Both the position numbers and the translations under genes were made by a program. The notes under the pieces were generated by a model that ran no database searches, was not told the origin of the DNA, and saw nothing but the letters and a program-made list of their open reading frames with translations. Of a DNA stretch of 64,000 bases, positions 1 to 64,000 are shown in pieces. Numbering within the stretch: the first letter of the stretch is position 1; the number at the start of each line of letters is the position of its first letter. Source of the DNA: an uncultured Planctomycetales bacterium (GTDB lineage Bacteria > Omnitrophota > Gorgyraeia > Aquiviventales > Aquiviventaceae); contig CAZKXY010000002.1 in assembly GCA_964556925.1 (NCBI GenBank), positions 1,953 to 65,952 of the forward strand, given 5' to 3'.

Positions 1-522
1 TCGACGCCTGAGGTGACGCGGCGGTGCCTGGAGTCGGGCATGGCGCTGTATTGGTGGAACCCGATGGTGGATGACGTCGACCGCCCGGACAGCGTCACGA
101 AGCGGCTCTATCAGATGAACCGGGCCCCCTGCATGGCGAGCGGGGGCAATGTCGGCACCGCGGCCTGGATGGTCGCGAGCCAGCTGCTGCGCAAGCGCGA
201 GGTCGCGGTGGTGGGGATGGATCTGGGCTACGCGCCCGGCACCCCCCTCGAGAAGACGCAATACTATCCCGAGCTGCGGGAGCTCTTCGGCGACCGGCTG
301 CAGGAGGCGATCATCCCGGTCGAGAATCCTTACCTGCGGGAGACGTGGTTCGCCGATCCGGCGTACTACTGGTACCGGGAACTGTTCCTGCAGATGGCCG
401 CGCAGGCGCGGTGCGTGACCGTGAATTGCACGGGGGGTGGGATCCTGTTCGGGCAGTCGGTGCGCTGGATGCCGCTGGGGGAGTTTCTCGCGAGCCGTTG
501 TCCGGCGAGCGTGGCGTCGTGA
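1..522 (+). CDS. DUF115/MptE-like (Maf-type) protein, C-terminal part; 5' end outside window
   Basis: Frame 1 is open from nt 1 to the stop at 520-522. GGNVGTAAWMVASQLLRKREVAVVGMDLGY resembles the conserved core of DUF115 / motility-accessory-factor-like proteins found in nonulosonic-acid loci. Family assignment is by eye only. Confidence 0.45.
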   Translation, partial: STPEVTRRCLESGMALYWWNPMVDDVDRPDSVTKRLYQMNRAPCMASGGNVGTAAWMVASQLLRKREVAVVGMDLGYAPGTPLEKTQYYPELRELFGDRLQEAIIPVENPYLRETWFADPAYYWYRELFLQMAAQARCVTVNCTGGGILFGQSVRWMPLGEFLASRCPASVAS

Positions 523-525
523 CCG

Positions 526-2130
526 ATGGCGAAGGTGCTGTTCGTGAATCCGCTGATTCGGGAGGAGGACGACCCCAAGCACGTCCCCATCGGCCTGGCC
601 CTGATGGCGGCCGTCGCCATGCGCCAGGGACACCGCGTGCAGGTCTACGACGCGAATGCCTGGCGGCTCGGGGATGAGGCGCTCATCGAGGCGCTGCGCG
701 CGGACCGGTGGGATGCCGTCGCCACCGGCTCGATCACTACGGCGTACGGGTACATCAAGAAGATCGTGCAGTTCGCCAAAGCGCATGCGCCGCAGGCGGT
801 CGTCATCCTCGGGGGCGGCGTCCTCACGAGCATGCCCATCGAGATCATGACCTTGCTGCCCCAGGTCGATGTCGGGGTGGTGGGGGAGGCGTTCGTGACG
901 TTTCCGGAGCTGCTCGCCAAGGTGGACCAGGGGGATCACGACTGGTCCGTCATCCAGGGGGTCGCCTACCGCGACGCCGCGGGGCAGATCCAATTGACCG
1001 ACATCCGGCCGCTCATCAGCATGCAGGAGATGGACCGGCTGCCCTATCCCGCCTGGGAGCTGTTCCCGCAGGACATCTACTGGAAGAACAGCAAGCTGCT
1101 CTACAGCGAGGAGAACTTCACGGCCAAGCGCCGGCTCGACATCAACACGAGCTACGGCTGCTCGCTGATCTGCCGCTTCTGCTACCACCTGGGCATCGCG
1201 GGGGACCTCAGCTACACGAAGAACGAGCATGGCCAGACCGATGTGGAGTTCACCTACAAGCGCGACATCCGCTGGCACAGCGCACGCTACGTCGTGGACA
1301 TGGTGAAGTACGCCCGGGACCGGTTCGGCATCGACTTCGTGCTCTTCCTGGACGAAAACCTCATGACGATGAATTCGTACAGCCACTGGAAGTGGCTGCC
1401 GGAGATCGCCGACCTGTGGATCAAGGAAGGGCTCCAGCCCATCTGCCGCCGGCAGAAGCGCCCGCACGACGCCAGGTGCAAAGGCATCCACTGGGGCGGA
1501 ACCAGCCACGCCACGCTGGTGCGCCAGGACCTCCTGGGCCTGCTCTATGAGTCGGGCTGCAGCCAGCTCTGCTACGGCTACGAGTCGTTTTCCGACCGGA
1601 TCCTGAAAAACCTCGGCAAGGGCACGACCGCCGCGCTCAATGAGCGCTCGCTGAAGTGGACGATCGACGCCGGGATCCGCCCCATCCCGAACCAGATCAT
1701 CGGGTTCCCGGATGAGTTCTTCGACAGCATCCGGGACAGCGTCGCCGCGTGGGAGCGGATGGGGATCAACGTCGTGCCGTTCTTCGCCACGCCGTACCCC
1801 GGCTCCGAGTGGTACTACACCTACAAGGACCGGATCCTCGAGCAGTACCAGGGGGATCTGGAGGCGTTTCTCCTCGACCTCGGTGACGCGACCAAGATCA
1901 CCGCGGTCATCAGCGAGAACTTCAATGCGGTGGAGCTGCTCGGGCTGCGCGAGCTCATGGTGCACCGCGATCTCAAGCGGATCAACGAGTATGAACAGCA
2001 ATGGCGCACGCGGCACGGGGAGCCGTTCATCCCGGATTTCCGGCGGTTCCCCCGGGTGCCGGCGAAGCAGCTCCGGGTGCTGCAGGAGCAGACGGCCACG
2101 CCGCCGGCTGCCGTTGCGGTGACAGGATGA
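526..2130 (+). CDS. B12-binding-domain radical SAM enzyme (class B, no. 1)
   Basis: N-terminal Rossmann-like cobalamin-domain pattern (KVLFVNP...PIGLALMAAVAMRQGHRVQVYDAN) followed by the CX3CX2C cluster motif YGCSLICRFCYH. The ATG lies 4 nt after the upstream stop. Confidence 0.85.
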   Translation: MAKVLFVNPLIREEDDPKHVPIGLALMAAVAMRQGHRVQVYDANAWRLGDEALIEALRADRWDAVATGSITTAYGYIKKIVQFAKAHAPQAVVILGGGVLTSMPIEIMTLLPQVDVGVVGEAFVTFPELLAKVDQGDHDWSVIQGVAYRDAAGQIQLTDIRPLISMQEMDRLPYPAWELFPQDIYWKNSKLLYSEENFTAKRRLDINTSYGCSLICRFCYHLGIAGDLSYTKNEHGQTDVEFTYKRDIRWHSARYVVDMVKYARDRFGIDFVLFLDENLMTMNSYSHWKWLPEIADLWIKEGLQPICRRQKRPHDARCKGIHWGGTSHATLVRQDLLGLLYESGCSQLCYGYESFSDRILKNLGKGTTAALNERSLKWTIDAGIRPIPNQIIGFPDEFFDSIRDSVAAWERMGINVVPFFATPYPGSEWYYTYKDRILEQYQGDLEAFLLDLGDATKITAVISENFNAVELLGLRELMVHRDLKRINEYEQQWRTRHGEPFIPDFRRFPRVPAKQLRVLQEQTATPPAAVAVTG

Positions 2131-2567
2131 AGCTGGATCATCTCGGGGTGGCGGTCGAACGGCTGGAGGCCAGCCTGGCGTACTACCGGGAAGACCTGGG
2201 CTATTCCTGGGATGGCATCATTCTGGTCGATCCGCTCCAGCAGGCACGAGCGGCGTTTGTCCGCCCGCCTGAGGGGGGGATCCGGTTTGAGCTGCTGGAG
2301 CCGATCGGTCCGGATTCTCCGCTGGCCGGCTGGCTGAAGCGCCGGACGAGATTCTTCCATGTGTGCTATCTGGTGGACAATCTCCCCCAGGCGCTCGAGC
2401 GGTTCGTGGCGCAGGGCAGCCGCGTCGTGTCCGAGCCGAAGCCGGCCGTGGCGTTTCAGGGGCGTTGCGTCGCGTTTGTGTTTACCAGGGACCGGGAACT
2501 CATCGAGCTGGCCGAAGCGGCTACCGCGCCAGCCGTGTCGCAGGAGGCGGTGCATGGACGAGGTTGA
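2127..2567 (+). CDS. VOC-family (glyoxalase / methylmalonyl-CoA-epimerase-like) protein
   Basis: MKLDHLGVAVERLEASLAYY... and FHVCYLVDNL are typical VOC beta-alpha-beta-beta-beta module signatures. The ATG at 2127 forms an ATGA overlap with the upstream stop. The ORF-track start at 2001 is rejected because it lies inside the preceding gene. Confidence 0.75.
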   Translation: MKLDHLGVAVERLEASLAYYREDLGYSWDGIILVDPLQQARAAFVRPPEGGIRFELLEPIGPDSPLAGWLKRRTRFFHVCYLVDNLPQALERFVAQGSRVVSEPKPAVAFQGRCVAFVFTRDRELIELAEAATAPAVSQEAVHGRG

Positions 2568-2814
2568 ACAGCGGGTTCAGCCGGGGCTGGAACAGCGGCT
2601 GCAGGCGGTCTTTCAGTCCGTGTTCCATTTGAGCGGGGCGCCGCTACAGGATGACTGGGGGCCCGGCACGCTGGAGGGCTGGGACTCGATGGGGCACCTC
2701 ACCTTGCTGGCCGCCCTGGAGCAGGAGTTCAAGATCAAGTTGGAGATGGACGACCTCATCGCGATGGACAGCGTCAAGGCGATCAAGGAACTGCTGGTCA
2801 AGAAAGAGGTCTGA
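2554..2814 (+). CDS. acyl carrier protein
   Basis: 86 aa. LEGWDSMGHLTLLAALEQEF contains the phosphopantetheine-attachment DS(M/L) motif in helix-II context. The ATG at 2554 overlaps the VOC gene by 14 nt. Confidence 0.8.
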   Translation: MDEVEQRVQPGLEQRLQAVFQSVFHLSGAPLQDDWGPGTLEGWDSMGHLTLLAALEQEFKIKLEMDDLIAMDSVKAIKELLVKKEV

Positions 2815-2816
2815 AG

Positions 2817-4355
2817 TTGTTGATCACCGATTGGATCTGCAGCGCCCGTGCGCGCCAGCCGTCCGCGCCGGCCATCATCGATGGCGAGCGCTGTTTCACC
2901 TATGAGGCGTGCGCCCGTGAGATCGCGAAGCTGGCCTGGGCGCTGAAGGGCCGCGTGCCGGCCGGGGCACGGGTGGGGCTCCTGATGGGCAATTGCGCCG
3001 AGCTGCTCTTCGCCCAGTATGCGGTGGTCAGCCTCGGCGCCATCGCCGTGCCGATCAACGTCGCCCTCCATGCGCAGAGGGTGGAGGAGATCCTGCGTGA
3101 TGCCGGGGTCAGCGTGGTGCTCGCGCAGGATCGGGCGCTGCGCCGGTATCAGGCGGTGCTGGAAGCGTGCCCGGACATTGCGTTGGTGGTGCAGGACGGG
3201 CGGGAGGCGGCGCTCGGCAAGGAGACGGCGTTGTGGGACACCCTGGAGGAACGCGCCGACTTCGAGCCGCGCAGGGATGTCAGCGAGCAGGCGACGGCGC
3301 TCATCCTGTACACCACCGGCACGACCGGCCGGCAAAAGGGGGTGGAGTTGACCCACGCCAACTTGATGGCGGCAACCCGCAACATCAACGAGGTGATGGG
3401 CCTCACGGAAGGCGAGCGGGAGGTCGTCTCGCTGCCGTTGACGCATTCGTTTGGCCTGGGACGGACGCGGTGCCTCTTGGAGACGCGAAGCACGGTGATC
3501 ATCGAGTCCGGGTTGGACCGGCCGGACAAGGTGCTCTCGAGCTGCCTGCGCCATCAGGCGACCGGGCTGGCGTCGGTGCCGGCGGGGTTTGCCATCTTTC
3601 TGTCGCGGTATGCTGACCTGCTGAACCAATGCGCTGGCTTCTTGCGGTACGTGGAGATCGGCAGCGCCCCCATGCCGCTGGCGCACAAGCGGGCCTTGAT
3701 GGAGGCGCTGCCGCGCACCCGGCTGTTCATGCACTACGGGCTGACTGAAGCCTCCCGGTCGGCGTTCATCGAATTCCATGCCGAGCCGGACCGGCTGGAG
3801 TCGGTAGGCAAGCCAGCGGTCAACGTGTCTATCAAGGTGGCGGATGACCAAGGACGCGCCGTGCCGCCTGGCCAGGTCGGGACGATCTGGATCGCCAGCG
3901 ACACGGTCATGAAGGGGTACTGGAACCGGCCGGAGGACACGGCGCGCGCGCTGGTGGACAGCTGGCTGATGACCGGCGACCTCGGATCGCTGGATGAGCA
4001 GGGCTATCTGACGCTCTGGGGCAGGACCCAGGACCTCATCAATGTGGGCGGGTACAAGGTACTCGCACGCGAGGTCGAAGACGTGCTGACGGGCCACCCG
4101 CGCGTGGAGGAATCCGCGGTGGTGGGGGTGCGGGATCCCTTGGAGATTTCGGGCGAGGTCGTGAAAGCGTTTGTCGTCCGGAAGGACGACGGGGTGTCGG
4201 CGGAGGAGCTGAAGCGCCATTGCCTCAAGCATCTGGAGCCGTGGAAGGTGCCCGCCATCGTGAGCTTCGTGCCCCGGCTACCGAAGACCGGCTCAGGCAA
4301 GGTCCAGAAGCAGCTGCTGGCCGACGCACTCGATGCCATGGCGAGGGCGGCATGA
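2817..4355 (+). CDS. ANL-superfamily acyl-CoA/acyl-ACP ligase (AMP-forming)
   Basis: AMP-binding core LILYTTGTTGRQKGVELTHANL, hinge TGDLG, and C-terminal catalytic Lys motif PKTGSGKVQK. TTG start 2 nt after the ACP stop. Confidence 0.85.
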   Translation: MLITDWICSARARQPSAPAIIDGERCFTYEACAREIAKLAWALKGRVPAGARVGLLMGNCAELLFAQYAVVSLGAIAVPINVALHAQRVEEILRDAGVSVVLAQDRALRRYQAVLEACPDIALVVQDGREAALGKETALWDTLEERADFEPRRDVSEQATALILYTTGTTGRQKGVELTHANLMAATRNINEVMGLTEGEREVVSLPLTHSFGLGRTRCLLETRSTVIIESGLDRPDKVLSSCLRHQATGLASVPAGFAIFLSRYADLLNQCAGFLRYVEIGSAPMPLAHKRALMEALPRTRLFMHYGLTEASRSAFIEFHAEPDRLESVGKPAVNVSIKVADDQGRAVPPGQVGTIWIASDTVMKGYWNRPEDTARALVDSWLMTGDLGSLDEQGYLTLWGRTQDLINVGGYKVLAREVEDVLTGHPRVEESAVVGVRDPLEISGEVVKAFVVRKDDGVSAEELKRHCLKHLEPWKVPAIVSFVPRLPKTGSGKVQKQLLADALDAMARAA

Positions 4356-5560
4356 TCGGCGCAGCCCTCGAACGCGAGCGGCTGCCGGCCGCTGGACTGG
4401 ATGCCATCCGGTGGCTGGTGCCGCGCCTGGTCCTGCCTCGACATGTCTGTTTTCGAGCCGGGTCGTTATCGATGCTGAAGCAGCTTGGCGCCCGCCGCGC
4501 GTTCGTGATCACTGGCCCTTCCTCGGCCAGGGCCTCTGGCGCCCTGGACAAGGTGCTCGGCCATGTGGTGAGCGGCGGGGGCGAGGCGGTCTGTTATGAC
4601 CGGATCGCCGGGGAGCCGACGTGGTCCAGGATTCGCGAAGGGGTGGAGGCCATGCGGGCGGCTGGACCGGACTGGATCATCGGGATCGGCGGGGGCTCGG
4701 TGCTGGATGCGGCCAAGCTCATGTATGCGTGGTACGAGCACCCTGCGCTGGAGCCGGCGGCCTGCGCGCGGCCCTTCAGCATCCCGCCGCTGCCGCGCCG
4801 CAGCCGGCTGGGGCTGATCCCGACCACCGCCGGCACGGGGTCCGAGGTGAGCTGCTCGGCCATCGTCCAGAATAGCGAGCGGCGGATCAAAGAGATCATC
4901 GTGTCGCACGAGCTGTTGCCGGATGTCGCGCTCCTGGACCCCTTGCTGACCGTCAGCCTGCCGGCGCCCATGACGGCCGCGACCGGGATGGATGCGTTGA
5001 CGCACGCCATCGAAGCCTTCGTGTCCCTGGCGCACAACCCGTTCACGGATGCGTGCGCCGCGGCGGCGGTGCGCCTCATCCTGTGCCACTTGCCGCCGGC
5101 CGTCCAGGATGGCAGCCGCCTGGAGGCGCGCGATGGCATGCTCCACGCCGCCTGCCTGGCCGGCATCGCCCAGAGCAATGTGTCTGTCGGGCTCGTCCAT
5201 GCGATCGCGCACAAGCTGGGGGCGATGGCGATGAGCCCGCTCCCGCACGGGGTGCTCAACAGCCTGATGCTGCTTCCGGTGATGCGGTTCAACGCCCAGG
5301 CGCAGCCCGGGCGGTACGAGGCGCTGGCCGTCGCATCCGGCTTCAGCGGATTCGAAGCGCTGGTGTCCGCGATCGAGCGCCTCCAGCAGGGGGCGCGGAT
5401 GCCCCGGCGCCTGAGCGCGGCCGCGCCGGCAGAGGAGCTGCTGGGACGCATGGACGAGCTCTGCCGGGACATCCTGGCGGATCCGTGCGCGCGGACCAAC
5501 CCGCGGTGCGCTTCGGCGGAGGACATCGCGCGGCTGCTCGAAGCCGCGCTGGCGGAGTGA
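4352..5560 (+). CDS. iron-containing (group III) alcohol dehydrogenase
   Basis: GIGGGSVLDAAKLM (GGGSxxD NAD motif) and metal-His region DALTHAIEAF. The ATG at 4352 forms an ATGA overlap with the ligase stop. Confidence 0.8.
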   Translation: MIGAALERERLPAAGLDAIRWLVPRLVLPRHVCFRAGSLSMLKQLGARRAFVITGPSSARASGALDKVLGHVVSGGGEAVCYDRIAGEPTWSRIREGVEAMRAAGPDWIIGIGGGSVLDAAKLMYAWYEHPALEPAACARPFSIPPLPRRSRLGLIPTTAGTGSEVSCSAIVQNSERRIKEIIVSHELLPDVALLDPLLTVSLPAPMTAATGMDALTHAIEAFVSLAHNPFTDACAAAAVRLILCHLPPAVQDGSRLEARDGMLHAACLAGIAQSNVSVGLVHAIAHKLGAMAMSPLPHGVLNSLMLLPVMRFNAQAQPGRYEALAVASGFSGFEALVSAIERLQQGARMPRRLSAAAPAEELLGRMDELCRDILADPCARTNPRCASAEDIARLLEAALAE

Positions 5561-7983
5561 TGGACTCGATCGAGGCCTTGTTGAGGCAGCCGCCGTTTGC
5601 GGCCGGTCCGGAGGAGAAAACGGCGCTGTTGGTGCCCGCGGTCCAGGCGGCGCTGCAACGTCATTACGAGCATTGCGCCGCCTTCAGGACCGTGTGCGAC
5701 ACGCGCAGGTTCGCGCCTGCGCGCGGTGTCTCTGATCTTGCCGCGATCCCGTATCTGCCGGCGCAGTTCTTCAAGCAGATGGCGCTCAGCACGAACGACG
5801 GGGGCGGGCCGACCGTGACGCTGCGGTCCAGTGCGACGACCTCCGGGGTCCCGAGCCAGATCGTCGTGGACGCCGTGACGGCCAGGCGGCACAAGCTCGC
5901 CGTGGTGTCGGTCCTCAAGAGTTACCTGGGGCCGGAGCGCCTGCCGTTCGTGGTGTTTGACGCCGACCCGTCGTTGCAGGGGCTGGCGCCCTCATCGCTT
6001 ACCGCGCGGGGGGCGGCGATCCGAGGGTTCCTCCTGGCCGCCAACGCGGTGGACTATGTGATGGTCGAAGAGGGGGAGGGCGGCCTCCGGCTGGACACAG
6101 AGCGGCTCGGGCGGACCCTGGCCCAATTCGGAGACGGCGAGCGGATGTGTCTCTTTGGCTTCACCGCACCCCTGTACCAGGCCATGCGCCAGGTCCTGGA
6201 AGGGAGCATGCGGTACTGGCTGCCGCAGGCGACGGTGCTGCATATCGGCGGCTGGAAGAAGCTGCAGCAGCAGGCCGTGACGAAATCCGCGTTCGCCGCG
6301 CTCATGGGCGAGACGGTTGGCGTGCCGCCCGACCGGGTGATCGACGTGTACGGATTCACCGAGCAGATCGGCATGATCTACCCGGACTGCGAGCAGGGGG
6401 TCAAGCATGCCCCGGTGTTCGCCGAGGTCATCGTGCGCGATCCGCGCACGCTCCAGCTGGCGGACGACGGCCAGGAGGGGCTGCTGCAGTTCATCTTCCC
6501 CGTCCCGCACAGCTACCCCGGGGTGTCGGTCATCACGGATGACGTGGGCCGGATTGTTGGGAGAGACCGGTGCGGCTGCGGGCGCCGCGGCACCGCCTTT
6601 GTCGTCTTGGGACGCGCGCCGGCGGCCGAGCCGCGCGGGTGCGGAGACCTGGCCCCGGCGCCTGCGGCGCTCGGGCCGCGTGACGCCATGGCGAGGCATG
6701 CCTTGTCGCAGGCCACGACTGAGCGCGAGCTCGCGCTCGACGAGCTGATCCAGGAGCTGCGCCGACACGCCGACGCGGTCCATGCGCTGGAGAGCGACCA
6801 GATCCTCGGCCTGCTCGGCGAGCTGCGCCGCGTCCTGGCTGACCCCGCCCACCCGCTGCACCAGCAGCTGCGGCCGCTCGGGCTGCCGTTCCTCTTGCGC
6901 TGGCTCGCGCCTGAGCGGCTTGCAGCCCAGTTGGATCTCGCGATGCACGGCACGCGCCGCTATCTGGATGCCTTTTTGCCGTCCGGGGACCGGCTGCTCC
7001 ATGCGCAGCCGCGCGGGCTCGTGGTGCACTGGATCGCCGGGAATGTGCCGCTCCTAGGCGTGTTCTCGCTCGTGCAGGCCTGGCTGACGAAAAACGTCAG
7101 CCTGATCAAGGTGCCGGCCGACTGGCCGGGCGTGATCCCCGCGCTGCTGGATACACTCTCGCAGGTGACGTATCTCGCGGCGGACGGCCGGGCGACCTCC
7201 GGGGTGGCGCTCGCGCGCGGCGCGGCGGCACTGTATGTCGATCGCGATGACCGCGCCGCCCAGGAAACACTCTCTCTGGCGGCGGATGCGCGGGTGGCGT
7301 GGGGCGGCCGCGAGGCCATTGAAGCGATCCAGGCGCTGCCGAAGGTGCCCGGCGTGGAAGACATCCTGTTCGGGCCCAAGTACTCGTACATGGTGATCGG
7401 CAGGGAACGTCTGGCGGCAGGGGCCGGGGTGCTCGACCTGGCCACGCGCGCCGCGTTCGACGTCTGCCTCTTCGACCAGCAGGGGTGCAACTCGCCGCAC
7501 ACCATCTTCGTCGAGCGGGGCGGGGCGGTGAGCCCCCGCGAGTTCGCCGCCAGGCTGGCCGAGGCCATGGAGCGGGTGTGCGCCACGATTCCGAAGGCTC
7601 CGCCCAGTCCGCAGGACGTCTCACGCCTGCTCACGCTGCGGGCGACGTATGACGTGCGCGGCCTCGCGCATTACTCCCCGGGGCCGGAGTGGACGGTGCT
7701 GTATGGGGAGGATGACGAGGGGTTGGCCGAGGCGTGCGGCGGCCGCGTGGCGTTCGTCCGGCCGATCGCGGACGCGATGGATGCGGCCGAGCTGGCCAGC
7801 CGGCGCACCCAATCGATCGGCGTGGCGTTGGACCACAGCCGCCGGATCGCGTTTGCCGAGCGGGCCACGTGGGGCGGGGCCGAACGCTGTCCCCCCGTCG
7901 GCGAGATGAGCCATTACGAATCGCCTTGGGACGGGGTCTTCATGATGGACCGGCTCGTGCGGTGGGTGACGACCTATGCGTAA
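5560..7983 (+). CDS. fused LuxE-like acyl-protein synthetase / LuxC-like acyl-CoA (acyl-ACP) reductase
   Basis: The N-terminal ~370 aa (QPPFAAGPEEKTALLVPAVQAALQRHYEHCAAFRTVC, SSATTSGVPSQIVVD, VIDVYGFTEQ, GCGRRGT) looks LuxE-like. The C-terminal ~430 aa (HWIAGNVPLLGVFSLVQAWLTKNVSLIKVP, FDQQGCNSPHTIFVE) looks LuxC-like. It is one uninterrupted frame. The ATG at 5560 shares 1 nt with the upstream TGA. Confidence 0.7.
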   Translation: MDSIEALLRQPPFAAGPEEKTALLVPAVQAALQRHYEHCAAFRTVCDTRRFAPARGVSDLAAIPYLPAQFFKQMALSTNDGGGPTVTLRSSATTSGVPSQIVVDAVTARRHKLAVVSVLKSYLGPERLPFVVFDADPSLQGLAPSSLTARGAAIRGFLLAANAVDYVMVEEGEGGLRLDTERLGRTLAQFGDGERMCLFGFTAPLYQAMRQVLEGSMRYWLPQATVLHIGGWKKLQQQAVTKSAFAALMGETVGVPPDRVIDVYGFTEQIGMIYPDCEQGVKHAPVFAEVIVRDPRTLQLADDGQEGLLQFIFPVPHSYPGVSVITDDVGRIVGRDRCGCGRRGTAFVVLGRAPAAEPRGCGDLAPAPAALGPRDAMARHALSQATTERELALDELIQELRRHADAVHALESDQILGLLGELRRVLADPAHPLHQQLRPLGLPFLLRWLAPERLAAQLDLAMHGTRRYLDAFLPSGDRLLHAQPRGLVVHWIAGNVPLLGVFSLVQAWLTKNVSLIKVPADWPGVIPALLDTLSQVTYLAADGRATSGVALARGAAALYVDRDDRAAQETLSLAADARVAWGGREAIEAIQALPKVPGVEDILFGPKYSYMVIGRERLAAGAGVLDLATRAAFDVCLFDQQGCNSPHTIFVERGGAVSPREFAARLAEAMERVCATIPKAPPSPQDVSRLLTLRATYDVRGLAHYSPGPEWTVLYGEDDEGLAEACGGRVAFVRPIADAMDAAELASRRTQSIGVALDHSRRIAFAERATWGGAERCPPVGEMSHYESPWDGVFMMDRLVRWVTTYA

Positions 7984-8698
7984 TCAGTTCCGGTGCCAGG
8001 CACCTCGCCTCCGGCGAGGAGCCAGGCACCGGCGCGAGATTGTGATCGTCGGGGCGGGCGGATTGGGCAAGGAAATCCTCCAGTACGCGAAGGATTTCTG
8101 CGCGGCGACCAGCGGCTACCGCGTGAAGGGCTTTGTCGATCGCGACCCGCTGCGGCAGGGGACCGATCACTGCGGCTATCCGGTCGTCGGGGCTGACGAC
8201 GGGTGCGCGATCGGGGCGCACGACGTGTATCTCCTCGCGCTCGGGACGCCGGAGGGAAGGAAACAGGCGGTGGAGGCGTTGCAGGCGCGGGGCGCGGCCT
8301 TTTTGACGCTGGTGCACCCGTTGGCCTCTGTGGCGCCGTCGGCCGAGGTGAGAACCGGCTCCGTGATCTGCCCCTTTGCCTACGTGGGTCCCGATGCCGT
8401 CGTGGAGGAATACGTGCTCGTGAACCTCTATGCCAGCTGCGGCCATGACGTTCGGATCGGCAGGTATGCCGTCCTCGGCCCCTACGTCTGCACGAACGGC
8501 CACGCCGCCATCGAGGAGGAGGTGTTCCTGGCCACCCATGCCACGGTCACCGTGGGCAAGCGCGTCGGCCGCGGGTCCAAAGTGTCGGCCGGGGCCGTGG
8601 TCACGCAGGATGTGCCGCCCCATGTGCTCGCCGCAGGCAACCCGGTGAGGTGGCGGGAGTTGGAAGCGATGCAAGCGGTGTGGAAGCAGGACCGATGA
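7976..8698 (+). CDS. NeuD/PglB/LegH-family sugar N-acetyltransferase (hexapeptide repeat)
   Basis: N-terminal Rossmann-like EIVIVGAGGLGKEILQYA followed by left-handed beta-helix hexapeptide repeats (GRYAVLGPYVCTNGHAAIEEEVFLATHATVTVGKRVGRGSKVSAGAVV). Confidence 0.75.
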   Translation: MRNQFRCQAPRLRRGARHRREIVIVGAGGLGKEILQYAKDFCAATSGYRVKGFVDRDPLRQGTDHCGYPVVGADDGCAIGAHDVYLLALGTPEGRKQAVEALQARGAAFLTLVHPLASVAPSAEVRTGSVICPFAYVGPDAVVEEYVLVNLYASCGHDVRIGRYAVLGPYVCTNGHAAIEEEVFLATHATVTVGKRVGRGSKVSAGAVVTQDVPPHVLAAGNPVRWRELEAMQAVWKQDR

Positions 8699-8711
8699 GT
8701 CAGGTGGTGCC

Positions 8712-9908
8712 ATGAGGACGATTGGCGTTGTGACCGTCGGGCGCTCAGACTACGGCAACTACGTGCCGCTGTTGCGAGCGATACAGCGGGATGCCGCGCT
8801 GCGCCTTCAGCTCATCGTGGGCGGCATGCACCTGTCAGCCGCGTTCGGCTTGACGGTCGAGGCGATCCGGGCCGATGGCTTTGACATCGCCGACCGCGTC
8901 GAGATGCTCCTGTCGTCAGACGCCCCCGAAGGGATCGCCACGTCGATGGGGGTCGGCGTGATGGGGTTCGCGCAGGCCTACGCGCGTCACCGGCCGGACG
9001 TGCTGGTCGTGCTGGGTGATCGCTTCGAGATGTATGCGGCCGCGTCCGCCGCGGTCCCGTTTCGGATGCCGATCGCCCACATCGCCGGCGGCGAGCTGAC
9101 GGAAGGCGCCATCGACAACAGCTTCCGGCACGCGATCACGAAACTCAGCCACCTGCACTTCGTGACGACCGCCACCTACGCCGCGCGCGTCATCCAAATG
9201 GGGGAGGAGCCGTGGCGGGTGACGGTGTCCGGCGCGCTCGGGTTGGATCATCTGCAGGCCTTCGTCGCCTCCGGCCGCCCGGCGCTGGAGGCCCTGGTGG
9301 GCCTCCGCCTCGATCCTCCTCCCCTGGTGGTGACCTACCATCCGGTGACGTTGGAGTACGACCGCGCCGGGGTCCAGATCGACGCGCTGCTGAACGCGCT
9401 GCAGCCGCTCGACCGGCCGCTCATCTTCACCCTCCCGAACGCGGATACCAATGGGCGCGTGATCCGTCAACGCATCGAGGCGTTCGTGGCGCGCCGGCCC
9501 TCCGCCGTCCTGGTCCCGAATCTTGGCACGCAGGCGTATTTCAGCCTGATGGCGCACGCCGCCGCGATGGTGGGCAATTCGTCCAGCGGCCTTGTCGAGG
9601 CGCCATCCTTCGGCCTGCCGGTCGTGGACATCGGCACGCGACAGGCGGGCCGCCTGCGGGCCGCGAACGTCATTCCCTGCGGGTACGGGGCCGACGAGAT
9701 CCGCCAGGCCCTCGCGCGCGCCCTCTCGCCGGAGTTCCGAGCGGGGTTGCAGGGCCTGCGCAATCCCTACGGCGAGGGTCGCGCGTCCGAGCGCATCCTC
9801 GAGGCGCTCACAGGGGTGGCGATCGACGACCGCCTGCTCGTGAAGGCCTTCCACCAGGTCGGCGCTCGGCAGGCGCCCCAGGAGCTCTCGGCATGGACAC
9901 GGATTTAA
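8712..9908 (+). CDS. neuC: hydrolysing NDP-N-acetylhexosamine 2-epimerase (NeuC/LegG family)
   Basis: MRTIGVVTVGRSDYG, GDRFEMYAAASAAVPFRMPIAHIAGGELTEGAIDNSFRHAITKLSHLHF and GNSSSGLVEAPSFGLP match the NeuC-type epimerase pattern. Confidence 0.8.
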   Translation: MRTIGVVTVGRSDYGNYVPLLRAIQRDAALRLQLIVGGMHLSAAFGLTVEAIRADGFDIADRVEMLLSSDAPEGIATSMGVGVMGFAQAYARHRPDVLVVLGDRFEMYAAASAAVPFRMPIAHIAGGELTEGAIDNSFRHAITKLSHLHFVTTATYAARVIQMGEEPWRVTVSGALGLDHLQAFVASGRPALEALVGLRLDPPPLVVTYHPVTLEYDRAGVQIDALLNALQPLDRPLIFTLPNADTNGRVIRQRIEAFVARRPSAVLVPNLGTQAYFSLMAHAAAMVGNSSSGLVEAPSFGLPVVDIGTRQAGRLRAANVIPCGYGADEIRQALARALSPEFRAGLQGLRNPYGEGRASERILEALTGVAIDDRLLVKAFHQVGARQAPQELSAWTRI

Positions 9909-10966
9909 CCAACTTCTGCGTGGCCCCGGGCACCCCGCTGAGGCGGGTGGTGGCCCAGATGGATGGCAACCGGCTGGGGATTGCGCTCGTGATTGATGGC
10001 GAGCGTCGGCTGGTCGGGACGGTCACGGACGGGGATGTCCGCCGCGCCGTGCTGGCGAACATCGGGTTCGACCAGCCGGTCACCGAAGTCCTGCGCCGCA
10101 AAGCCGGCACCAAGTTTGCGATGCCGGTCACGGCGCCGGCCGGGGCCGACCCGAGCACCTATCTCAGCGTGCTCAAGGAGCACCGGCTGCTGTATCTGCC
10201 CCTGATTGATGGGGACGGCCGCGTGGCCGGGCTGGTGACGCTGGCGGAGTTCGTCCCGGCTGAGCCGCTGACGATCCAGGCCGTGGTGATGGCGGGCGGG
10301 AAGGGCCGCCGGCTCCATCCGCTGACGCAGCAGCTGCCCAAGCCGATGCTGCTGGTCGGCGGACAGCCCGTGCTCGAGATCATCATCAAGCAGCTGCGGG
10401 ACGCCGGCATCAGGCAGGTGACGGTGACGACCCATCACCACCCGGACCGGATCGCGGAACATTTCGGGGATGGGAGCGGCCTGGGGGTGGCGCTCTCCTA
10501 TCTAGAGGAAGAGCGCCCGCTGGGCACGGTCGGCGGCCTGGGGCTGCTGGGCGCCCCGAACGACACCACGCTGGTGATCAACGGCGACATCCTGACCCAG
10601 GTCGATTTCCGCGCGATGCTGGACTACCACCGGGAGCACCAGGCGGACCTCACGGTGGCGGTGCGCCAGTACGACCTGAAAGTCCCCTACGGCGTGGTCG
10701 AATGCGCCGGCGAGCGGGTCCGCCGGATCAGCGAAAAACCGGCGTTCCTGGTGTTTGTCAACGCCGGGATGTACCTCCTGGAACCGCTGGTCTACGGCTA
10801 TATCCCGAAGGGGGAGCGGTTGGACATGACCGACCTGATCCAGCGGGTGATTGATGACGGCCGGACGGTGGTCAGCTTCCCGGTGCGGGAGTACTGGCTG
10901 GATATCGGGCAGCGCGACGAATACGAACAGGCCCAAGCGGAAGTGAAACAGTGGGGCGCTCCATGA
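9893..10966 (+). CDS. CBS-pair + sugar-1-phosphate nucleotidyltransferase (PtmE-like)
   Basis: The N-terminal CBS pair (GIALVIDGERRLVGTVTDGDVRRAVL; YLPLIDGDGRVAGLVT) is followed by the NTP-transferase motif VVMAGGKGRRLHPLTQQLPKPML. The ATG at 9893 overlaps neuC by 16 nt. Confidence 0.75.
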   Translation: MDTDLTNFCVAPGTPLRRVVAQMDGNRLGIALVIDGERRLVGTVTDGDVRRAVLANIGFDQPVTEVLRRKAGTKFAMPVTAPAGADPSTYLSVLKEHRLLYLPLIDGDGRVAGLVTLAEFVPAEPLTIQAVVMAGGKGRRLHPLTQQLPKPMLLVGGQPVLEIIIKQLRDAGIRQVTVTTHHHPDRIAEHFGDGSGLGVALSYLEEERPLGTVGGLGLLGAPNDTTLVINGDILTQVDFRAMLDYHREHQADLTVAVRQYDLKVPYGVVECAGERVRRISEKPAFLVFVNAGMYLLEPLVYGYIPKGERLDMTDLIQRVIDDGRTVVSFPVREYWLDIGQRDEYEQAQAEVKQWGAP

Positions 10967-11946
10967 GGTGGGCCGGCGCGCGGGTGCTCGTGACCGGGGC
11001 GGGAGGGTTCATCGGCAGCCATCTCGCCGAGCGGTTGGTGGAGCTCGGGGCGACGGTGCGGGCGCTGGTCCGCTACCGGTCCCAGGGCTCCTGGGGATGG
11101 CTCGACCACAGCCCGCTGAAGCAGGAGCTCGAGGTCGTGGCGGGCGACATCACCGACCGCGATGCGGTCGCCCACGCGATGCAGGAGGTCCAGGTCGTGT
11201 TCCACCTGGCCGCCTTCATCGCCATCCCGTACTCGTATCAGGCCCCGGAGTCGTTCCTGCGGGCGAACGCGGGAGGCACCCTCACCGCGCTGCAGGCGGC
11301 GCGCGCGCAGGGCGTGGCGCGGTTCATCCACACCTCGACGAGCGAAGTCTACGGGACCGCCCGGTCCGTGCCGATCAACGAGCAGCATCCGTTGCAGGCC
11401 CAGTCGCCGTACGCGGCCAGCAAGGTCGCCGCCGACAAGCTGGTGGAATCCTTCGGATGCGCATTTGGCTTGCCGGTGGTGACGGTGCGGCCCTTCAACA
11501 CCTTCGGCCCCCGGCAGTCGGCGCGGGCGATCGTGCCCACGATTATCACCCAGTGCTTGACGGACACGACGGTGCGGCTGGGCAACCTCGCGCCCACGCG
11601 GGATCTGACCTATGTGAGCGATACCGTGGAGGGCTTCGTGCGGGCGGGCGCCTCGCCCCACGCGGTCGGCCGCACGATCAACCTGGGGTCGGGGCGCGAG
11701 ATCGCCATCGGCGAGCTGGCGCGGCGGATCGCTGAGCTGGCCGAGCAGCGCGTGCAGATCGCGCAGGAGCAGCAGCGCATGCGGCCGCAGGACAGCGAAG
11801 TGGAGCGTCTCCTCTCGGATAACCGCCTGGCGAAGGAGCTGCTCGGCTGGCAGCCCGCGGTGTCGCTGGATGAGGGGCTGCGACTGACGATCGAGTGGAT
11901 GCGGGAACACCTTGATGGCTACCGTCCAGGCGCCTACGTCCTTTGA
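10963..11946 (+). CDS. NAD-dependent NDP-sugar 4,6-dehydratase/epimerase (extended SDR; LegB-like position)
   Basis: VLVTGAGGFIGSHLAERLV (GxxGxxG), catalytic STSEVYG and YAASKVAADKL (YxxxK). ATGA overlap with the upstream stop. Confidence 0.8.
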   Translation: MRWAGARVLVTGAGGFIGSHLAERLVELGATVRALVRYRSQGSWGWLDHSPLKQELEVVAGDITDRDAVAHAMQEVQVVFHLAAFIAIPYSYQAPESFLRANAGGTLTALQAARAQGVARFIHTSTSEVYGTARSVPINEQHPLQAQSPYAASKVAADKLVESFGCAFGLPVVTVRPFNTFGPRQSARAIVPTIITQCLTDTTVRLGNLAPTRDLTYVSDTVEGFVRAGASPHAVGRTINLGSGREIAIGELARRIAELAEQRVQIAQEQQRMRPQDSEVERLLSDNRLAKELLGWQPAVSLDEGLRLTIEWMREHLDGYRPGAYVL

Positions 11947-13156
11947 CGCGCCCGCCCCACCGCGGCGCATTCCGCTCAGCGAGCCGAGGCTCGCCGGCAA
12001 CGAGTGGACGTATCTGAAGGCGTGCCTGGACAGCGGCTGGATCTCGTCGGTCGGGCCGTTCGTCAGCCGGTTTGAGCAGGCCTTTGCGGCCAACGTCGGG
12101 GCCGCGCACGCCGTGGCGGTGGTGAACGGCACCGCAGGGCTGCATCTGGCGCTGCGCGCCGCCGGGGTCGGGCCCGGTGATGAAGTGCTGGTGCCGACCC
12201 TCACGTTCATCGCGCCGGTGAACGCGATCCGCTATTGCGGGGCGCATCCGGTGTTCATCGACGCCGATCCGCAGACCTGGCAGATGGACGCCGCCGGCGT
12301 GCGGCGGTTCCTGGAGCATCAGTGCGAGCGGCGAGGCGGCGCCTGCGTCAACACCCGGACCGGCCGCCGCGTGCGCGCCATCCTGCCGGTGCACCTCCTC
12401 GGCTCGGCGTGCGCGATGGACGAGATCATGGAGCTAGGCCGTCGCTATGGCCTGATGGTGGTGGAGGATGCGTGCGAGGCGATCGGCGTGCGCTCTCGCG
12501 GCCGCCATGTGGGGACGGTGGGGGACCTGGGCGTCTTCAGTTTTAACGGCAACAAGACCCTGACCTGCGGAGGGGGCGGCATGGTGGTGGCGGCCGATGC
12601 GCGGCAGGCCGACTATGTCCGCTATGTCTCGGCCCAGGCGCGGGATGATCAACGGGAATATCACCACCGCGACGTCGGCTACAACTACCGACTCACGAAC
12701 CTGCATGCGGCGATTGGATTGGCGCAACTCGAGCAGATGGATCAGTTGCTGGATCGCAAACGCCGCATCGCCGCCGCCTACGAGCGCGCGTTGCGCGGCA
12801 TCGACGGCATCACGCTGATGCCCACACCGCCGCAGACCGACCCGGGGTTTTGGCTGTACACCGTCCTGTTGACGCCAGGCACCACGGTGGGCCAACGGAA
12901 CGCGGTGCTTGATCGACTGGCTGCCGAGGGGTTGGAGGCGCGGCCGCTGTGGCAGCCGATCCACACGCTGCCGCCCTATCGGGGCTGCCAGGCGTTCGAC
13001 GTGCAGGTGGCGCCCGACTTGTACGCGCGCGCCGTGAGCCTGCCCAGCAGCGCGGGGATGACGGAGGACGAGCTGCAGCGATGCGTCGCTGTGGCGAACG
13101 CCGTGCTACGACTATCAGGGACGGACGATCGCCGTGGAGAATCGGGGAGCACATAG
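11915..13156 (+). CDS. DegT/DnrJ/EryC1/StrS PLP-dependent sugar aminotransferase (LegC-like position)
   Basis: IPLSEPRLAGNEWTYLKACLDSGWISSVGPFV, and FSFNGNKTLTCGGGGMVV with the PLP-binding Lys context. Confidence 0.8.
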   Translation: MATVQAPTSFDAPAPPRRIPLSEPRLAGNEWTYLKACLDSGWISSVGPFVSRFEQAFAANVGAAHAVAVVNGTAGLHLALRAAGVGPGDEVLVPTLTFIAPVNAIRYCGAHPVFIDADPQTWQMDAAGVRRFLEHQCERRGGACVNTRTGRRVRAILPVHLLGSACAMDEIMELGRRYGLMVVEDACEAIGVRSRGRHVGTVGDLGVFSFNGNKTLTCGGGGMVVAADARQADYVRYVSAQARDDQREYHHRDVGYNYRLTNLHAAIGLAQLEQMDQLLDRKRRIAAAYERALRGIDGITLMPTPPQTDPGFWLYTVLLTPGTTVGQRNAVLDRLAAEGLEARPLWQPIHTLPPYRGCQAFDVQVAPDLYARAVSLPSSAGMTEDELQRCVAVANAVLRLSGTDDRRGESGST

Positions 13157-13166
13157 GGGGGAACCC

Positions 13167-14942
13167 ATGGAGGAGCAGGGGGAAGTGAAGGGCTCGTGTG
13201 GATGCGGCTCCTGCGGCTGCGGCTCTCACGACGCCGACCAGGAGGGGGGGCACGTCACGCCGGTGCGGGTGCAGCTGCAGACAACGGCTGAAGATGGCCC
13301 GAGCAAGTTGACGCGCGTCCTGTTGATCGATATTGAACGGGATGCGCCCAATGGGGGGTGGGGGCAGCTTGATGCGAGTTGGCGGAGCCACCCGACTGGG
13401 CTCCTGTACCTGGTGTCCTTCGTCCGACAGCGGTTCCCCGATATGGAGTTCAAGGTGTTTCATACCTCAACCGTTGACAATCCCCGTGAGACCGTCAAGG
13501 CCATGATCGGGGAGTTTGCCCCTGAGCTGATCGGCCTGCGGTCGTTGTCCAGTGCCCGGGATGCGTTCATCGCCATGGCGCAATTCCTTCGCACCGTCGC
13601 CCCAGGGGTTCCCCTGATCGGCGGCGGGCCGTATCCCAACGCCTCCCCGGAGGAGTTGGTCGAGCCGCAGCTCCTCGATCTCGCCGTCATGGGGGAGGGG
13701 GAGGAAACCTTTCTTGAAATCGTCCAAGCCCTGCGCACCACCGGTCGGCTCCCCTTGGACGTCCTGGGGACGGCCGTCCTCAAGGCCGGGCAGTTTCACG
13801 TCAATCCCCCCCGCCCCTTGATGAAGGATTTGAACGTGGTGCCGTTTCCCGACTACGATCTGATTGATCTGCACGCGTACAGCAATATGGCCAACCAGGC
13901 CTTCCAAGACCTCTCCAAGAGCGCCGTGATCTGCGGCTCGCGGGGATGTCCGTACTCCTGCTTCTACTGCCATCAACTCTTCGGGAAGCAGATTCGCCGC
14001 CGCACCCCGGAGAACATCGTGGGGGAGCTGCAGTATCACGTCAATCGCGGGATCAGGAACTTCATGTTTGTCGATGACATTTTCAACGTCCCCAAGGACA
14101 AATGTAAGGACATCCTGCGGTTGGTAATCAAGGAGGTCCCGGGGATTCGACTCAACTTCCCCCAGGGCTTGCGGGCGGATCAGATGGACGAGGAGGTGCT
14201 GGACCTGTTTCAGGAGGCGGGGACGGTGCTCATGGCGCTGGCGGTGGAATCCTCCAGTGCGCGCTTGCAGAGACTGATGGGGAAGAATCTCCAGATCGAA
14301 CGCGCCCGGCGTTCGATTGAGTACGCGTCCACCCGCTTTGTGGTGACCTGCTTCTTTATCGTGGGGTTCCCGACCGAGACCTACGAGGAAGCGATGGGCA
14401 CCATTCAGTTCGCCAAGGACCTCGAATACGTCTCGCAGCCGGTCCTCTCCGTCCTGCGGGTGTATCCGGGGACGTTCCTGTACGACCTGTTGAAACCCAC
14501 CAAAGAAGAGACCCAGCGGCTGCTCGAACAGCAAGCGCAACCCTATACGCCCACCCTCTTTCGGGAGACCCCGTTTTATGGGGATGTTTTTCCGCCGGAG
14601 AAGGTGCCGCTGCGGGGGACCGACATTCGGAAGATTCGCTGGGAGTGGATGATGCGGATCGTGAGAAACCCGCAGCGAATGGCCAAGAGCCATGCGATGC
14701 TCAAGCAGCATTTTACCTACGAGGAGATCATTGAGTTCTATCGGAACTTCTACGACAAGCGCACGTTTGGACACGACGATTACATGGCCATCGAGAACGT
14801 CCAGAAGCAGGTCGAACAAGGTGAAGCGAGCAAGAATGGCGAAGCGAGCAAGAACCGTGAGAATATCGACCCCCTCTTCGCCGAGGCAGAGTCATCCGGC
14901 GCCCGGTGGACCACGACGGGGTGGCGGGTGGTCAAGGAGTGA
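13167..14942 (+). CDS. B12-binding-domain radical SAM enzyme (no. 2) with Cys/Gly-rich N-terminal extension
   Basis: B12-domain pattern (VLLIDIE...PTGLLYLVSFVRQRFPDMEFKVF) and cluster motif GSRGCPYSCFYCHQ. The ATG at 13167 follows a GGGGGG SD-like run. The N-terminus is MEEQGEVKGSCGCGSCGCGSHD. The C-terminus carries an 18-bp x2 repeat (GEASKN GEASKN, 14820-14855). Confidence 0.85.
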   Translation: MEEQGEVKGSCGCGSCGCGSHDADQEGGHVTPVRVQLQTTAEDGPSKLTRVLLIDIERDAPNGGWGQLDASWRSHPTGLLYLVSFVRQRFPDMEFKVFHTSTVDNPRETVKAMIGEFAPELIGLRSLSSARDAFIAMAQFLRTVAPGVPLIGGGPYPNASPEELVEPQLLDLAVMGEGEETFLEIVQALRTTGRLPLDVLGTAVLKAGQFHVNPPRPLMKDLNVVPFPDYDLIDLHAYSNMANQAFQDLSKSAVICGSRGCPYSCFYCHQLFGKQIRRRTPENIVGELQYHVNRGIRNFMFVDDIFNVPKDKCKDILRLVIKEVPGIRLNFPQGLRADQMDEEVLDLFQEAGTVLMALAVESSSARLQRLMGKNLQIERARRSIEYASTRFVVTCFFIVGFPTETYEEAMGTIQFAKDLEYVSQPVLSVLRVYPGTFLYDLLKPTKEETQRLLEQQAQPYTPTLFRETPFYGDVFPPEKVPLRGTDIRKIRWEWMMRIVRNPQRMAKSHAMLKQHFTYEEIIEFYRNFYDKRTFGHDDYMAIENVQKQVEQGEASKNGEASKNRENIDPLFAEAESSGARWTTTGWRVVKE

Positions 14943-14972
14943 CGTGGCGCGCGAGGGAACCAGCGATCGGGG

Positions 14973-17105
14973 ATGAACGTCTTTGTCGAGTGCTTGACGC
15001 TGCGGACCTGGGTGCAGGGCATCCTGCCGTCTCTCATACGGCAGGGCCCCCGTGCGGCCGCGCGGTGGTATGTGGTGGACGCCTCGCGGCTCGGCCTGGC
15101 GGCCGCCCGCCTGACCGGGCGGCTCCTGGGGGTGTCGCTTGAGCCGTTGGCGTTTCGCATGGAGGAGATCCGCGACGCGCACGGCCGCTCGGTCTGGTTG
15201 CGGATGCTGTATCAGGATCTGCTTGAGGTGCACGCCGAGGTCATGCGCGAGCCGGCGTTTCACGCGGTCGGGGCGCGCGCCGCGAGGTACCTGGCGAAGG
15301 TCGTGGGGGCGTCGACGGCCAACATGACGCAACGGCAGACGCTGTGGCGGGCGCTGCTCGTGATCCAGGTCTGCGCCTGGAAGGTCAGGCGCGAGGCCGG
15401 CGGAGGCGGCCAGGCGGTCTGTTTTCTGGAGCGGCGGCCATGGGATGCGGCGGTCGCCCGGTACGCGTCAGCGCACGGCATCACGTGCGTGCCGATCCCT
15501 CCCACGCCTCCGCTGCGGAGCCGGTTGACCGCGCTGGTGTCCCCGGAGCTCCGCCGCGGCCTTGGCGATCTTCGGGGCCTCTGGCAGGAGGCCAGGCGAC
15601 GTCGCCGGCCTGGCGCCTCCCGCCCGCCGCCGCCCGCCCGGGCGTCTCAGGCCGCGCCGGGAGGCGCGCGCATCGCCGTGGACTACTGGGGGCACTTGAA
15701 CCTCGCCGATCCGTCCCGGCACTCCAACCTCTTTTTCTGGCAGCAGTCGTCGCTGCCGGCCGACCGGCTCGTCGTGACCTTCGATCTGCCGCAAGCCCCG
15801 CTGGACGACGCGAAGTGGGCTGAGCTGGCCCGGCACGGGATGTCGGCTATTGCCCTGAGGCCGGAGGCAACCACCCTGCCGTGGGCCTCGGCGTGCGTGC
15901 CCCCGCGCCGGCCTGGCGCCGGGCGAGCGAGGACGCCGGAGCGGATCGCGTTCCCCGCCGCTGAAGGCCGGTGGCTGGCGCGCCATCTCCACGCCTACCG
16001 GCAGGAGCGGGCCTTCTGGGCCGAGTTCGCCGCCTCGCAGCGCATCAAGATCTACGTGTCATGGTTCAGGATCACCGAACGGTTCTGCGCGATCGCTGAC
16101 GCCTTGCACGACCGGGGCGGGATCTCCGCGATCTACCAGCGGTCAGTGGAAATGCACCCCTCGCCGCAACTGCGCACGGCGGCGGACGTCATGTTTGGCT
16201 GCTCCGCCATGAGCGCTGACGTCGAACGGCGGGCCGGCTCGACCATCCCCTATTTCGTGGTGACGGGCTATCTCGGGGACCATCGCGCCGCCTTGTGGCG
16301 CACGCGCGCGCAGGAGATCCGCCAGCGCCTGCACGGGCAGGGGGCGAGACGGCTCCTGGCCTTCTGCGACGAGAACTCATCCGACGACGACCGATGGGTT
16401 CCGGGCCATGCGCTGCCGCGTGAAGCGTATGCGTTTTTGCTCGAGCGCCTGCTCCAGGAGCCATGGCTTGGCCTGCTCCTCAAGCCGAAGACCCCGCAGA
16501 CGCTGCGCCGGCGGCTGGGCCCGGTGGCCGCGTTGCTGGCGCGCGCGGAAGCCACGGGCCGCTGCGTGGTGTTCGAGGACGGCCGGATCCAGGGCTCCAC
16601 CCCGCCGGTGGCGGCGGCGCTGGCCGCTGATGTGATGGTCCACGGCCATCTCTATGGCGCGACCGCCGGGGTGGAATCCGCGCTCGCCGGGGTGCCGACG
16701 CTGCTGATGGATCGCGAAGGGTGGCCGGTCAGCCCGTTGTACCGTCTCGGACTCGGGCGGGTGGTCTTCACGGACTGGCCGGCGCTGTGGGAGGCGTGCT
16801 GCGAGCATTGGCGCCGCCCCGGCGGCGTGCCGGGGTTCGGGGCGTGGGCATCGATCGTGGACGAGCTCGACCCGTTTCGGGATGGGCGCGCGGCCGAGCG
16901 GATGGGCACGTACCTCCAGTGGCTCCTGGAGGGGTTCGACGCCGGCTGGGACCGGCAGACGGTCCTGGCCGCTGCCGCCGAGCGCTACGCGGCTCAGTGG
17001 GGACAGCAGACCGTGATGTCCATCAACACGCCGCCGCGAGCCGCGATGGCCGCCTCATCCCGGATCGCGGGTGACGTCCCAGTGGAGCAGATGGCCTCAT
17101 CATGA
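14973..17105 (+). CDS. hypothetical protein, possible Rossmann/GT-B-like transferase (710 aa)
   Basis: Long ORF with coding-like composition. The C-terminal half (LLAFCDENSSDD...LLLKPKTPQ...VMVHGHLYGATAGVESALAGVPTLLMD) resembles capsule/teichoic-type GT-B transferases. I cannot assign a family. Confidence 0.35.
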   Translation: MNVFVECLTLRTWVQGILPSLIRQGPRAAARWYVVDASRLGLAAARLTGRLLGVSLEPLAFRMEEIRDAHGRSVWLRMLYQDLLEVHAEVMREPAFHAVGARAARYLAKVVGASTANMTQRQTLWRALLVIQVCAWKVRREAGGGGQAVCFLERRPWDAAVARYASAHGITCVPIPPTPPLRSRLTALVSPELRRGLGDLRGLWQEARRRRRPGASRPPPPARASQAAPGGARIAVDYWGHLNLADPSRHSNLFFWQQSSLPADRLVVTFDLPQAPLDDAKWAELARHGMSAIALRPEATTLPWASACVPPRRPGAGRARTPERIAFPAAEGRWLARHLHAYRQERAFWAEFAASQRIKIYVSWFRITERFCAIADALHDRGGISAIYQRSVEMHPSPQLRTAADVMFGCSAMSADVERRAGSTIPYFVVTGYLGDHRAALWRTRAQEIRQRLHGQGARRLLAFCDENSSDDDRWVPGHALPREAYAFLLERLLQEPWLGLLLKPKTPQTLRRRLGPVAALLARAEATGRCVVFEDGRIQGSTPPVAAALAADVMVHGHLYGATAGVESALAGVPTLLMDREGWPVSPLYRLGLGRVVFTDWPALWEACCEHWRRPGGVPGFGAWASIVDELDPFRDGRAAERMGTYLQWLLEGFDAGWDRQTVLAAAAERYAAQWGQQTVMSINTPPRAAMAASSRIAGDVPVEQMASS

Positions 17106-18670
17106 CGGTCGTGACCCTTGAGCGATTGGGGCAGGCGCTGCACGAGATCCGGCAGCGGTGTCCTGATCTGCCGCTGTTGGCGATCCGCTGGATGCACATC
17201 AAGCATCCGCTGCATGAGACGCAAGAGCGGCTCTTGCAGCGCGAGGGACACGCGGCGTGGCAGGTCGCGGCCTGGCGGGGTCGTCTGACGCGTGTCCGCC
17301 GGCTGGGGCAGTGCGTGGTGTACGCGTGCCTCGTGAGCGTCCGGCTCGCGCGGATGCGTTGGCTGGTGCGGCGGCAGATGGCCATGCTGGCACGCCGGCC
17401 GTTTGATGTCCTGGCCAGGACGTGGTGCTTCGGCACCGAGCGGCCGCACGATGATCGGGACTTCTACTATGGCGACCTCCAGCAGCGGCTGGCGCAGCGG
17501 AACGTCCAGATGCTGCTGCTGTGCGGCGATGTCTCTGGGAAGGTTCGGGGCGGGTTTGCCAGGGGCCAGGTGGCCGTGTCGCCACTCGCCCGGATGCCGG
17601 ACCTGTGCCTTGTGCATCCGCTGGCCCCATTCCACATGATGGCCAAGCAGCTGCTGACGTGCTGGAGGCTGTGGCGGCTCCGGCGGAAGGAAGCGGATCC
17701 GTTGATCCGGGCGATCCTCGCGTTCGCCGGCCGCGATTGCCTCGCCCCGGACACGGCGCTGACAGGCCTGTTGTTCTGGGTCGGGAGGGCCGCCGCCCGC
17801 ACCTGGGGCCCCAAGGCGGTCGTGACGTTCTATGAAGGCCAGGCGTATGAGTCCTGTCTCTGGCGGGGCGTCAAAGCGGCGCAGGCGTCCTGCCAGACGG
17901 TGGGGTATCAGCATACCGTCCTGCTGCGCCACAACCTCGCGCTGCTGGGCGCCGAGGATCGTCGAGCCGTCGTCGCGCAGCCTGACGTCGTGCTCTGTCT
18001 CGGGCCGGAAACCCAGGCCATGCTCCGGCCCAGCCATCCGCGCGCGAAGCTCGTGGTGTTCGGGACGTTCCGGCAGCTGCCGGACGCAGCGCAACGCCAT
18101 GCGCCCCGCCCGCAGGTCCGGGTGGCGCTCGTCGTGCCGGAATCGGGCCTCATCCCTGAGTCGCAGGCGCTCTTCCAGTTCACGCTGCGCGCGGCCCGCG
18201 CCCTGCCTGACTACCGGTTCCTGTTCCGGTGCCACCCCATCATGCCGTTCGCCCGCCTGCGCCCGCTGCTCCCGGAGCCCCCCGAGGAGCTGCCCAACTT
18301 GGAGGTCTCGCAGACCGCCTCCATCGCGGACGACTTCGCCCGCTCGTCGGTGGTGCTCTACCGCGGCTCCTCCTCGGTCCTCTATGCGGTCCTGCACGGG
18401 CTCAAACCCGTCTACGTCCGCCTCGCCCGCTGCCCGGACGGCGACCCGCTCTTCGAGCTGGACGGGTGGCGGGAGCGCGCGTCCTCCGTCGACGAGCTCG
18501 CGCAGGTGTTGCGCCGCTACGCGGCGGTCGCTGCGGAGGACGCGCGGCGTCAGTGGCGCGACGCGGCGCGCTATGTCGAGCGCTACACGACCGCGGTGAG
18601 CGAGGCGTCCGTGGAGGCGTTGTGCTCCGCCGTCGGCCTGTCATCGGCTGGGGCCCCATGCGGTGCCTGA
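17102..18670 (+). CDS. uncharacterised surface-carbohydrate-locus protein, paralog A (of 53441-55036)
   Basis: Collinear similarity to 53441-55036: LERLGQALHEIRQRCPDLPLLAIRWMHIKHPLH vs LERLAEVLATVQRQCPELAVLAIRWMHLRHPLH; DFYYGDLQQRLA..LLLCG in both; GYQHT in both. ATGA overlap with the upstream gene. Confidence 0.4.
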   Translation: MTVVTLERLGQALHEIRQRCPDLPLLAIRWMHIKHPLHETQERLLQREGHAAWQVAAWRGRLTRVRRLGQCVVYACLVSVRLARMRWLVRRQMAMLARRPFDVLARTWCFGTERPHDDRDFYYGDLQQRLAQRNVQMLLLCGDVSGKVRGGFARGQVAVSPLARMPDLCLVHPLAPFHMMAKQLLTCWRLWRLRRKEADPLIRAILAFAGRDCLAPDTALTGLLFWVGRAAARTWGPKAVVTFYEGQAYESCLWRGVKAAQASCQTVGYQHTVLLRHNLALLGAEDRRAVVAQPDVVLCLGPETQAMLRPSHPRAKLVVFGTFRQLPDAAQRHAPRPQVRVALVVPESGLIPESQALFQFTLRAARALPDYRFLFRCHPIMPFARLRPLLPEPPEELPNLEVSQTASIADDFARSSVVLYRGSSSVLYAVLHGLKPVYVRLARCPDGDPLFELDGWRERASSVDELAQVLRRYAAVAAEDARRQWRDAARYVERYTTAVSEASVEALCSAVGLSSAGAPCGA

Positions 18671-19677
18671 TTTTCGGCTACGGCTATATGGGCCAGATCC
18701 GGTACCGCGCCTTGCGCGGCCATCCACAGGTGCGGGACATCAAGATCATCGATCCCGCGGTGGATCCGGAGGCCTGCGGGCTGGACGGGATCGTCTTGCC
18801 GGCGGAGGCGCAGGTCCCGTGGGACGCCGTCGACGCGGTGTTCGTCTGCACGCCGAACCACGTCACGCCCGAGCTGTGCATCGCGGGCCTGACGCACTGC
18901 GGCCGGGTGTTCTGCGAGAAGCCCCCGGGGCGGAACTGGGACGACTTCTGCCGCATCGCGGACGCCGCCGAGCGCGTCCCCAGCTCCACGCTGATGTTCG
19001 GCTTCAATCACCGCCTGCACCCCTCGGTCCAGGCGGCCAAGGCCATGATCGGGGACGGCGGGTTGGGCGAGATCCTGTACGTCAAGGGCACCTACGGCAA
19101 GTCGGGGGGGACCCGGTACCGAGAGGGCTGGCGCAGCAAACCCGAGGTGGCCGGCGGGGGCATCCTGCTCGACCAGGGGATCCACATGCTTGACCTGTTC
19201 CTCATGCTGCTGGGCCCGCTCACGGTCGTTGACGCGGTGCTGGTCGACGCGTTCTGGGGCTTCGGGCTCGAGGACAACGCGTTCGTGCTGTTGAAGTCCG
19301 AGCGCAACGTGCCCGCGTTCCTGCATTCGTCCGCGACCCTCTGGAAGCACACCTTCCGCCTGGAGATCGGCTGCCGCAACGGCTACATGACCGCCAGCGG
19401 CCTGCTGTCGCAGACCGGCAGCTACGGCCGCGAGCAGCTCGTCATCGGCAAGCGCCAGTTCGAAGACGAGGCCTTGGCGCTCGGCAACCCGCGGGAGGAG
19501 ATCATCCATTTTGACCGGGACGAGTCCTGGGATCGGGAAGTCCAGGAGTTCCTCGCCGCCATCACAGAGGGCCGGCCGGCGGCCCACGGCACCCTCGAGG
19601 AGGCGCGGCGCGTGATGGAGCTCGTCCGGGATATCTACGCGGTCTCGGAACGGCATGTGGCCGCGAGGAGGGCCTAA
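18658..19677 (+). CDS. Gfo/Idh/MocA-family NAD(P)-dependent oxidoreductase (no. 1)
   Basis: MRCLIFGYGYMGQIRYRAL (N-terminal Rossmann), VFCEKPPG (EKP motif), and a C-terminal alpha/beta domain. Confidence 0.75.
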   Translation: MRCLIFGYGYMGQIRYRALRGHPQVRDIKIIDPAVDPEACGLDGIVLPAEAQVPWDAVDAVFVCTPNHVTPELCIAGLTHCGRVFCEKPPGRNWDDFCRIADAAERVPSSTLMFGFNHRLHPSVQAAKAMIGDGGLGEILYVKGTYGKSGGTRYREGWRSKPEVAGGGILLDQGIHMLDLFLMLLGPLTVVDAVLVDAFWGFGLEDNAFVLLKSERNVPAFLHSSATLWKHTFRLEIGCRNGYMTASGLLSQTGSYGREQLVIGKRQFEDEALALGNPREEIIHFDRDESWDREVQEFLAAITEGRPAAHGTLEEARRVMELVRDIYAVSERHVAARRA

Positions 19678-19682
19678 GAGCC

Positions 19683-20675
19683 ATGTGGTCCATCGAGACC
19701 GATCACGTCGTCCCGCTCTGCTTCGTCAAGCCCTTCGAGCAGCTCATGCCCTATCGCGAGCGGTGCCTGACGGAGGCGCGGCAAGCCGCTCGAGCGGGAA
19801 CCCGACGCCGGGAGCGGTCGCCCGTCACGGGCGCCGCGCTCCAGCCGCTGGGGCAGGTGGAGGGGTTCGAGTACCTCCGATGCCCTGACACCGGCAGCGT
19901 GTTCCTGGCGGAGCTGCCCCCCTCGGCCACCTGGATCGAGGTCTTGGGCGCCGTGAACCGCACCCGGCGTTCCGCCGAAACCTTTCACGCGGGCATCGCG
20001 GAGCAACGCCAGGAGCACGTCCACAGCCCGAAGCTGGAGTGGATCCGGAGCAGCTTGCGGATGCAGGGCATGGCCCGGCCGGCCGCGCTGGAAGTCGCGA
20101 CGCCGCCGAGCGAAGCCACCAGGCTGCTGGAGGACTGCGGCGCGTTTTCCCGCGTGACGACGGTCAATGAGATGGAGCTGGCCGCGGGACGGCGGCCGAC
20201 GGGGCTCGACGGGATCGGGGCCGCGGTGCTGTTTGAATCGCTGGACCGGGTCGACGACCCGGCCTCCCTGCTGGAGGCGGTCCGGGGCTGTCTCGCGCCC
20301 GGCGGCCTGCTCTTCGTGACGGCGCTGGTGTGCTCGGGATTTGACGTGGCGGTCCTGGGCCTGCGCAACGTCTACCTGTACCCCCCGGATCGGACGAACT
20401 GCTTCAGCCTCAGCGGGCTGGAAGAGCTCTTGCGACGGGCGGGGTTCGCCCTGCTGGAAGTGAGCACGCCCGGGGTGCTGGACGTCGAGATCGTGCAGGC
20501 GCATCTGCGCGCGGATCCGTCGCTGCCGCTCTCGGACTTCGAGCGGCAGCTCCTCGCGGCGGATGGCCAGACGCAGCAGGCCTTCCAGACCTTCTTGCAG
20601 CAGCACCGGATGAGCTCGTTCGCGCGCATCATCGGCAGGACACGGGAAGGGGACGGCCACAGGGAGGGGTCATGA
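19683..20675 (+). CDS. class-I methyltransferase-fold protein with degenerate SAM motif I
   Basis: AAVLFESLDRVDDPASLLEAVRGCLAPGGLLFVTA matches post-II/III methyltransferase motifs. The expected GxGxG motif I is replaced by LEVATPPSEATRLL. Confidence 0.4.
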   Translation: MWSIETDHVVPLCFVKPFEQLMPYRERCLTEARQAARAGTRRRERSPVTGAALQPLGQVEGFEYLRCPDTGSVFLAELPPSATWIEVLGAVNRTRRSAETFHAGIAEQRQEHVHSPKLEWIRSSLRMQGMARPAALEVATPPSEATRLLEDCGAFSRVTTVNEMELAAGRRPTGLDGIGAAVLFESLDRVDDPASLLEAVRGCLAPGGLLFVTALVCSGFDVAVLGLRNVYLYPPDRTNCFSLSGLEELLRRAGFALLEVSTPGVLDVEIVQAHLRADPSLPLSDFERQLLAADGQTQQAFQTFLQQHRMSSFARIIGRTREGDGHREGS

Positions 20676-22234
20676 TCGAGCCGCAGGAGTTCCGCGTGCT
20701 GGTGGTCTATCCAAACCTCAGCATGATGCTGACGCCGTCCTATGCGGTGGCCTTGTTCACGGCCATCCTCAACGAGCAGGGCTATCGGGTGGAGCTGTTC
20801 GACTGCACGCCCTACCTGGCCAAGTATGAGTTCTTGCACGAGCCGCTGCCCGTCACGCGGGCGAACAAGCTGCTCAACAGCCGCAAGTTCGACGCGCTGT
20901 CCCTCTGGGGCGCGCCCAAGACCGACCTGGCGGGGGATTTCGCCAAGGCGCTGGACCGCTACCGGCCGCATGCGGCCATCTTCTCCACGCTGGTGGAGGA
21001 CACCTGGCCGCAGGCCAGGGAACTGCTCGATGTCCTCGCCCACTACCCCCAGATCAAAACGCTCATCGGCGGCGTGTTCTCGACGATGGCCCCGCAGGTG
21101 GTGAGCGAAGCCCCCCATGTCCAGTGCCTGGGGCTCGGGGAGGGGGAAGCCACCATCGTGGAGTTCTGCGAAACCGTCCGCCACGGAGAGGCGCCCGCCC
21201 ATCTGCAGGGGACCTGGGTGAAGGATCAGGACGGCGTGGTGATCCCCAATCCGCCGCGGCCGCTCGTCGACATCAACCGGGTGATTCCGGACTTCTCGCT
21301 CTTTGACGAGCGCCGGTTCCTCCGCCCCCTGGGGGCGCGGATCTGGAAGGCGATCCCGCTGGAGACCTATCGGGGCTGCCCCTACACGTGCACCTTCTGC
21401 AACTCGCCCACCCAGGTGAAGCTGGCCAAGGAAAAGCAGCAGGGCTTCTTCCTTCGCCGGAAGACCATGGAGACGCTCCGGCGGGAAATCCGGACGATGA
21501 TCGAGCGGTACGAGCCGGAGTTTTTCTACATCAATGATGACGCGTTCCTCGCCAGGCCGAAGGAGGAGGCGGCGGCGTTCGTCACGATGTACGAGGAGTT
21601 CAAGCTCCCGTTCTGGTTCCAGACGCGCTTCGAGGACATCGACGCCGAGAAGCTGGAGTGGCTGGCGCGGGTCGGCTGCTACCGGATCTCCTTCGGGCTG
21701 GAGCACGGCAACGAGCGGTACCGGCAGGAGAAGCTGCGGCGGAAGATGACGAACGCATTCATCCTCCAGCAGTCCAAGATCGTCGCCGCCTCGGGCATCC
21801 CCTATACGCTGAACGTCCTGGTGGGCATGCCCTATGAGACCCGGGAGCTGCTGTTCGACAGCATCCAGCTCGTCCGGGAGATCGGCACCTACGACGCGCT
21901 GAGCGTGAACGTGTTCGTCCCGTACCACGGCACGCCCTTGCGCGAGATGGCGATCCGGGAAGGGTGGCTGGACCCGGCCCTCCAGACCACCTCGGTGATT
22001 TCGAAGTCGCTGCTGACCATGCCGAAGCCCTATCTGCAGCCTGATGAGATCCTCGGCTTGCAGCGGACCTTCCCCCTGTACGCGAAGCTGCCGGCATCCC
22101 GCTATCCGGAGATCGCGCGGGCGGAGCAGTTCGACGAGGAGGGCGAAGCGCTCTTCGAGGCGCTCTCGCGCGAGTTCTACCAGCTGGTCTACGGGAAGGA
22201 CGAAGCGGAGCGCATGCTCACCTACGCCGGATGA
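20672..22234 (+). CDS. B12-binding-domain radical SAM enzyme (no. 3)
   Basis: FRVLVVYPNLSMMLTPSYAVALFTAILNEQGYRVELFD (B12 domain) and YRGCPYTCTFCNS (CX3CX2C). ATGA overlap with the upstream gene. Confidence 0.85.
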   Translation: MIEPQEFRVLVVYPNLSMMLTPSYAVALFTAILNEQGYRVELFDCTPYLAKYEFLHEPLPVTRANKLLNSRKFDALSLWGAPKTDLAGDFAKALDRYRPHAAIFSTLVEDTWPQARELLDVLAHYPQIKTLIGGVFSTMAPQVVSEAPHVQCLGLGEGEATIVEFCETVRHGEAPAHLQGTWVKDQDGVVIPNPPRPLVDINRVIPDFSLFDERRFLRPLGARIWKAIPLETYRGCPYTCTFCNSPTQVKLAKEKQQGFFLRRKTMETLRREIRTMIERYEPEFFYINDDAFLARPKEEAAAFVTMYEEFKLPFWFQTRFEDIDAEKLEWLARVGCYRISFGLEHGNERYRQEKLRRKMTNAFILQQSKIVAASGIPYTLNVLVGMPYETRELLFDSIQLVREIGTYDALSVNVFVPYHGTPLREMAIREGWLDPALQTTSVISKSLLTMPKPYLQPDEILGLQRTFPLYAKLPASRYPEIARAEQFDEEGEALFEALSREFYQLVYGKDEAERMLTYAG

Positions 22235-22249
22235 CCGAGGAGCCGGGGG

Positions 22250-22864
22250 ATGACTGACGCATTTCTGTCCCGGCATTTCGCCGAGGCGGCGGAGATCGCC
22301 AGGCGGCTGGACGTCGCCGTCGTGGAGCGGATGGTGGAGCGGCTCGTCCGGCTGCGGGAGGAGGGCGGACGGCTCTTCCTCTGCGGCGTCGGCGGCAGCG
22401 CCGGCAACTGCTCGCACGCCGTCAACGATTTCCGCAAGCTGGCGGGGATCGAGGCGTACAGCCCCGTGGACAACGTCTCGGAGCTGACGGCGCGCACGAA
22501 CGATGAGGGGTGGGAGACGGTGTTTGCGGAATGGCTGAAGGTGAGCCGCGCGTGCGAGCGCGACGCGCTCTTCATCCTGTCGGTCGGCGGCGGCAGCCGG
22601 GACCGGCGGATCAGCGTCAATCTCATCGCCGCCGTCGATGAGGCGAAGGCGCGCGGCCTGGATGTGCTCGGGATCGTCGGGCGCGATGGCGGCTACACGA
22701 AGGAGCGGGGCGATCTCGTCCTCGTGATCCCCACGGTGAACGAGCGGTCGGTGACGCCGCACACCGAGGCGTTCCAGGCGGTGGTGTGGCACGCGCTGGT
22801 GTGCGACCCCCGGCTCATGCGCTACGGGAATAAGTGGGAAACCGCGATGGCGGCGCACCGCTGA
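22250..22864 (+). CDS. SIS-domain sugar-phosphate isomerase (GmhA-like)
   Basis: LFLCGVGGSAGNCSHAVNDFRK and ILSVGGGS are typical of phosphoheptose-isomerase-type SIS domains. Confidence 0.7.
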   Translation: MTDAFLSRHFAEAAEIARRLDVAVVERMVERLVRLREEGGRLFLCGVGGSAGNCSHAVNDFRKLAGIEAYSPVDNVSELTARTNDEGWETVFAEWLKVSRACERDALFILSVGGGSRDRRISVNLIAAVDEAKARGLDVLGIVGRDGGYTKERGDLVLVIPTVNERSVTPHTEAFQAVVWHALVCDPRLMRYGNKWETAMAAHR

Positions 22865-22871
22865 GGGAGCG

Positions 22872-24659
22872 ATGAGCGCGCATCACAAGGCGCCGGGATC
22901 GATCGCGCTGCTGATCGTGGCGATGAGCGCCCTGTTCTCACTCGCCATGTTTCGCGGCCTGGAACACAGCGCGGGCTACGGGGGGAGCGTATACCAGGTG
23001 TTGCACCCGGGCAGTTTTCCCGGCGACCGGTTTATGTCGCTCTTCCGTCCAACGATGGTGTCCGCCTATTATCTCCTGGTCAAGCTCGTGGGGGACGTGT
23101 GGTTGGATGACCGGTTTACCATCGTCGTGTTCGCCGCCCTTGCCGTGCTGGCGCTGGCCGGGGTGGACAAAACCGTCCAGCTCTTGGGGGGAAGGCGCAC
23201 CGGCGAGCGCGTCGCCATGCTGTCGTTGATCTTCGTGGCCCATCGGGTCCTCGACAACCAGGCGCAGCTCCTCGGCTCCGAGTTTAACGCGACGCTCTTC
23301 TCCAGCCCCCTGAACATCTGGCTGCTGTATTGGTGTCTCGCGGGTCCGCGGCCGCTGGTGGTGATCCCGTTGATGGTCCTGATCCTCTCCCTCTCTGTGA
23401 AAAACGGCTGGCTCCCTTGCCTCATTACCGGAGTGCTGCTCTGGAAAGAGCGATTGCGGCCTCGGGGTCAAGTGATCGCCGTTGCGGCCACCGGGCTGCT
23501 TGGGGTGCTCGCGTGGCTCGGCTATGCCGCGTTCCTGCGGCGGCCTGATGGCACCGATGTCGCGCTCTTTGATTATCTCCATCGCGAGCTGGAGAACGCT
23601 GAAGCCGATCCTTTTCTGAACCCCTTGGCCGCCAACTTGGTGTTCGTGGGTCTCTGTCTGGCAGGGATGATGGTGAAAGGCCTGCCGGATGCCGTCTCGG
23701 TCAGACTCCGGATCCTGGCCGGCACGGGGCTTGCGGTGTGGTTGGCGGGAGGGCTGTACCTTTCCTCTGCACCCGATCCGATCAAGATCCCCTACCTCGT
23801 CCCCCTTGACGTGACGAGGGCCTTGTGGTGGATCCAGTACGTGATGGGTGCAGCCCTTGGCGTGGCGCTGCTGAAGTGGTTGCAGCGCACCGCCTCCAGC
23901 GCAGGCGTGTGTGTGGCGTGGGGGCTGCTGATGGGGTTGTATCTGGTCCATGAGACGTTTCGAGCGAAGCTTGCCGCGGTGGTGGCCGTGGTCACCCTCG
24001 TGATGGTCGGGATGGCGTGGCGGCGAAACGTGTCAGACACCCTTCGACCTGTCGTCTCGCCGCGGGAAAAGTGCCTGGCACGTTTTGCTGGCCTGCCTGG
24101 CGTGTTGTCGGCCCGCACACGGCTTCGGATCGTGGCGGTCGCGATGTGCCTCGGGACGCTGAGTCTCTATAGCGTTGGCATCGTGCACCGCCGGTGGGAC
24201 GCCCTGGCCTTCTTGGTGCGCCACGGCATCGTGGGGGATAACAGCGGGGCCATCTGGGTCGAGGTCAATCCGTACATCCGGGAGCACACGCCTGCCTCCG
24301 CCACGGTCTTCGCGCTGGCGAGCCGAAACGCGCTCGGGGAGCCATGGGGCCTCCGGTATGAGGGCTCGTTGCGCAACCGGACAGGCCGGTCGATGCCGCT
24401 GGGCTCTGCCTCAGCGTTTTACGTTGACTACCAGGACGTCCAATGGCTCAAAGCCCAGCGCCGACATGTGCAGCTCGTGGTTGAGGCGTGGGAGCTCCAG
24501 GACCTTGCGGGCGTCTCGACGCATCTCGCGGCACTCGGATCCCCGGATTACCTCGTCGTTCCAATCGAGGAGTCTGCGTGGTTGCGCGAGCAACCGGATT
24601 TTGGCTATCAGTTTGAAACCGCGCGCGGAGCCTACGGCATCTTCCGCAGACGCTCATGA
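22872..24659 (+). CDS. polytopic membrane protein, paralog 1 (putative polymerase / GT-C-like)
   Basis: Many hydrophobic segments. Collinear with 26787-28535: MFRGLEHSAGYGGSVYQVLHPGSFPGDRFM vs MFRGLEPTSGYFGNAYQALHPDSFPDDPFM; YLLVKLVGDVWLDDRFTIVVF vs YLLVKLVGERWLDDRVTFVVF. Soluble C-terminal domain. Confidence 0.5.
   Translation: MSAHHKAPGSIALLIVAMSALFSLAMFRGLEHSAGYGGSVYQVLHPGSFPGDRFMSLFRPTMVSAYYLLVKLVGDVWLDDRFTIVVFAALAVLALAGVDKTVQLLGGRRTGERVAMLSLIFVAHRVLDNQAQLLGSEFNATLFSSPLNIWLLYWCLAGPRPLVVIPLMVLILSLSVKNGWLPCLITGVLLWKERLRPRGQVIAVAATGLLGVLAWLGYAAFLRRPDGTDVALFDYLHRELENAEADPFLNPLAANLVFVGLCLAGMMVKGLPDAVSVRLRILAGTGLAVWLAGGLYLSSAPDPIKIPYLVPLDVTRALWWIQYVMGAALGVALLKWLQRTASSAGVCVAWGLLMGLYLVHETFRAKLAAVVAVVTLVMVGMAWRRNVSDTLRPVVSPREKCLARFAGLPGVLSARTRLRIVAVAMCLGTLSLYSVGIVHRRWDALAFLVRHGIVGDNSGAIWVEVNPYIREHTPASATVFALASRNALGEPWGLRYEGSLRNRTGRSMPLGSASAFYVDYQDVQWLKAQRRHVQLVVEAWELQDLAGVSTHLAALGSPDYLVVPIEESAWLREQPDFGYQFETARGAYGIFRRRS
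24026..24086 (-). repeat. 61-bp double-palindrome repeat unit, inverted copy, embedded in-frame in the membrane-protein CDS
   Basis: The reverse complement AAAACGTGCCAGGCACTTTTCCCGCGGCGAGACGACAGGTCGAAGGGTGTCTGACACGTTT matches 45576-45636 at 53 of 61 positions (hand alignment, no gaps). The palindrome centres are 41 bp apart. Confidence 0.8.
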
Positions 24660-25429
24660 CGACGAAGCTGTTTCCCTCGGACGGTCCGGTGTTCGGCGCC
24701 TGGACCTCCCTGGGGCACCCCTCGATCACGGAGCTGCTCGCGGCCTCCGGGGTGGAGTTCGTGGGGATCGATCTGGAGCACAGCACCATCAGCCAGGAGC
24801 AGGCCCAGCGCATCATCGCGGCCGCGCAGGCGGGCGGCGTCGCGTGCCTGCCGCGGGTGGCGTCGCACAACGGCGAGCAGATCAAGCGGCTGCTGGACTC
24901 CGGGGCCGACGGCGTGATCGTGCCGAACGTCTCGACCCGCGCCGAGGTCGAGCAGGTGGTCGCCTGGTGCAAGTACCCGCCGCTCGGCGCGCGCAGCTAC
25001 GGGGTGGCCCGGGCGCAGGGCTACGGCGCGGCGTTCGAGGCGTACGTCGCGAGCTGGAACGAGCGGTCGACGATCATCATCCAGATCGAGTCCGTCAGGG
25101 CGGTTGAGGCGATCGACGAGCTGTTGGGCGAGGAGGCGGTCGACGGCGTGATGATCGGCCCGTACGACATCTCCGGCTCCCTGGGGATTCCCGGCCAGCT
25201 TGGGCACCCGCGCGTGACAGAGGCCTGCGCGCGCGTCATCGAGGCGTGCCGGCGCCGCCGCAAAGCCTGCGGCACCCAGGTCATCGAACCGGCCGAGCCC
25301 GCGGTGGCGGCTGCGCTGGAGGCGGGCTACACCTTCGTCGTGCTCGCGTCGGACGTGTTTGTCCTCTGGAAGTGGAGCGAGCGGATGCGCCAGGTGACCG
25401 AGGCCCTTCGTCATGTCCGAAGCCGCTGA
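24656..25429 (+). CDS. HpcH/HpaI-family (class II, pyruvate-dependent) aldolase
   Basis: GAWTSLGHPSITELLAASGVEFVGIDLEHS, VIVPNVSTRAEVEQVV and IIQIES match the HpcH/HpaI aldolase pattern. Confidence 0.75.
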   Translation: MTTKLFPSDGPVFGAWTSLGHPSITELLAASGVEFVGIDLEHSTISQEQAQRIIAAAQAGGVACLPRVASHNGEQIKRLLDSGADGVIVPNVSTRAEVEQVVAWCKYPPLGARSYGVARAQGYGAAFEAYVASWNERSTIIIQIESVRAVEAIDELLGEEAVDGVMIGPYDISGSLGIPGQLGHPRVTEACARVIEACRRRRKACGTQVIEPAEPAVAAALEAGYTFVVLASDVFVLWKWSERMRQVTEALRHVRSR

Positions 25430-26060
25430 CCTCGTCCGCGGGGCGCGCGCCCTGGTGCTCGATTTCGACGGGACGCTGGTCGACTCGAACCCCATCAAGC
25501 GCCGCGCCTTTGAAGCCTGCTTTGCGGAGTGTCCGCAGCGCGACGAGATCCTGGCGTACTGCTGGGGCAGCCACCACGCGCCGCGGTGGGAAAAGTTCCG
25601 CCATGTCTACGAGCAGATCCTGCGGCAGCCGTATACCGAGGCGCGGGCGGCATCCCTCCACGAGCGGTTTGAGGCCGCGACCACGGCGCAGATCATCGCC
25701 GCGGCCGAGATCCCGGGGGCCACGGCGTTCCTGCGGCGCGTTCACGGCCGCTACCTCGTGGCGGTGCTATCCAGCACGCCGGATGCGGTGCTGCGCGAGA
25801 TCCTCGCACACCGCGGCTGGCAGGACTGGTTCGACGTGGTGCAGGGTGCGCCGGTCCACAAGGCGTCGTGGCTGACGGCCTTCCGCGAGCAGCAGGGGCT
25901 TGACCGCCAGAGCCTGGTGTTCTTCGGGGACACGCTGGAGGACGCCGCGGCGGCCGACGAAGCCGGCTGCGCCTTCATTGCCGTGGGCGAGCCGGACGGC
26001 CCCCTGGGAGGCCGCGCGGTGCCCAACTTCATGAGCATGCTCCGCGATGACGATCGATGA
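25413..26060 (+). CDS. HAD-superfamily phosphatase
   Basis: Motif I ALVLDFDGTLVDS (DxDxT) and C-terminal FFGDTLEDAAAADEAG (motif IV). Confidence 0.75.
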   Translation: MSEAADLVRGARALVLDFDGTLVDSNPIKRRAFEACFAECPQRDEILAYCWGSHHAPRWEKFRHVYEQILRQPYTEARAASLHERFEAATTAQIIAAAEIPGATAFLRRVHGRYLVAVLSSTPDAVLREILAHRGWQDWFDVVQGAPVHKASWLTAFREQQGLDRQSLVFFGDTLEDAAAADEAGCAFIAVGEPDGPLGGRAVPNFMSMLRDDDR

Positions 26061-26790
26061 GCGGTTTCGCCTCAACGGCAAGGTGGCGGCCGTCATTGGG
26101 GGCGCCGGCTACTTGTGCTCGACGCTGGCCCGGGCGATGGAGGACTCCGGCATGACCGTGATCCGCCTGGATGCCCGGACGCCTTCAGGGGGAGCCGCAG
26201 CCAGCCACCTGCGTTGTGATGTGACCTCCAAGCGGTCGCTGGCGCGTTGCCGGGATGCGATCCTGCGCCGGCATGGGCGCGTGGACGTGCTGCTGAATGG
26301 CGCTGGGACCAACGCCCCGACGCCGTTTTTCAGGATTTCCGCCAAGGAGATCGAGCGCATCATCGGCGTGAACCTCATCGGCACGCTCTACGGCTGCCAG
26401 GTGTTCGGCGAGGCGATGGTCGCCCGGCGCCGCGGCAGCATCATCAATTTCACCTCGGTGTCGATGGGGCCCCCGCTGTCGAAGGCCTTCGTGTACTCCA
26501 CCGCCAAGGCCGGGGTGGCGAACCTGACGCAGAATCTGGGGCGGGAGTGGGCGCCGTTTGGCGTCCGGGTGAACGCGCTGCGGCCAGGTTTTTTCCCAAC
26601 CGCGTGGAGCCTGCAGCACTTTATCGACCGGGAGCGCAAGCGCAAGATCCTCACGCACACCCCGATGGGGCGGTTCGGCCGTCCGGAGGAGCTGATCGGC
26701 GCGGTCCTGTGGCTGGCCTCGGATGCGGCGAGCTTCGTGACCGGCGCGATCGTCACCGTGGACGGCGGGTTCACCGCGATGACCATATGA
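26047..26790 (+). CDS. short-chain dehydrogenase/reductase (SDR)
   Basis: GKVAAVIGGAGYLCSTLA, NGAG, and YSTAKAGVANLTQNL (YxxxK). Confidence 0.75.
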   Translation: MTIDERFRLNGKVAAVIGGAGYLCSTLARAMEDSGMTVIRLDARTPSGGAAASHLRCDVTSKRSLARCRDAILRRHGRVDVLLNGAGTNAPTPFFRISAKEIERIIGVNLIGTLYGCQVFGEAMVARRRGSIINFTSVSMGPPLSKAFVYSTAKAGVANLTQNLGREWAPFGVRVNALRPGFFPTAWSLQHFIDRERKRKILTHTPMGRFGRPEELIGAVLWLASDAASFVTGAIVTVDGGFTAMTI

Positions 26791-28535
26791 GCGTCGTCGC
26801 CGTGTTTATGATGGGCATGACCCTCCTCTATCCGCTAGCGATGTTTCGGGGCCTGGAGCCGACCTCCGGCTATTTTGGCAACGCCTACCAGGCCCTCCAT
26901 CCGGACAGCTTCCCCGACGATCCGTTCATGTCGCCCGCGCGCCCGACAATGCACTCGCTCGTGTATCTGCTCGTCAAACTGGTGGGGGAGCGCTGGCTGG
27001 ATGACCGGGTGACCTTCGTCGTGTTCATGGGCCTCACGGCGGCAGCGCTCCTCGGCATCGATCGGACCGCCCGGCTCCTTGGGGCGACGCGCGCCGGGGA
27101 GCGCATCGCGATCCTCTCGCTCATGCTGCTGGGGCACCAGATCCTGAACAACCGCGGCTTTGCCGTCGATTGCATTGATTTCAGTCCGACCGTCTTCGCG
27201 GCCCCGGTCATCATCTGGCTGCTGCACGCGAGCCTCGCCGGCAGCGCGCCGCGCCGCGTGATCCCCCTGATGGCGCTGGTGCCGCTGATCTCGCTCAAAA
27301 GCGCGGCGATGCCGCTGCTCCTCGCCGGCACGCTCCTCTGGAAGGACCGGCTGGGCGCGCGGGGCCGGCGCATCGCCGGCCTGGCGGCCCTGGGGCTCGT
27401 CGCCGCGTCGCTGGCCGTCTACTACGCGTTCGTGCGGCCGCCTGACGGGAGCCACCCGTGGGTCTTTGATCACCTGGTCCGCGAAGATCCGAGCGAAGCC
27501 GACCCGTTCAAGAACCCCCCCATGGGCAGCGCCCTGTTCCTCGCGATGTGCGCGGCCGGGTTGGTGATGCGCGGGCCGAACCCCGCGGCGATGGAGCGGG
27601 TCAAGGTGGTGGCCGGGCTCGGCGGGCTCGTGTGGCTGCTCGGCGGCCTGTACGTCTCGTTGGCCCCTGATGGGCTGAAAATTCCGTATCTGGCCGCCGC
27701 GCATCCCCCCCGGATGCTCTGGTGGACGCAGTACGTGCTGTACCTGGCGCTGGGCGTCGGGCTGCTGAAGGGGGTGCAGCAGGCCCGGTCGTGGGCGGGG
27801 CTCGGGGCCGCCTGGGGCGTGTTGATGGCGCTCTATCTGCTCCACGACACGTTCCACGCCAAGCTGGCGGTCGTGGTGATCGGGATGAGCGTCGTGATGA
27901 CCGGGGTTGCGCTCCGAAGGCTATCCGGCTCTGGCGCCCAGAGCCCCCAGCCCTCAGCCCGGAGCCAAGGGATCGTTGTCGCCATGCGTCCAGCCTGGCG
28001 GCTGCGCGCGGTGTCGGTGGCCATGGCGGTCGGGGTCCTGAGCCTCTACGGCATCGGCACGCTCCATCATCGGCTGGACGCCCTGCGCTCTCTCGTGCGC
28101 CACGGCGTCATGGGCGACAATGAGACGGCGAAGTGGGTGGGGGTGAACGAGTACGTCCGCAGCTCCACCCCCGCATCCGCCACGTTCCTCGCGTTGTCGG
28201 TGGCTCGCGACGGGAGGACCTTGATGCACGATGGGTTCTTGCGGGTTCGCACAGGCCGGTCCATGCTCTTTGGGCACCCGGTGGGGTTGTACTTTGATGC
28301 GCGGAGCCTGCGCTGGTATGACGAGCAGCTGGGGCGCATCAACGCGCTGCTCTCGGCGTGGGATCGGCGGCAGCCCGACGAGGTGTCGCGCGCGCTCTCC
28401 GACTTGGGGGCGCCGGACTACGTCGTGGCGCCCACGGGTCGGTCCGAGTGGCTGCGCGAGCACCCGGAGTTCCCCTACGCCGCAGACACGGCGATCGGAC
28501 ACTTTACCGTCTTGCGAAAAGGCTCGCCGGGATGA
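26787..28535 (+). CDS. polytopic membrane protein, paralog 2 (of 22872-24659)
   Basis: See 22872-24659 for the shared blocks. The ATG at 26787 forms an ATGA overlap with the SDR stop. The ORF-track start at 26247 is rejected because it lies inside the SDR gene. Confidence 0.5.
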   Translation: MSVVAVFMMGMTLLYPLAMFRGLEPTSGYFGNAYQALHPDSFPDDPFMSPARPTMHSLVYLLVKLVGERWLDDRVTFVVFMGLTAAALLGIDRTARLLGATRAGERIAILSLMLLGHQILNNRGFAVDCIDFSPTVFAAPVIIWLLHASLAGSAPRRVIPLMALVPLISLKSAAMPLLLAGTLLWKDRLGARGRRIAGLAALGLVAASLAVYYAFVRPPDGSHPWVFDHLVREDPSEADPFKNPPMGSALFLAMCAAGLVMRGPNPAAMERVKVVAGLGGLVWLLGGLYVSLAPDGLKIPYLAAAHPPRMLWWTQYVLYLALGVGLLKGVQQARSWAGLGAAWGVLMALYLLHDTFHAKLAVVVIGMSVVMTGVALRRLSGSGAQSPQPSARSQGIVVAMRPAWRLRAVSVAMAVGVLSLYGIGTLHHRLDALRSLVRHGVMGDNETAKWVGVNEYVRSSTPASATFLALSVARDGRTLMHDGFLRVRTGRSMLFGHPVGLYFDARSLRWYDEQLGRINALLSAWDRRQPDEVSRALSDLGAPDYVVAPTGRSEWLREHPEFPYAADTAIGHFTVLRKGSPG

Positions 28536-28548
28536 GCGGGCTGATGGA

Positions 28549-29607
28549 ATGCGCCGCCGCGCGCTGATTACCGGCGTGACCGGACAGGACGGCTCCTTCA
28601 TGGCGGAGTTTTTGCTGAGCAAGGGCTACGAGGTGTACGGCCTCAGCCGCCGTGGCCCGGACCCCGCCGCGGCTCCATCGAACGCGGGCCGGATCGATGT
28701 CCTCGGCGATCTCGCGGACGGCGCGCGCCTCGTCGAGGTCATGCAGGACACTCGGCCCCACGAGCTCTATCATCTCGGCGCCCAGTCGGACTCCAGGGTC
28801 AGCTTCGCGATCCCGGCCTACACGACCGACATCACCGGGCTGTCGACGCTGCGCCTGCTGGAGGCGATCCGGAGGGCGGATCCGGCGATCCGGTTCGTGC
28901 AGGCCTCAAGCTGCGAGATCTTCGGGGAGGCACCCCCGCCTCAGCATGAGGCCTCGCCCATGAACCCCAAGAACCCGTACGCGGTTGCGAAGCTTTACGC
29001 GTATCACCTGGCGCGCATCTATCGGGAGGCGCACGGGGTGTTTGCCGCAAGCGGCATCCTCTACAACCACGAGTCGCACCGCCGCGGAGAGGATCATGTC
29101 GCGCGCAAGATCACCCGCGGGATGGCCCGCATCCTCGCGGGCGAGCAGGAGACGATCGGGCTCGGCAGCCTGTCGGCCAGGCGGGACTGGGGCTATGCGC
29201 CGGAGTACGTCGAGGCGATGTGGGCCTTGCTGCAGCGGGACGCGCCTGACGACGTGGTGCTCGGCACCGGAGAGGATCACGCGGTCGCCGACTTTGTCGA
29301 TGTCGCGTTCGGCTATGTCGGGCTGCGCCGGGAGGGGCGCGTGACGACCGATCCGGAGCAGTGTCGGACCAGCGATGCCACGGTGCTGCGGGCGGATGGC
29401 TCGAAGGCCAGGCGCCTGCTCAACTGGGCGCCGAAGCTCTCGTTCGAGGAGCTGGTCAAGGTGCTCGTCGACGCGGACCTGAAGCTCGCCGGCCTCGACG
29501 TCATCGGCGAAGGCGTGGCGGCCGTCCGGCGGGCGGGGCTGGAGTGGAGCCTGGCCGGCCTGTTCGATGCCACGATGACGGGCGCCTCACGCGAGCGCGC
29601 GCGATGA
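28549..29607 (+). CDS. GDP-mannose-4,6-dehydratase-family enzyme (divergent paralog)
   Basis: ALITGVTGQDGSFMAEFLLSKGYEVYGLSRR, YAVAKLYAYHL, and ILYNHESHRRGEDHVARKIT (canonical [18 protein letters not shown]). 352 aa. Confidence 0.75.
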   Translation: MRRRALITGVTGQDGSFMAEFLLSKGYEVYGLSRRGPDPAAAPSNAGRIDVLGDLADGARLVEVMQDTRPHELYHLGAQSDSRVSFAIPAYTTDITGLSTLRLLEAIRRADPAIRFVQASSCEIFGEAPPPQHEASPMNPKNPYAVAKLYAYHLARIYREAHGVFAASGILYNHESHRRGEDHVARKITRGMARILAGEQETIGLGSLSARRDWGYAPEYVEAMWALLQRDAPDDVVLGTGEDHAVADFVDVAFGYVGLRREGRVTTDPEQCRTSDATVLRADGSKARRLLNWAPKLSFEELVKVLVDADLKLAGLDVIGEGVAAVRRAGLEWSLAGLFDATMTGASRERAR

Positions 29608-30965
29608 GCGGCTCCCAGGCGGCCCTCGAGCCGTGGATCCGGCAGGTCCAGGAGATCCACGCCTGTCGGATCTGCGGCAACCCGATCCTGTCGCCGGTCA
29701 TCGACCTGGGGCGCCAGGCCATCGCCGGCCTGTTCATCCCGCCCCATGTGGACGTCCTGCCCATCAGGGCGGGGCGGGCAGGCCGTGGGGCGGGGCTCAA
29801 CGACGGCCCGTCGGAGCATCACTGGGACGAGCCGATTCCGTTGCAGGTCGTCCGGTGCCAGGCGCAGCCCGGGCGGGCCTCCTGCGGCTTCGTCCAATTG
29901 CAGCACACCGTGCCGCCGTCGATCCTGTACCGGGACTACGGGTACCGCTCCGGCATCAACCCGATGATGCGGCGGCACCTCGAGGGGCTGGTGCGGGAGA
30001 TCGAATCGCGCATCCCGCTGCGCCGGGGCGATCTGGTCGTGGATATCGGGGCCAACGATGGCACGACGTTGCTCGCGTACCAGCAGGCGGGCCTCGTGAA
30101 GGTCGGCTTCGAGCCCTCCAACGTCCGGCCGGACGCCGAGGGCCACGGGATCGTGTACCTGCCGACGGTCTTCAGCCGGCGCGAGTTTGCGCGGCAGCTG
30201 CCGGGCCGGCGCGCGAAGGTCGTGACGAGCATCGCGATGTTCTATGACGTCGAGGCCCCGCGGGAGTTCTGCCGCGACGTCCACGGGATCCTGGCGGACG
30301 ACGGCGCCTGGGTGCTCGAGATGAGCTATCTGGGCGCGATGCTGGAGCATACCGCGTTTGACGCCATCTGCCATGAGCACCTCGGCTACTACAGCCTCCA
30401 CACGCTGCGGCGGCTGGTGGAGGAGGCCGGCTTCGCGTTCCAGGACATCACCTTCAACGAGGCGAACGGCGGCAGCCTCCGCTGCACCCTGGTCAAGCGC
30501 GACGGCGGGGTGCCGGTCCCGTCAGCCAACCAGGAGCGGATCGACGGCGCCTTCGCGGAAGAGCGCCGGCGCGGCTACGACACCCCGGCCCCCTACGCGA
30601 GGTTTCGGGCCAACGTCCAGCGCGTCCGGGAGGAGCTCCTGGGTCTTCTGGCCGAGCGGCGGCGATCGGGCCGGCGCCTCTTCGGCTACGGCGCCTCGAC
30701 GAAGGGCAACGTCCTCCTGCAGTACTGCGGCATCGGGCCGGAGACCCTGATCGCCATCGCGGATCGGAACCCGGCCAAGGTGGGCCGCACCACCTCGGGT
30801 AGCCGGATCCCGATTTGCTCAGAGGACGAGATGCGCCAGGCGCGTCCCGACGACCTCTTGGTCCTCCCCTGGCATTTTCTGGAGGAGTTTCTTGAGCGGG
30901 AACGGCCGCTGCGCGACGCGGGCACCAGGTTCATTGTCCCCCTGCCGCAGGTGCGGATCGTCTGA
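29604..30965 (+). CDS. NDP-hexose C-methyltransferase (TylCIII-like; Zn-ribbon + class-I MTase + C-terminal domain), no. 1
   Basis: N-terminal CRICGNPILSPVIDLGRQAIAGLF ... CGFVQLQHT, then VVDIGANDGTTL (SAM motif I), HEHLGYYSL and a C-terminal FIVPLP tail. Collinear with 44205-45446. Carries a ~45-aa insertion in the Zn-ribbon region. Confidence 0.7.
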   Translation: MSGSQAALEPWIRQVQEIHACRICGNPILSPVIDLGRQAIAGLFIPPHVDVLPIRAGRAGRGAGLNDGPSEHHWDEPIPLQVVRCQAQPGRASCGFVQLQHTVPPSILYRDYGYRSGINPMMRRHLEGLVREIESRIPLRRGDLVVDIGANDGTTLLAYQQAGLVKVGFEPSNVRPDAEGHGIVYLPTVFSRREFARQLPGRRAKVVTSIAMFYDVEAPREFCRDVHGILADDGAWVLEMSYLGAMLEHTAFDAICHEHLGYYSLHTLRRLVEEAGFAFQDITFNEANGGSLRCTLVKRDGGVPVPSANQERIDGAFAEERRRGYDTPAPYARFRANVQRVREELLGLLAERRRSGRRLFGYGASTKGNVLLQYCGIGPETLIAIADRNPAKVGRTTSGSRIPICSEDEMRQARPDDLLVLPWHFLEEFLERERPLRDAGTRFIVPLPQVRIV

Positions 30966-31018
30966 CATGAAGCCGAGACTTGCGGAGCGAAGCGAACGCA
31001 AGTCTCTGGCTGAAGGTC

Positions 31019-31118
31019 ACCCCACCACCTGTCTGCCTCCGCCGAAGGCGGAGGCTCGAGCGGCGGACAACGGTGACCGGTGCCGCCGGTGGCGGGACCG
31101 GAGGACAGGTGGTGGGGT
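31019..31118. repeat. 100-bp palindromic (MITE/REP-like) element with 15-bp perfect terminal inverted repeats
   Basis: ACCCCACCACCTGTC (31019-31033) and GACAGGTGGTGGGGT (31104-31118) are exact reverse complements. Internal hairpin GCCTCCGCC-GAA-GGCGGAGGC at 31035-31055. Lies in the 222-bp gap upstream of gmd. Confidence 0.8.
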
Positions 31119-31160
31119 TCAATTCGCACAGCAACGTACGTCGCCCTCCGGGCTCCGTAA

Positions 31161-32944
<1,784 letters not shown>

Positions 32945-32946
32945 CG

Positions 32947-33747
32947 ATGGCACGAACAGGGACGCTCGCCGTACCGGCTCTCCGGCGCCTGAAGACACGA
33001 GCCACGCAGCCGGTCGCCCTGATCACCGGAGGGACCTCCGGGATCGGGCGGGCGATCGCCGATCGCTTGCGCGCCCAGGGCTATCGCGTGGCGGTCTGCG
33101 CCCGGTCGCCGAAGGGCGCCTCGTTGCCGCGCGCCGTCCTGCACGCGAGCCTCGATGTGCGCGAGCGGGACGCGGTGCGCCGGTTTGTGGACACGGCCGT
33201 GGCGCGGTTCGGCCGGCTGGATGTCATGGTGAACTGCGCCGGCGTGTCCCGATGGCGGGCGATCGCAGACATCGATGAGGCCTTCGTGAGGGAGATCATC
33301 GACACGACGGTCTTGGGGACGCTGTGGGGCTGCGCGGCGGCGGCGGCGGTGTTGCGGCAGGGCGGCTGCATCGTGAACGTCTCCAGCCTCGCGGGCAAGC
33401 GCGGCAGCGCGAACAACAGCGTCTACTGCGCCGCGAAGTTCGCGGTGAACGGCCTCACCCAGGCCCTGGCGAAGGAGCTCGGCCCCCGCGGCATTCGGGT
33501 GAACGCGGTCTGTCCGGTCTACGTGGAGACCGCGCGCCTCCTCGCCGCGCTCGCCGAGCCGGCGTCGCCGGCGCATGGCCAGGGGGTCGGCGCGTACCTC
33601 GCGTCGTTCGCCTCGACCCAGACCGCGCTCGGCCGGTTGCCGACGGCCCAGGAGGTGGCGGAGGCCGTCGCGTTCCTGGTCAGCCCGGCCGCGTCGGCCA
33701 TCACCGGGCAATGTCTCAACGTGGACTGTGGTACATGCCCGCAATAG
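32947..33747 (+). CDS. short-chain dehydrogenase/reductase (SDR)
   Basis: VALITGGTSGIGRAIADRL, NCAG and YCAAKFAVNGLTQAL. Confidence 0.75.
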   Translation: MARTGTLAVPALRRLKTRATQPVALITGGTSGIGRAIADRLRAQGYRVAVCARSPKGASLPRAVLHASLDVRERDAVRRFVDTAVARFGRLDVMVNCAGVSRWRAIADIDEAFVREIIDTTVLGTLWGCAAAAAVLRQGGCIVNVSSLAGKRGSANNSVYCAAKFAVNGLTQALAKELGPRGIRVNAVCPVYVETARLLAALAEPASPAHGQGVGAYLASFASTQTALGRLPTAQEVAEAVAFLVSPAASAITGQCLNVDCGTCPQ

Positions 33748-33760
33748 GAGGCGTGGCGAG

Positions 33761-34519
33761 ATGAGCGCGGTCGATGTGTTGCGCCCACCGGTCCGTCTGG
33801 TGAGGGCGTGGGTGCGCCGGCACAACGGGTGGCTCATCAACGACCTGCAGCGCCGCTACAACTTCAATCAGCTGCAGCGCTTTGACGCGGTGCTCACCCG
33901 GCACGGCCGCTCCTTCAGGACGTGCTCCTCGATCTTTGACTTCGGCTGCGGGCCCGGCCGGCTGACCCAACACCTCGCCGCGCTGGCACCGGCGGCCTCG
34001 GTGTTCGGGTGCGACGTGCGCCGCGAGGCGGTCGCCGAGTGCCGGCGGCGGTGCCCGTGGGGCCGCTTCGTGGTCAACCGCGCCACCCCGCCCCTTGACG
34101 TGGAGGATGCGGCCTTCGACCTCATCTATTCCTACAGCGTCTTCACGCATCTGACCGAGCCCAACCACAAGGCGTGGCTGAAGGAGCTGGCGCGGATGCT
34201 GCAACCCGGCGGGGTGATGCTGCACACCGTGCATTCCTATGAGTACCTCAGGCGGACCGCGGCCTTCAGCCCTGAGAGCCTGGAGAAGTACCGGTTCACC
34301 GAGCCGGTGGACTCGTTCATCCGCAGCGGCCGCGACTACCTCTATGTGGTGGATGATCCGGCCACGCCGGAATACGGCTATACCGTCATGCGCAAGGAGT
34401 ACGTGCTGGACATCTGGCCGCGCGAGTCCGGTCTGGCGCTGGTCGATTACGTGGAGGGCGCGATCGAGTCCTACCCCGAAGGATGCCAGGATCTCGTCGT
34501 GCTGCAGAAGGGCGGATGA
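33761..34519 (+). CDS. class-I SAM-dependent methyltransferase
   Basis: IFDFGCGPGRLTQHLA (motif I) and LIYSYSVFTHL...LKELARMLQPGGVML. AGGAGG SD upstream of the ATG at 33761. Confidence 0.7.
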   Translation: MSAVDVLRPPVRLVRAWVRRHNGWLINDLQRRYNFNQLQRFDAVLTRHGRSFRTCSSIFDFGCGPGRLTQHLAALAPAASVFGCDVRREAVAECRRRCPWGRFVVNRATPPLDVEDAAFDLIYSYSVFTHLTEPNHKAWLKELARMLQPGGVMLHTVHSYEYLRRTAAFSPESLEKYRFTEPVDSFIRSGRDYLYVVDDPATPEYGYTVMRKEYVLDIWPRESGLALVDYVEGAIESYPEGCQDLVVLQKGG

Positions 34520-34534
34520 CGCGCATGCTCGCCA

Positions 34535-34649
34535 GCTGCGGGTGGCCAGGCCTCCGCGCGCCGCTCAGCGAATGTTGCTGCGCCCGGCTCATGACGAAAG
34601 CTCGCAACATTCGAATTCGCGGCGCGCGGAGCGCCTGGCCACCCGCAGC
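34535..34649. repeat. 115-nt extended hairpin nested in cassette A
   Basis: GCTGCGGGTGGCCAGG (34535-34550) pairs perfectly with CCTGGCCACCCGCAGC (34634-34649). CTCCGCGCGCCGC pairs with GCGGCGCGCGGAG. The inner stem CGAATGTTGC (34569-34578) pairs with GCAACATTCG (34604-34613), with a 25-nt loop. Absent from cassette B. Confidence 0.75.
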
Positions 34650-34670
34650 CAGCGCGCGGCCGGTCGCTCA

Positions 34671-34730
34671 AAAGGTGTCTGACACCTTTCCCGACGCCAG
34701 ACGAGCGGTCGACAGGTGTCTGACACCTGT
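34671..34730. promoter_or_regulatory. two perfect 19-nt palindromes 41 bp apart (operator- or REP-like)
   Basis: AAAGGTGTC-T-GACACCTTT (34671-34689) and ACAGGTGTC-T-GACACCTGT (34712-34730). Located ~90 nt upstream of the KdsB-like start. Confidence 0.6.
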
Positions 34731-34816
34731 TGCGATGCGCAGCGGCCTGCCTGCCGGGCAGGCAGGCAGGACCCGGCGGGCTAGCGTTAGGCCGGCAGGC
34801 TGAGGCGGGTGGGGGG

Positions 34817-36703
34817 ATGAGCCGCGTGCGCGTCGCCGCCATCATCCCGGCCCGCCTGGCCTCGCGCCGGTTTCCGGGAAAGCCGCTCGTGCCGGTCCAC
34901 GGGCTGCCGATGGTCGAGCATGTCCGCAGGCGCGCCCTGTTGTGCGGCCGGTTCACCGAGGTCGTGGTGGCGACCTGCGATCACGAGATCCGCGACGCGG
35001 TCGAGCGGTTCGGCGGGCGGTGCGCGATGACCTCTCCCGAGCACCCGGCGGCGACCGACCGCGTGGCGGAGGCCGCGCGGTCGCTCGACTGCACGCACGT
35101 GGTCAACGTGCAGGGGGATGAGATCCTCGTGCTGCCGGCGGATCTGGCGGCGTTCGTGGAGGCGATCGAGTCGGATCCCACCACCCCGGCCTGGAACGCC
35201 CTCGGCCGGATCGAGCAGGCGGAGGCGCTGCGCGACCGCGGCGTGGTCAAGTGCGTCATCTCCGCGTCCAGGCGGATCCTGTGTTGCGCGAGGGATTTTT
35301 CGGCGCTGCCGCTCGACGGGGCCGGCGGATGGGAGCCGGTCCGGGTCATCCTGGGGATCCTCGGCTACCGGCGGGATCTCCTCGAGCGGTACGGCCGGCT
35401 GGCGCGGACCCCGCTGGAGCGCGCGGAGGCGATCGATCAGTCGCGGCTCCTTGAGCATGATCTCACGCTCCGGGGGGTTGAGTTCAGCCGGGGCTATCCG
35501 GCGATCAACGAGCCGCAGGATGTCGCGCGGGTGCAGGCGTCTCTCGCGCGCGATCCGGGGCAACAGGCCGTGCTGCAGCAGGTGTTGGGGTCCCCCCACC
35601 TGGGCGCCACCCCACCTGTCTCAGCGTCGCCTTCGGCGAAACCGCCACAGGGACGTGGGCCGCTGGGCCCGCCAGCGACGGCCCAGACAGGTGGGGGGGC
35701 CAGCACGGCGGAACGAGCCTTGGACGGCCTGCCAAAGGCAGGCCGAGCACAGGTGGGGGGACGTCCCATTGTCTACGTGACGTTGCAGCAGTTCTGCGAG
35801 TTCGATGACCGGCCCCGCGAGGCGCTGCGGGACGCCGGGTTTGAGGTCAGGGAAAACCGCGTCGGCCGGCGCCTGCGCCAGGAGGAGCTGCCGGAGCTGC
35901 TGCGGGAGGCGGAGGCCGTGCTCGCGGGGGTGGAACCCTATCGCGCCGAGCTGCTGGAGGGTCTGCCCAAGCTGCGCTGCATCAGCCGCTGCGGGGTGGG
36001 GACGGACGCGATCGACCTGGCGGCCGCCCGCCGGCGCGGCGTTGCGGTGTACACGACGCCGGATGAGGTGGTGGAGCCGGCCGCGCAGCTGACGGTCGCC
36101 ATGATGCTCGCGCTGGCGAGGAACCTGCCGTGGCATGCGAGCGAGAGCCGCCAAGGATTGTGGACCAAACGGACGGGCAGGCTGCTGTCGGAGTGGACCA
36201 TCGGGTTGCTGGGCTTTGGGCGGATCGGCCGGCTCGTGGAGCGCTACCTGCGGGCGTTCGGTCCCGGGATCCTGGTGCATGACCCCGCGGTGCGCGCGGA
36301 TCTCCCGCCGGGGGTGGTCTGGCGCGAGCTGGACCCCCTGCTGGCCGAGTCCGACCTCGTCTCGCTCCACGCCGCCCGCCGCGCCGAGGAGGGGCCGCTC
36401 ATCGGCCCCCGCGAGCTGGCCCTCATGAAGCCAGGCAGCCTGCTCGTCAACACGGCGCGGGGGTTCCTGGTGGACGAAGCGGCGCTCGAGCAGTCGTTGC
36501 GCGCCGGGCAGCTCGGCGGGGCCGCGCTCGACGTGTTCGCCGAGGAGCCCTACACCGGGCCGCTCGCGCGGCTGCCGAACGTGCTGTGCACGCCCCATGT
36601 GGCCTCGCTCACGCGCGCCTCGCGGGCGTCGATGGAGCGGCGGGCGGCCGCCAACATTGTGGCGCATGTCGCGCAGATGGCGCCGGCGGGGATGTCCGGG
36701 TGA
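34817..36703 (+). CDS. KdsB-like CMP-ulosonic-acid cytidylyltransferase read through into a D-isomer-specific 2-hydroxyacid dehydrogenase (single open frame)
   Basis: N-terminal VAAIIPARLASRRFPGKPLVPVHGLPMVEHV and VVNVQGDE are KdsB-like. The C-terminal part (from ~35768) has LLGFGRIGRLVERYL, VNTARGFLVDEAAL, LDVFAEEP and TPHVAS. The ~60-codon linker (35590-35765) is encoded by palindromic repeat DNA. An alternative internal start for the dehydrogenase is ATT 35768 or GTG 35777, after a GGTGGGGGG run. Confidence 0.65.
   Translation: MSRVRVAAIIPARLASRRFPGKPLVPVHGLPMVEHVRRRALLCGRFTEVVVATCDHEIRDAVERFGGRCAMTSPEHPAATDRVAEAARSLDCTHVVNVQGDEILVLPADLAAFVEAIESDPTTPAWNALGRIEQAEALRDRGVVKCVISASRRILCCARDFSALPLDGAGGWEPVRVILGILGYRRDLLERYGRLARTPLERAEAIDQSRLLEHDLTLRGVEFSRGYPAINEPQDVARVQASLARDPGQQAVLQQVLGSPHLGATPPVSASPSAKPPQGRGPLGPPATAQTGGGASTAERALDGLPKAGRAQVGGRPIVYVTLQQFCEFDDRPREALRDAGFEVRENRVGRRLRQEELPELLREAEAVLAGVEPYRAELLEGLPKLRCISRCGVGTDAIDLAAARRRGVAVYTTPDEVVEPAAQLTVAMMLALARNLPWHASESRQGLWTKRTGRLLSEWTIGLLGFGRIGRLVERYLRAFGPGILVHDPAVRADLPPGVVWRELDPLLAESDLVSLHAARRAEEGPLIGPRELALMKPGSLLVNTARGFLVDEAALEQSLRAGQLGGAALDVFAEEPYTGPLARLPNVLCTPHVASLTRASRASMERRAAANIVAHVAQMAPAGMSG
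35592..35760. repeat. nested CCCCACCTGTC-type palindromic element(s) inside the KdsB-like/dehydrogenase ORF
   Basis: Inner pair ACCCCACCTGTC (35609-35620) / GACAGGTGGGGGGG (35686-35699). Outer pair CCCCCCACCTGG (35592-35603) / CACAGGTGGGGGG (35748-35760). Hairpin GGCCTGCC-AAA-GGCAGGCC at 35726-35744. Same terminal motif as 31019-31118. Confidence 0.75.
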
Positions 36704-36704
36704 C

Positions 36705-37445
36705 ATGAACGCGCTTCAGGGTTTCTTCTACCGCTACGGATGGGATACGCGCTGTCGGAACCTGTGCCCGGCGCGGCTCCTCCAGGCCGCGTTGCCGGCG
36801 TCCACGCGTCGCAGCCAGCCGACCCTCCTTGATGTCGGCTCCGGCGAGCTGGGCCTGTCGGCGTTCCTCCGCGGCCTGTCGGTGGTGGGCTCGGACCTGG
36901 CGCCCTCGCAGCCACGCAACGGCCGCTTCCGCTTTGTGCGGAGCACGGCGACCGCCCTGCCGTTCCGGGATGGCGCCTTTCCTGCGGTGAGCTGCATCGA
37001 CGTGCTCGAACATCTGGCCCCGGCGCGCCGGGCTGAGGCGATCACCGAATGCATCCGCGTCGCGTCGTCCCTCGTGCTGTTCGCGTTCCCGGATGGGCCG
37101 ACGGCGCACGCGTGCGACCAGGCGTTCCAGGAGGCCTGCCGTCTGCGCTCGCGCCAGGTCCCCGCGTGGGTGGAGGAGCATTTGCGGCACGAGTATCCGG
37201 CGTCCGACGGCGTGGCGGAACAGGTGCGGCAGGCCGCCGCCCGGTTGGGCCGACGGGCGCGTCTGACGGCATCCGCCTGCGAGCCGCTGGCGATTTGCCG
37301 CCTGGTCCGCGCCGCCGCGAGCCGCTCCACGCTCCTCTACGCGCTGTGCAACCTCTGGTTCGGGCTGTGCGCGCCCCTCCTGCGCCCGCCGCGGCCGGGC
37401 GACGGGTACCGGACGGTGCTGCTCGCGGAGCTGACCCCGTCATGA
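36705..37445 (+). CDS. class-I SAM-dependent methyltransferase
   Basis: LLDVGSGELGLSAFL (motif I) and LPFRDGAFPAVSCIDVLEHL. Confidence 0.65.
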   Translation: MNALQGFFYRYGWDTRCRNLCPARLLQAALPASTRRSQPTLLDVGSGELGLSAFLRGLSVVGSDLAPSQPRNGRFRFVRSTATALPFRDGAFPAVSCIDVLEHLAPARRAEAITECIRVASSLVLFAFPDGPTAHACDQAFQEACRLRSRQVPAWVEEHLRHEYPASDGVAEQVRQAAARLGRRARLTASACEPLAICRLVRAAASRSTLLYALCNLWFGLCAPLLRPPRPGDGYRTVLLAELTPS

Positions 37446-38347
37446 GCGGCAGACCGTTGATCAGCGTCATCATCCCGAACCACAATTACGGCGGCTATCT
37501 GGCCCAGGCCATTGAGAGCGTCCTGGCGCAGACCTGCCGGCCGCTGGACGTGGTCGTGGTGGACGACGGCTCGACGGATCACTCGCGCGAGGTGCTCCGC
37601 GGGTACGAAGGGCGCCTCCGGGTCGTCTGCCAGCCGCGCCAGGGCGTGTCCGCGGCGCGCAACCGCGGGGTGCGGGAAAGCCGCGGCGAGCTGGTGGCGT
37701 TTCTGGATGCCGATGACGTGTGGCTCCCGGACAAGTTGGCGCGGCAGGCGCAGCGGCTGCGCGCCGAGCCGGCGCTGGGCCTGGTCCACTGCGGCGCGCA
37801 GCTCATCGATCCGACGGGCCGCGTCCTCAGGGACGTCACCGATGGCGTCGCCGGGGAGGTGACCCGCGACCTGCTCCTGTTCCGGCGCTCCGGCGTCGTG
37901 ACGGGCGGCAGCGGGATGCTGCTGTCGCGCGAGGTCTTCGAGGAAGCCGGCGGCTTCGACACGCGCCTGTCGACCTCCGCGGATTGGGATTTCTTCTTCC
38001 GGGTCGGGCGCCGGAGGCCCTTCGGGTTCATCCCCGAGCCGCTGGTGCAGATGCGGATGCACCGCGCGAACATGCGCTCGAACATCCAGGCGATGGAGCA
38101 CGACATGCTGCTGGCCTTCGAGCACGCGTTCCGGGCCGCGGGGCCGGAGCTGCGGCGCCTGCGCCGAGCCTGCTACGGCCACCTCCATCTGGTGCTGGCC
38201 GGCTCCTTCTTCCAGGCGGGGCAGCCGCTCCCGTGCCTGCGGCATCTCCTGGCCAGCCTCTGGCGCACGCCGGGCGCCAGCGTCCGGCTGGCGGGCTGGC
38301 CCGTGCGCTGGGCGAAACGTCGGCTGGCCGACGCGAGGACGCCATGA
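37442..38347 (+). CDS. GT2 glycosyltransferase
   Basis: ISVIIPNHNYGGYLAQAIESVLAQT, VVVVDDGSTD and FLDADD. ATGA overlap. Confidence 0.8.
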   Translation: MSGRPLISVIIPNHNYGGYLAQAIESVLAQTCRPLDVVVVDDGSTDHSREVLRGYEGRLRVVCQPRQGVSAARNRGVRESRGELVAFLDADDVWLPDKLARQAQRLRAEPALGLVHCGAQLIDPTGRVLRDVTDGVAGEVTRDLLLFRRSGVVTGGSGMLLSREVFEEAGGFDTRLSTSADWDFFFRVGRRRPFGFIPEPLVQMRMHRANMRSNIQAMEHDMLLAFEHAFRAAGPELRRLRRACYGHLHLVLAGSFFQAGQPLPCLRHLLASLWRTPGASVRLAGWPVRWAKRRLADARTP

Positions 38348-39273
38348 ACCGCGTCGCGGTCATCGGGGTGGGGCGATGGGGCAGGCAGCTGCTCCGGGTG
38401 TTGAGCGGTCGGTGCCACGTGCCGGTCTGCTGCCATCAGGGCGACCCGGCGGCGCGCGCCTGGCTGGCCGAGCAGTACCCGCGCGTCCGGCTGACCGCCG
38501 ACTATGCGGAGGTCCTGCGGGATGCCACGCTCGACGCCGTAGTCATCGCGACGCCGATCGCCACGCACGCGACGCTCGCCCGGCAGGCGCTGGAGGCGGG
38601 CAAGCACGTGTTTGTGGAGAAGCCGTTGGCGACGAGCTCGGCTGAGGCGCGCCGGCTTGAGGCGACGGCGAAGGCGCGCGGCCGGGCGCTGTTCGTGGGG
38701 CACATCTTCCTCCATCACCCGATCCTTGAGCGGCTGCGGCGGCGCCTCGCCGACGACCCGGCCCGCTACGCCTCGATGACCTGGCTGAAGCTCGGCACCT
38801 TCGAGGAAGAGCTGTTCTGGAATCTCCTCACGCATGAGGTGGCCATTGCCGCGGCGCTCTTTGGCGCCGAGGTGTCCGGCGCGGAGGTGCTGCACGAGCG
38901 CGGGCTGGTGACCGGGTGCGATCTCGCCACCGTCCGACTCCAGTTCCCCGGCGACCGGGAATGCCTCATCCATGTCGATCGCTGCCACCCGGCCGCCGCC
39001 AAGCATCTCACCGTTGTCACGGAGGGGGGGCAGGTGCTATATTGGGACGGCCCGGCCCTCTCTCGATTCGGGGCCGGGCAGGTCGTTGAACGCATCGAGT
39101 GGGCCGATGAGGAGCCATTGGCCCGCGAGCTGGACGCGTTCCTGCGCCGCCTGGCGACGGGAACGGACGGGGAGCCGGGGCTCGTCTGCGGCTCGCTCGT
39201 CGTGGACCTTGTGGAACGGCTGCTCACCGCGCGCGCCCGCTCCTGCGTTGCCATGCACGGCCCCCCACGATGA
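38344..39273 (+). CDS. Gfo/Idh/MocA-family oxidoreductase (no. 2)
   Basis: VAVIGVGRWGRQLL, DAVVIATPIATHATLARQALEAGKHVFVEKPLA. ATGA overlap. Confidence 0.75.
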   Translation: MNRVAVIGVGRWGRQLLRVLSGRCHVPVCCHQGDPAARAWLAEQYPRVRLTADYAEVLRDATLDAVVIATPIATHATLARQALEAGKHVFVEKPLATSSAEARRLEATAKARGRALFVGHIFLHHPILERLRRRLADDPARYASMTWLKLGTFEEELFWNLLTHEVAIAAALFGAEVSGAEVLHERGLVTGCDLATVRLQFPGDRECLIHVDRCHPAAAKHLTVVTEGGQVLYWDGPALSRFGAGQVVERIEWADEEPLARELDAFLRRLATGTDGEPGLVCGSLVVDLVERLLTARARSCVAMHGPPR

Positions 39274-40382
39274 CCCGCCGCATTGCCGTCGTCGGCGGCG
39301 GCATCTTCGGGGTGACCGCCGCCGTGAAGCTGGCCGAGGAGGGCCACCGCGTGGAGCTGTTCGAGCGGAACCGCGAGCTGCTGATGGCGGCCTCCGGGGT
39401 CAACCAGTTTCGGCTGCACCGCGGCTATCATTATCCCCGCAGCCCGGAAACCGCGCAGAGCTGCCGGGACTCCGAGGCGAGCTTCAGGCAGGAGTATGCG
39501 GGGGCGATCCTGCCGCAGGCCCGTCACTATTACGGGATCGCGAAGCAGGGCAGCTTGACGTCGGCCTCCGACTTCCTGGCCTTCTGCGACCGCCAGGGCC
39601 TGGAGTACGCGGCGTCGTGGCCCGCGGTCGTGCGCCGCAGCGCCCTGGCGCTCTGCCTCCGTGTCCAGGAGCGGCTGATCGATCCGGAGGCGCTGCGGGC
39701 GATCTGCTGGGAGCGGCTGCGCTCGCGCCGCGTCACCGTCCGCCTCGGCACCGACGCGGAGGCGTCGAGGCTTCGGCCGTACGATCACGTCGTCGTGGCC
39801 GCCTACGCGGCGCTCAATGCGCTGCTGGCGGAGCGCCCCGCGGAGCAAGAGGACTATCAGTTTGAGCTGTGCGAGAAGCCCGTCGTGTGGCTGCCGCGCG
39901 CGTTCCAGAGCGTGAGCGTGGTGATCATGGATGGGCCGTTTATGTGCCTGGATCCGTTCGGGCGGACCGGGCTCTTTCTCTTGGGGAACGTCGTCCACGC
40001 GATCCATCAGACGAACATCGGCAAGGCCCCGGTGTGCGACGCGCGCTATCGGCCGCTGCTCAACGCGGGGCTGATCCCGCGTCCCCCCCTGAGCCGGTTC
40101 AACCGGTTCCTTGAGGCGGCCGCGAGGTTCTTTCCCCAGATCCAGCGCGCCGAGCACGTGGGCTCGATGTTCACCTTCAGGGCCGTGCAGCCTGGCAAGG
40201 ACAGCACCGACGAACGCCCGACCCTGGTGCGGCAGGTGACGCCGCGGATCATCACGGTCTTCTCGGGGAAGATCGGCACGTGCGTCCAGGCCGCGGCCGA
40301 GGTGGCCCGGATGATCGCCGAAGGCCCGGCTCGGCGCAGGAGGGCCAGGCCGGCGGCGCAGCCGGTGGCCGCGCAGACCTAA
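39270..40382 (+). CDS. FAD-dependent oxidoreductase
   Basis: N-terminal dinucleotide fold IAVVGGGIFGVTAAVKLAEEGHRVELFER. ATGA overlap. Confidence 0.6.
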   Translation: MTRRIAVVGGGIFGVTAAVKLAEEGHRVELFERNRELLMAASGVNQFRLHRGYHYPRSPETAQSCRDSEASFRQEYAGAILPQARHYYGIAKQGSLTSASDFLAFCDRQGLEYAASWPAVVRRSALALCLRVQERLIDPEALRAICWERLRSRRVTVRLGTDAEASRLRPYDHVVVAAYAALNALLAERPAEQEDYQFELCEKPVVWLPRAFQSVSVVIMDGPFMCLDPFGRTGLFLLGNVVHAIHQTNIGKAPVCDARYRPLLNAGLIPRPPLSRFNRFLEAAARFFPQIQRAEHVGSMFTFRAVQPGKDSTDERPTLVRQVTPRIITVFSGKIGTCVQAAAEVARMIAEGPARRRRARPAAQPVAAQT

Positions 40383-41761
40383 TGGACCGTGAGCGGCCGA
40401 GGGTGCTGTTCATCACGTTTGACGGGCTGCTGGAGCCGCTGGGGCAGTCGCAGATCCTCCCCTACCTCACGGGCTTGGCGGCGCGCGGGGCGGCCATCAC
40501 GGTGCTGTCCTTTGAGAAGCCGGCGGATTGGCGATCCGAGCGGATGGGCGCCTTGCGGGGCGAGATGGCCGCGCGCGGGGTGCGATGGACCGCGCTTCGC
40601 TACCACGCGCGGCCGCGGCTGGTGGCGAGCGCCTTCGATGTGCTGGCTGGCGCGGCCGTCGCCTGGCGGCTCATCCGCCGCGACCGGCTGGCCATCGTCC
40701 ATCCGCGCAGCTACCTCGCCGCGGCGATTGCCTGGCTCCTGAAGCGGCGTTTCGGATCGCGGCTGGTGTTCGACACGAAAGGGTTCTGGGTCGATGAGCG
40801 CGTCCAGGCCGGCTTCTGGGTCCCGGGCAGCCTGCCGTACCGCCTCGCGAAGCGGGTGGAGCAGCGGCTGCTCGAGGATGCGGATGAGATCGTCACGCTG
40901 ACGGAGCGCGGCCGGCGCATGATCGAGCAGTGGCCGGGGCTGCGCGAGCCCCGGGTGACCGCCGTGCCGACCTGCGTGGACCTGGCGCGGTTCGCCGGGC
41001 CTGGCCGGGCGACGGCGCCAAACGGCGCGCCGGTCTTCATCTATATCGGCTCGATCGGCCGCTATTACCTGCTGGACGAGATGCTCCGGTTCGTCGAGTG
41101 CTCCCGACGCCGGTTTCCCCAGGCGCGCTTCGTCTTGGTGACGCGGCAACAGGAGGAAGCGGCCGACGCGCTGGGGCGGACGGCGCTGGGCGCGGGGGCC
41201 GTCACGGTGGCGTCGGCGCCCTATCCCGAGATCCCGCAGTGGGTGGCGGGCTCGCATGCGGGCCTGGCGTTCTACAAGCCCGGGGGGTTCCGGCGCGGGA
41301 CGTGCCCGACGAAGCTCGGCGAATATCTGGCGATGGGCGTGCCCGTGGTGGTCAACGCAGGGATCGGGGATGTGGAAGAGGTCATCGGGGGCTCGGCGGT
41401 CGGCGCCATCGTCACGGACTTCTCCGTCGAGGCCTACGAGCGGGCGCTCGAGGAGCTCCGGCGGCTCTGGGCCGATCCGGCGCTCGCCGAGCGATGCCGG
41501 CGGGTCGCGGAGCGCGCCTTTTCCTTGCAGATGGGGATCGAGCGGTACTGGGCCATCTATGCGCGCCTCGCTGCGTTGTCGAACATCACCGTTACACAGG
41601 GCAGCGGGTCCTGCCACGGGCCAGCCCCACGGCCGTCCTCGCCGCGGCGCACGCTTCCGGCGCCGTCGGCTGCGGGCGGCGTGGGGCGCCCCGGCCCGTG
41701 TCACCCGCTGCCCAGCGGGTTTTCGACAAAGCAGCGCTTGGCCGCGAAGGGGAGCGCGTGA
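40382..41761 (+). CDS. GT4 (GT-B) glycosyltransferase with ~60-aa low-complexity C-terminal tail
   Basis: RVLFITFDGLLEPLGQSQILPYL and PTKLGEYLAMGVPVVV (EX7E region). The tail after ...YWAIYARLAA (from ~41570) is P/G/S/A-rich and overlaps inverted-repeat DNA, so the true C-terminus is uncertain. Confidence 0.7.
   Translation: MDRERPRVLFITFDGLLEPLGQSQILPYLTGLAARGAAITVLSFEKPADWRSERMGALRGEMAARGVRWTALRYHARPRLVASAFDVLAGAAVAWRLIRRDRLAIVHPRSYLAAAIAWLLKRRFGSRLVFDTKGFWVDERVQAGFWVPGSLPYRLAKRVEQRLLEDADEIVTLTERGRRMIEQWPGLREPRVTAVPTCVDLARFAGPGRATAPNGAPVFIYIGSIGRYYLLDEMLRFVECSRRRFPQARFVLVTRQQEEAADALGRTALGAGAVTVASAPYPEIPQWVAGSHAGLAFYKPGGFRRGTCPTKLGEYLAMGVPVVVNAGIGDVEEVIGGSAVGAIVTDFSVEAYERALEELRRLWADPALAERCRRVAERAFSLQMGIERYWAIYARLAALSNITVTQGSGSCHGPAPRPSSPRRTLPAPSAAGGVGRPGPCHPLPSGFSTKQRLAAKGSA
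41703..41724 (+). terminator. weak intrinsic-terminator-like hairpin + T-run inside the GT4 tail
   Basis: ACCCGCTG-CC-CAGCGGGT followed by TTT(C). It is also the distal arm of a longer inverted repeat with CAGCGGGTCCTGCCACGGGCC at 41602-41622. 37 nt upstream of rfbF. The T-run is short and the hairpin lies inside an open frame. Confidence 0.25.
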
Positions 41762-42570
41762 TGGGGGCTCGTCGAGCGGGGCAGCCGCCGGTCATGATCC
41801 TGTGCGGGGGATTGGGCACGAGGCTCAGGGAGGAAACGGAGATCCGCCCCAAGCCGATGGTGGAGATCGGCGGCCGGCCGATGCTGTGGCACATCATGAA
41901 GCTCTACGCGGCGCATGGGTTTGGCGACTTCATCCTGTGCCTGGGCTACAAGGGCCACCTGATCAAGGACTATTTCCTGAACTACCGGGCCTATCAGAGC
42001 GACGTCACGATCCACCTGGGCGATTCGCGGCGCGTCGAGTATCACACCAACGGGGACGAGGACGCCTGGCGGGTGACGCTGGTGGAAACCGGCGAGTCGG
42101 CCCAGACCGGCGCGCGGGTCGCGCGGGCCGGCCGCTACGTGCGGGGCGAGACCTTCTGCCTCACGTACGGCGACGGATTGAGCAACGTGGACCTCAGCCG
42201 GTTGACGGCGTACCATCGCCAGCACGGCCGGACCGGGACGGTGACCGGCGTGCGGCCGGCCGGCCGGTTCGGCGAGCTGGATGTGGACCGCTCGGGCCGG
42301 GCCACCCAGTTCAACGAAAAGCCGCAGGTCGAGAAGGGCTTCATCAACGGCGGCTTCTTCGTGTTCCATCGCCGGTTCCTCGACCGGTACCTGGAGGATC
42401 GGGACGAGCTCATCCTGGAGCAGGAGCCGCTGCAACGGCTCGCCCGGGACGGCCAGCTCATGGTGTACCCCCACCGGGAGTTCTGGCAGCCGATGGATAC
42501 CTACCGGGAGTTCAAGCTGCTGAACGACCTCTGGGCCTCAGGCAACGCGCCCTGGAAGGTGTGGAAGTAA
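41761..42570 (+). CDS. rfbF: glucose-1-phosphate cytidylyltransferase
   Basis: ILCGGLGTRLREETEIRPKPMVEIGGRPMLWHIMKLYAAHGFGDFILCLGYKG and the C-terminal REFWQPMDTYRE match RfbF. The start could instead be the ATG ~33 nt downstream (VMILCGG). Confidence 0.85.
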   Translation: MGARRAGQPPVMILCGGLGTRLREETEIRPKPMVEIGGRPMLWHIMKLYAAHGFGDFILCLGYKGHLIKDYFLNYRAYQSDVTIHLGDSRRVEYHTNGDEDAWRVTLVETGESAQTGARVARAGRYVRGETFCLTYGDGLSNVDLSRLTAYHRQHGRTGTVTGVRPAGRFGELDVDRSGRATQFNEKPQVEKGFINGGFFVFHRRFLDRYLEDRDELILEQEPLQRLARDGQLMVYPHREFWQPMDTYREFKLLNDLWASGNAPWKVWK

Positions 42571-42573
42571 GGT

Positions 42574-42689
42574 GATGACGCAGATTCGCGGAGAAGCACA
42601 CCCCGTCAAGTGCCGATGACGCAGATCAGGCGTTTTATCGGCGTAATCTGTTCGGAGGGGACGGAGCTGCTCTGCGAATCGGCGTAATC
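42574..42689 (+). promoter_or_regulatory. two pairs of 12-bp direct repeats, each with 41-bp period, in the rfbF-rfbG spacer
   Basis: GATGACGCAGAT at 42574 and 42615; ATCGGCGTAATC at 42637 and 42678. The spacer is visibly less GC-rich than the flanking genes. Confidence 0.5.
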
Positions 42690-42704
42690 CAACTGGGTGG
42701 TTTC

Positions 42705-43748
42705 ATGGACAAGCGATTCTGGCGCGACCGGCCGGTCCTGGTGACCGGTGCGACCGGCCTGCAGGGGGCCTGGCTGACCAAGGCGCTCGTGGAGGCTCAG
42801 GCCGATGTCGTCGCCGTGGTGCGGGATTGGGTCCCCCGGTCTGAGCTGGTCCGCGCGGGGCTGCTGGAGCGCGTCAGCGTGGTGCGGGGGGATGTGCGGG
42901 ATCAGGACCTGCTGGAGCGGGTGCTGGGGGAGTACGAGGTCAACACCGTCTTCCACCTGGCCGCCCAGACCATCGTGACGATCGCCAACCGCAATCCGAT
43001 CTCCACCTTCGAGAGCAATATCCGCGGCACCTGGGCGGTGCTGGAGGCCTGCCGGCGCTCCAGCGCCATGCAGCAGGTCATCCTGGCGTCTTCCGACAAG
43101 GCGTACGGGGACCATGAGGAGCTGCCGTACCGGGAAGAGCTCGCGTTGCGCGGCCGGCATCCGTATGACGTGAGCAAGTCCTGCGCGGATTTGCTCGCCC
43201 AGGCCTACGGCGCCACGTACCGGCTGCCGGTGGCCGTGGCCCGCTGCGGCAACCTCTACGGCGGCGGCGACCTGAACTGGAACCGCATCATTCCGGGCAC
43301 GATCCGCTCGGTCCTGCGCGGGGAGCGGCCCGTCATCCGCAGCGACGGCTCGCTGGTGCGGGATTACTTCTATGTGGAAGACGGCGCCGAGGCCTACGGC
43401 CGGCTGGCCGAAGCGCTGGCGCAGGACCAGGGGCTGGCCGGGGAGGCGTTCAACTTCAGCACCGAGCAGCCGGCGACAGTCCTGGCGATCGTCCAGCAGA
43501 TCCTCGCGCTGATGGGCACGCCATCCGTCAAGCCGGTGATCCAGAACCAAGCGCCGAACGAGATCCTCCGCCAGCATCTCGATGCGTCCAAGGCGCGCCA
43601 GCGGCTGGACTGGCGGCCACGGTTCGATCTGGAGGAGGGGCTGCGCCGGACGATCGACTGGTACCGGACGTTTTTCCACGACGCTGGCCGGGCCCCGTCC
43701 CGGCGCGCCCGTCAGCCGGTTGGCGCCGCACGGCGGGAGAGGCGATGA
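42705..43748 (+). CDS. rfbG: CDP-glucose 4,6-dehydratase
   Basis: [31 protein letters not shown] and [11 protein letters not shown]. Confidence 0.85.
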
Positions 43749-44203
43749 GGGGGACCATCCGTGGCGTGGTGATCCACCCGTTGAGGCAGATCCCGGATGA
43801 GCGCGGGAAGGTCATGCACATGCTGAAGGCGACCGACCCCCACTTCGAGCGATTCGGGGAGATCTACTTCTCGATGGTCTACCCCGGGGTCGTGAAGGGA
43901 TGGCACCGGCATCGCCGCATGACGATCAACTACGCGGTGCCGGTCGGGATGATCAAGCTGGTGCTGTACGACGACCGGCCGCGCTCGCCGACGCGCGGAG
44001 GGCTCCAAGAGCTGTTCATCGGGGACTCCGCCTACTGCCTGGTGAAGGTGCCCCCGATGGTGTGGAACGGGTTCAAAGGGATCAGTCCCGTGCCGGCGAT
44101 CGTGGCCAACTGCGCCACGATCCCGCACGATCCGGATGAGATGGAGCGGCTCGACCCCGGGTCCGACAGGATCCCGTACGACTGGAGCCTGAAGCCCCGC
44201 TGA
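43745..44203 (+). CDS. RmlC-like cupin (NDP-4-keto-6-deoxyhexose 3,5-epimerase / ketoisomerase family)
   Basis: [10 protein letters not shown]...[24 protein letters not shown]...[14 protein letters not shown]...[13 protein letters not shown] overlap. Confidence 0.7.
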
Positions 44204-44204
44204 C

Positions 44205-45446
44205 ATGCCTGCGCACACGCGCTGCCGCATCTGCGAGACCACGTTGCCTGCGCCGTTTCTCGATCTGGGCGAGATGGCGCTCGCCAACGCGTTCCTCGCC
44301 TCGCCGGCGGAGTTCGCGCAGGAGCCCCGGTATCCGCTGGCGGTGGCGGGCTGCCCCGGATGCGGCCTGGTCCAGCTGACCCAGGTGGTGCCGGCGGAGC
44401 AGCTCTACCGGCACTACGTGTACGTCTCCTCCACCTCGGAGGCGGTGCGCCGCTACGCCCAGGAGCTGGCCGCGCGGATCGTGGGGCGCTTTCGCTTGAC
44501 GCCGTCACAGCGGGTGGTGGAGCTGGGCAGCAACGACGGGTTGGTGTTGCTGGCCGTCCAGCGCCTCGGGGTGCAGGTGCTCGGGGTGGAGCCGGCGCGC
44601 AACATCGCGGCCGTGGCCAGGGCGAACGGCGTGCCGACCGTTGACGAGTTCTTCACGGCGGCCACCGCCGGCCGCCTCGCGGCCGCCGAAGGCCGCGCGT
44701 CGGTGATCCTGGGCCGCCACGTGTTCGCCCACATCGATGACCTGCACGATTTTTTTGCGGGCATCGACGCGTTGCTGGCGCCGGACGGGGCGCTGCTCAT
44801 CGAAGTCCCGTATCTCGGGACCCTGATCGAGCAGCTGGAGTTTGACACGATCTACCATGAGCACCTGTCCTATCTGGCGCTCGGGCCGATGACCGCGATC
44901 TGCCGGCGGCACGGCTTTGACGTGGCGGATGTCGAGCCGGTGGCGCTCCACGGCGGCTCGGTGCTGTTCACGGTCCAGCGCGCCGGCCCGAGCCTCGCCG
45001 TCTCGCCGCGCGTCGAGGCGATGCGCCGAAAGGAGCAGGCCCTGCGCGTGAGCGATCCCGCCACCCTGCGCGCGTTCGCGCAGCGGGTCGCCGCCTGGAA
45101 GCAGGGGTTCGAATCCTGCGTGGAGCGATTGGTCGATCAGGGCGCGCGGCTCGCCGGCTACGGCGCGGCGGCCAAGGCGAACACCCTGCTGAACTACTGC
45201 CCGGGCGTGGCCAGGCGGCTCACGTGCCTGCTGGACCGCAGCCCGCACAAGCAGGGCCGGTTGACGCCGGGCGCGCACCTGCCGGTCGTCGACCCGGATC
45301 GCTGGGAGGCCGACGGCACCTCGCACCTGCTCATCCTCGCCTGGAATTTCAAGGACGAGATCATGCGGCAGATGCGGCCGTTCGCCGAGCGGGGCGGCCG
45401 GTTCGTGATCCCGATTCCGACGCCCGAGGTCGTGTCAGTCGGATGA
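44205..45446 (+). CDS. NDP-hexose C-methyltransferase (TylCIII-like), no. 2
   Basis: CRICETTLPAPFLDLGEMALANAF...CPGCGLVQL (Zn ribbon), VVELGSNDGLVL (motif I), YHEHLSYL and a C-terminal FVIPIP tail. Confidence 0.75.
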   Translation: MPAHTRCRICETTLPAPFLDLGEMALANAFLASPAEFAQEPRYPLAVAGCPGCGLVQLTQVVPAEQLYRHYVYVSSTSEAVRRYAQELAARIVGRFRLTPSQRVVELGSNDGLVLLAVQRLGVQVLGVEPARNIAAVARANGVPTVDEFFTAATAGRLAAAEGRASVILGRHVFAHIDDLHDFFAGIDALLAPDGALLIEVPYLGTLIEQLEFDTIYHEHLSYLALGPMTAICRRHGFDVADVEPVALHGGSVLFTVQRAGPSLAVSPRVEAMRRKEQALRVSDPATLRAFAQRVAAWKQGFESCVERLVDQGARLAGYGAAAKANTLLNYCPGVARRLTCLLDRSPHKQGRLTPGAHLPVVDPDRWEADGTSHLLILAWNFKDEIMRQMRPFAERGGRFVIPIPTPEVVSVG

Positions 45447-45720
45447 CGCGCATGCCCGCCAGCTGCGGGGTGGGCTCGCCTGCGGGGCGCGGCGTCGCTC
45501 CGGCCGCCCAGCGTGCGGCCGGTCGCTCAAAAGGTGTCAGATACTGCTCTGTCGAAAAGCCGCGGTTCCAGAGCAAAAAGTGTCAGACACGTTTCCCGCT
45601 GCGAGACGACAGGTCAAAAGGTGTCTGACACTTTTTGCGATGCGCAGCGGCCTGCCGGCCAGGCAGGACCCGGCGGGCTAGCGTTAGACCGGCGGGCTGA
45701 GGTGGGGAGAGGATGACGCG
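45441..45720 (+). repeat. composite intergenic cassette B flanked by a perfect 10-bp direct repeat GGATGACGCG
   Basis: GGATGACGCG at 45441-45450 contains the upstream TGA. The same 10-mer at 45711-45720 contains the downstream ATG. The two copies are 270 bp apart. The interior is homologous to cassette A and carries three GTGTC-N-GACAC half-palindromic sites centred at 45539, 45585 and 45626. Confidence 0.8.
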
Positions 45721-46618
45721 GGTGCTGGTGATCGGGGCGGCAGGCCAGCTCGGGCGCGCCCTGTGCGAGGCGCTCCGGCAGGCGCAGCATGAGGTGGTCG
45801 AAAGCGTCCGCCGCGCACCGCAGCCAGGCCAGCTCTGCGTGGATCTCGAGGCGCCTGCTGATGCGATCGCGGCGGTGCGGCGGTGTGCGCCGGACTGGAT
45901 CCTGATCGCCGGCGCCTTCTGCAATGTGGACCTGGCCGAGACGGAAGCCGCTCGATGTCGCACGGTGAACGTGGAAGGCCCCCGGGCCATCGCCGCCTAC
46001 GCCCAGGCCGCTGGCTGCCGGGTGGTCTATTACTCCACCGACCAGGTCTTTGATGGGACGCGCGAGTCGTGCCGGGAGACGGATCCCGTCAACCCGCTGA
46101 ATGCGTACGCGCAGAGCAAGGCCCAGGGCGAAGCGGCGATCCGATCGGCGCTTCCGGATCGGCATCTCATTCTCCGAAGCGCGTGGCTCTACGGCCCGGA
46201 CCCGGCACGGCGCAACTTCGCGCTGCGCCTCATCGACACGCTCAGCGCCGGATCTGCCGTGCGCGTGCCGTCGGATCAGTGGGGGACCCCGACGTACACG
46301 GAGGATCTGGCCGAGGTGACGCGGTTCCTGATGGCGCGCGGCCGGTGCGGGACGCTCCACGCCACCGGGCCGGAGCTCATCGATCGGGTCTCGCTGGCCC
46401 GGCGCATCTGCGCCGCTTTCGAGCTAGATGAGCGCCAGGTGGTGCCGACCCCGACCGCCCAGCTGCGGCAGCCGGCCAGACGCGCCCTGCGCGTCCGGCT
46501 GGAAGGCGGGGCGCTTCAGGCGGTCGGTGCCGGGCCGCTGCGAGGGGTTGAGGAGGGGCTGGCCGCGCTGCGCCAGTGGCAGAGAAACAGTGCCTGGCCC
46601 GTTTCCATCGTCGGATGA
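45713..46618 (+). CDS. NDP-4-dehydro-6-deoxyhexose reductase (RmlD-like)
   Basis: VLVIGAAGQLGRAL, YYSTDQVFDG and NAYAQSKAQGE (YxxxK). Confidence 0.8.
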   Translation: MTRVLVIGAAGQLGRALCEALRQAQHEVVESVRRAPQPGQLCVDLEAPADAIAAVRRCAPDWILIAGAFCNVDLAETEAARCRTVNVEGPRAIAAYAQAAGCRVVYYSTDQVFDGTRESCRETDPVNPLNAYAQSKAQGEAAIRSALPDRHLILRSAWLYGPDPARRNFALRLIDTLSAGSAVRVPSDQWGTPTYTEDLAEVTRFLMARGRCGTLHATGPELIDRVSLARRICAAFELDERQVVPTPTAQLRQPARRALRVRLEGGALQAVGAGPLRGVEEGLAALRQWQRNSAWPVSIVG

Positions 46619-47682
46619 GTCAGTCCGTCCCGTTGGTGTCGATTTGCGTGCCGACCTCCAACCGGGCCGCCGCCCTGCGTGCGGGGCTCACGGACGCCCG
46701 CCGGCAGGACTACCCCCGGATCGAGATCCTGATCAGCGACAACGCCTCGGATGATGAGACCCCGCAGGTCTGCCGCGAGGCCGCGGCGCAGGATCCGCGG
46801 ATCCGGTACGTCCGCCAGCCGGCCAACATCGGGCTCTACCGGAATCACAACTTCTGCGTCGAGGAAAGCCGCGGGGACTTCCTGTGTTTTTTCCATGACC
46901 ACGACGAGCGCGATCCGACGATGATCAGCCGGTACGTCGCCTTCCTCCGGCGCCATCCGGATGTCGGCGCGGTCTGCTCAAACTGGGAGCTGATCGACGA
47001 GGCGGGCCGATGCCTCGGCGTGCGGGATCACCCCGTGCCGTCCGTGATGCCGGGGCTGGACTTTATCGACCGGACGATTCGCAGCGGCCGGTGCTCGCTC
47101 GGCATTCCGGGGACGATGGTCCGCCGGGGCGCCTTGGGGGACATCCGGTTCGACCCGGAGGGTCCGATCGGGTTCGGCGACTTCCCGGTGTGGTGTCAGC
47201 TCGCCGAGCGCTCGCCGATCGGGCACCTGCCCGGGCGGCTGTGGCGTTGGCGCCAACTGCGCTCGTCCCAGAGCGCGTGCACGGTGGAGACCATGGTGCG
47301 CGATTACGAGGCCGCGCTGGCGGCCTACTGCGATGCCCACCTGGCGCGCTGGCCGGGCCACGCCCGCCTCGTGGCCGCGTGGCGGCGGGCGATCCGCCGC
47401 TACATCTTCTGGGCCCTGGCGTTTGAGCTCGGGCTCCAGCACCGCCCCCGGCCGGCGGGGAGGCTGCGGCGCGGCGCGACGCTGTTTGAACTCTTGGACT
47501 ACCGGCTCGAGCCCGCCGCGCTCCAGCGGGTGGTGCAGCAGTTGCGCGCGTACCGCACCGGCCCCATGGAGACGTTGGCCGCCGCGGCCATCGCCGGCCT
47601 GATCCGGTGCCGTCTGCCAGGGCTCTTCGCGTGGGCGACCGATCACAGCTTGGCGTTTCGGCGGCTGTTGCGCTTGCAGTGA
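46615..47682 (+). CDS. GT2 glycosyltransferase
   Basis: VSICVPTSNRAAALRAGL and ILISDNASDDET...ANIGLYRNHN. ATGA overlap. Confidence 0.75.
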   Translation: MSQSVPLVSICVPTSNRAAALRAGLTDARRQDYPRIEILISDNASDDETPQVCREAAAQDPRIRYVRQPANIGLYRNHNFCVEESRGDFLCFFHDHDERDPTMISRYVAFLRRHPDVGAVCSNWELIDEAGRCLGVRDHPVPSVMPGLDFIDRTIRSGRCSLGIPGTMVRRGALGDIRFDPEGPIGFGDFPVWCQLAERSPIGHLPGRLWRWRQLRSSQSACTVETMVRDYEAALAAYCDAHLARWPGHARLVAAWRRAIRRYIFWALAFELGLQHRPRPAGRLRRGATLFELLDYRLEPAALQRVVQQLRAYRTGPMETLAAAAIAGLIRCRLPGLFAWATDHSLAFRRLLRLQ

Positions 47683-47692
47683 GGAGACGACC

Positions 47693-48799
47693 GTGAAGCT
47701 TCGGCTCTTAGACTGGCTGGCCTGCCCGGATTGCGGCGGGCCGGTCGAGGCGGAGGCGTTCAGGCGGGATGACGCCAGCGGCGAGATCGAGGAGGGGCTG
47801 CTGCGCAGCGGCTGCGGGCGGGTCTACCCGGTGGTCCAGGCGATCCCGCGCATGCTCGATGAAGGCGTGGAGCTGTTCCCCGAATTTGCCAGGCGGTACG
47901 CGGATCGGCTGCCGCCGGAGCGCCGCCAACCGGCCGGCGGCAGGTTTTCCGTGTCCGAGCGGTTGATCCGCCGCACCATGGAGAGCTTCGGCTACCAGTG
48001 GACGCTCTTCCCGGAGATGGTCATCGATTTCCGGGAGAATTTCCTCCGGTACATGGAGCCGTTGACGGAGTCCTTTTTCCGCGGGAAAGTCGGCATCGAC
48101 CTCGGCTGCGGCTTCGGCCGGCATGTCTACAACGCGGCCCAGTGCGGGGCGGAGATGGTCGGCGTGGACTTAAGCCGCGCCATCGATGCCGCGCGGCGGA
48201 ACACCCGGCGACTGGCCAACGTCCATCTCGTCCAGGCCAATCTGTACCGCCTGCCGTTCCGGCGGCAGTGCTTCGATTTCGCCTACAGCCTCGGGGTCCT
48301 GCATCACCTCCCTGATCCCGAGCGGGGGTTTGCGTGCCTGTGGCCGCTGGTCAAGCCGGGCGGCACCGTGCTCATCTGGGTCTACAGCAAGAGCCGGCGG
48401 GTGACCAATTGGCTGCTGGAGACCGTCCGCGGCATCACGACCCGCCTCTCCGCACGGGCGCAGACGGCCATCGCCTATGCGTGCGCCGCGGCGGACTGGT
48501 CGCTGTTCATCGCGCCGTACCGGATCGGATCGCGCCTGCCCGTGATCGGCCGCCTCGTGGACCAAATCACCTTTCCTCGGCTCAAAGTCTACAGCGCGTA
48601 CCCCTTCCAAGTCGTCTGCGCGGACTGGCTCGACCGCCTGACGGCGCCCATCCGGTTTTACTACGACGGGCAGGATTTGGACGGCTGGTTCCGGCGGGCC
48701 GGACTGGATCAGATCCGGGTCCACGCGACCGGCTTGTTCGGTTGGACGGCCTGCGGGCAGACCGCGCCGACTGAGCACCCGTCCCCTATCCCGTCATGA
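47693..48799 (+). CDS. Trm112-like Zn-ribbon + class-I SAM methyltransferase
   Basis: LLDWLACPDCGG...YPVVQAIPRML (Trm112p-like) then GIDLGCGFGRHV (motif I). GTG start 7 nt after GAGGAG. Confidence 0.7.
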   Translation: MKLRLLDWLACPDCGGPVEAEAFRRDDASGEIEEGLLRSGCGRVYPVVQAIPRMLDEGVELFPEFARRYADRLPPERRQPAGGRFSVSERLIRRTMESFGYQWTLFPEMVIDFRENFLRYMEPLTESFFRGKVGIDLGCGFGRHVYNAAQCGAEMVGVDLSRAIDAARRNTRRLANVHLVQANLYRLPFRRQCFDFAYSLGVLHHLPDPERGFACLWPLVKPGGTVLIWVYSKSRRVTNWLLETVRGITTRLSARAQTAIAYACAAADWSLFIAPYRIGSRLPVIGRLVDQITFPRLKVYSAYPFQVVCADWLDRLTAPIRFYYDGQDLDGWFRRAGLDQIRVHATGLFGWTACGQTAPTEHPSPIPS

Positions 48800-51498
48800 C
48801 GAGTCTCGTGTCCATCGTCTGCGTCTCCGCAGGAATCGTGGTGGCCGGCAGTGGGCTGCTCTGGTGGCTCGCGCGCGCGCCGGATGATCGGCGGCTGCGC
48901 CCCATCCTGCTCACCTCGTTCTGGATTCGGGCGTCGCTGGGGATCGCGCTCTACGCCATCTCCTTCCAGCACTGGCCCATCCTGCCCTCCCTGCACGTCC
49001 AAGACGGGTTCTGGACCTTTGCGCTCGACGCCCGCCTCTACCATTCCTGGGGCGTCACGATCGCCGAGGCCTGGCAACATGGCATCGAGCTGCCTGATTC
49101 GGGAGCCACGTACGACTATTACGCGATCATCGCGGCGATCTACCGGCTGCTCGGAGCCCACCCGCTCTACGCGATTCTGCTGCACGCCTGGCTCGGGGCG
49201 CTGACCGGATGGCTGGCGTACCGTATCGGCCAGCGGCTCTTCGACGCGCGGAGCGCCTTGCGTGGGGCGCTCCTCGTGAGTTTTTGGCCCTCATCGGTGC
49301 TCTGGTCCACCCAGATCCTCAGGGATTCAATCAGTTGGTCTCTCATCCTGGCCGTCCTGTGGCTGGTCGCCCTGATGGTTGGACCGGATGCCCGGCCCCT
49401 TCGCGTCCGGGGATGGCGGTGGGCGCTGCAGGCCGCGGCCCTTGCCGGCGCGACCATCCTGCTGGCACGGCTCCGGGTCTACCTGGGCCCCATCCTGGTC
49501 GTGACGGCGCTTGTGACGCTTGTCCCGGCTGGCTTCATGAACCGTCGGGTGGGCCGGCCTCTGTGGCGCACCATCTCGCTGATCAGCCGCCGGGTGGGCC
49601 GGCCTCTGTGGCGCACCATCTCGCTGATCAGCCGCCGGGTGGGCCGGCCCATCTGGCGTTGTGCCCGCCTCATCCGCCGTCCGGTCGTTCAGGCCGCATG
49701 GCCGGCAAGCGTGGCGGCCCTGGTGATCATCGCCGTGGTGGTGGCGAGGGATCTGGATACGACCCGGCTCGTCTCGCCAGCGCATCCTGAGGAAGGGCAC
49801 GTCAGGCTCGGCCTGCAGCATCAGCGGTCCGGCGATCTCGCGCAGGCGGAGGTGGAGTTCAAACGGGCGATCCAGCTCCGGGCGGACTACCAGCCGGCCT
49901 ACCGGCTGTTGGCAGACCTGTTGTCCAAGGCGAACCGGCCGGAGGAGGCGCTTGAGGTCTGCGCGAGTTGGCCAGGCGCCGACGACGATGGCGCGATGCG
50001 CCAGTGCGTCAGCCAGCTCAAGGCTCGCTTGAGCGAGCAGGCGCTTGTCCGGAAGCCGGATGCCACGCAGGCGGCGCCGGCGGTGCCGCCTGCCATGGCG
50101 CAGGCGCCCGCAGCCCCCCAGGCGCCTGGAGAGATGGGAGTCGCTCCCCCATCGCCCGCCACCAGCGCGCGCCTCGGACCGAAGCCACGCCGACGCCGCT
50201 GGGGGAAGAATACGCCGCCTGAGGTGGAGGCCGGGCCGGCCCAGAGCGTTCCCGATCCCCAGTCGGTGGTCCTGAAGGGGGAGGTGGTCGATGACGGGCG
50301 GCCCACCAACACCCTGACGTACCACTGGACCCAGATCTTCGGCCCGGCCCCCGCGCGCTTCGCCACCCCCAACGCCCTGGAGACCAGGGTGGAGCTGCCC
50401 GCGCGCGGGCGCTATAACTTCTATTTCACCGCCTCGGATGGGGACCTCAGCGGCTTCGATGGGCTCTTCGTCACCGTAGAACCGCTCCCAAATACGCCGC
50501 CGAAGGTGGAGGCCGGGCCGGCCCAGAGCGTTCCCGATCCCCAGTCGGTGGTCCTGAAGGGGGAGGTGGTCGATGACGGGCGGCCCACCAACACCCTGAC
50601 GTACCACTGGACCCAGATCTTCGGCCCGGCCCCCGCGCGCTTCGCCACCCCCAACGCCCTGGAGACCAGGGTGGAGCTGCCCGCGCGCGGGCGCTATAAC
50701 TTCTATTTCACCGCCTCGGATGGGGACCTCAGCGGCTTCGATGGGCTCTTCGTCACCGTGGAGGGCTTCCCGGTGCTGGCAGCGCCCCCGACCGAAACCC
50801 AGCCTCGCCTCGCCCTCCACCCCCCGTCAACCGCCCCCCTCATGACCCGGCTGATCACCCAGGGGATGGCCGTGGTGCATGAGATGAGCCCCCAGTGGCT
50901 CTCGTCCCTTCGGACCAGCGTCGTCATGGGCGGCGGCGAGTTGATGGACGCGCAGAAGGAGATCTTGCAGCCGTTCGACCTGATCACCTATCTGCCCCGC
51001 GCGCTGCTCGTGGGGTTTCTCGCCCCGTTTCCGCAGCAGTGGTTCGATACCAGCGGCAGCACGGGGGCGATGCGGCTCTTCGCGGGGGTGGAGATGGCCG
51101 TGAGCTATCTGCTCCTGATCGGGCTCGTGCTGCGCGCCTGGCGAGCGATCCGTCTGTTTGGGCCGATCGGCTGCGTCCGGCTCGCGATCCGGCGGATGCC
51201 GCTTGGGGGGTGGTTCCTCCTCGTCTACGGCCTGGTCATGGGGGCAGGCGTGTCCCTCGTCATGGCGAACATGGGGACGCTCTTCCGGATCCGGCTGCTG
51301 TTCTGGCTGCCGTTGCTCATCCTGGTGGCGGCCGCGGATCCGCTCGGCAGCTCCCGGTGGCGCCAATGGCTCAGTCGCTGGATCGCGCGATGGCGCGGCG
51401 GGCGTCCCGCCCAAGTCATGAAGCCGGAACCGGTCGGCGAGCCAACACCCGTGACGACCTCCATGGAACCGGTCGCCGGCGCGCGGGAGCCACGCTGA
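48796..51498 (+). CDS. GT-C (ArnT/PMT, GT39-like) membrane glycosyltransferase with TPR segment and two identical PKD/Ig-like domains
   Basis: The N-terminal multi-TM region (YYAIIAAIYRLLGAHPLYAILLHAWLGALTGWLAYRIGQRLF...LLVSFWPSSVLWSTQILRDS) looks GT39-like. It also has a TPR-like GDLAQAEVEFKRAIQLRADYQPAYRLLADLL. Two tandem 94-aa repeats match a PKD-like pattern (VEAGPAQSV...L.GEVVDDG...LTYHWTQIFGP...G.Y.F.FTASDG). More TM helices at the C-terminus. Confidence 0.6.
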   Translation: MTSLVSIVCVSAGIVVAGSGLLWWLARAPDDRRLRPILLTSFWIRASLGIALYAISFQHWPILPSLHVQDGFWTFALDARLYHSWGVTIAEAWQHGIELPDSGATYDYYAIIAAIYRLLGAHPLYAILLHAWLGALTGWLAYRIGQRLFDARSALRGALLVSFWPSSVLWSTQILRDSISWSLILAVLWLVALMVGPDARPLRVRGWRWALQAAALAGATILLARLRVYLGPILVVTALVTLVPAGFMNRRVGRPLWRTISLISRRVGRPLWRTISLISRRVGRPIWRCARLIRRPVVQAAWPASVAALVIIAVVVARDLDTTRLVSPAHPEEGHVRLGLQHQRSGDLAQAEVEFKRAIQLRADYQPAYRLLADLLSKANRPEEALEVCASWPGADDDGAMRQCVSQLKARLSEQALVRKPDATQAAPAVPPAMAQAPAAPQAPGEMGVAPPSPATSARLGPKPRRRRWGKNTPPEVEAGPAQSVPDPQSVVLKGEVVDDGRPTNTLTYHWTQIFGPAPARFATPNALETRVELPARGRYNFYFTASDGDLSGFDGLFVTVEPLPNTPPKVEAGPAQSVPDPQSVVLKGEVVDDGRPTNTLTYHWTQIFGPAPARFATPNALETRVELPARGRYNFYFTASDGDLSGFDGLFVTVEGFPVLAAPPTETQPRLALHPPSTAPLMTRLITQGMAVVHEMSPQWLSSLRTSVVMGGGELMDAQKEILQPFDLITYLPRALLVGFLAPFPQQWFDTSGSTGAMRLFAGVEMAVSYLLLIGLVLRAWRAIRLFGPIGCVRLAIRRMPLGGWFLLVYGLVMGAGVSLVMANMGTLFRIRLLFWLPLLILVAAADPLGSSRWRQWLSRWIARWRGGRPAQVMKPEPVGEPTPVTTSMEPVAGAREPR
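49546..49660 (+). repeat. 45-bp tandem repeat x ~2.5 inside the GT-C gene
   Basis: CGGGTGGGCCGGCCTCTGTGGCGCACCATCTCGCTGATCAGCCGC begins at 49546, 49591 and (diverging) 49636. It encodes RRVGRPLWRTISLIS repeated. Confidence 0.85.
50209..50772 (+). repeat. 282-bp tandem duplication (2 copies) inside the GT-C gene
   Basis: The copies start at 50209 and 50491. A central ~255-bp stretch is identical by eye. Differences occur only in the first ~12 and last ~18 nt. Each copy encodes one 94-aa PKD/Ig-like domain. Confidence 0.9.
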
Positions 51499-53444
51499 TG
51501 TGCGGGCTGGTGGGCCTGGTCCACTTCGACGGGCAGCCGATTGACGTCGGCCTTCTTGGCCGGATGACCGACGCCCTGGCCCATCGGGGGCCTGACGCCA
51601 GGGGGCTGCAGGTCGTCTCGGGCGGCGCGGCGCGCGTCGGCCTGGGCCATACGCGGCTGAAAATCGTGGATTGCTCGGAGGCGGCCGGCCAGCCCATGTC
51701 GAATGACGACGGCTCGATCTGGGTGGTCTTCAACGGCGAGATCTACAACTTCAGGGAGCTGCGGGCGTCGCGGGAAGCGCGGGGGGATCGCTTCAAGACC
51801 TCGTCGGATACCGAGGTGCTCCTGCGGCTGTATGAAGCGGAGGGCGAGCGATGCCTCGAGCGGCTCGACGGGATGTTCGCCTTCGCCGTCTGGGACAGCC
51901 GGCGGGGCGGCCTGCTCCTGGCCCGCGATCGTGTCGGCAAGAAACCGCTCTTCTACTGCGCCACGCCGACGCGGATCGCGTTTGCGTCGGAGATCAAGGC
52001 GCTCCTGCGCCATCCCGAGATCGCGCCGGAGGTCAACGTCGAGGCGCTGCCGGCGTTGTTCCTCTACGGCTACGTGCCGACGCCGCAGACGTGCTACCGC
52101 GGCATCCGCTCGCTGCCGCCGGGGCACCTGCTGCGCGCCGGCGCCGACGGCCGGATCCGCGTCGAGGAGTACTGGGACGTCCCCTTGGCTGCTGCCGCGC
52201 CTCGACGCCGGGTCGCTGATGCGGAGGCGCTGGCCAGGGTCCGGGAGCTGGTCATCGCGGCGGTGCGGCGCCGGCTCATTGCGGATGTGCCGCTGGGGGC
52301 GTTCCTCAGCGGCGGCATCGATTCCACCGTCGTCGTCGGGATCATGAGCCGGCTGATGGGCGAGCCGGTCCGCACCTTCAGCATCGGGTTCGCGGGCGAT
52401 GCCCGGTTCGATGAGACCGCCTACGCGCGGCTCGCGGCGCGCCGGTTCGGCACGGCGCACACCGAGTTTGTGGCGCAGCCCTCCTCGGTCGCGCTCGTCG
52501 AGGAGCTCGTCTGGCACCACGATGGGCCGTTCGCCGATTCCTCCGCGATCCCGACGTACCTGCTGTCGCGCCAGACGCGCCGGCACGTCACCGTCGCCCT
52601 GAACGGGGACGGCGGCGATGAGCTGTTCGCCGGCTACCTGCGCTTCTACGCGGCGCTCGTCGCGGAGCGTGCGCCGCGCTGGGCCCGCCGCGCCGCCGGA
52701 CGGCTCCTGGCTGGCCTGCCCGACTGGAGCACCCCCCGCAGCCTCCCTGCGCGGCTGCGGAAATTCGTGGGCAGCGCGGCCCTGCCGTTCACCGAGCGGT
52801 TCACGCGGTGGATCTCGGTGTTCTACGAGGATCTGCCGCGGCTGCTGGGGGGAGAGGGCGCCGGCAGCGCCCCGGAGCCGCTCGCCAGGCTCCAGCCGTA
52901 CCTGGCGCGGTGCCAGGAGGCCTCCCCCTTGAGCCGGCTCCTCTACCTCAACCTCAAGACCTACCTGCTGGATGATCTCCTGGTGAAAATGGACCGCTGC
53001 TCGATGGCGCATGGCCTGGAGACCCGCTCCCCGTTGCTGGACCGAGACCTCATCCACTACGTCTTCGGGCTGCCGGATCGCCTGAAGCTCCGGTGGGGCC
53101 GGACCAAGGTCATCCTGCGGGACGCCTTCGCGGACCTGATTCCTCCCGAGATCCTCCGGCGAGGGAAGATGGGTTTCGGCGTGCCGCTGCGCGCGTGGTT
53201 CACCAGCGACCTGCGCGAGGGGCTTCAGGACGCGCTGCTCGCGCCCGACGCGCGCCTGCGCCGCTACGTCGACGCCGGCTATGTCGAACACCTCTGCCAC
53301 GAGTATCTTGACGGCCGGGCGGACCACTCGCATCGGATCTGGACCTTGTTGACGTTCGAGGTGTGGCTGCGCAATCTGTCGTTGGAGCCCGTGGCCGGCG
53401 AGCCGACGGCTGCCCCAGTTGACGCGATGGTGACCGCCTCATGA
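51498..53444 (+). CDS. asparagine-synthase-family glutamine amidotransferase (no. 1)
   Basis: N-terminal nucleophile MCGLVG, RGPD, and PP-loop FLSGGIDSTVVV. Confidence 0.85.
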   Translation: MCGLVGLVHFDGQPIDVGLLGRMTDALAHRGPDARGLQVVSGGAARVGLGHTRLKIVDCSEAAGQPMSNDDGSIWVVFNGEIYNFRELRASREARGDRFKTSSDTEVLLRLYEAEGERCLERLDGMFAFAVWDSRRGGLLLARDRVGKKPLFYCATPTRIAFASEIKALLRHPEIAPEVNVEALPALFLYGYVPTPQTCYRGIRSLPPGHLLRAGADGRIRVEEYWDVPLAAAAPRRRVADAEALARVRELVIAAVRRRLIADVPLGAFLSGGIDSTVVVGIMSRLMGEPVRTFSIGFAGDARFDETAYARLAARRFGTAHTEFVAQPSSVALVEELVWHHDGPFADSSAIPTYLLSRQTRRHVTVALNGDGGDELFAGYLRFYAALVAERAPRWARRAAGRLLAGLPDWSTPRSLPARLRKFVGSAALPFTERFTRWISVFYEDLPRLLGGEGAGSAPEPLARLQPYLARCQEASPLSRLLYLNLKTYLLDDLLVKMDRCSMAHGLETRSPLLDRDLIHYVFGLPDRLKLRWGRTKVILRDAFADLIPPEILRRGKMGFGVPLRAWFTSDLREGLQDALLAPDARLRRYVDAGYVEHLCHEYLDGRADHSHRIWTLLTFEVWLRNLSLEPVAGEPTAAPVDAMVTAS

Positions 53445-55036
53445 GCGACCAGGATTCGTCTGCGGCATCCTCCGGTGGAGCGGTGTCGCTCGAGCGCCTG
53501 GCCGAGGTGCTGGCGACGGTGCAGCGGCAGTGCCCTGAGCTGGCCGTGCTGGCTATTCGCTGGATGCATCTCAGGCATCCGCTCCATCCGCTCCAGGACG
53601 CGCTCCTGCGCGGCGCGCCAGCTCCAGGCGGGAGCGGACCGCTCAGGGGGATCCGTCGGCTGACGGAGAGCGTGATCTACGCGGGGTACTGCTGGGGCCG
53701 GCTCCTGGCCCTGCGCCTTCGGACGCGGCAGGAGCTGGCGGCGGTGACGCGCCAATCCTTCGACCTCATCGCCAAAAGCTGGGTGCGCAGCATGGAGGGC
53801 GCAGACTGCGACGGGGACTTCTACTACGGAGACCTGCAACAGCGGTTGGCGCGGCAGGGCATCCGGGTGCTGCTGCTCTGCGGCAACCTCGGTGGCGAGG
53901 GGTGGACGCGGTTTGCGAAGGCGTGCGCGCGCGCGCCGTTGCCGCGGCTGTCGGAGCTGTGCCTGCTGCCGCTCGCGGCCCCGCTGCGCATGCTGGCGCG
54001 GCAGTGGCGCGCCTGCCGCCGGCTTCGGCGCCTTGCGGCCACGGCCGAGGATGCGCTGGTGAAGCGGATCAGCCGGCTCGCCAGCCTCGAGTGCCTGGCC
54101 CCGGAAACGGCCCGCGCCGGGTTCTATTATTGGATCGGCCAGACCGCCGTCCGCGCGTGGCGGCCCCGCGCCTTCCTGACCGTCTACGAAGCGCAGGGAT
54201 GGGAGCAGGCCCTGCGGTGGGGCCTCAAGACGGCAGACCCAGCCTGCTGCGTGCTCGGCTACCAGCACACCTTTGTCTTTCCGGAGGCCCGATCGCTGGT
54301 GGCCCCGCCGCGCACGACCGGCCTGCCGCTGCATCCGGATGTCGTGCTGTGCCTGGGCCAGAGGCCGCGCGAGCAGCTGCGGGCAGGGCATGAGCCGTAC
54401 GGCGCCCGGCTGGTGCCGTTCGGCAGCTTGTGGTACCGCCCCGCACGCGCCGAGGCGCCGGCGGCGCCGTCGCGTCGCACGGTCTTGGTCGTGCCTGAGG
54501 GGCATCCTTCAGCGGTGCAGCCGCTCTTTCAATTTGCGTGCGCCTGCGCGCGCCGCCTGCCGTCCTACACGTTCCTCCTCAGGGGCCATCCGGTGTTCCC
54601 CCGGACGCCGGCCCTGCGAGCGGTGCTGGAGGGGCTCCCGCAGCAGCCGAATGCGGTCTTCTCCGAGCGCCACGTCCTCGAGGACGACATCGGACGGTCG
54701 TCCATCGTCTTGTATCGCGGGTCATGGGCTGTGGTGTCCGCGATCCTGCACGGCCTGCTGCCCGTCTACGTGATGCTGCCTGGCGGCGACGGCCACGATC
54801 CGCTCGCCGGGCTGACGGCGTGGCACGCACGGTGCGAGACGCCTGAGGAGCTAGCGGGGGTGCTCGCCCGTCATGAGCGCGCCCCGCGGGACCGCCTGGA
54901 GGCGGACTGGCGGGCTGCGGCGCAGGATCTGCACGACTGGACCGGTCCAGTGACCGAGGCATCGCTTGAGGCCTTGCTCGAGGCGGCGGGCCTGAGGAGC
55001 CAGGCGAGAGCTATCACGGAGGCGATCCATGCCTGA
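53441..55036 (+). CDS. uncharacterised surface-carbohydrate-locus protein, paralog B (of 17102-18670)
   Basis: See 17102-18670 for the shared blocks. ATGA overlap with asnB-like no. 1. Confidence 0.4.
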   Translation: MSDQDSSAASSGGAVSLERLAEVLATVQRQCPELAVLAIRWMHLRHPLHPLQDALLRGAPAPGGSGPLRGIRRLTESVIYAGYCWGRLLALRLRTRQELAAVTRQSFDLIAKSWVRSMEGADCDGDFYYGDLQQRLARQGIRVLLLCGNLGGEGWTRFAKACARAPLPRLSELCLLPLAAPLRMLARQWRACRRLRRLAATAEDALVKRISRLASLECLAPETARAGFYYWIGQTAVRAWRPRAFLTVYEAQGWEQALRWGLKTADPACCVLGYQHTFVFPEARSLVAPPRTTGLPLHPDVVLCLGQRPREQLRAGHEPYGARLVPFGSLWYRPARAEAPAAPSRRTVLVVPEGHPSAVQPLFQFACACARRLPSYTFLLRGHPVFPRTPALRAVLEGLPQQPNAVFSERHVLEDDIGRSSIVLYRGSWAVVSAILHGLLPVYVMLPGGDGHDPLAGLTAWHARCETPEELAGVLARHERAPRDRLEADWRAAAQDLHDWTGPVTEASLEALLEAAGLRSQARAITEAIHA

Positions 55037-55766
55037 GACGGTGATCGCGGTGATTCCCATTCGCGGCTCGGATGAAGAGTTCGCCGACGGTCCGCTGCCG
55101 CGGCTTGGCGGACGGCCGTTGATTGAGTATACGCTCCTCGCGGCCAAGGAGGCGAAGCGCCTGGATCGGATGCTCGTCTCCACGGACAGCTCGGCGATCG
55201 CCGAGGCGTGCCGAGGCTATGGGGTCGAGGCGCCGTTCCTGAGGCCGGTGTCGCTGAGCGAGCCCGGCGTCGCTGAGACCGCTGTCTTGCGCCATGCCGT
55301 CGAATGGCTGGAGCGGCAGGAGGGCTATCGGGTGGACTGGGTGGTCAAGCTGGAGATCACGCACCCGTTTCGCCCGCCCGGGATCATCGACCGGGTGATT
55401 GAGACGGCGCTGGCCACGCCGGTCGATTCCGCCTTCCTGGCATACGAAGAGATCCACAGCTATTGGACGCTCGACGAGCAGGGTCAGCCGCAGCAGGTGG
55501 GCCAGGAGGTCGACGTGCCGCGGACCGCCCGCCGCCCGTTTTATCGGGACGTCAGCGGGCTGGCCGCGATCACGCGGGCGTCGAACCTCAGGGCGGGGTC
55601 GCTGTATGGCGAGCGGATCGGGCTCATCCCCTGCCATGAGCTCGTTGCGATCGTGGACACCCACGAGGGCCCCACGGGTCCCGATGGCAAGCGCGCAGGA
55701 TTCCGCCTGGCCGAGCTGCTGGCCCCTGACTACCACCGGATCATGGCCGAATGCAAAACGGGCTGA
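55029..55766 (+). CDS. neuA: acylneuraminate (nonulosonate) cytidylyltransferase, NeuA/LegF-like
   Basis: VIAVIPIRGS...LGGRPLIEYTLLAAKEAKRLDRMLVSTDSSAIAEACRGYGVEAPFLRP matches the CMP-NulO synthetase pattern. Confidence 0.75.
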   Translation: MPETVIAVIPIRGSDEEFADGPLPRLGGRPLIEYTLLAAKEAKRLDRMLVSTDSSAIAEACRGYGVEAPFLRPVSLSEPGVAETAVLRHAVEWLERQEGYRVDWVVKLEITHPFRPPGIIDRVIETALATPVDSAFLAYEEIHSYWTLDEQGQPQQVGQEVDVPRTARRPFYRDVSGLAAITRASNLRAGSLYGERIGLIPCHELVAIVDTHEGPTGPDGKRAGFRLAELLAPDYHRIMAECKTG

Positions 55767-56794
55767 CGCAAGGCGAGCTCACGCGCGCCCTGCAGGCGCT
55801 GCAGGCCGCGGTGGAGCAACGGGATCCGGCCGGGATCCAGGCGTTGCTGCGTCTGACCGTCAGCTACAGCCTCTATGCCGCCTTTGACGCCTTGCGGTGC
55901 GAGGACCGGCCCTTTGACCGGGCGGCCTTCGCAGCCCGGGTCCGGTCGGTCCAGCGCCTCGTCGAGCAGTCACCGGCGATCGCCGCGCAGCCGGCGCGCA
56001 CGCCGCAGTGGACGGCCGAAGCGTTCGTGGCCGAGCTCTACAGCCGCTGCTGGGCCCACTATGACGACGCGGCGTTCGTGGAGACGATCGGGCTCTTCGA
56101 GGAGCGGTTCCGGCTCAACGAGGTCGAGCCCGGCTTCCTCCGGGGCGCCGAGTGCCTCGATGCGGGGTGCGGCAGCGGCCGGTTCACGCTCGCCATGGCG
56201 AAGCTGGGCGCGCGTCGGTCGGTGGGGATTGACCTCAGCGAGCGGGCGGTGCGCGAGGCGGCTGAGCGCAGCCGGCGGCTGGGAGGGGGCGATACGGTGA
56301 CCTTTTGCCAGGGGTCGGTGCTCGACATGCCGACGGCGTGGGCCGGCCGGTTCGACTTCGTCTGTTCGAGCGGGGTGCTCCACCACACCCTGAGCCCCGT
56401 CAAGGGCTTGGAGGAAATCTTCCGCGTGCTCAGGCCAGGCGGGCGGGCGTACGTGTTCGTCTACGGCTCCGGCGGGCTGTTCTGGGCGCTGGTGGACGTG
56501 ATCCGGGCGCTCGTCGAGCCCGTGCCGCTGGAGCTCGCCGACGCGTGGCTGCAGAGCCTGGGGGTGCCGCCGGGGAAGCTCTTCAACTGCCTCGACCACT
56601 GGTACACGCCGATCCAGGAGCGGGTGACGCAGCAGGAGTTCGAGTCGCGCGTGCGCCGATGCGGCTTCACAGGGCTACGGTTCATGCCCCGCGCGAAAGT
56701 GTACGACGCCTCGGAGCGCCGGGTGCGGTTCCCGGAAGAGCGTGACCTCGTCGGCGAGGGGGACATGCGCTACCTCGTGGAGAAACCGGCGTAA
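55751..56794 (+). CDS. class-I SAM-dependent methyltransferase
   Basis: CLDAGCGSGRFTLAMAKLGARRSVGIDLSERAV (motif I) and FDFVCSSGVLHHT...LRPGGRAYVFVYG. Confidence 0.7.
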   Translation: MQNGLTQGELTRALQALQAAVEQRDPAGIQALLRLTVSYSLYAAFDALRCEDRPFDRAAFAARVRSVQRLVEQSPAIAAQPARTPQWTAEAFVAELYSRCWAHYDDAAFVETIGLFEERFRLNEVEPGFLRGAECLDAGCGSGRFTLAMAKLGARRSVGIDLSERAVREAAERSRRLGGGDTVTFCQGSVLDMPTAWAGRFDFVCSSGVLHHTLSPVKGLEEIFRVLRPGGRAYVFVYGSGGLFWALVDVIRALVEPVPLELADAWLQSLGVPPGKLFNCLDHWYTPIQERVTQQEFESRVRRCGFTGLRFMPRAKVYDASERRVRFPEERDLVGEGDMRYLVEKPA

Positions 56795-56805
56795 GGGGGC
56801 TTGGG

Positions 56806-57738
56806 ATGCGCGTGGCGCTGCTGAACCTCATCTCGACGCCGGCGGCGGTCCTGCCCCGGTTGGGGCTGCGGCTGAGCGTCGGCCTCAGCTCCGAGGATCC
56901 GATGGTCGGGCGCCACCCGTCAGAGCCCTATGCGATGTATCTCAGCGTGTATGCGCCGGATGGGACCTTCGCGAAGCGGCTGGCGCTGGGGCGGATCGAG
57001 CCGCGGCGCCGCCGGCTGCTGGACGTGTCGTCGCTGCTGACGCCGTTTGGCTTTGACGACAACCATCTCGTCGTGGCGCATCGCGTGCCGGCGAGCCTGG
57101 CGGACCGGTATGGGGTCGTGGACGAACCGGTGGTCCTGGCCGGGGAACCGGACTACGGGTGGTTCCGGGCCTACGTGCAGTACGCCTACCCCGACAGCCT
57201 CGGGGCGCACGGCAGCGTCATCTATGAGGTCCCGCCCCGGTTCAATGAGCCCTCCCCCGGCGCGCGGCCCCCGGTGGTCCTCACGTTCACCACGAAGATC
57301 GTCCTCTCGGCCATGGTGAAGACCTACGTCGTGCTGGTCAACCACTCGACCGATCCGTCCTACGCGACGACGGCCGACTACCGCTTTGCCGTGCACGCCG
57401 GCGATGGGGTCCGGGCGGCGGTCGGGCGGTGCGCGGTCGACCCGTTTACGGTCCGCGTCATCGACCTGAGCCACGCCATCCCGGAGCGGCGCGCGGCCTG
57501 CGCCCGCGATCCGCAGGACGGCCTGGCCCACTTCTGCTTGTATGGCATCTGCGAGAACGCCGCCGTCGCGGTGCTGGTCCTCAATCTCGCGCCGGCCGCC
57601 GGCGGGGTCAGCATCGAGCACACGCACCCGACGCAAACCTACCTGCTGGCGCCGGCGGATGAGAAGCAACGGATCAAGCGGGAGGCCATCGCGGCATGGC
57701 GCGGCCTCATGGCGGCTACAGGAGACGACGAGCCATGA
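56806..57738 (+). CDS. hypothetical protein (310 aa), remote paralog of 57735-58613
   Basis: Coding-like ORF with no recognisable motif. It shares architecture with the next gene: YLSVYAPDGTFAKRLALGRIEP...LDVSSLL vs AVTVFDAGGHRLGATEVAVGH...LTLSRLL; YVVLVNHS vs FVILMNRT; C-terminal SIEHTHP vs ISTMHC. Confidence 0.35.
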   Translation: MRVALLNLISTPAAVLPRLGLRLSVGLSSEDPMVGRHPSEPYAMYLSVYAPDGTFAKRLALGRIEPRRRRLLDVSSLLTPFGFDDNHLVVAHRVPASLADRYGVVDEPVVLAGEPDYGWFRAYVQYAYPDSLGAHGSVIYEVPPRFNEPSPGARPPVVLTFTTKIVLSAMVKTYVVLVNHSTDPSYATTADYRFAVHAGDGVRAAVGRCAVDPFTVRVIDLSHAIPERRAACARDPQDGLAHFCLYGICENAAVAVLVLNLAPAAGGVSIEHTHPTQTYLLAPADEKQRIKREAIAAWRGLMAATGDDEP

Positions 57739-58613
57739 ACGCGGTCGCGCAGGCGCTGACACGACTCGCCCCGCCCCCGGTCAGGCGGATCGGCGGCGGG
57801 CTCGCGCGCCGGTGGCAGGGGGTGGGGCTGCCGGCGGCGGGCCGCGGCACGGTGCAGGATCTCTACTACTGGGTCGCGGACGGGGACGTGGACACGAACG
57901 TGCTGCTCAACAATTTCTACAGCGTGTTCTTTCCGACGGTCGCGACGGACACGCGCGGCGCGGTGACCGTCTTTGATGCCGGCGGCCACCGCCTGGGCGC
58001 GACGGAGGTGGCGGTGGGGCACCTGCAGTGCGCGAAGCTGACCCTGTCGCGCCTGCTGCGCCAGTGGCCTCGCGAGGGCGCCGCGGCGCCGCCGTTCGGC
58101 GGCCTGCTGTTCCATCTGGAGGTCCCGCCGGCGGTGCTGGAGCGGCTCGCCGGGATCCCGGGGCCGTGGTATTTCTGGCACCGGTTTTACATCGAATACG
58201 TGACCGCCGCCTCCCAGCCGGCGTTCGTCCACTGCGTTGACAAGACCTGGGTGCTCCGCCACGGCGCGCGCCGGCCGCTGGCGTGGTATCGTCGGCCCCG
58301 GCCGCGCGACTGGGCCCCGGAGATGCCGTTGAATATCGCGGACTATCGCCGGCTGTTCGTGATCCTCATGAACCGCACGCGCCAGCCCGCCACGCTGACC
58401 TTGACGGTGGAGGATTGCCACGACCGCGCCGAGCGGTTCACGGCCACGATCCCGCCACACGGCGTGCACCGGTTTGAGCTGACCCGCGAGCGCCTGCGAG
58501 GGCTGGCGCCCCGGGAGCTGCGGATGCGCGTGTCCGGATTGCCGACGACGTGGGCGCGGCCGGTCCTCTTCAAGGAATTTGCGAACGGGACGATCTCGAC
58601 CATGCACTGTTGA
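57735..58613 (+). CDS. hypothetical protein (292 aa), remote paralog of 56806-57738
   Basis: See 56806-57738. ATGA overlap with the upstream gene. Confidence 0.35.
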   Translation: MNAVAQALTRLAPPPVRRIGGGLARRWQGVGLPAAGRGTVQDLYYWVADGDVDTNVLLNNFYSVFFPTVATDTRGAVTVFDAGGHRLGATEVAVGHLQCAKLTLSRLLRQWPREGAAAPPFGGLLFHLEVPPAVLERLAGIPGPWYFWHRFYIEYVTAASQPAFVHCVDKTWVLRHGARRPLAWYRRPRPRDWAPEMPLNIADYRRLFVILMNRTRQPATLTLTVEDCHDRAERFTATIPPHGVHRFELTRERLRGLAPRELRMRVSGLPTTWARPVLFKEFANGTISTMHC

Positions 58614-58617
58614 CGCG

Positions 58618-60483
58618 ATGTGCGGCATCTTCGGCGCCATAGGTCGTGCGGGCACGGAGGCGCTGGCGCGCCAGGTGCTGGAACGCCTCAGGCACCGCGG
58701 CCCTGACGATGAAGGGATCCAGCGGTTTGCGGACGGGTGGCTGGCGCACACGCGGCTGTCCATCATCGACCTGAGCGCGTCCGGCCGCCAGCCGATGGCG
58801 AACGCGCGCGGCACCGCCTGGATCGCCTATAACGGGGAGATCTACAACTACCAGGAGCTGCGCGAGGAGCTCTCCGGCTATCCCTTCCGGACGCGCACCG
58901 ACACCGAGGTCATCCTGGCGGCCTACGAGCGCTGGGGCGACGACTGCGTCCGGCATCTCCGGGGGATGTTCGCGTTCGGGCTCTGGGATCTGGCGCGGCG
59001 CGAGCTGTTCTGCGCGACCGACCGGTTCGGCATCAAGCCGCTCTACTATGCGTGGGATGGGAGGCGGTTCGTCTTCTGCTCGGAGGTGACCCCGATGGCG
59101 CTGTGCGGCGTGCCGCTGGCGCCGAACGAGCAGGCGCTGTACGCGTATCTGGCCTGCGGGCTGTTGGATCATGGGCCGGACACCCTGTTCGAGGGCATCC
59201 GGCAGCTCCGCCCCGGCACCACGCTGACCCTCCACGAGGGATCGCTCGCGATCCGTCGGTACTGGGATGTGCCCGACGGCGAGGACCGGCGGGAGGAGGA
59301 TCCGTCCGCGCTTAAGGCGCGCATCGAGGCGAGGTTGCTCGACGCGGTCCGGCTGCATCTGCGGGGGGATGTGGAGGTGGGGCTCAGCCTCAGCGCCGGC
59401 TTGGATTCCACCCTGTTGCGCGCGCTGGTCCTCGAGCTCGACGGCCGGGCTGCGCCGCTGCAGTGTTTCACGTACGCCTTCCCCGGCACCCCGTACGACG
59501 AAGGGCCAGCGGCCCGCGCGGAGGCGCCCGACCGTTGTCGGGTCCACGCGATTGACGTCCGGCCCGAGCGCGCGCTGGAGGAGCTCTCGCGGCTGGTGGA
59601 GGTCATGGAGGGGCCGGTCGGAGGGTTGGGCATTTATGGGTACTGGCGCAGCGCCCAGCTCGCCGCCGATCAGGGGATCAAGGTGCTCCTGGATGGGCAG
59701 GGGGCCGACGAGACGTTTGCCGGCTACCGCTATTACTATGAGGCGAAGCTCCGGCAGCTCTGGGAGCAGGGCCGGCGCGATGCGGCGATGGACGAGTTCC
59801 GGCAGTTGTGCGAGCTGCACGCCGAGCCGGTCCGCCGGTTCGAGCCGGGGCGATCTGTGCCGGTGGCTGAGGCAGGGGTCCTGGCGCCGGACAGCACCCC
59901 GCTGACCAGCACCTATGCGCATCCGGACTTCGCCGCCCGCGCGCGCGGTCGCCGGGAGGACTTCCCGGCGCCGTTTGCCTGCGCGGTGAAGAACGCGATG
60001 TATCGCGACCTCGTCTTCCTGAAGATCCCGAAGCTGTTGCGGTTTCAGGATAAGTGCGCGATGGCCTGGGGCGTGGAGGTCCGCGTGCCGTACCTGGATC
60101 ACCCCTTGGTGGAAGCGCTCTTCGCGGCGCCGACCGACCGGTTGCTGGCGGCCGGCCGGCCCAAAGCCCTCCTGCGGGCGATTGCCCGGCGCTACCTGTC
60201 AGGGGACTGCCTGAGCGCTCCGAAGCGCTACGTGGCGGCGCCCCAGCGGGAGTGGATCAAGACCGTGTGGCGGCGGCCGATCGAGGAGATGATTCAGGAC
60301 TCCGTGCTGGCCGCGCGCGGCTATATCCTCAAGGACGCCTTGCTGAGCCAGTTCCAGGCCTACGTCGACAGCCCGGCGTTGGGCAACTCGTTCTTCATCT
60401 GGAAGTTCGTCAATCTCGAGCTCTGGTACCGGCGGTTTTGCGCCGCCTCGCAGCCCGCCGGCTTGGCCGCGGGGCATCCCTGA
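58618..60483 (+). CDS. asparagine-synthase-family glutamine amidotransferase (no. 2)
   Basis: MCGIFG, HRGPDD, and PP-loop LSAGLDSTLL. Confidence 0.85.
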   Translation: MCGIFGAIGRAGTEALARQVLERLRHRGPDDEGIQRFADGWLAHTRLSIIDLSASGRQPMANARGTAWIAYNGEIYNYQELREELSGYPFRTRTDTEVILAAYERWGDDCVRHLRGMFAFGLWDLARRELFCATDRFGIKPLYYAWDGRRFVFCSEVTPMALCGVPLAPNEQALYAYLACGLLDHGPDTLFEGIRQLRPGTTLTLHEGSLAIRRYWDVPDGEDRREEDPSALKARIEARLLDAVRLHLRGDVEVGLSLSAGLDSTLLRALVLELDGRAAPLQCFTYAFPGTPYDEGPAARAEAPDRCRVHAIDVRPERALEELSRLVEVMEGPVGGLGIYGYWRSAQLAADQGIKVLLDGQGADETFAGYRYYYEAKLRQLWEQGRRDAAMDEFRQLCELHAEPVRRFEPGRSVPVAEAGVLAPDSTPLTSTYAHPDFAARARGRREDFPAPFACAVKNAMYRDLVFLKIPKLLRFQDKCAMAWGVEVRVPYLDHPLVEALFAAPTDRLLAAGRPKALLRAIARRYLSGDCLSAPKRYVAAPQREWIKTVWRRPIEEMIQDSVLAARGYILKDALLSQFQAYVDSPALGNSFFIWKFVNLELWYRRFCAASQPAGLAAGHP

Positions 60484-60487
60484 GCTG

Positions 60488-61540
60488 ATGCGGCCCCCGA
60501 TGGACATTGTGCAGGTGGGCTTGGGCAACTTCGGCAAGCGGCACCTGGAGGCCTGGCGCCGCTTGGGCTTCGGCGAGCGGCTCTGGATCGTCGAGCCGGA
60601 CGAGGCGAAGTGGCCGGAGGCGCGCCGCGCCGAGATCCCCGAGCGGCGGATCCTCCGGTCGCTGGATGCGGCGCTGGAGCGCGCGCCGCTGGTCGATCTC
60701 GTCACGCCGACCGACAGCCATGACGCGCTCTGCCGGCAGGCGCTGGACGCCGGGAAGGACGTCTTCGTCGAGAAACCCATGACGATGACCTCGGCGCAGG
60801 CCAGGGCATTGGCCGCGCTGGCCGAGGGACGCGGCCGCCTGATCCAAGTCGGCTATTACTACCGCTTCCATCCGGCCGCGCGCCGGCTCAAGGCGGATGT
60901 CGAGGCCGGGCGGCTTGGGCGGCTGCGCTATCTCAGCGGGACGTTCTGCGGGTTCAAGCGCGCGCGGAATGACGTGGGGGTCATGCACACGGACGGCATC
61001 CACTTCCTCGACCTGTTCAACTGGCTGCTCGGCCGCCCGCCGGTCGAGGTGGACGCGGTCTGCCGCGACCACTTCGGGCGGGGGCTGGAGGATTTCTCCA
61101 TCGCGCTCCTGACCTATCCGGACGGGGCGGTGGGGAAGGTGGAGTCCGGCTACATCCAGCCCGGCCGGTGGGAGGATCGCGTGGTGGCTGGGGCGATGAC
61201 GACCAAGGAGCTGGTCGCCGTCGGCGAGGCCGCGACGGCCGAGATTGATTTCGAAGCGGGCAGCTATCGGCTGACCGAGGTCCGGCATGAGCCGGTGAAC
61301 GGCGTGTGGACGCCGCGCTTCGGTCAGCGGGCCGAGGAGTCGGCCGGCGTCGTGGACCCGGCGCAGATGATCGGCTGGGAGCTGGAGGCGTTCCTGTCCT
61401 GTGTGGCGAACCGGCAGCCGACCGCGGCCGGGCCGGTGGAGTGCGGGGTCGCGTTGGCCGCGGTGATGGAAGCGCTGTACGAGTCAGCGACCTGCCGCGA
61501 GCGGGTGGCGGTGGACCTGGACTCGCTTGTACGGGGATGA
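60488..61540 (+). CDS. Gfo/Idh/MocA-family oxidoreductase (no. 3)
   Basis: IVQVGLGNFGKRHL, and VTPTDSHDALCRQALDAGKDVFVEKPMT. The start could be the ATG at 60500. Confidence 0.75.
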   Translation: MRPPMDIVQVGLGNFGKRHLEAWRRLGFGERLWIVEPDEAKWPEARRAEIPERRILRSLDAALERAPLVDLVTPTDSHDALCRQALDAGKDVFVEKPMTMTSAQARALAALAEGRGRLIQVGYYYRFHPAARRLKADVEAGRLGRLRYLSGTFCGFKRARNDVGVMHTDGIHFLDLFNWLLGRPPVEVDAVCRDHFGRGLEDFSIALLTYPDGAVGKVESGYIQPGRWEDRVVAGAMTTKELVAVGEAATAEIDFEAGSYRLTEVRHEPVNGVWTPRFGQRAEESAGVVDPAQMIGWELEAFLSCVANRQPTAAGPVECGVALAAVMEALYESATCRERVAVDLDSLVRG

Positions 61541-61559
61541 GGCGCTGTCGGGCACGGCG

Positions 61560-61653
61560 GTTCGAGCGGCGAGGACGCCGTGGGGTGCGCGGCGGCCTGT
61601 CTGCCCGGCAGGCAGGCAGGACCCGCTGCCAGGCGACTGTTCGAGCGAGGAGA
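61560..61653 (+). repeat. short hairpin element flanked by direct repeat GTTCGAGCG(GC)GAGGA
   Basis: GTTCGAGCGGCGAGGA (61560-61575) and GTTCGAGCGAGGAGA (61639-61653). They flank CCTGTCTGCC-C-GGCAGGCAGG(CAGG) at 61596-61620. That is the same hairpin family as 34746-34770 and 45651-45667. Confidence 0.65.
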
Positions 61654-62546
61654 TGAAAGATATCAGTGGGGAGGATCTCGTGTCGAACCTGAAGCTGGCG
61701 GCCAAGCGCGACGAGTCGCACCGGAGCGTCGTGCGGGTGAAGTCGCACGCCATCGGGGGCGAGGGCTTCACCGTGATCGCCGGCCCGTGCGCGGTCGAAG
61801 GCCGCGACCAGATCCTGGAGATCGCCGGGCGGGTCAAGGCGGCCGGGGCGCATCTGTTGCGCGGCGGGGCCTTCAAGCCGCTGACGTTTCCGTACCGCAA
61901 CGCCCAGACGTTCGAGCTGGGGGAAGCGGGGTTGCGGTACTTGCGGGAGGCGGGCGATCGGACCGCCCTTCCCGTGGTGACGGAAGTGCTCGACGTGCGG
62001 CTCGTGGACACCGTGGCGCAGTACGCCGACATGCTCCAGATCGGCGCGCGGAACATGCAGAACTTCCCATTGCTTGAAGCCGTGGCCAAGACGGGCAAGC
62101 CCGTCCTCTTGAAGCGGCACTTCGGCGCGTCGCTGCGCGACTGGTTGGGCGCGGCGGAGTACCTGCTCTATCATGGGAACGCCTCGGTCGCGCTGTGCGA
62201 GCGGGGTGTCGCGGCTCCCCATACGCACGCGCCGGCCTCGCGCTTCCTCCCCGACCTGGCGGTCGTGCCGGCGGCGCAGGAGGTCACGCACCTGCCGATT
62301 CTGATCGATCCGAGCCACGCGACGTTCCGCCGCCGGTGGGTGATCCCGGTCGCGCGGGCGGCGCTCGCGGTCGGCGCTGACGGCATCATGGTCGACGTGC
62401 ACCCTGATCCCGAGCGAGCCGCGGTGGATCCGCTGCAGGCGCTCGGCTTCGACGCGTTTGAGCACCTGATGCGGCAGCTGGACGCCATGGCCCCGGCCGT
62501 GGGGCGCACGCTGCGGAGGGCGGCTGCGGTCGTTCGTGATGGCTGA
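61653..62546 (+). CDS. DAHP-synthase (class I-beta) / KDO8P-synthase-family PEP-aldolase, divergent substrate loop
   Basis: FTVIAGPCAVEG, HLLRGGAFKP, PVVTEVLD, MLQIGARNMQNF and LIDPSHA...GADGIMVDVHPDP are conserved. The canonical KPRTSPYSFQGLG loop reads KPLTFPYRNAQTFELG. GAGGAG SD before the ATG at 61653. Confidence 0.7.
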   Translation: MKDISGEDLVSNLKLAAKRDESHRSVVRVKSHAIGGEGFTVIAGPCAVEGRDQILEIAGRVKAAGAHLLRGGAFKPLTFPYRNAQTFELGEAGLRYLREAGDRTALPVVTEVLDVRLVDTVAQYADMLQIGARNMQNFPLLEAVAKTGKPVLLKRHFGASLRDWLGAAEYLLYHGNASVALCERGVAAPHTHAPASRFLPDLAVVPAAQEVTHLPILIDPSHATFRRRWVIPVARAALAVGADGIMVDVHPDPERAAVDPLQALGFDAFEHLMRQLDAMAPAVGRTLRRAAAVVRDG

Positions 62547-62579
62547 TCGCTTCGTCGGGCGTGTTCAACAGGTGGGGGG

Positions 62580-63713
62580 ATGACCGTCACGCAGCGGACG
62601 TGGGTTGACGAACTTCAGGCGTTGGTGACGAACCGCCTGGATCCCGCGGCGCTGGGCGAGCGCCGCTTCGCGGCGATCCTGGGCGATGTCCCCTCGACGT
62701 ACGCCAAGAGCCCTCGGCTGTGGAACGCGGCCTTCGCGGCCCTGGGCCTGCCGGCGGCGTTCGTGCCGCTGGATATCCCCCCGGGCCGCCTGCCGGAGGT
62801 CGTGCGGGCGCTTCGCGAGCGCGACGCGTGGCTGGGCGGAAGCGTGACCGTGCCGTACAAGACGCAGATCATCCCCCTGCTCGATGCGGTGGAGCCGATG
62901 GCCGCGCGCATCGGGGCGGTGAACGTCGTCGTTCGCGAAGCCGACGGCCGCCTCGTGGGGCACAACACCGACGGCCGGGCCGGGGTGCGGGCGTTGACCG
63001 ACGACGTCCTTCCCGGAAGCCCGCCGCCCCTTGAGCGCCTCGCAGGCGCCCGGGTCTTGTTGATCGGCGGCGGCGGGGCGGCCCAGGCGATGGCGTGTCA
63101 TCTCTGGGAGGCGCTTGGTGATGGCGAGCTGTTGATCGCCACTCGCGCGCGCCAGCAGGCGGAGCACCTGATCCAGCGGCTGGCCGCGATGCGGCCAGGC
63201 CGGCTGGCAGCCATCGACGACGCGGAGATTTCTCACCGCGCGCCGGGCATGGATCTGGTGGTCAACGCGACCCTCAAAGGCCAAGCCGGCATCCGCACCC
63301 TGTCGGACGGGCGCCGCACGACACTGGAACCGTATTCCGCGCTCGCGCCGGCCGCTCCGGCCGCGGTGGCTGCGACGGAGGGGTCCGACGAGGGCGCGTT
63401 CTTCGAGGCGTGGTATCGGGGGTCGTCGGCGGATCTGTGGCAGAACCAGGAGCGGTCGCTCGCGCTCTGCGCGCGCCTGCCGCGCCAGACCCTCTGCTAC
63501 GACATCATCTACGCGCCGCCGGAAACGGTCTTCTTGCGCCATGCCCGCTGGAGCGGTCACCGGACCCTGAACGGCAAAGCCATGAACGTCGCGCAGGCGG
63601 TGGACGCCTTCACGCGATACGTCTGCCGCGACTGGCTGCGGGATTTCGGGAGGGATCCGGACGACGCGCCCCGGCAGGTCGCACACGCGATGGCGGAGGC
63701 GTGGGGGCGATGA
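62580..63713 (+). CDS. shikimate/quinate-dehydrogenase-family (AroE-like) oxidoreductase, long form
   Basis: SPRLWNAAFAALGLPAAFVPLDI, GGSVTVPYKTQIIPLLD, NTDGRAGVRAL and LLIGGGGAAQAM. At 377 aa it is longer than I expect for this family, with an apparent insertion near residues 255-300. Confidence 0.65.
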   Translation: MTVTQRTWVDELQALVTNRLDPAALGERRFAAILGDVPSTYAKSPRLWNAAFAALGLPAAFVPLDIPPGRLPEVVRALRERDAWLGGSVTVPYKTQIIPLLDAVEPMAARIGAVNVVVREADGRLVGHNTDGRAGVRALTDDVLPGSPPPLERLAGARVLLIGGGGAAQAMACHLWEALGDGELLIATRARQQAEHLIQRLAAMRPGRLAAIDDAEISHRAPGMDLVVNATLKGQAGIRTLSDGRRTTLEPYSALAPAAPAAVAATEGSDEGAFFEAWYRGSSADLWQNQERSLALCARLPRQTLCYDIIYAPPETVFLRHARWSGHRTLNGKAMNVAQAVDAFTRYVCRDWLRDFGRDPDDAPRQVAHAMAEAWGR

Positions 63714-64000
63714 CCGCGACCCCGGTCCTGATCGCTGAGCTGCGGCTGGACGAGCGCGCGCCGGAGCGGTCCGGCGCGAGACTCATCGAGTGGGCGGCGG
63801 TGTGCGGCGCCTCGGGCGTCATCCTTCCGCGCGCGTGGCAGGCGACGGCGCCGGCGGACGCACTGCGGCAGGCGACGGCGGCCCTGGGGCTCGCGTGGCA
63901 CGAGGAGACCCCGCCGTCCTCCTACGTGGATCGGAACGCGGACCCTGAAGCGGCGCTGCAGGGCCTGCTGAATGCGGCGCTGCGACGCGCCCCCGCGCTG
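63710..64000 (+). CDS. 5' part of an ORF running off the window; weak NeuB (sialic-acid-synthase)-like N-terminus
   Basis: The ATG at 63710 forms an ATGA overlap, and the frame is open to nt 64000 (97 codons, not in the ORF track because it has no stop). MTATPVLIAELRLDERAPERSGARLIEWAAVCGASGVILPR loosely parallels the NeuB pattern P(LV)xIAE(IG)xNHNG..ELAxxLIxxAxxxGAxxVKFQ but lacks INHNG. Confidence 0.3.
   Translation, partial: MTATPVLIAELRLDERAPERSGARLIEWAAVCGASGVILPRAWQATAPADALRQATAALGLAWHEETPPSSYVDRNADPEAALQGLLNAALRRAPAL

Follow-up and report, generated by a model that had tools for sequence, protein, structure and literature searches.

The window analyzed here, i.e., the whole stretch of 64,000 nucleotides, has all its called genes on the + strand, and it contains a short repeat unit with two palindromes that lies both between genes and, in reverse orientation, inside the gene of a membrane protein. 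The unit, the gene and cassettes that enclose it, and the related features are distributed as follows:

7988..8035, no strand assigned: weak degenerate relative of the unit, at a LuxE/LuxC / PglD-like gene junction (22.9 bits, E 0.001)
22872..24659, + strand: host gene, coding for a polytopic membrane protein of 595 aa from an uncharacterised family
24023..24089, - strand: coding copy of the unit (covariance model R1, 79.6 bits, E 1e-19); in its own orientation, arm GTGCCAGGCAC, core TTTTCCCGCGGCGAGACGACAGGTCG, arm GTGTCTGACAC
34520..34815, + strand: intergenic cassette 1, aligned with cassette 2, L124, L134 and L138
34532..34652, no strand assigned: a long palindromic element of another kind, about 100-120 nt, nested in cassette 1
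34669..34733, + strand: solo unit within cassette 1 (covariance model, 73.3 bits)
45447..45712, + strand: intergenic cassette 2
45529..45544, + strand: remnant, left part of the first hairpin of a resident unit (AAAAGGTGTCAGATAC)
45545..45574, + strand: left terminal inverted repeat (T)GCTCTGTCGAAAAGC and arm A (CGCGGTTCCAGAGC) of a 121-nt composite element
45572..45638, + strand: unit in cassette 2, the best copy in the window (covariance model, 97 bits, E 1e-24)
61581..61625, + strand: partial third copy of the cassette, its right-hand GC-rich hairpin (GGCCTGTCTGCCCGGCAGGCAGGCAGGACCCG), without the unit

A repeat finder reported the copies as inverted pairs, with 24023-24089 (-) being 87% complementary to 45572-45638 over 67 nt, and 24023-24087 being 77% complementary to 34669-34733 over 65 nt. 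The initial annotation had counted 53 matches in 61 positions between the copy in the gene and that at 45576-45636; direct counting on the reverse complement of 24026-24086 returned the same 53/61, with the register shifted by one base to 45575-45635, and 47/61 identities to the copy at 34670. The spacing claimed for the palindromes was also reproduced, as the centers of GTGYCWGRCAC lie 41 bp apart in each copy (24035/24076, 34680/34721 and 45585/45626), and the single spacing of 46 bp is that of the center pair 45539/45585. Moreover, GTGTCNGACAC occurs eight times in the window with at most one mismatch, against 2.0 expected, a number reached in 0 of 100 shuffles of the window. At 7988..8035, two GGTGCCAGGCACC-type palindromes stand 27 nt apart, with a small hairpin between them.

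The open reading frame 22872-24659 runs through the coding copy in frame, as previously described, and encodes ...WRRNVSDTLRPVVSPREKCLARF... there, the + strand of the copy itself being read as (R)RNVSDTLRPVVSPREKCLARF. The unit-encoded residues, about 21 amino acids at aa 384-405, lie in the loop, positively charged, that connects the last two hydrophobic segments of the protein, for which no relative was found in Pfam, NCBIfam or PDB. Gene and unit are identical in three independent assemblies (JGI, ENA, and Logan, the latter being a 2-kb contig with the gene only), which excludes an assembly artefact as the source of the unit in the gene. As had been noted, the loop of the paralog at 26787-28535 is unrelated at this position, and the comparison of orthologs indicates that the loop is not conserved: the closest one, P0002 (locus L004), is syntenic and 78% identical, and is without 21 residues, the gap coinciding exactly with the unit, and among 22 homologs this part of the protein is hypervariable. 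In addition, the consensus unit can be read without a stop in four of six frames, so that such a landing is not improbable in itself. As judged from these alignments, the coding copy is shown to be specific to its lineage, which gained about 63 bp (21 codons) in an open frame within a hypervariable loop. As no empty-site allele with more than 95% identity was found, the coding insertion is deduced from the 78%-identical ortholog together with the hypervariable loop, in which the exact borders of the insertion cannot be set.

Regarding the intergenic copies, the paralogy of the two regions spans about 230 nt, and thus reaches beyond the 61 bp. Cassette 1, a hairpin mosaic of about 230 nt without its nested inserts, is located between a methyltransferase gene and a cytidylyltransferase/2-hydroxyacid dehydrogenase gene, and cassette 2 between a C-methyltransferase gene and an RmlD-like reductase gene. 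Alignment of the paralogous cassettes showed nested inserts that are present in some and absent in others; the element at 34532..34652 is missing from the other four cassette copies, and in Rfam it returned just sub-threshold matches to generic hairpin (miRNA precursor) models. A promoter/terminator scan of both cassettes found no sites, and a candidate sigma-54 promoter (TGGCAC...TTGC beside the second hairpin) was rejected by eye, its spacing being 2 nt too short.

The unit is itself an inverted repeat, with arms of roughly 20-23 nt around a conserved core of 20 nt. Each arm is a REP-type hairpin of the form AAA(N)GTGYCWGRCAC(N)TTT, and the two are inverted relative to each other. In a gap-free alignment of 38 distinct copies, the first hairpin is centered on A and the second on T in 36/38, which identifies the arms as inverted repeats, and about 88-90% of the cells in the arms (columns 10-32 and 53-75; 87.9%) pair. 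GTGTC/GACAC alternates with GTGCC/GGCAC among these copies. Covariation in the arms is modest, with the variable pair 16/28 pairing in 22 of 38 copies, and the shuffle control overstates the support for it, as the copies are related; the arms could also stay complementary in the absence of selection, through template-switch correction of quasi-palindromes. The minimum-free-energy fold of the unit at 45572..45638 is one long hairpin (-36.6 kcal/mol, z -6.4). The conservation of the core is partly circular, since the core was fixed by the search pattern. With regard to target sites, solo units are without a flanking duplication, and no shared direct repeat was found in the flanks of w24026, L112, L127, L142, L148 and the cassette copies.

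Further copies were sought with the core pattern CACNTTTCCCGNNGCNAGACGNNNGGTC (21 bases), and about 46 were found in 40 metagenome contigs or loci, together with the whole unit in two GTDB genomes, the groundwater Ca. Omnitrophota MAGs L025 and L104. Single contigs hold seven or more copies on 117 kb and six or more on 76 kb, i.e., about one copy per 10-15 kb; these family counts come from contigs and parts of genomes. In viral contigs the core pattern had 0 matches; there, the double palindrome also gave 0 and two control palindromes 0 and 1, numbers that cannot calibrate an enrichment across phyla. The unit is found alone, in the cassette of ~230 nt between unrelated genes, or as the core of a 121-nt element, and in both orientations. 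Other cassettes sit between a menaquinone-biosynthesis (VitK2_biosynth) gene and a radical-SAM gene, between the genes for ExbD and TonB, and between those for a sugar kinase (FGGY family) and an FAD-dependent oxidoreductase (DAO family). The classified copies comprise 11 in tandem-same, 4 in tandem-opposite, 4 in convergent and 2 in divergent settings, and 21/23 classifiable copies are intergenic. Rfam 15 gave 0 matches at gathering thresholds in the window and, at E-value thresholds, just sub-threshold miRNA-hairpin models. Full-text literature searches for the palindrome sequences retrieved unrelated primers alone, and a search on repeats in Omnitrophota nothing relevant. Overall, the family is multi-copy and dispersed in related uncultured high-GC groundwater genomes, which are probably those of Omnitrophota.

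Besides the copy at 24023-24089, two more copies are inserted in frame with the open reading frame intact: one at 2855-2918 of L127, in the linker of a GT4-deacetylase, and one at 6726-6788 of L152, as a C-terminal extension of a GFO/IDH/MocA ortholog (358 vs 339 aa). A role of the unit in fusing the GT4 and deacetylase genes of L127 was considered and rejected, as this fusion is found widely and predates the unit.

The 121-nt element was recovered in 23 distinct copies of 120-122 nt, which carry the unit as their core and end in 15-nt terminal inverted repeats, GCTCTGTCGAA.../...TTCGACAGAGC. Two features expected of a miniature inverted-repeat element (MITE) are thus present, namely the terminal inverted repeats, (T)GCTCTGTCGAAaAGC ... 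GCTgTTCGACAGAGC(A) in the 23 copies, and a direct target duplication of 9 bp in about 13/23. Twelve of these duplications have at least 7/9 matches, five being perfect, and the composite of L140, counted among the 13, has a 10-bp duplication offset by one base. Two perfect duplications, ACCGATAGT and GCGGCATTC, are at non-palindromic targets, and 14/23 composites lie inside hairpins of the family. In eight of the 23, the flanking 9-mers are perfectly inverted, not direct, and a simple cut-and-paste model leaves these flanks unexplained. The composite folds at -86.5 kcal/mol (z -10.7). Some composites have the core inverted relative to the arms, which indicates that recombination across hairpins does happen, and L104 carries a 181-nt composite with four hairpins. 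No terminal-repeat pairs 0.6-3 kb apart enclosing a transposase were found in 405 kb.

The preference of the 121-nt element for the family's own hairpins also explains the extra half unit that the initial annotation had placed at 45528-45550. Its sequence was confirmed, but its nature had to be revised: 45529-45544 is what remains of a resident hairpin split by the inserted left end of a 121-nt element, whose left terminal inverted repeat (TIR-L) matches at 45546. The same junction, GGTGTCTGACAC/T/GCTCTG, is found in L151. In cassette 2 the right arm and the right terminal repeat of the composite are missing, consistent with a deletion between the inserted and the resident unit.

To date, REP doublets that form hairpins and are mobilised by RAYTs, the REP-associated tyrosine (Y1/HUH) transposases, are known as REPINs (Bertels & Rainey 2011, PMC3116915). 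The unit resembles them in having two short inverted REP-type palindromes around a spacer, folding as one long hairpin, and in its numerous, mostly extragenic copies (contig-level scan), compensatory stem changes, clusters and mosaics. Moreover, its hairpin core is found beside RAYT genes. Two Y1_Tnp genes named RayT by their sources (L097 and L044) have GTGYCWGRCAC palindromes on both sides within about 70 nt, and three of three RAYT homologs retrieved solely through their protein similarity (L156, L157 and L159) are likewise flanked on both sides; the core therefore flanks RAYT genes in all five loci examined, in lineages other than that of the unit, which is what supports calling the unit REPIN-like. 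Nevertheless, the unit differs from REPINs in that its spacer is a strongly conserved 20-nt core, variable in REPINs, its arms are near-perfect palindromes in their own right, three of the copies are translated, and no RAYT was seen in DNA of its own lineage. The enzyme was searched for with RAYT and IS200 TnpA queries, with an HUH/Y motif regex, with the RAYT of L097, and with an HMM of 120 RAYTs against Omnitrophota-like DNA. Neither the window nor some 490 kb of related sequence yielded a RAYT, an IS200-type TnpA or any other transposase. RAYTs number about one per genome, and this absence is accordingly weak evidence. A protein search with the RAYT profile gave no hit named Omnitrophota, most hits being without an organism name. 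In Bordetella petrii, a locus where two inverted repeat copies stand 1.5 kb apart was rejected as a RAYT locus, its open reading frames, read from translations only, being of ordinary transport/decarboxylase type.

Other known repeats share part of these properties. The bacterial interspersed mosaic elements (BIMEs) of E. coli combine REP/PU units with linker motifs; here, too, hairpin units and other short motifs form a mosaic (the ~230-nt cassette and the 181-nt composite of L104) between co-directional operon genes, whereas the unit has no sequence similarity to the E. coli units. The Rickettsia palindromic elements (RPEs; Ogata et al. 2000 and 2002, as reviewed in PMC10969869) are Rickettsia-specific, measure about 100-150 bp, and have many copies within open reading frames in R. 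conorii. The likeness lies in palindromic repeats that sit in frame in unrelated protein genes without destroying them, adding a peptide in a permissive place, here in a transmembrane loop, in a linker between domains and in a tail at the C-terminus; intact reading frames of this kind were found in the three coding copies described above. The unit differs from the RPEs in its size (63-67 bp), its unrelated sequence and its small coding share, about 3/45 copies; with 63-67 nt, in a high-GC lineage, it matched neither a known RNA family nor a known repeat family. By its sequence, it is an analogue of the RPEs, not a member. As for the composite, it is non-coding, occurs in many copies, folds into a rod and has terminal inverted repeats together with target-site duplications, as do the MITEs (Correia/NEMIS, ERIC, RUP and BOX; PMC10969869), but it differs in its REPIN-like doublet as core, in the absence from 405 kb of a parent insertion sequence with the same ends and, from Correia, in its target duplication of 9 bp vs TA. 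Insertion into REP hairpins has precedents as well. IS1397/ISKpn1 and IS621 are insertion sequences that target such hairpins. The same holds for ISPpu9 of the IS110 family (PMC12288879). The composite, placed inside REP-type hairpins in 14/23 cases, resembles them; unlike them, it is non-autonomous and has a 9-bp duplication, and no transposase was seen.

Taken together, these results support the original proposal of a REP/BIME-type or miniature mobile element able to land in coding DNA, which withstood both checks set for it in the initial annotation, as further copies exist and the loop is not conserved in orthologs. We consider it likely that the unit belongs to a non-autonomous mobile repeat that forms hairpins and is of REPIN/BIME-like type. 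A RAYT of the clade mentioned above, encoded once elsewhere in the source genome, would mobilise the solo unit via single-stranded hairpin intermediates, and a separate DDE-type transposase would move the 121-nt composite. The coding copy may persist because its length is a multiple of three, it has no stop codon, and it lies in a permissive, probably cytoplasmic, loop, and the intergenic copies would be co-transcribed passengers. A more elaborate version, with three stacked mobile layers, is rather doubtful. It would comprise the REP hairpin GGTGYCWGRCACC, shared by roughly at least a dozen phylum-level lineages and served by one RAYT clade; a REPIN with an unusually conserved 20-nt core that may be translated as loop, linker or tail; and, parasitising the REP hairpins, a 121-nt MITE with the REPIN as its cargo, whose flank symmetrization and core inversion this version would leave unexplained.

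Three other explanations were weighed against the mobile repeat. The unit could be a functional structured RNA (a cis-regulatory or processing element, or a small RNA) conserved by the host, with the coding copy as an accident. The very stable hairpins of unit and composite (z -6.4 and -10.7), the conserved 20-nt core, the fold of the coding copy in mRNA sense (-33.7 kcal/mol, z -2.9) and an orientation of 11:4 toward transcription in tandem-gene contexts, not significant, are in its favor. However, any inverted repeat would be expected to fold stably, the search pattern itself accounts for part of the core conservation, both orientations occur, Rfam holds no family beyond the sub-threshold generic miRNA-hairpin models, and the composite shows self-nesting along with terminal repeats and target duplications, which makes this explanation improbable. 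Even less probable are phased operators for a dimeric regulator of a sugar/glycan cluster, the alternative put forward together with the mobile element, in which the intragenic copy would be a roadblock or looping partner. The perfect 11-19-bp palindromes with centers 41 bp apart, about four helical turns, the highly conserved hairpin sequence, and two unit copies that precede start codons by 85-95 nt in a long cluster of co-directional genes would suit such sites. Nevertheless, no regulator gene was found among the window ORFs scanned, and the neighboring genes share no function (VitK2_biosynth/radical-SAM, ExbD/TonB, FGGY/DAO), so that the copies mark no coherent regulon; moreover, they occur once per 10-15 kb or so, in convergent, divergent and tandem contexts and both orientations, are nested in one another and built into a composite with target duplications, and their GTGYCWGRCAC palindrome flanks RAYT genes in other lineages. 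Finally, that the inverted copies (24026 - vs 34670 and 45575 +) serve as recombination sites inverting or phase-varying a 10-21-kb segment is hardly credible, as, despite inverted repeats of 65-67 bp with 77-87% identity, 10.6 and 21.5 kb apart, and cores inverted relative to the arms in some composites, the arrangement is the same in the two independent assemblies that span beyond the gene (JGI and ENA), an inversion would break the membrane-protein gene in a window with all called genes on +, and no recombinase gene was found among the window ORFs scanned.

As a mobile repeat, the unit would found a previously undescribed family of small palindromic elements in a barely studied uncultured lineage. 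In-frame peptide segments from such repeats are now seen outside Rickettsia, as loop, linker and tail, and the hairpin core GTGYCWGRCAC is tied to RAYT genes in several distant lineages, from which a RAYT of that clade, flanked by AAAGGTGTCWGACACCTTT hairpins, is predicted in these genomes. No principle is changed, as the biology of REPs, REPINs and MITEs already covers the family, a familiar kind of bacterial "junk" DNA; if the conserved core were a recognition or regulatory module, and not a passive spacer, it would represent a new REP/RAYT variant. For annotators, units of this kind can lengthen ORF calls or fuse them, interrupt assemblies and pass for regulatory palindromes. A crude ORF caller placed seven copies within ORFs; according to the translations, those of L118 and L145 lie upstream of the real starts and, besides the two verified as coding, the three further ones resemble gene-end or antisense artefacts.

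The double palindrome belongs to a new repeat family that comprises a REPIN/BIME-like unit, a MITE built round it and RPE-like in-frame insertions. The initial annotation had placed the unit in two intergenic spots and, inverted, inside a gene, and this was borne out by the sequences read at all three. Also as it had stated, the reverse complement of 24026-24086 agrees with the copy at 45576 at 53 of 61 positions, but the register of that match is 45575-45635, one base off. Direct counting gave 47 of 61 identities with the copy at 34670, and a repeat finder paired 24023-24089 with 45572-45638 (67 nt, 87% complementary) and with 34669-34733 (65 nt, 77% complementary). The GTGYCWGRCAC centres lie at 24035/24076, 34680/34721 and 45585/45626, three pairs for which the 41-bp spacing holds, while 45539/45585 are 46 apart. 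Palindromes with at most one mismatch number eight in the window versus 2.0 expected, a count reached by none of 100 shuffles. Separately, two degenerate GGTGCCAGGCACC-type palindromes form a doublet at 7988-8035, where a LuxE/LuxC fusion gene meets a PglD-like acetyltransferase gene; should translation really start at the ATG at 7976, this doublet would be read as an N-terminal extension, MRNQFRCQAPRLRRGARHRRE.

Further copies, in line with the mobile-element reading of the initial annotation, were retrieved with a core pattern of 21 specified bases (CACNTTTCCCGNNGCNAGACGNNNGGTC) from 40 metagenome loci, none overlapping the window. These hold approximately 46 copies, at least seven of them on one 117-kb contig; viral contigs had no match to the core pattern, and among the matches listed the whole unit occurs in only two species-representative genomes, both groundwater Ca. 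Omnitrophota MAGs. The 38 distinct copies align without gaps, and the hairpin centres are nearly always A in the first and T in the second; this makes the unit an inverted repeat, whose arms enclose a 20-nt core, reach up to 23 nt when aligned and form a stem of about 18-20 bp in the fold. Pairing holds in 88-90% of cells under the two-hairpin as well as the one-hairpin model, and GTGTC/GACAC swaps with GTGCC/GGCAC, a covariation that is modest, in copies that are related to one another. The predicted fold is one long hairpin (-36.6 kcal/mol, z -6.4), and the coding copy in mRNA sense also folds (-33.7, z -2.9). An RNA element selected by the host would be an unlikely alternative, with this hairpin as its sole positive support; the unit matches nothing in Rfam.

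The unit occurs in three settings: solo; within a cassette of about 230 nt; and as the core of a 121-nt composite, where it sits between arms A and B, and these in turn between two terminal inverted repeats. Loci outside the window are given as L-numbers.

Solo units (63-67 nt): window 24026 (reverse strand), L112, L127, L142, L143, L148
Cassette 1: window 34520-34815, intergenic, unit on the forward strand
Cassette 2: window 45447-45712, intergenic, unit on the forward strand
Cassette copies outside the window: L124 ~9789-9992; L134 ~6240-6520; L138 ~2400-2680
Partial cassette copy: window 61581-61625
Composites with reverse-complement flanking 9-mers: L114, L115, L121, L135, L146, L149, L104

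None of the six solo units shows a target duplication. Every cassette copy (the two in the window and three outside) contains a solo unit, in the order GC-rich hairpin, unit and CCTGCCTGCC/GGCAGGCAGG hairpin, and recurs between unrelated co-directional genes; flanking pairs outside the window are menaquinone-biosynthesis (VitK2_biosynth) and radical-SAM genes, ExbD and TonB, and sugar-kinase (FGGY family) and FAD-dependent oxidoreductase (DAO family) genes. Cassette 1 alone among the five copies also contains a second long palindrome of about 100-120 nt, nested within it and unrelated to the unit (34532-34652; GGCCAGGCCTCCGCGCGCCGC...CGAATGTTGC...GCAACATTCG...GCGGCGCGCGGAGCGCCTGGCC), probably another small mobile element.

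The composite, found in 23 distinct copies, is predicted to fold into a rod (-86.5 kcal/mol, z -10.7). Direct 9-bp duplications flank about 13 of them, namely 12 at a match of at least 7/9 plus L140, where a 10-bp duplication has a one-base offset; five are perfect, including the non-palindromic ACCGATAGT and GCGGCATTC. Fourteen of the 23 lie inside family hairpins. In eight, the flanking 9-mers are perfectly inverted rather than direct, possibly through template-switch symmetrisation of a long quasi-palindrome; the inverted flank of L135 is not itself a palindrome. The core is reversed relative to arms A and B at L135 6477-6597, L147 9732-9852, L104 3605-3726 and L136 ~3815-3900, which looks like an inversion of the stretch that the two identical hairpins enclose. 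Moreover, a 181-nt composite at L104 575-755 has the same terminal inverted repeats and four AAAAGTGCCWGGCACTTTT hairpins without the conserved core, which marks the hairpin as a reusable module.

The extra half unit of cassette 2 can be understood from the composite. When all five cassettes are aligned, the first hairpin of the unit in cassette 2 turns out to be longer by 46 bases, which comprise a left terminal repeat, an arm A and one new hairpin, with the same insertion junction as in L151; a composite was thus inserted into the resident hairpin. Its right half would later have been lost, most simply by recombination between two tandem units.

The alternative in the initial annotation, namely that the palindromes are operator sites, is contradicted by these contexts. 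Recurrence of the cassette between unrelated gene pairs rules out a gene-specific operator, and the genes flanking the unit are likewise unrelated. Intergenic copies occupy all configurations (11 tandem in the same and 4 in the opposite orientation, 4 convergent and 2 divergent), copies are nested and accompanied by target duplications, and no regulator gene was found among the window ORFs scanned. The main interpretation, a REP/BIME-type or miniature mobile element, was right: the family is dispersed and nested, and includes in-frame insertions.

The copy at 24026 is in frame in ORF 22872-24659, as had been described, and yields RRNVSDTLRPVVSPREKCLARF. The products of this gene and of its paralog (26787-28535) are polytopic membrane proteins, both about 590 aa long and soluble in their C-terminal domain, and neither has relatives in Pfam, NCBIfam or the PDB. 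Only 23 homologs were found in a collection of 5.8 billion proteins, and in the four neighbourhoods fetched the gene lies within a similar sugar-modification cluster; the two proteins may belong to a family of glycan polymerases or transferases that is as yet undescribed. An alignment of 22 members showed that the loop position varies in length across the entire family, and that the closest relative (P0002, 78% identity) lacks 21 residues precisely where the window protein has NVSDTLRPVVSPREKCLARFAGL. P0002 is an ortholog, because the alignment of its contig (DNA 80.5% identical) runs through both gene borders. The net difference is 63 nt, with exact borders that cannot be fixed in so variable a loop, and the coding copy is, as judged from these alignments, a lineage-specific gain. 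The insert (aa 384-405) lies in an Arg/Lys-rich loop between the last two hydrophobic segments, a loop that by the positive-inside rule would be cytoplasmic. The consensus unit itself has four open frames out of six.

Other copies are translated as well. At L127 2855-2918 the unit reads QKVSDTFPDARRQVEKCLTLV and lies in the linker, hypervariable in sequence, of a GT4-polysaccharide deacetylase, an old and widespread fusion. A unit without its core, in the JAHFGU010000001 cluster that is syntenic with the window, supplies the C-terminal extension of a GFO/IDH/MocA oxidoreductase (358 aa versus 339 aa in the window ortholog, 80% identical). Landing in coding DNA is thus recurrent, each time in a structurally permissive place, a behavior resembling that described for Rickettsia palindromic elements (PMC10969869). 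The host gene is identical in three independent assemblies; that unit copies serve as inversion sites is contradicted by the single arrangement shared by the two longer ones (JGI 3300022563 and ENA ERZ27245685; the third spans the gene alone) and by uniform gene orientation.

Regarding mobilization, the double palindrome occurs at more than 107 loci of many phyla in the genome collection, against roughly 2-4 matches by chance (our own uncalibrated estimate, with uniform base frequencies). Outside the Omnitrophota-like group, the 11-mer was counted 482 times in 746 kb across 105 loci, 65% being GGTGYCWGRCACC; among L005-L111, this sequence recurs in multi-copy repeats of numerous lineages, among them Bordetella, Achromobacter, Treponema, Aminicenantes, Vicinamibacterales, Gaiellales, Thermoleophilia, Planctomycetota and Bacillota. 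A search of the double-palindrome loci for Y1 transposases found two. The RAYT-like (REP-associated tyrosine transposase) gene of L097 (Thermoleophilia, 6400-7140) reaches the Pfam Y1_Tnp cut-off, with four palindrome doublets before it and another at its end, and that of L044 (Rhodothermales, 7020-7999) has a doublet directly before it. In a profile search both proteins group with those source-named 'REP element-mobilizing transposase RayT'. The same palindrome core flanks each of three homologs (L156, L157, L159) that were retrieved on protein similarity alone, so that the palindrome flanks RAYT genes in all five loci examined, which makes the unit's hairpin the REP type of one clade of RAYTs. 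In its anatomy the unit corresponds to the published definition of a REPIN (PMC3116915). A RAYT would accordingly be a candidate for mobilizing it in this lineage; none was found in about 490 kb of Omnitrophota-like DNA, a sample that is uninformative because the gene is present about once per genome. Nor did the scanned ORFs of the window include any transposase. The terminal repeats and 9-bp duplications of the composite point to a second, DDE-type transposase, which would move the 121-nt element. Duplications are not a known product of Y1 transposases. Insertion sequences targeting REPs are known (PMC12288879).

The window, which is of metagenomic origin, has a G+C content of 69%, with all callable genes on the + strand. 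A single, very large cluster for the biosynthesis of sugars/glycans takes it up, with genes for B12/radical-SAM enzymes, NDP-sugar dehydratases, aminotransferases, C- and O-methyltransferases, cytidylyltransferases, glycosyltransferases and asparagine-synthase-like enzymes. JAHFGU010000001, which carries the syntenic ortholog cluster, shares its accession series with one unit-bearing Ca. Omnitrophota MAG; from this and from the two MAGs with the whole unit, the lineage is probably Omnitrophota. Up to 33647 the window and the ENA assembly agree at 99.98% identity, and from there they diverge (versus L002 20776-21788): in place of the window genes of 266 and 252 aa, the ENA assembly has a single gene of 572 aa. 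The rearrangement, which is at the level of strains, lies about 1 kb upstream of the first cassette. A 900-aa PMT_2/TPR/PKD-domain gene (48796-51498) contains a 272-nt direct repeat (50209-50762; two copies that are 99% identical and whose starts lie 282 bp apart) and three tandem units of 45 nt (49537-49671), which look like recent internal domain duplications. Finally, a 38-nt inverted repeat unrelated to the unit (30996-31141; …GGTCACCCCACCACCTGTC / GACAGGTGGTGGGGT…) lies in a 196-nt gap between a gene ending at 30965 and the next, starting at ~31173.

Follow-up and report, generated by a model that had tools for sequence, protein, structure and literature searches.

For REP sequences, malE-malF is a case that illustrates both an intercistronic location and a proposed role in mRNA stability. 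REP palindromes are in turn entered by insertion sequences such as IS1397 and ISKpn1. The Correia elements of Neisseria are transcribed together with the genes beside them, and RNase III cleaves their hairpins. As described in the text of Di Nocera et al. 2013 (PMC3733652), REP/BIME elements lie behind genes or between cistrons, are co-transcribed and have been proposed to act in mRNA stability and termination. In the same text (PMC3733652) the GTAG and CGTC super-families of REPs are recognised by an unpaired tag that directly adjoins an 8-13-bp stem on one side, and by a CCA-type tail.

Cassette A is a 297-nt spacer between a methyltransferase and a cytidylyltransferase gene in the window, by which we mean the whole 64,000-nt stretch of DNA that was analysed. 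It is probably a non-coding REP/BIME/MITE-like mosaic that was inserted at an ATGA gene junction and is transcribed with its operon. All of its parts (module H, the mid block, module K and module T) are dispersed repeat modules and probably belong to repeat families that are specific to this organism.

Organisation of cassette A and its junction

The sequence-only reading placed cassette A between the methyltransferase stop and the start of the downstream gene with GGATGA at both ends, which the coordinates bear out. The left GGATGA (34514-34519, plus strand, as are all parts of the cassette) contains the TGA stop of the 252-aa methyltransferase (34517-34519), and the right GGATGA (34815-34820) contains the ATG (34817-34819) that starts the 628-aa CTP_transf_3 and 2-Hacid_dh gene. 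They form the left and right copies of a duplicated junction, the flanks of which, GGGCGGATGA and GGGGGGATGA, match at 9 of 10 positions. The left copy is followed by the remainder of the 5' block, CGCGCATGCTCGCCA (34520-34534), whose terminal part GCTCGCCA is the left flank common to modules H and V. Next come the hairpin of module H (34535-34649) and the mid block CAGCGCGCGGCCGGTCGCT (34650-34668), which in other cassettes stands 3' of an H or a V module. Module K (34669-34733) contains two GGTGTCTGACACC palindromes at 34674-34686 and 34715-34727, which are 41 nt or about four helical turns apart. Module T (34736-34775) is a CCTGCCTGCC/GGCAGGCAGG hairpin with its stem at 34744-34755 and 34761-34772 (-25.7 kcal/mol). 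The 3' block (34776-34814) comprises a CCGGCRGGCT direct repeat and the purine-rich Shine-Dalgarno stretch GAGGCGGGTGGGGGG; cassette B shares it, L134 shares part of it and L195 its last 20 nt or so. An ATG-started open reading frame of 95 codons runs through the cassette (34516-34803). The sequence of cassette A is real, since three metagenomes assembled independently (JGI and ENA) contain it at 100% identity.

Whole cassettes with the same order of modules occur between mqnA-like and radical-SAM genes (L134), between glpK-like and glpD-like genes (L146) and between exbD and tonB (L142). All five cassettes and all three H copies lie in the same orientation as their flanking genes, which are themselves co-directional. 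An ATGA stop precedes five of six cassettes as compared to 24% of all predicted genes (binomial p about 0.004), and most cassettes have an ATGA stop on their left and an ATGA start on their right. In the syntenic L158, where the methyltransferase is 65% identical and more than six genes are in the same order, the spacer is absent and stop and start overlap as TGATG. Compared with L158, both protein ends at the junction are intact in the methyltransferase and cytidylyltransferase of the window. An 81%-identical relative contains an unrelated 128-nt spacer at the same junction, also flanked by GGGATGA.

Scans of the A and B regions detected no sigma-70-like promoter on either strand, and no intrinsic terminator consisting of a GC-rich hairpin and a T run was found in 34300-35000 or 45300-45900. 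Rfam gave no matches at gathering threshold across the whole window; under relaxed settings the best matches, to generic long-hairpin models of plant miRNA precursors, scored 44 bits where the thresholds are 90 or more. Integron attC sites carry an inverse core RYYYAAC and a core GTTRRRY at the ends of an imperfect palindrome and form arrays beside an integrase gene. By reading, no such motifs are present at the ends of H, the 64 kb contain only three cassettes and the called genes include no integrase family; an attC reading was rejected on these grounds of motif and context.

Hairpin H and the slot it shares with module V

H is a near-perfect hairpin of 115 nt that had been described as three-tiered, with stems of 16, 13 and 10 bp. 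Folding recovers the three stems and the lengths of the middle and inner ones, but extends the outer stem to 17 bp. The outer stem pairs 34535-34551 with 34633-34649, the middle stem 34552-34564 with 34619-34631 and the inner stem 34569-34578 with 34604-34613; the irregularities are a 1-nt bulge (C at 34632), a 4x5 internal loop and an apical part of about 34579-34603. The predicted energy is -94.6 kcal/mol as opposed to -51.7 +/- 3.7 for shuffled sequences (z = -11.65), and none of 200 shuffles equalled it. H folds equally well on both strands and therefore structure alone cannot mark RNA as the relevant form.

H occurs in three copies in total. The other two (L142:1236-1341 and L145:7148-7251) are located on different contigs and are about 90% identical. 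The earlier view of H as a separate palindromic element thus holds up: the search for its arm led to two other loci, and the arm is not unique, which the sequence-only reading had named as a point against it. Covariation lends the structure little support, as across the three copies only two outer-stem pairs change on both sides, of five pairs flagged by the alignment fold. H has the ends GCTGCGGG and CCCGCAGC, with CAGCGCGCGG directly 3' of it. Its flanks are inverted copies of one another that differ between the loci, and a direct target duplication is absent.

Cassette B had been said to carry unrelated sequence at the position of the hairpin. This is correct as far as the interior of H is concerned, as 208 of 500 composition shuffles score as well against it, but the segment of B is itself a repeat module, V, with at least six copies. 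A derivation of V from H by deletion was rejected because the similarity of the interiors is no better than that of shuffles. All that is left of V around H in cassette A are its outer flanks, CGCCAGCTGCGGG ... CCAGCG, and H and V therefore look like alternative modules filling one slot. The original proposal of a simple nested insertion into a B-like cassette, or of a deletion in B, is not borne out in that form, since B holds a different repeat in this slot. In L142 and L135 the slot of V is occupied by another inserted segment.

Cassette B and the dispersed repeat modules

Cassette B (45441-45720, plus strand) is delimited by a perfect 10-nt direct repeat, GGATGACGCG, at 45441-45450 and 45711-45720. 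Its modules are, in order, V (45457-45507), the mid block, the left half of M from 45545, a hybrid K (45572-45640), the T hairpin and the 3' block; the half M element is nested in B at 45545-45640. Cassettes A and B had been assigned to one family, and they do have three blocks in common: the 5' block (29 nt, 97%), the GCGGCCGGTCGCTCAAAAGGTGTC block (31 nt, 97%) and a 3' part (137 nt, 83%). The spacings between these blocks differ by 68 and 46 nt, so that a reading frame is not preserved and a coding role of the cassette is rejected. The direct repeats at the ends (10/10 in B, 9/10 in A) coincide with the ATGA junction and the shared left flank. The left flank GGATGACGCGCATGC common to A and B is explained by copying from one site to the other, or by a preferred target, no less well than by independent transposition. 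The search for an empty site of cassette B found none; the gene pair in L157 was rejected as a candidate, being orthologous instead to a different methyltransferase/epimerase pair of the window (29604-32174).

The window contains two further elements. An inverted K copy (24019-24092, minus strand), 88% identical to that of B, lies in frame within a 595-aa membrane-protein ORF (22872-24659). A third, shorter intercistronic element (61541-61653, plus strand) contains a T hairpin (61586-61625) and has an ATGA stop on one side and an ATGA start on the other. This T hairpin is one of five to seven copies other than that of cassette A.

The core of K spans 60 nt and includes two GGTGTCWGACACC palindromes that pair as one hairpin (-30.2 kcal/mol). 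It is present in 33 copies in a 308-kb contig sample in which K is over-represented owing to how the contigs were fetched, and GTGTCWGACAC occurs 120 times in this K-biased sample. In B, L134 and L146, TTTTTG stands directly 3' of the K hairpin. The palindromes also form free doublets, GGTGTCAGACACCTTTC ... GAAAGGTGTCTGACACC, with a 28-nt spacing and 27 copies in the 308 kb. They are found directly after stop codons and several stand directly before TTGACA promoters (for example L142:1899, L148:2651 and L154:8848). The other contigs appear to come from the same organism as the window, to judge from shared repeats, GC content and co-occurrence, and from the 99.9-100% identity of the duplicates that two other metagenomes contain.

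M is a transposon-like element that is exactly 123 nt long in 16 of 16 copies, with 19-20-bp terminal inverted repeats, TG...CA ends and the end sequence TGCTCTGTCGAACAGCCGC. Its 9-bp target duplications are perfect in five copies and match at 8 of 9 positions in two. M inserts in the centre of AAAGGTGTCWGACACCTTT-type palindromes, including those within other M copies (L156). The combination of terminal inverted repeats, uniform length and direct target-site duplication that characterises MITEs is found in M; unlike M, cassette A as a whole does not end in inverted repeats. The M copies attest to a transposition activity in this genome that leaves 9-bp duplications. No autonomous IS with the inverted repeats of M, nor a matching transposase, was found in the 308 kb, where paired ends were all 123 nt apart.

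Origin and possible function

It is proposed that the mosaic was inserted, or was assembled stepwise through insertions and recombination, at a point where the stop of the methyltransferase and the start of the cytidylyltransferase had formerly overlapped or adjoined each other. The (GG)ATGA junction motif would thereby have come to stand at both ends, so that both genes stayed intact. The 3' end of the element would supply the Shine-Dalgarno stretch for the downstream gene, and H would be an independent repeat in the slot taken by V in other cassettes. Neither a promoter nor an intrinsic terminator belongs to the cassette, which is therefore most likely transcribed together with the operon. 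Co-transcription would place three stable hairpins in the mRNA, of which the 30-bp H duplex would be a natural substrate for RNase III. The hairpins could block 3' exonucleases, and the translation of the two genes could become uncoupled. The net effect could be segmental mRNA stability or close to neutral. We infer co-transcription, RNase III cleavage and an influence on mRNA processing or stability, and the prediction in the sequence-only reading that H, if transcribed, would be a strong transcriptional or RNA-stability signal is plausible, although the cassette lacks promoter-like and terminator-like sites.

The cassettes could also be selected regulatory devices, either intra-operon attenuators or operator arrays bound by a protein at the paired GGTGTCWGACACC palindromes, which tune the downstream genes. 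This is rather unlikely. Strict co-orientation with the flanking genes, the conserved 3' end with its Shine-Dalgarno stretch, the TTTTTG behind the K hairpin and the terminator-like position of the free doublets behind stops, several of them directly before promoters, speak for it. However, the operons carrying the copies are functionally unrelated, one K copy is in frame within a gene, the same units form the interior and the targets of a MITE and no site in A or B scored as terminator-like in the scan. The orientation bias would also be expected from simple selection, as the Shine-Dalgarno stretch is supplied in one orientation only. A literal nested insertion, with H as a miniature transposon that entered a pre-existing B-like cassette, would agree with its three loci, conserved arms and different neighbours, and with the other segments inserted in the slot of V, yet beyond the shared outer flanks V sequence is absent on either side of H and the flanks are inverted and locus-specific with no direct target duplication, which makes this reading improbable. 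A small protein or a discrete, possibly antisense, small RNA as the product of the cassette is very improbable in spite of the 95-codon frame and the strong structure on both strands, given that the frame differs between A and B, neither strand has a promoter-like site and the Rfam matches are to generic long-hairpin models far below threshold. Assemblers sometimes yield long perfect palindromes, but a chimeric fold-back or similar artefact is already refuted by the identity of the three separate assemblies and by the diverged copies of the hairpin at two other loci, and its probability is close to nil.

A more far-reaching idea is that an undescribed super-family of hairpin repeats extends across phyla, with the 13-nt GGTGTCWGACACC as its recognition core, and that a transposition system directed at hairpin tips serves it. 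The cassettes would then be 'operon-compatible' mobile spacers that insert at ATGA overlaps: target duplication would restore the stop as well as the start codon, and a ribosome-binding site would arrive with the element. In a scan of a genome collection, palindrome pairs were found at more than 118 loci in many phyla, with lineage-specific flanks. Immediately outside the 11-mer used in the scan, 81 of the 118 loci listed have G...C, while one position further out is random. Two clades supply about 45 of the first 80 loci, those listed with organism names, and in viral contigs the palindrome gave four paired matches as opposed to 4, 9 and 18 for three control palindromes; both the concentration in two clades and controls that equal or exceed the palindrome count against the idea, which must be regarded as doubtful. 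As text, GGTGTCWGACACC was found in the literature in primers only.

Cassette A as a REP/BIME/MITE-like mosaic is a new example of familiar element types, bacterial junk or regulatory DNA, and the general lesson is therefore modest. Its interest lies in an uncultured high-GC bacterium with a rich complement of nested and apparently active palindromic repeats, which split operon junctions, enter proteins in frame and in one case appear to fuse two genes. The bacterium may be a Rokubacterium, the source metagenome having been used for Rokubacteria bins (bioRxiv 10.1101/176263). For annotation, such repeats explain unusual long spacers, broken contigs and fused genes in metagenome-assembled genomes of this kind. 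The cassettes also offer a chance to study, in nature, how a 300-nt structured insert is tolerated by an operon at a junction with translational coupling.

Comparison with known systems

Like the REP/BIME elements of enterobacteria and pseudomonads, the units described here are short palindromes in many copies and variable mosaics at extragenic or intercistronic positions; the short palindrome is imperfect, and the five to six aligned cassettes, in which modules are swapped or nested, lie between co-directional genes. The sequences are unrelated, the 115-nt hairpin of the mosaic, with arms of 30 bp, is far longer than a REP, and no RAYT gene was seen in the approximately 308 kb of genome covered. 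In place of the GTAG or CGTC tag described in the REP text, the units have runs of A and T on their flanks, and CGTC occurs in the K spacer 12 nt from the stem. Going by text descriptions as distinct from consensus figures, neither the REP classes of Di Nocera 2013 nor the 'Bor' repeats of Petrillo 2006 gave a match. The free doublets resemble REPINs as inverted pairs that form one long hairpin, K being the same doublet with a longer loop, whereas each arm here is itself palindromic. The in-frame K copy is reminiscent of the Rickettsia palindromic elements (RPE), which also occur as palindromic repeats within protein-coding genes, but sequence and host are different and most copies here are intergenic.

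M shares insertion at palindrome centres with IS1397 and ISKpn1, and differs from them as a non-autonomous element of 123 nt with no matching transposase gene in the 308 kb. It resembles the Correia/nemis MITEs of Neisseria in its constant length, TG...CA ends, terminal inverted repeats and target duplications, although the latter are 9 bp rather than TA and M targets palindrome centres, while H is without target duplication. By analogy, the processing of Correia hairpins by RNase III may provide a model for the possible action of H.

Organisation of cassette A and its hairpin

Cassette A (34514-34820) is a 297-nt spacer between a 252-aa methyltransferase gene and a 628-aa CTP_transf_3/2-Hacid_dh gene (KdsB-like cytidylyltransferase), in a very long polysaccharide-type cluster where all genes of the window are on the plus strand, most neighbours are joined by ATGA overlaps and the GC content is approximately 69%. 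The cassette begins with a GGATGA containing the methyltransferase stop (TGA, 34517-34519) and ends with a GGATGA containing the next start (ATG, 34817-34819), as the sequence-only reading had it. The same reading assigned cassette A to one family with cassette B (45441-45720), and the two do share three aligned blocks: a 5' block of 29 nt (97% identity), a 31-nt block that includes GCGGCCGGTCGCTCAAAAGGTGTC (97%) and a 3' part of 137 nt (83%). The description was accurate as a whole. Cassette A is 100% identical across JGI contig Ga0114945_10000045 (sample 3300009444), JGI 3300022563 and ENA ERZ27245685, and its identity in two further assemblies shows that it is not an assembly artefact. Sample 3300009444 was among the sources of published Rokubacteria bins with a GC content of 66-71% (bioRxiv 10.1101/176263), and the window, at approximately 69%, may belong to this group.

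The fold of the 115-nt hairpin H (34535-34649) has three stems of 17, 13 and 10 bp, the first two separated by a one-base bulge and the last two by an internal loop, which confirms the three tiers noticed earlier. Its energy is -94.6 kcal/mol compared with -51.7 +/- 3.7 for shuffles (z = -11.65), and the fold of the reverse strand is just as stable (-95.7 kcal/mol); H is therefore a DNA palindrome whose structure has no strand preference. A scan of metagenomes with the pattern of K, a core with two paired palindromes, gave 35 loci. Those from three samples are 99.9-100% duplicates of each other and were therefore treated as one organism, as we infer them to be, and together with the window they were collapsed to 308 kb of non-redundant sequence for repeat counts. 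The hairpin arm, whose uniqueness had been named as counting against the sequence-only reading, is not unique in this sample. Two further copies of H with approximately 90% identity over 105-107 nt lie at L142:1236-1341, between a permease and a hypothetical gene, and on the reverse strand at L145:7148-7251, between the genes of a UbiA-type prenyltransferase and of a product with a CxxxC thioredoxin-like motif. In the three copies the arms and inner stem are nearly invariant and the apical 15 nt or so differ in each. The L145 copy has its outermost pairs altered on both arms (GGAGGCGGG / CCCGCCTCC versus GCTGCGGG / CCCGCAGC) and carries an additional 14-bp stem outside them. Changes on both sides are clear for two outer-stem pairs and extend to five in the alignment fold, but with three copies the covariation is weak.

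A mosaic of repeated modules

Match depth along A and B in the 308-kb sample gave approximately 32 other copies of the K core, 5-7 matches for the shorter hairpin T (CCTGCCTGCC / GGCAGGCAGG), 3-4 for the mid block and 4-5 for V (45457-45507), the part of B that takes the place of the hairpin; targeted searches found at least six copies of V (L146, L134, L152/L129, L153, L135 and L142), those in L142 and L135 with a further segment inserted at a fixed point. V has no detectable relation to the interior of H, as 208 of 500 shuffles score equally well, and the two have the same flanks on either side (left CGCC.GCTGCGGG, right CCAGCG.GCGGCCGGTCGCTC), so that H and V are alternative modules in one slot. 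The earlier view that B is unrelated at this position thus holds as regards similarity but missed that the segment is itself a repeat. The earlier interpretation as a whole was half right, and the nested insertion in A or deletion in B does not hold as stated. Neither cassette is the plain form; A and B are different assortments of modules repeated across the genome. Contig boundaries fall inside the V and mid-block repeat at the end of L152 (8284-8396) and the start of L129 (1-77), where these repeats appear to break assemblies.

The order V, mid block, K, T and then GGCAGGACCCGGCGGGC recurs at three other loci: between a VitK2_biosynth (MqnA-like) and a radical-SAM gene (L134:9790-10004), between FGGY kinase and glycerol-3-phosphate-oxidase-type genes (L146:2429-2633) and between exbD and tonB (L142:6223-6480). 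All eight elements, cassettes and H copies together, have the orientation of their flanking genes, which are co-directional. The functions of these genes have nothing in common, a point against a specific riboswitch or leader. A third intercistronic element of the window (61541-61653), flanked by an ATGA stop and by an ATGA start, shares with A only the T hairpin (61586-61625, 92.5%).

Palindrome doublets and the MITE-like element M

The GGTGTCWGACACC units occur in two arrangements, with 28-nt spacing (n = 27) and with the 41-nt spacing of the K core (n = 33). The former (L142:1893-1950, L148:2651-2700, L154:8848-8900 and approximately 24 others) make hairpins with 17-bp arms, lie mostly directly after stop codons and are in several cases followed by a T run and a TTGACA promoter (including L142:1899, L148:2651 and L154:8848); they resemble a common terminator or REPIN-like unit of this organism. 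In most cases the K core forms the centre of M, a MITE-like element (TGCTCTGTCGAACAGCCGC ... GCGGCTGTTCGACAGAGCA) with inverted ends of 19-20 bp and TG...CA termini, whose 16 complete copies are all exactly 123 nt long (L125:1335-1457, L135:5272-5394, L147:5073-5195, L156:999-1121 and 12 others). M is flanked by 9-bp direct target duplications, perfect in five copies and 8/9 in two, and its targets are mostly AAAGGTGTCWGACACCTTT-type palindrome centres, one of them inside another M (L156). No transposase partner for M was seen. In three copies the 9-nt flanks are perfect inverted copies of each other, as would fit two insertions, one in each unit of a doublet, and later recombination between the two M elements.

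Only the left half of M is present in cassette B (45545-45640), joined to a K core whose left half carries M-type variants (GTTTCCCGCT) and whose right half is cassette-type (TTTTTGCGATG). The arrangement suggests that M inserted first and that K cores then recombined with each other. The right end of the third element (61633-61651) weakly matches the right inverted end of M (4 mismatches). A stretch of approximately 160 nt at 41571-41733, in the 3' end of a called 459-aa glycosyltransferase gene, has M-like inverted ends (TGCGTTGTCGAACATCACC ... GCGGGTTTTCGACAAAGCA) and a different interior.

Probable insertion at ATGA gene junctions

The relative L158 (GCA_964561685.1) is syntenic with the window across more than six genes. 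There the stop of the methyltransferase orthologue (65% identical) overlaps the cytidylyltransferase start (TGATG), without a spacer. Compared with L158, both proteins are complete in the window, at the methyltransferase C-terminus (…EGCQDLVVLQKGG vs …EGCQDLVLLRTAGS) and the cytidylyltransferase N-terminus (MSRVRVAAIIPAR vs MDRVRVAAVIPAR). In cassette A, the 10 nt up to and including the stop agree at 9 of 10 positions with the 10 nt up to and including the ATGA of the start, and cassette B is flanked by a perfect 10-nt repeat, GGATGACGCG. An ATGA stop precedes five of six cassettes compared with 24% of 214 predicted genes (binomial p ~0.004). On our reading of these junctions, the cassettes would have been inserted into ATGA-type junctions and duplicated them. 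The left flank GGATGACGCGCATGC is identical in A and B, and copying from one site to the other or a preferred target would explain this equally well.

The relative L195 (81% identical) has an unrelated 128-nt spacer at the same methyltransferase junction (L195:1073-1212), between GGGATGA and GGGATGA, that shares with A only its last 20 nt or so (TGAGGCG..GGGGG.GGGATGA); insertions seem to have occurred at this junction repeatedly. Elsewhere in the window, a 222-nt spacer (30966-31187) between a Methyltransf_13/14 and an epimerase gene corresponds to 16 nt in the syntenic L157, and nothing in the 308-kb sample matches it.

Possible consequences for expression

The cassette has no promoter-like or terminator-like site, no Rfam family and no conserved reading frame, and transcription of the operon would continue across it. 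Three of its modules are stable hairpins (H, -94.6; K, -30.2; T, -25.7 kcal/mol). RNase III requires approximately 20 bp, so the 30-bp duplex of H would be a substrate, and by analogy with REP and Correia elements the hairpins may slow 3' exonucleases. Instead of being coupled, translation of the downstream gene would start independently at the Shine-Dalgarno stretch that the cassette supplies, and only junction-duplicating insertions in the orientation that brings this stretch would survive selection. The cassette may otherwise be largely neutral and selfish.

The paired palindrome in other phyla

A scan of a genome collection for two GTGTCWGACAC units 20-40 nt apart found at least 118 loci (L004-L121), the listed matches being in Achromobacter/Bordetella, Gaiellales/Thermoleophilia, Omnitrophota, Planctomycetota, Bacteroidota, Spirochaetota, Bacillota and others, with two clades supplying approximately 45 of the first 80, those with named organisms. 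Among these matches, repeat arrays with paired GGTGTCWGACACC are spread over many phyla, each lineage having flanks of its own. At +/-6, the first position beyond the 11-mer, the base is G...C in 81 of the 118 listed loci, and +/-7 is random, a sharp boundary that speaks for a real 13-mer. In viral contigs three control palindromes gave 4, 9 and 18 paired matches versus 4 for GTGTCWGACAC; paired palindromes of any sequence are therefore common, a caution against reading much into the matches across phyla. No description of the motif was found in the literature searched.

Repeats within genes and comparison with known elements

Repeats also occur within genes of the window. The 900-aa ORF at 48796-51498 contains a tandemly repeated 272-nt segment (50209-50762; 99% identity, 282-nt spacing) and three 45-nt tandem repeats (49537-49671). 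At approximately 35590-35770 the CTP_transf_3 and 2-Hacid_dh domains, two overlapping genes in L157 and L158, are fused through a low-complexity linker of approximately 60 aa whose DNA is palindrome-rich (CCCCCCACCTG ... CAGGTGGGGGGG; GGCCTGCC...GGCAGGCC) and matches L122:245-332 at 82%; the linker may have arisen from in-frame insertion of another repeat at a former junction. A K core on the minus strand (24019-24092) lies in frame inside a 595-aa membrane-protein ORF (22872-24659), with a GC3 of 0.58 inside and of 0.77-0.86 and 0.79 on its two sides, and is reminiscent of the Rickettsia palindromic elements.

Cassette A was also tried as an attC site and failed that test. In kind it is a BIME-like mosaic of REP/REPIN-like palindromes and a long hairpin repeat. 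Unlike the described REP super-families, its units lack the GTAG/CGTC tag. The genome also has a palindrome-targeting MITE, M. The repeat families are new and their kind is already known.

Follow-up and report, generated by a model that had tools for sequence, protein, structure and literature searches.

A Dispersed Palindromic Element as the Probable Link between a KdsB-Like Cytidylyltransferase and a 2-Hydroxyacid Dehydrogenase

Introduction

Rickettsia palindromic elements (RPEs) are ~100-150 nt long, lie in frame within genes and are translated, and the host protein tolerates them (PMC10969869). Bacterial MITEs extend an ORF when an indel removes a flanking stop codon (PMC5896051, PMC3184786, PMC10969869). 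MIRUs occupy intercistronic sites in operons, where the ends of the unit overlap the adjacent stop and start codons, and tetranucleotide direct repeats flank their filled sites (PMC3184786).

The family described here was studied from a 64-kb window (the whole 64,000-nt stretch of DNA that was analysed), in which one of its copies lies between two enzyme domains in a single frame. Like RPEs, the elements are palindromic and occur in frame: one copy lies in ATP synthase gamma, one in a radical-SAM/methyltransferase ORF, and the fusion of the window is the third case. The host phyla are different and the family is GC-rich, so that the analogy is functional only, a relation to RPEs in sequence being unlikely. 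The usual site is an operon junction, whereas RPEs lie in the gene interior, and the element of the window bridges two formerly separate genes instead of forming a loop of one protein. With MITEs (Coxiella QMITE2 at enhC, Correia/NEMIS, ERIC, BOX, and Nezha) the family shares terminal inverted repeats, small dispersed copies, empty versus filled orthologous sites, the lack of a transposase gene and very stable predicted folds. The outcome differs, being a bifunctional two-enzyme ORF rather than a tail or an internal insert.

Two further groups are comparable in position. The family is found at operon junctions, as MIRUs are, and its canonical copies are flanked ATGA...ATGA. MIRUs, however, have imperfect inverted repeats, while each unit of this family stands singly and has two internal hairpins between strong terminal inverted repeats of 15 nt; no tandem direct-repeat (VNTR) organization was found among the element copies, all of which are single units. 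The double copy of the window is nested and inverted, not head-to-tail, in contrast to the tandem direct repeats of MIRUs. The right arm followed by ATG in canonical copies resembles the arrangement in Neisseria REP2 and Borrelia IR, but REP2 lacks terminal inverted repeats and carries a promoter, and no promoter-like site was found inside the fused ORF. The combination of inverted-repeat arms with two unrelated internal hairpins also departs from the doublet form of REP/REPIN sequences. Repeats that reshape proteins are already known, and the family would, by analogy, be an additional MITE/RPE-like translated repeat.

The Fused Reading Frame

The forward-strand ORF at 34817-36703 is open from ATG 34817 to the TGA ending at 36703 (628 aa). 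A preliminary description had proposed this frame, with KdsB-like and 2-hydroxyacid dehydrogenase (DH) domains in it, and both points are confirmed, the first by the ORF and its translation and the second by Pfam and NCBIfam models. The DNA is predicted to encode one 628-aa protein consisting of a cytidylyltransferase, a 57-residue spacer and a dehydrogenase (Table 1). Both domains are full length, without stops or frameshifts, and a scan revealed no promoter- or terminator-like sites inside the fused ORF, nor any terminator-like site in 34500-36900. The gene content of the window points to glycan biosynthesis only.

Table 1. Positions of the fused ORF's parts and of element-related features in the window.
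Feature	Positions	Strand	Evidence or relation
KdsB-like cytidylyltransferase part, aa 1-258	34817..35590	+	Pfam, NCBIfam
Outer left arm GTCCCCCCACCTGGGC	35590..35605	+	Inverted repeat pair with 35747-35762
Element-derived spacer, TCCCCCC...GGGGGGA, 171 nt (57 codons), reads SPHLGATPPVSASPSAKPPQGRGPLGPPATAQTGGGASTAERALDGLPKAGRAQVGG	35591..35761	+	
Inner complete element copy, two imperfect hairpins between arms	35606..35700		Inverted repeat
Hairpin CGGCCTGCC-AAA-GGCAGGCCG	35725..35745		Inverted repeat
Outer right arm GCACAGGTGGGGGGAC, SD-like (AGGTGGGGGG), then ACG, not the canonical ATG	35747..35762	+	
In-frame GTG in right arm, candidate internal start, absent from the preliminary description	35753..35755	+	
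D-isomer 2-hydroxyacid dehydrogenase (DH) part, RPIVYVTL... to stop	35762..36703	+	Pfam, NCBIfam
In-frame ATT, best SD spacing among the candidates, rare start codon	35768..35770	+	
Relic TGA, +1 frame, 16 nt into DH, unread by the fused frame	35778..35780	+	
Second complete element copy, intergenic between stop 30965 and ATG 31188	31019..31117		
Solo right arm ACAGGTGGGGGG, directly 5' of ATG 62580 of a shikimate-dehydrogenase-like gene	62568..62579	+	

CTP_transf_3 (Pfam) covers aa 7-214 of the fused ORF, and the NCBIfam KdsB models extend to ~aa 245. This part passes the subfamily model NF003952 (194.9 vs a cut-off of 193) and falls under the cut-offs of NF009905 (201 vs 255) and of the equivalog TIGR00466 (112 vs 155.2). 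By these scores the cytidylyltransferase half would be KdsB-like, a looser designation than KdsB (CMP-Kdo synthetase). Over aa 1-258 it is 53-69% identical to the upstream genes of 40 related loci, and it ends in ...AVLQQVLG, at or near the ends of its orthologues; in alignments, P0004, P0007, and L060 have their C-termini at its edge (35590). The dehydrogenase part carries 2-Hacid_dh/2-Hacid_dh_C (Pfam; aa 335-620), with scores above gathering for PF02826 (158 bits) and PF00389 (73.9 bits), and it lies under the cut-off for every specific equivalog model (PGDH, GhrB and others). It shares 58-72% identity with 67 metagenome loci. The codon-position GC is 0.76/0.50/0.91 in the KdsB-like part and 0.77/0.50/0.93 in the dehydrogenase part. 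An AlphaFold model gives pLDDT >90 for the dehydrogenase half from ~aa 317, while the KdsB half is poorly modeled owing to a shallow alignment.

Assemblies from JGI 3300022563, JGI 3300025157, and ENA ERZ27245685 all encode the identical 628-aa protein, and the fusion is also present in a strain variant with one residue changed. Altogether, the fused sequence occurs in at least four assemblies, all from one near-clonal population (with the exception of one contig end, 99.99-100% identical). No difference from the window exists in L002 and L004, and L003 differs at one contig end and three distant sites, a variation that is uninformative on selection acting on the spacer. Misassembly of the repeats, or an indel in a G/C run that hides the true stop and start, is extremely unlikely as the origin of the frame. 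C6/G6-7 homopolymer runs and nested repeats are error-prone, and all sequences are metagenome assemblies; but the same sequence was independently assembled from at least three samples with different pipelines, the variant with its one distant amino-acid change has kept the fusion, and the ancestral state would need a change of ~8 nt, not a 1-nt indel. The sequencing error hiding a stop, which the preliminary description had named as a possible refutation, is countered by identity among several assemblies from different samples.

An Interdomain Spacer Built from Inverted Repeats

The inserted DNA runs from T35591 to A35761 exactly. The earlier claim that nested inverted repeats make up the interdomain linker holds, with its limits refined to these positions, and the AAA-loop hairpin reported within it is present too. 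The outer arms (35590-35605 and 35747-35762) are 16 nt long, 94% complementary and of the GTC...GAC type, as in the copies L028, L029, and L040. They enclose a complete inner copy, whose arms (35606-35621 and 35685-35700) are likewise 16 nt and 94% complementary; this copy aligns with 16 other element copies, and 35606-35699 matches the covariance model with 56.7 bits, though it belongs to the model's training set. The AAA-loop hairpin corresponds to the hairpin-2 position of the outer copy and adjoins the right arm, as in the canonical copy L008. It does not form an intrinsic terminator, as no T-run comes after it and GAGCACAGG follows instead. The motif CCCCACCTG occurs five times in the window against 0.75 expected, a count reached in none of 100 shuffles, and four of the five occurrences fall in the 170-nt spacer stretch. 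By its sequence, the spacer appears to consist of a dispersed palindromic element in double copy, nested or rearranged.

The codon-position GC of the spacer (0.79/0.75/0.68) displays no coding signature, GC3 being 0.68 against 0.91-0.93 in the domains. Its residues are rich in Pro, Gly, Ala, Ser, and Thr. The AlphaFold model shows aa 258-296 without secondary structure and with pLDDT ~30, a value that is weakly informative because the KdsB half is poorly modeled.

As RNA, the spacer has a predicted fold of -127.5 kcal/mol (z = -8.1 vs shuffles). Within a coding region, so stable a structure could hinder ribosomes or become a target of RNase III. RNase III processing is known for the Correia elements of Neisseria. 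It has also been proposed for co-transcribed MITE stems in QMITE2 (PMC5896051). Cleavage of the 16-bp GC-rich stems, or ribosomal bypass, might in this way separate the cistrons at the RNA level, and the spacer peptide would then not be made as written. The very stable predicted structure of the nested stems is in keeping with such a process, which nevertheless seems highly improbable: after cleavage the KdsB message would lack a stop and the dehydrogenase message an ATG, a costly outcome that would probably be selected against, and bypass finds no matching take-off/landing codon pair with a stop, the flanks being GGG|...|CGT.

The Element Family

The family is defined by TCCC(C/A)CCACCTGTCT...AGACAGGTGG(G/T)GGGA terminal inverted repeats around two variable GC-rich hairpins. 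The arms (15-17 nt) are conserved across 27 copies and include a co-varying C/A...T/G position. Copies are 69-103 nt long, with no transposase gene within. The consensus structure contains a 15-bp closing stem and two hairpins, and compensatory changes are present in 7 of 28 pairs. In a pattern scan, copies of this common anatomy cluster in a small number of high-GC MAGs of Omnitrophota and Planctomycetales; one Omnitrophota MAG (JACPSQ01) accounts for ~14 element loci and the 64-kb window for two. The second copy of the window matches the covariance model with 76.1 bits (also as a training copy), folds as RNA with -76 kcal/mol (z = -7.5), and has arms and flanks nearly identical to those of the copy at the Omnitrophota MAG locus L025. 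The unfiltered covariance model R1 finds only these two training copies in the window, the next match having E = 0.055. Rfam 15 at gathering score gives no match in the window and only tRNAs in eight element-carrying loci, and at an E-value threshold its matches are at chance level only. With no match in Rfam or in the literature searched, the family appears to be undescribed.

The region 34705-34816, 5' of the fused gene, was considered as a degenerate third copy (it contains a CAGGTG palindrome, a GGCCTGCC hairpin and GGGTGGGGGGATGA) and rejected. Its identity to the sequence preceding the gene at 45713 is ~85-90%, and its fold is unexceptional (z = -1.8). It is a distinct duplicated leader or operator that contains the palindrome GGTGTC-T-GACACC.

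The usual site of the element is the junction of two same-strand genes, where the left arm directly follows the upstream TGA and the SD-like right arm directly precedes the downstream ATG. This holds exactly, between the TGA of one long ORF and the ATG of another on the same strand, for 11 of ~28 copies. Relative to genes, copies in either orientation are found. Intragenic copies in frame are found in ATP synthase gamma (atpG of L006) and in the radical-SAM/methyltransferase ORF of L050, reading WSHHLSG...RQVVG; together with the copy in the fusion of the window they share one frame, S-(P/H)-H-L ... Q-V-(V/G)-G. Many copies are flanked by TGA...TGA or ATGA...ATGA, and L050 by TGG...TGG, while the GTC...GAC-type copies, including the outer arms of the window, have no visible flanking duplication. 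A target-site duplication is ambiguous, because TGA, ATGA, TGG, GA or none each fit some copies, and the TGA and ATGA flanks could instead reflect selection for stop and start. Empty and filled orthologous sites and the distribution of copies indicate that the element is probably mobile and MITE-like.

Orthologous Junctions and the Origin of the Fusion

A KdsB-like gene lies directly upstream of the dehydrogenase gene in 40 of 67 related metagenome loci. In 39 of these 40 junctions the genes are unfused, most with an ATGA-type overlap, and the window alone is fused. A CTP_transf_3 gene near the dehydrogenase gene in L001 was dropped as an orthologous junction, being a different paralogue with a HAD gene in between. 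By this comparison the kdsB-like and dehydrogenase genes are an old, conserved adjacent pair that normally overlaps by a few bases. The preliminary description had called the pairing unusual, which is not upheld given this adjacency. A protein of 594 aa in a glycan-type gene cluster, P0004, moreover unites members of both domain families in a natural fusion; it has the reversed domain order, its dehydrogenase domain is only distantly related, and no element copy was found in its locus.

Thirty-seven of the junctions have no comparable insert, L092 has a different one, and the element is present in L060 and the window. L060 contains a single canonical copy with stop and start intact, caATGA|TCCCACC...GGTGGG|ATGAcc. 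(Gene calling turned this copy into a spurious N-terminal extension.) In the nearest relatives of both filled loci the site is empty; those of the window (70-72% identity) lack the element and carry the dehydrogenase ATG on ~8 nt that are missing from the window. In the closest relatives the KdsB stop lies at +16 (L062, L071, L073, and L114), with a TAG at the equal offset in L064, and the relic TGA of the window has the same offset.

These comparisons make it likely that a probably mobile palindromic element within the gene overlap, together with a loss of ~8 nt, gave rise to a fusion that would be the main and functional product. The element would have landed in the kdsB-like/dehydrogenase overlap in the lineage of the window. 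A net loss of ~8 nt would then have removed the dehydrogenase ATG and shifted the KdsB frame into the dehydrogenase frame, bypassing the old stop; the order, insertion before deletion, is a reconstruction. Because no stop codon lies between the domains, ribosomes started on KdsB must make the fusion, and with the dehydrogenase lacking its own ATG the fusion protein would be the main product. Of the first reading in the preliminary description, by which a repeat inserted between two genes had removed or replaced the stop, the element at a former two-gene junction and the in-frame fusion at the DNA level are retained. The element alone, however, did not remove the stop, as the TGA persists out of frame at 35778-35780 and the ~8-nt loss is also needed. 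The comparison with orthologues called for there gave separate genes in the other loci, with the repeat present in L060 only, and a fusion in the window lineage alone, and the linker peptide is conserved in no orthologue.

Internal initiation at GTG 35753, ATT 35768 or GTG 35777 would instead make the dehydrogenase mainly a separate protein and the fusion a by-product, the right arm of the element acting as a Shine-Dalgarno sequence as in canonical copies. There, AGGTGG(G/T)GGG stands directly 5' of the downstream ATG. In the window, ATT 35768 sits 7 nt past the G-run, and GTG 35753 would give MGGRPIVYVT, resembling the orthologue N-termini MARPI.. and MRKPAVYV. This is unlikely, since a non-ATG start would be needed whereas all 21 called genes of the cluster start with ATG. 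The SD upstream of GTG 35753 is weak, GTG 35777 stands at a distance of 16 nt from the G-run, the predicted fold ties up the SD-like arm in a 16-bp stem, and the scan found no internal promoter-like site. Ribosomes coming from KdsB would in any case still yield the fusion.

The fusion appears to be recent, because the spacer has no coding signature, and being young it could have arisen by accident and be neutral or slightly harmful. The absence of codon adaptation in the spacer, a fusion unique among 40 orthologous junctions and its restriction to one near-clonal population fit a non-adaptive event in which one or both enzymes suffer from the fusion, or from the lost dehydrogenase start, and the locus is decaying. 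We regard such decay as improbable: both domains are intact and 58-72% identical to orthologues along their whole length, P0004 joins the same domain families, in-frame copies are tolerated even in ATP synthase gamma, and the composition of the spacer suits a flexible linker, with no secondary structure in the AlphaFold model.

Significance of the Fusion and of the Element

The fusion by way of the element is an unusually well-documented natural case in which adjacent pathway enzymes would have become one bifunctional ORF. Three states are visible among the relatives: overlapping genes (ancestral), the intermediate-like arrangement of L060 and the fused window. The origin of the linker is traceable to non-coding repeat DNA still devoid of a coding signature. 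The family is found in uncultured high-GC lineages that have been little studied (MAGs of Omnitrophota and Planctomycetales) and misleads gene callers, which makes it relevant to annotation.

It is a tentative suggestion that the element may be more than selfish DNA and serve as a portable translational-coupling cassette. The paired 15-bp arm stem would hide the SD and the start, and a ribosome terminating at the TGA would melt the left arm, exposing SD and ATG. If true, the downstream start would be exposed only when the upstream gene is translated, and the window would represent a cassette that, having lost its stop and start, was recruited as a linker between domains, a snapshot of gene fusion in progress.

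The Fused Reading Frame and Its Spacer

As the preliminary description had it, the frame opening at ATG 34817 stays open on the + strand to a TGA ending at 36703; it encodes 628 residues, and Pfam and NCBIfam searches match both a KdsB-like cytidylyltransferase and a 2-hydroxyacid dehydrogenase (DH) within it. In the AlphaFold prediction the DH is modelled confidently from about residue 317, residues 258-296 are without secondary structure, and the KdsB half is poorly modelled because few homologues are available. A site scan of the fused-ORF region found no promoter-like or terminator-like sites.

That the interdomain linker consists of nested palindromic repeats is borne out by repeat search, motif count and RNA folding. 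Five occurrences of the motif CCCCACCTG were counted in the window (0.75 expected), four of them inside the spacer stretch, which as RNA forms a single nested structure (-127.5 kcal/mol, z = -8.1). GC contents at the three codon positions are 0.76/0.50/0.91 in the KdsB part, 0.77/0.50/0.93 in the DH and 0.79/0.75/0.68 in the spacer. This last profile is unlike that of both domains and marks the spacer as recent non-coding DNA that is read in frame.

Features of the fused ORF, its spacer and the second element copy (window coordinates unless residues are named)
Feature	Position	Strand	Remark
CTP_transf_3	aa 7-214 of fused ORF	+	Pfam
KdsB models	to ~aa 245 of fused ORF	+	NCBIfam
2-Hacid_dh and 2-Hacid_dh_C	aa 335-620 of fused ORF	+	Pfam/NCBIfam searches
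Inserted DNA	T35591 to A35761		exactly 57 codons (171 nt)
Outer arms	35590-35605 / 35747-35762		inverted repeat, 16 nt, 94% complementary
Inner arms	35606-35621 / 35685-35700		inverted repeat, 16 nt, 94% complementary
Hairpin	35725-35745		between the two domains; repeat search
GTG	35753	+	internal start candidate in fused frame
ATT	35768	+	internal start candidate, 7 nt after SD-like G-run
GTG	35777	+	internal start candidate in fused frame
Second element copy	~31019-31117		intergenic, between stop 30965 and ATG of following gene

The identical 628-residue product is encoded in assemblies from JGI 3300022563, JGI 3300025157 and ENA ERZ27245685, and a variant with one changed residue is also fused. 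This recurrence argues against an assembly error; the assemblies represent essentially one population, and it has no bearing on long-term retention. Since the stop codon is absent, ribosomes initiating on KdsB must, judging from the frame, produce the fusion. Separate initiation of the DH at one of the three internal candidates, one of which closely follows an SD-like run, may occur but would be atypical, as every one of the 21 genes called in the cluster (window 25400-46700) begins with ATG, nine of them in an ATGA overlap with the preceding gene.

Gene packing in this cluster is very tight, with a 1-nt overlap in two further genes, and the entire 64-kb window appears to be a single glycan-biosynthesis island, which also holds a LuxE-LuxC fusion-like ORF (5053-7983) and two asparagine-synthase paralogues. 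The leader of ~180 nt 5' of the fused gene (34640-34816) is ~85-90% identical to 45530-45712, upstream of gene 45713; in both there are two occurrences of the perfect palindrome GGTGTC-T-GACACC, along with a GGCCTGCC...GGCAGG hairpin and, ahead of ATGA, a G-rich SD. The pair has the look of a promoter or operator present in duplicate for two glycan-island operons. At one end of the ENA contig (L003 1-420, window 33232-33630), identity to the window drops to ~80% across ~400 nt, the remainder being identical; this points to a join, recombinant or chimeric, inside the short-chain dehydrogenase gene 32947-33747.

A Dispersed Repeat Family

A local BLAST search of the window with the spacer as query indicated a second copy (table). 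A pattern scan of one genome per species for CCACCTGTCT-N50-80-GACAGGTGG returned 55 loci, a number explicable by chance, for which ~100 single matches were estimated (19 fixed bases, 596 Gb). About 30 matches, however, cluster in a small number of high-GC Omnitrophota MAGs (JACPSQ01, JACPSR01, MHGT01, MHGA01, JACQRD01) and also in a few Planctomycetales MAGs and a single Elusimicrobia MAG, and share a common anatomy of 69-103 nt: TCCC(C/A)CCACCTGTCT, hairpin 1, spacer, hairpin 2, AGACAGGTGG(G/T)GGGA. When 17 copies are aligned, the consensus shows a 15-bp closing stem and two hairpins, with compensatory changes in 7 of 28 pairs, and individual copies fold with z-scores of -7 to -9.6. Within the window, a covariance model from this alignment matches the two complete copies and nothing else. 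A solo right arm, ACAGGTGGGGGG (62568-62583), directly abuts ATG 62580 of a shikimate-dehydrogenase-like gene (62580-63713) and is possibly a remnant copy now providing the SD.

In 11 of ~28 copies the left arm directly follows the TGA of a long ORF and the right arm directly precedes the ATG of the next same-strand long ORF, in the pattern ...ATGA/TCCCCCC ... GGGGGG/ATGA... (slashes mark element ends). The interior lies in either orientation, whereas the flanks run with the genes, which argues that the flanks are target or selected sequence outside the inverted repeat.

Copies also occur in frame. In an Omnitrophota MAG, ATP synthase gamma (PF00231; L006 5658-6710) holds a 33-aa copy inside its domain (..CSEW/SHHLSG...RQVVG/EML..). 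An 865-aa radical-SAM/methyltransferase ORF (L050 4389-6986) carries one at aa 304-337, with duplicated flanks (TGG...TGG), between the radical-SAM and the C-terminal methyltransferase domain; this could be a second element-associated fusion or an insertion into a pre-existing two-domain protein. Both are read as S-H-H-L ... Q-V-V-G, the frame of SPHL...AQVGG in the window.

Rfam holds no matching family, and neither Rfam nor the literature searched yielded a published description of this one. Among known repeats, the RPEs of Rickettsia are palindromic and translated in frame, and several MITEs, among them QMITE2 at Coxiella enhC, produce in-frame fusions or 3' extensions once an indel deletes the stop (PMC10969869, PMC5896051, PMC3184786). 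MIRUs are intercistronic, their ends overlapping adjacent stop and start codons, and Neisseria REP2 repeats bear an RBS and ATG (PMC3184786). The element joins traits of all these, in different, uncultured lineages.

The KdsB/DH Junction and the Origin of the Fusion

A database protein search found no other protein with the KdsB-then-DH order; the matches were standalone dehydrogenases (P0002, 66% identity; P0003, 60%) and a reverse-order fusion (P0004). A metagenome scan with the dehydrogenase alignment as query gave 67 loci; in 40 the gene immediately 5' of the DH, on the same strand, encodes a KdsB-like orthologue with 53-69% identity across aa 1-258. The pairing, initially thought unusual, is thus no oddity and forms an operon unit that is conserved.

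Comparison of these orthologues, which could have been separate, abutting or fused, placed the fusion in the window only. About 25 of the 40 junctions show an ATGA/GTGA-type overlap or contain an ATG within the 3' end of KdsB, and a few have 20-56-nt spacers. The closest relatives (L062, L064, L071, L073, L114; 70-72% identical) read ..GGC GCA TGG CCC GYC.., and there KdsB terminates 16 nt into the DH. At one junction (L092 2562-2757) lies an unrelated 194-nt GC-rich, hairpin-rich insert, through which the KdsB ORF reads to gain a ~62-aa tail that stops just before the DH ATG; this locus also has a canonical element copy at 6456-6554. In L060 a single canonical copy separates unfused genes, caATGA/TCCCACCACCTGCT...AGCAGGTGGTGGG/ATGAcc, with KdsB stop and DH start both intact. 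There (248-322) the gene caller took the ATG within the left ATGA flank as the DH start, turning the element into a false 25-aa N-terminal extension (MIPPPANSPKVNANARPSGPKAGGG; protein P0003), and the family can thus systematically mislead gene annotation.

The window has a left flank, GGG/TCCCCCC, without TGA and a right flank, GGGGGGA/CGT, without ATG; the relatives' KdsB stop is still present at 35778-35780, now out of frame. Removal of the 171 nt leaves GTG TTG GGG CGT CCC ATT, and from comparison with relatives we infer a loss of ~8 nt including the DH ATG. The element is absent from the nearest relatives of the window and from those of L060, so the two junctions were probably occupied independently.

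The canonical order of stop, 5' arm, SD-like 3' arm and start would allow the arm stem to sequester SD and ATG, and a ribosome terminating at the upstream stop could open it. From this anatomy one might read the element as a portable translational-coupling cassette, which we consider unlikely; the stop/arm/start pattern also follows from neutral insertion at TGA with subsequent purifying selection. At the KdsB/DH junction a repeat has joined two enzymes in a single ORF, and both the ancestral and an intermediate-like state can still be seen; the outcome is neat and not surprising.
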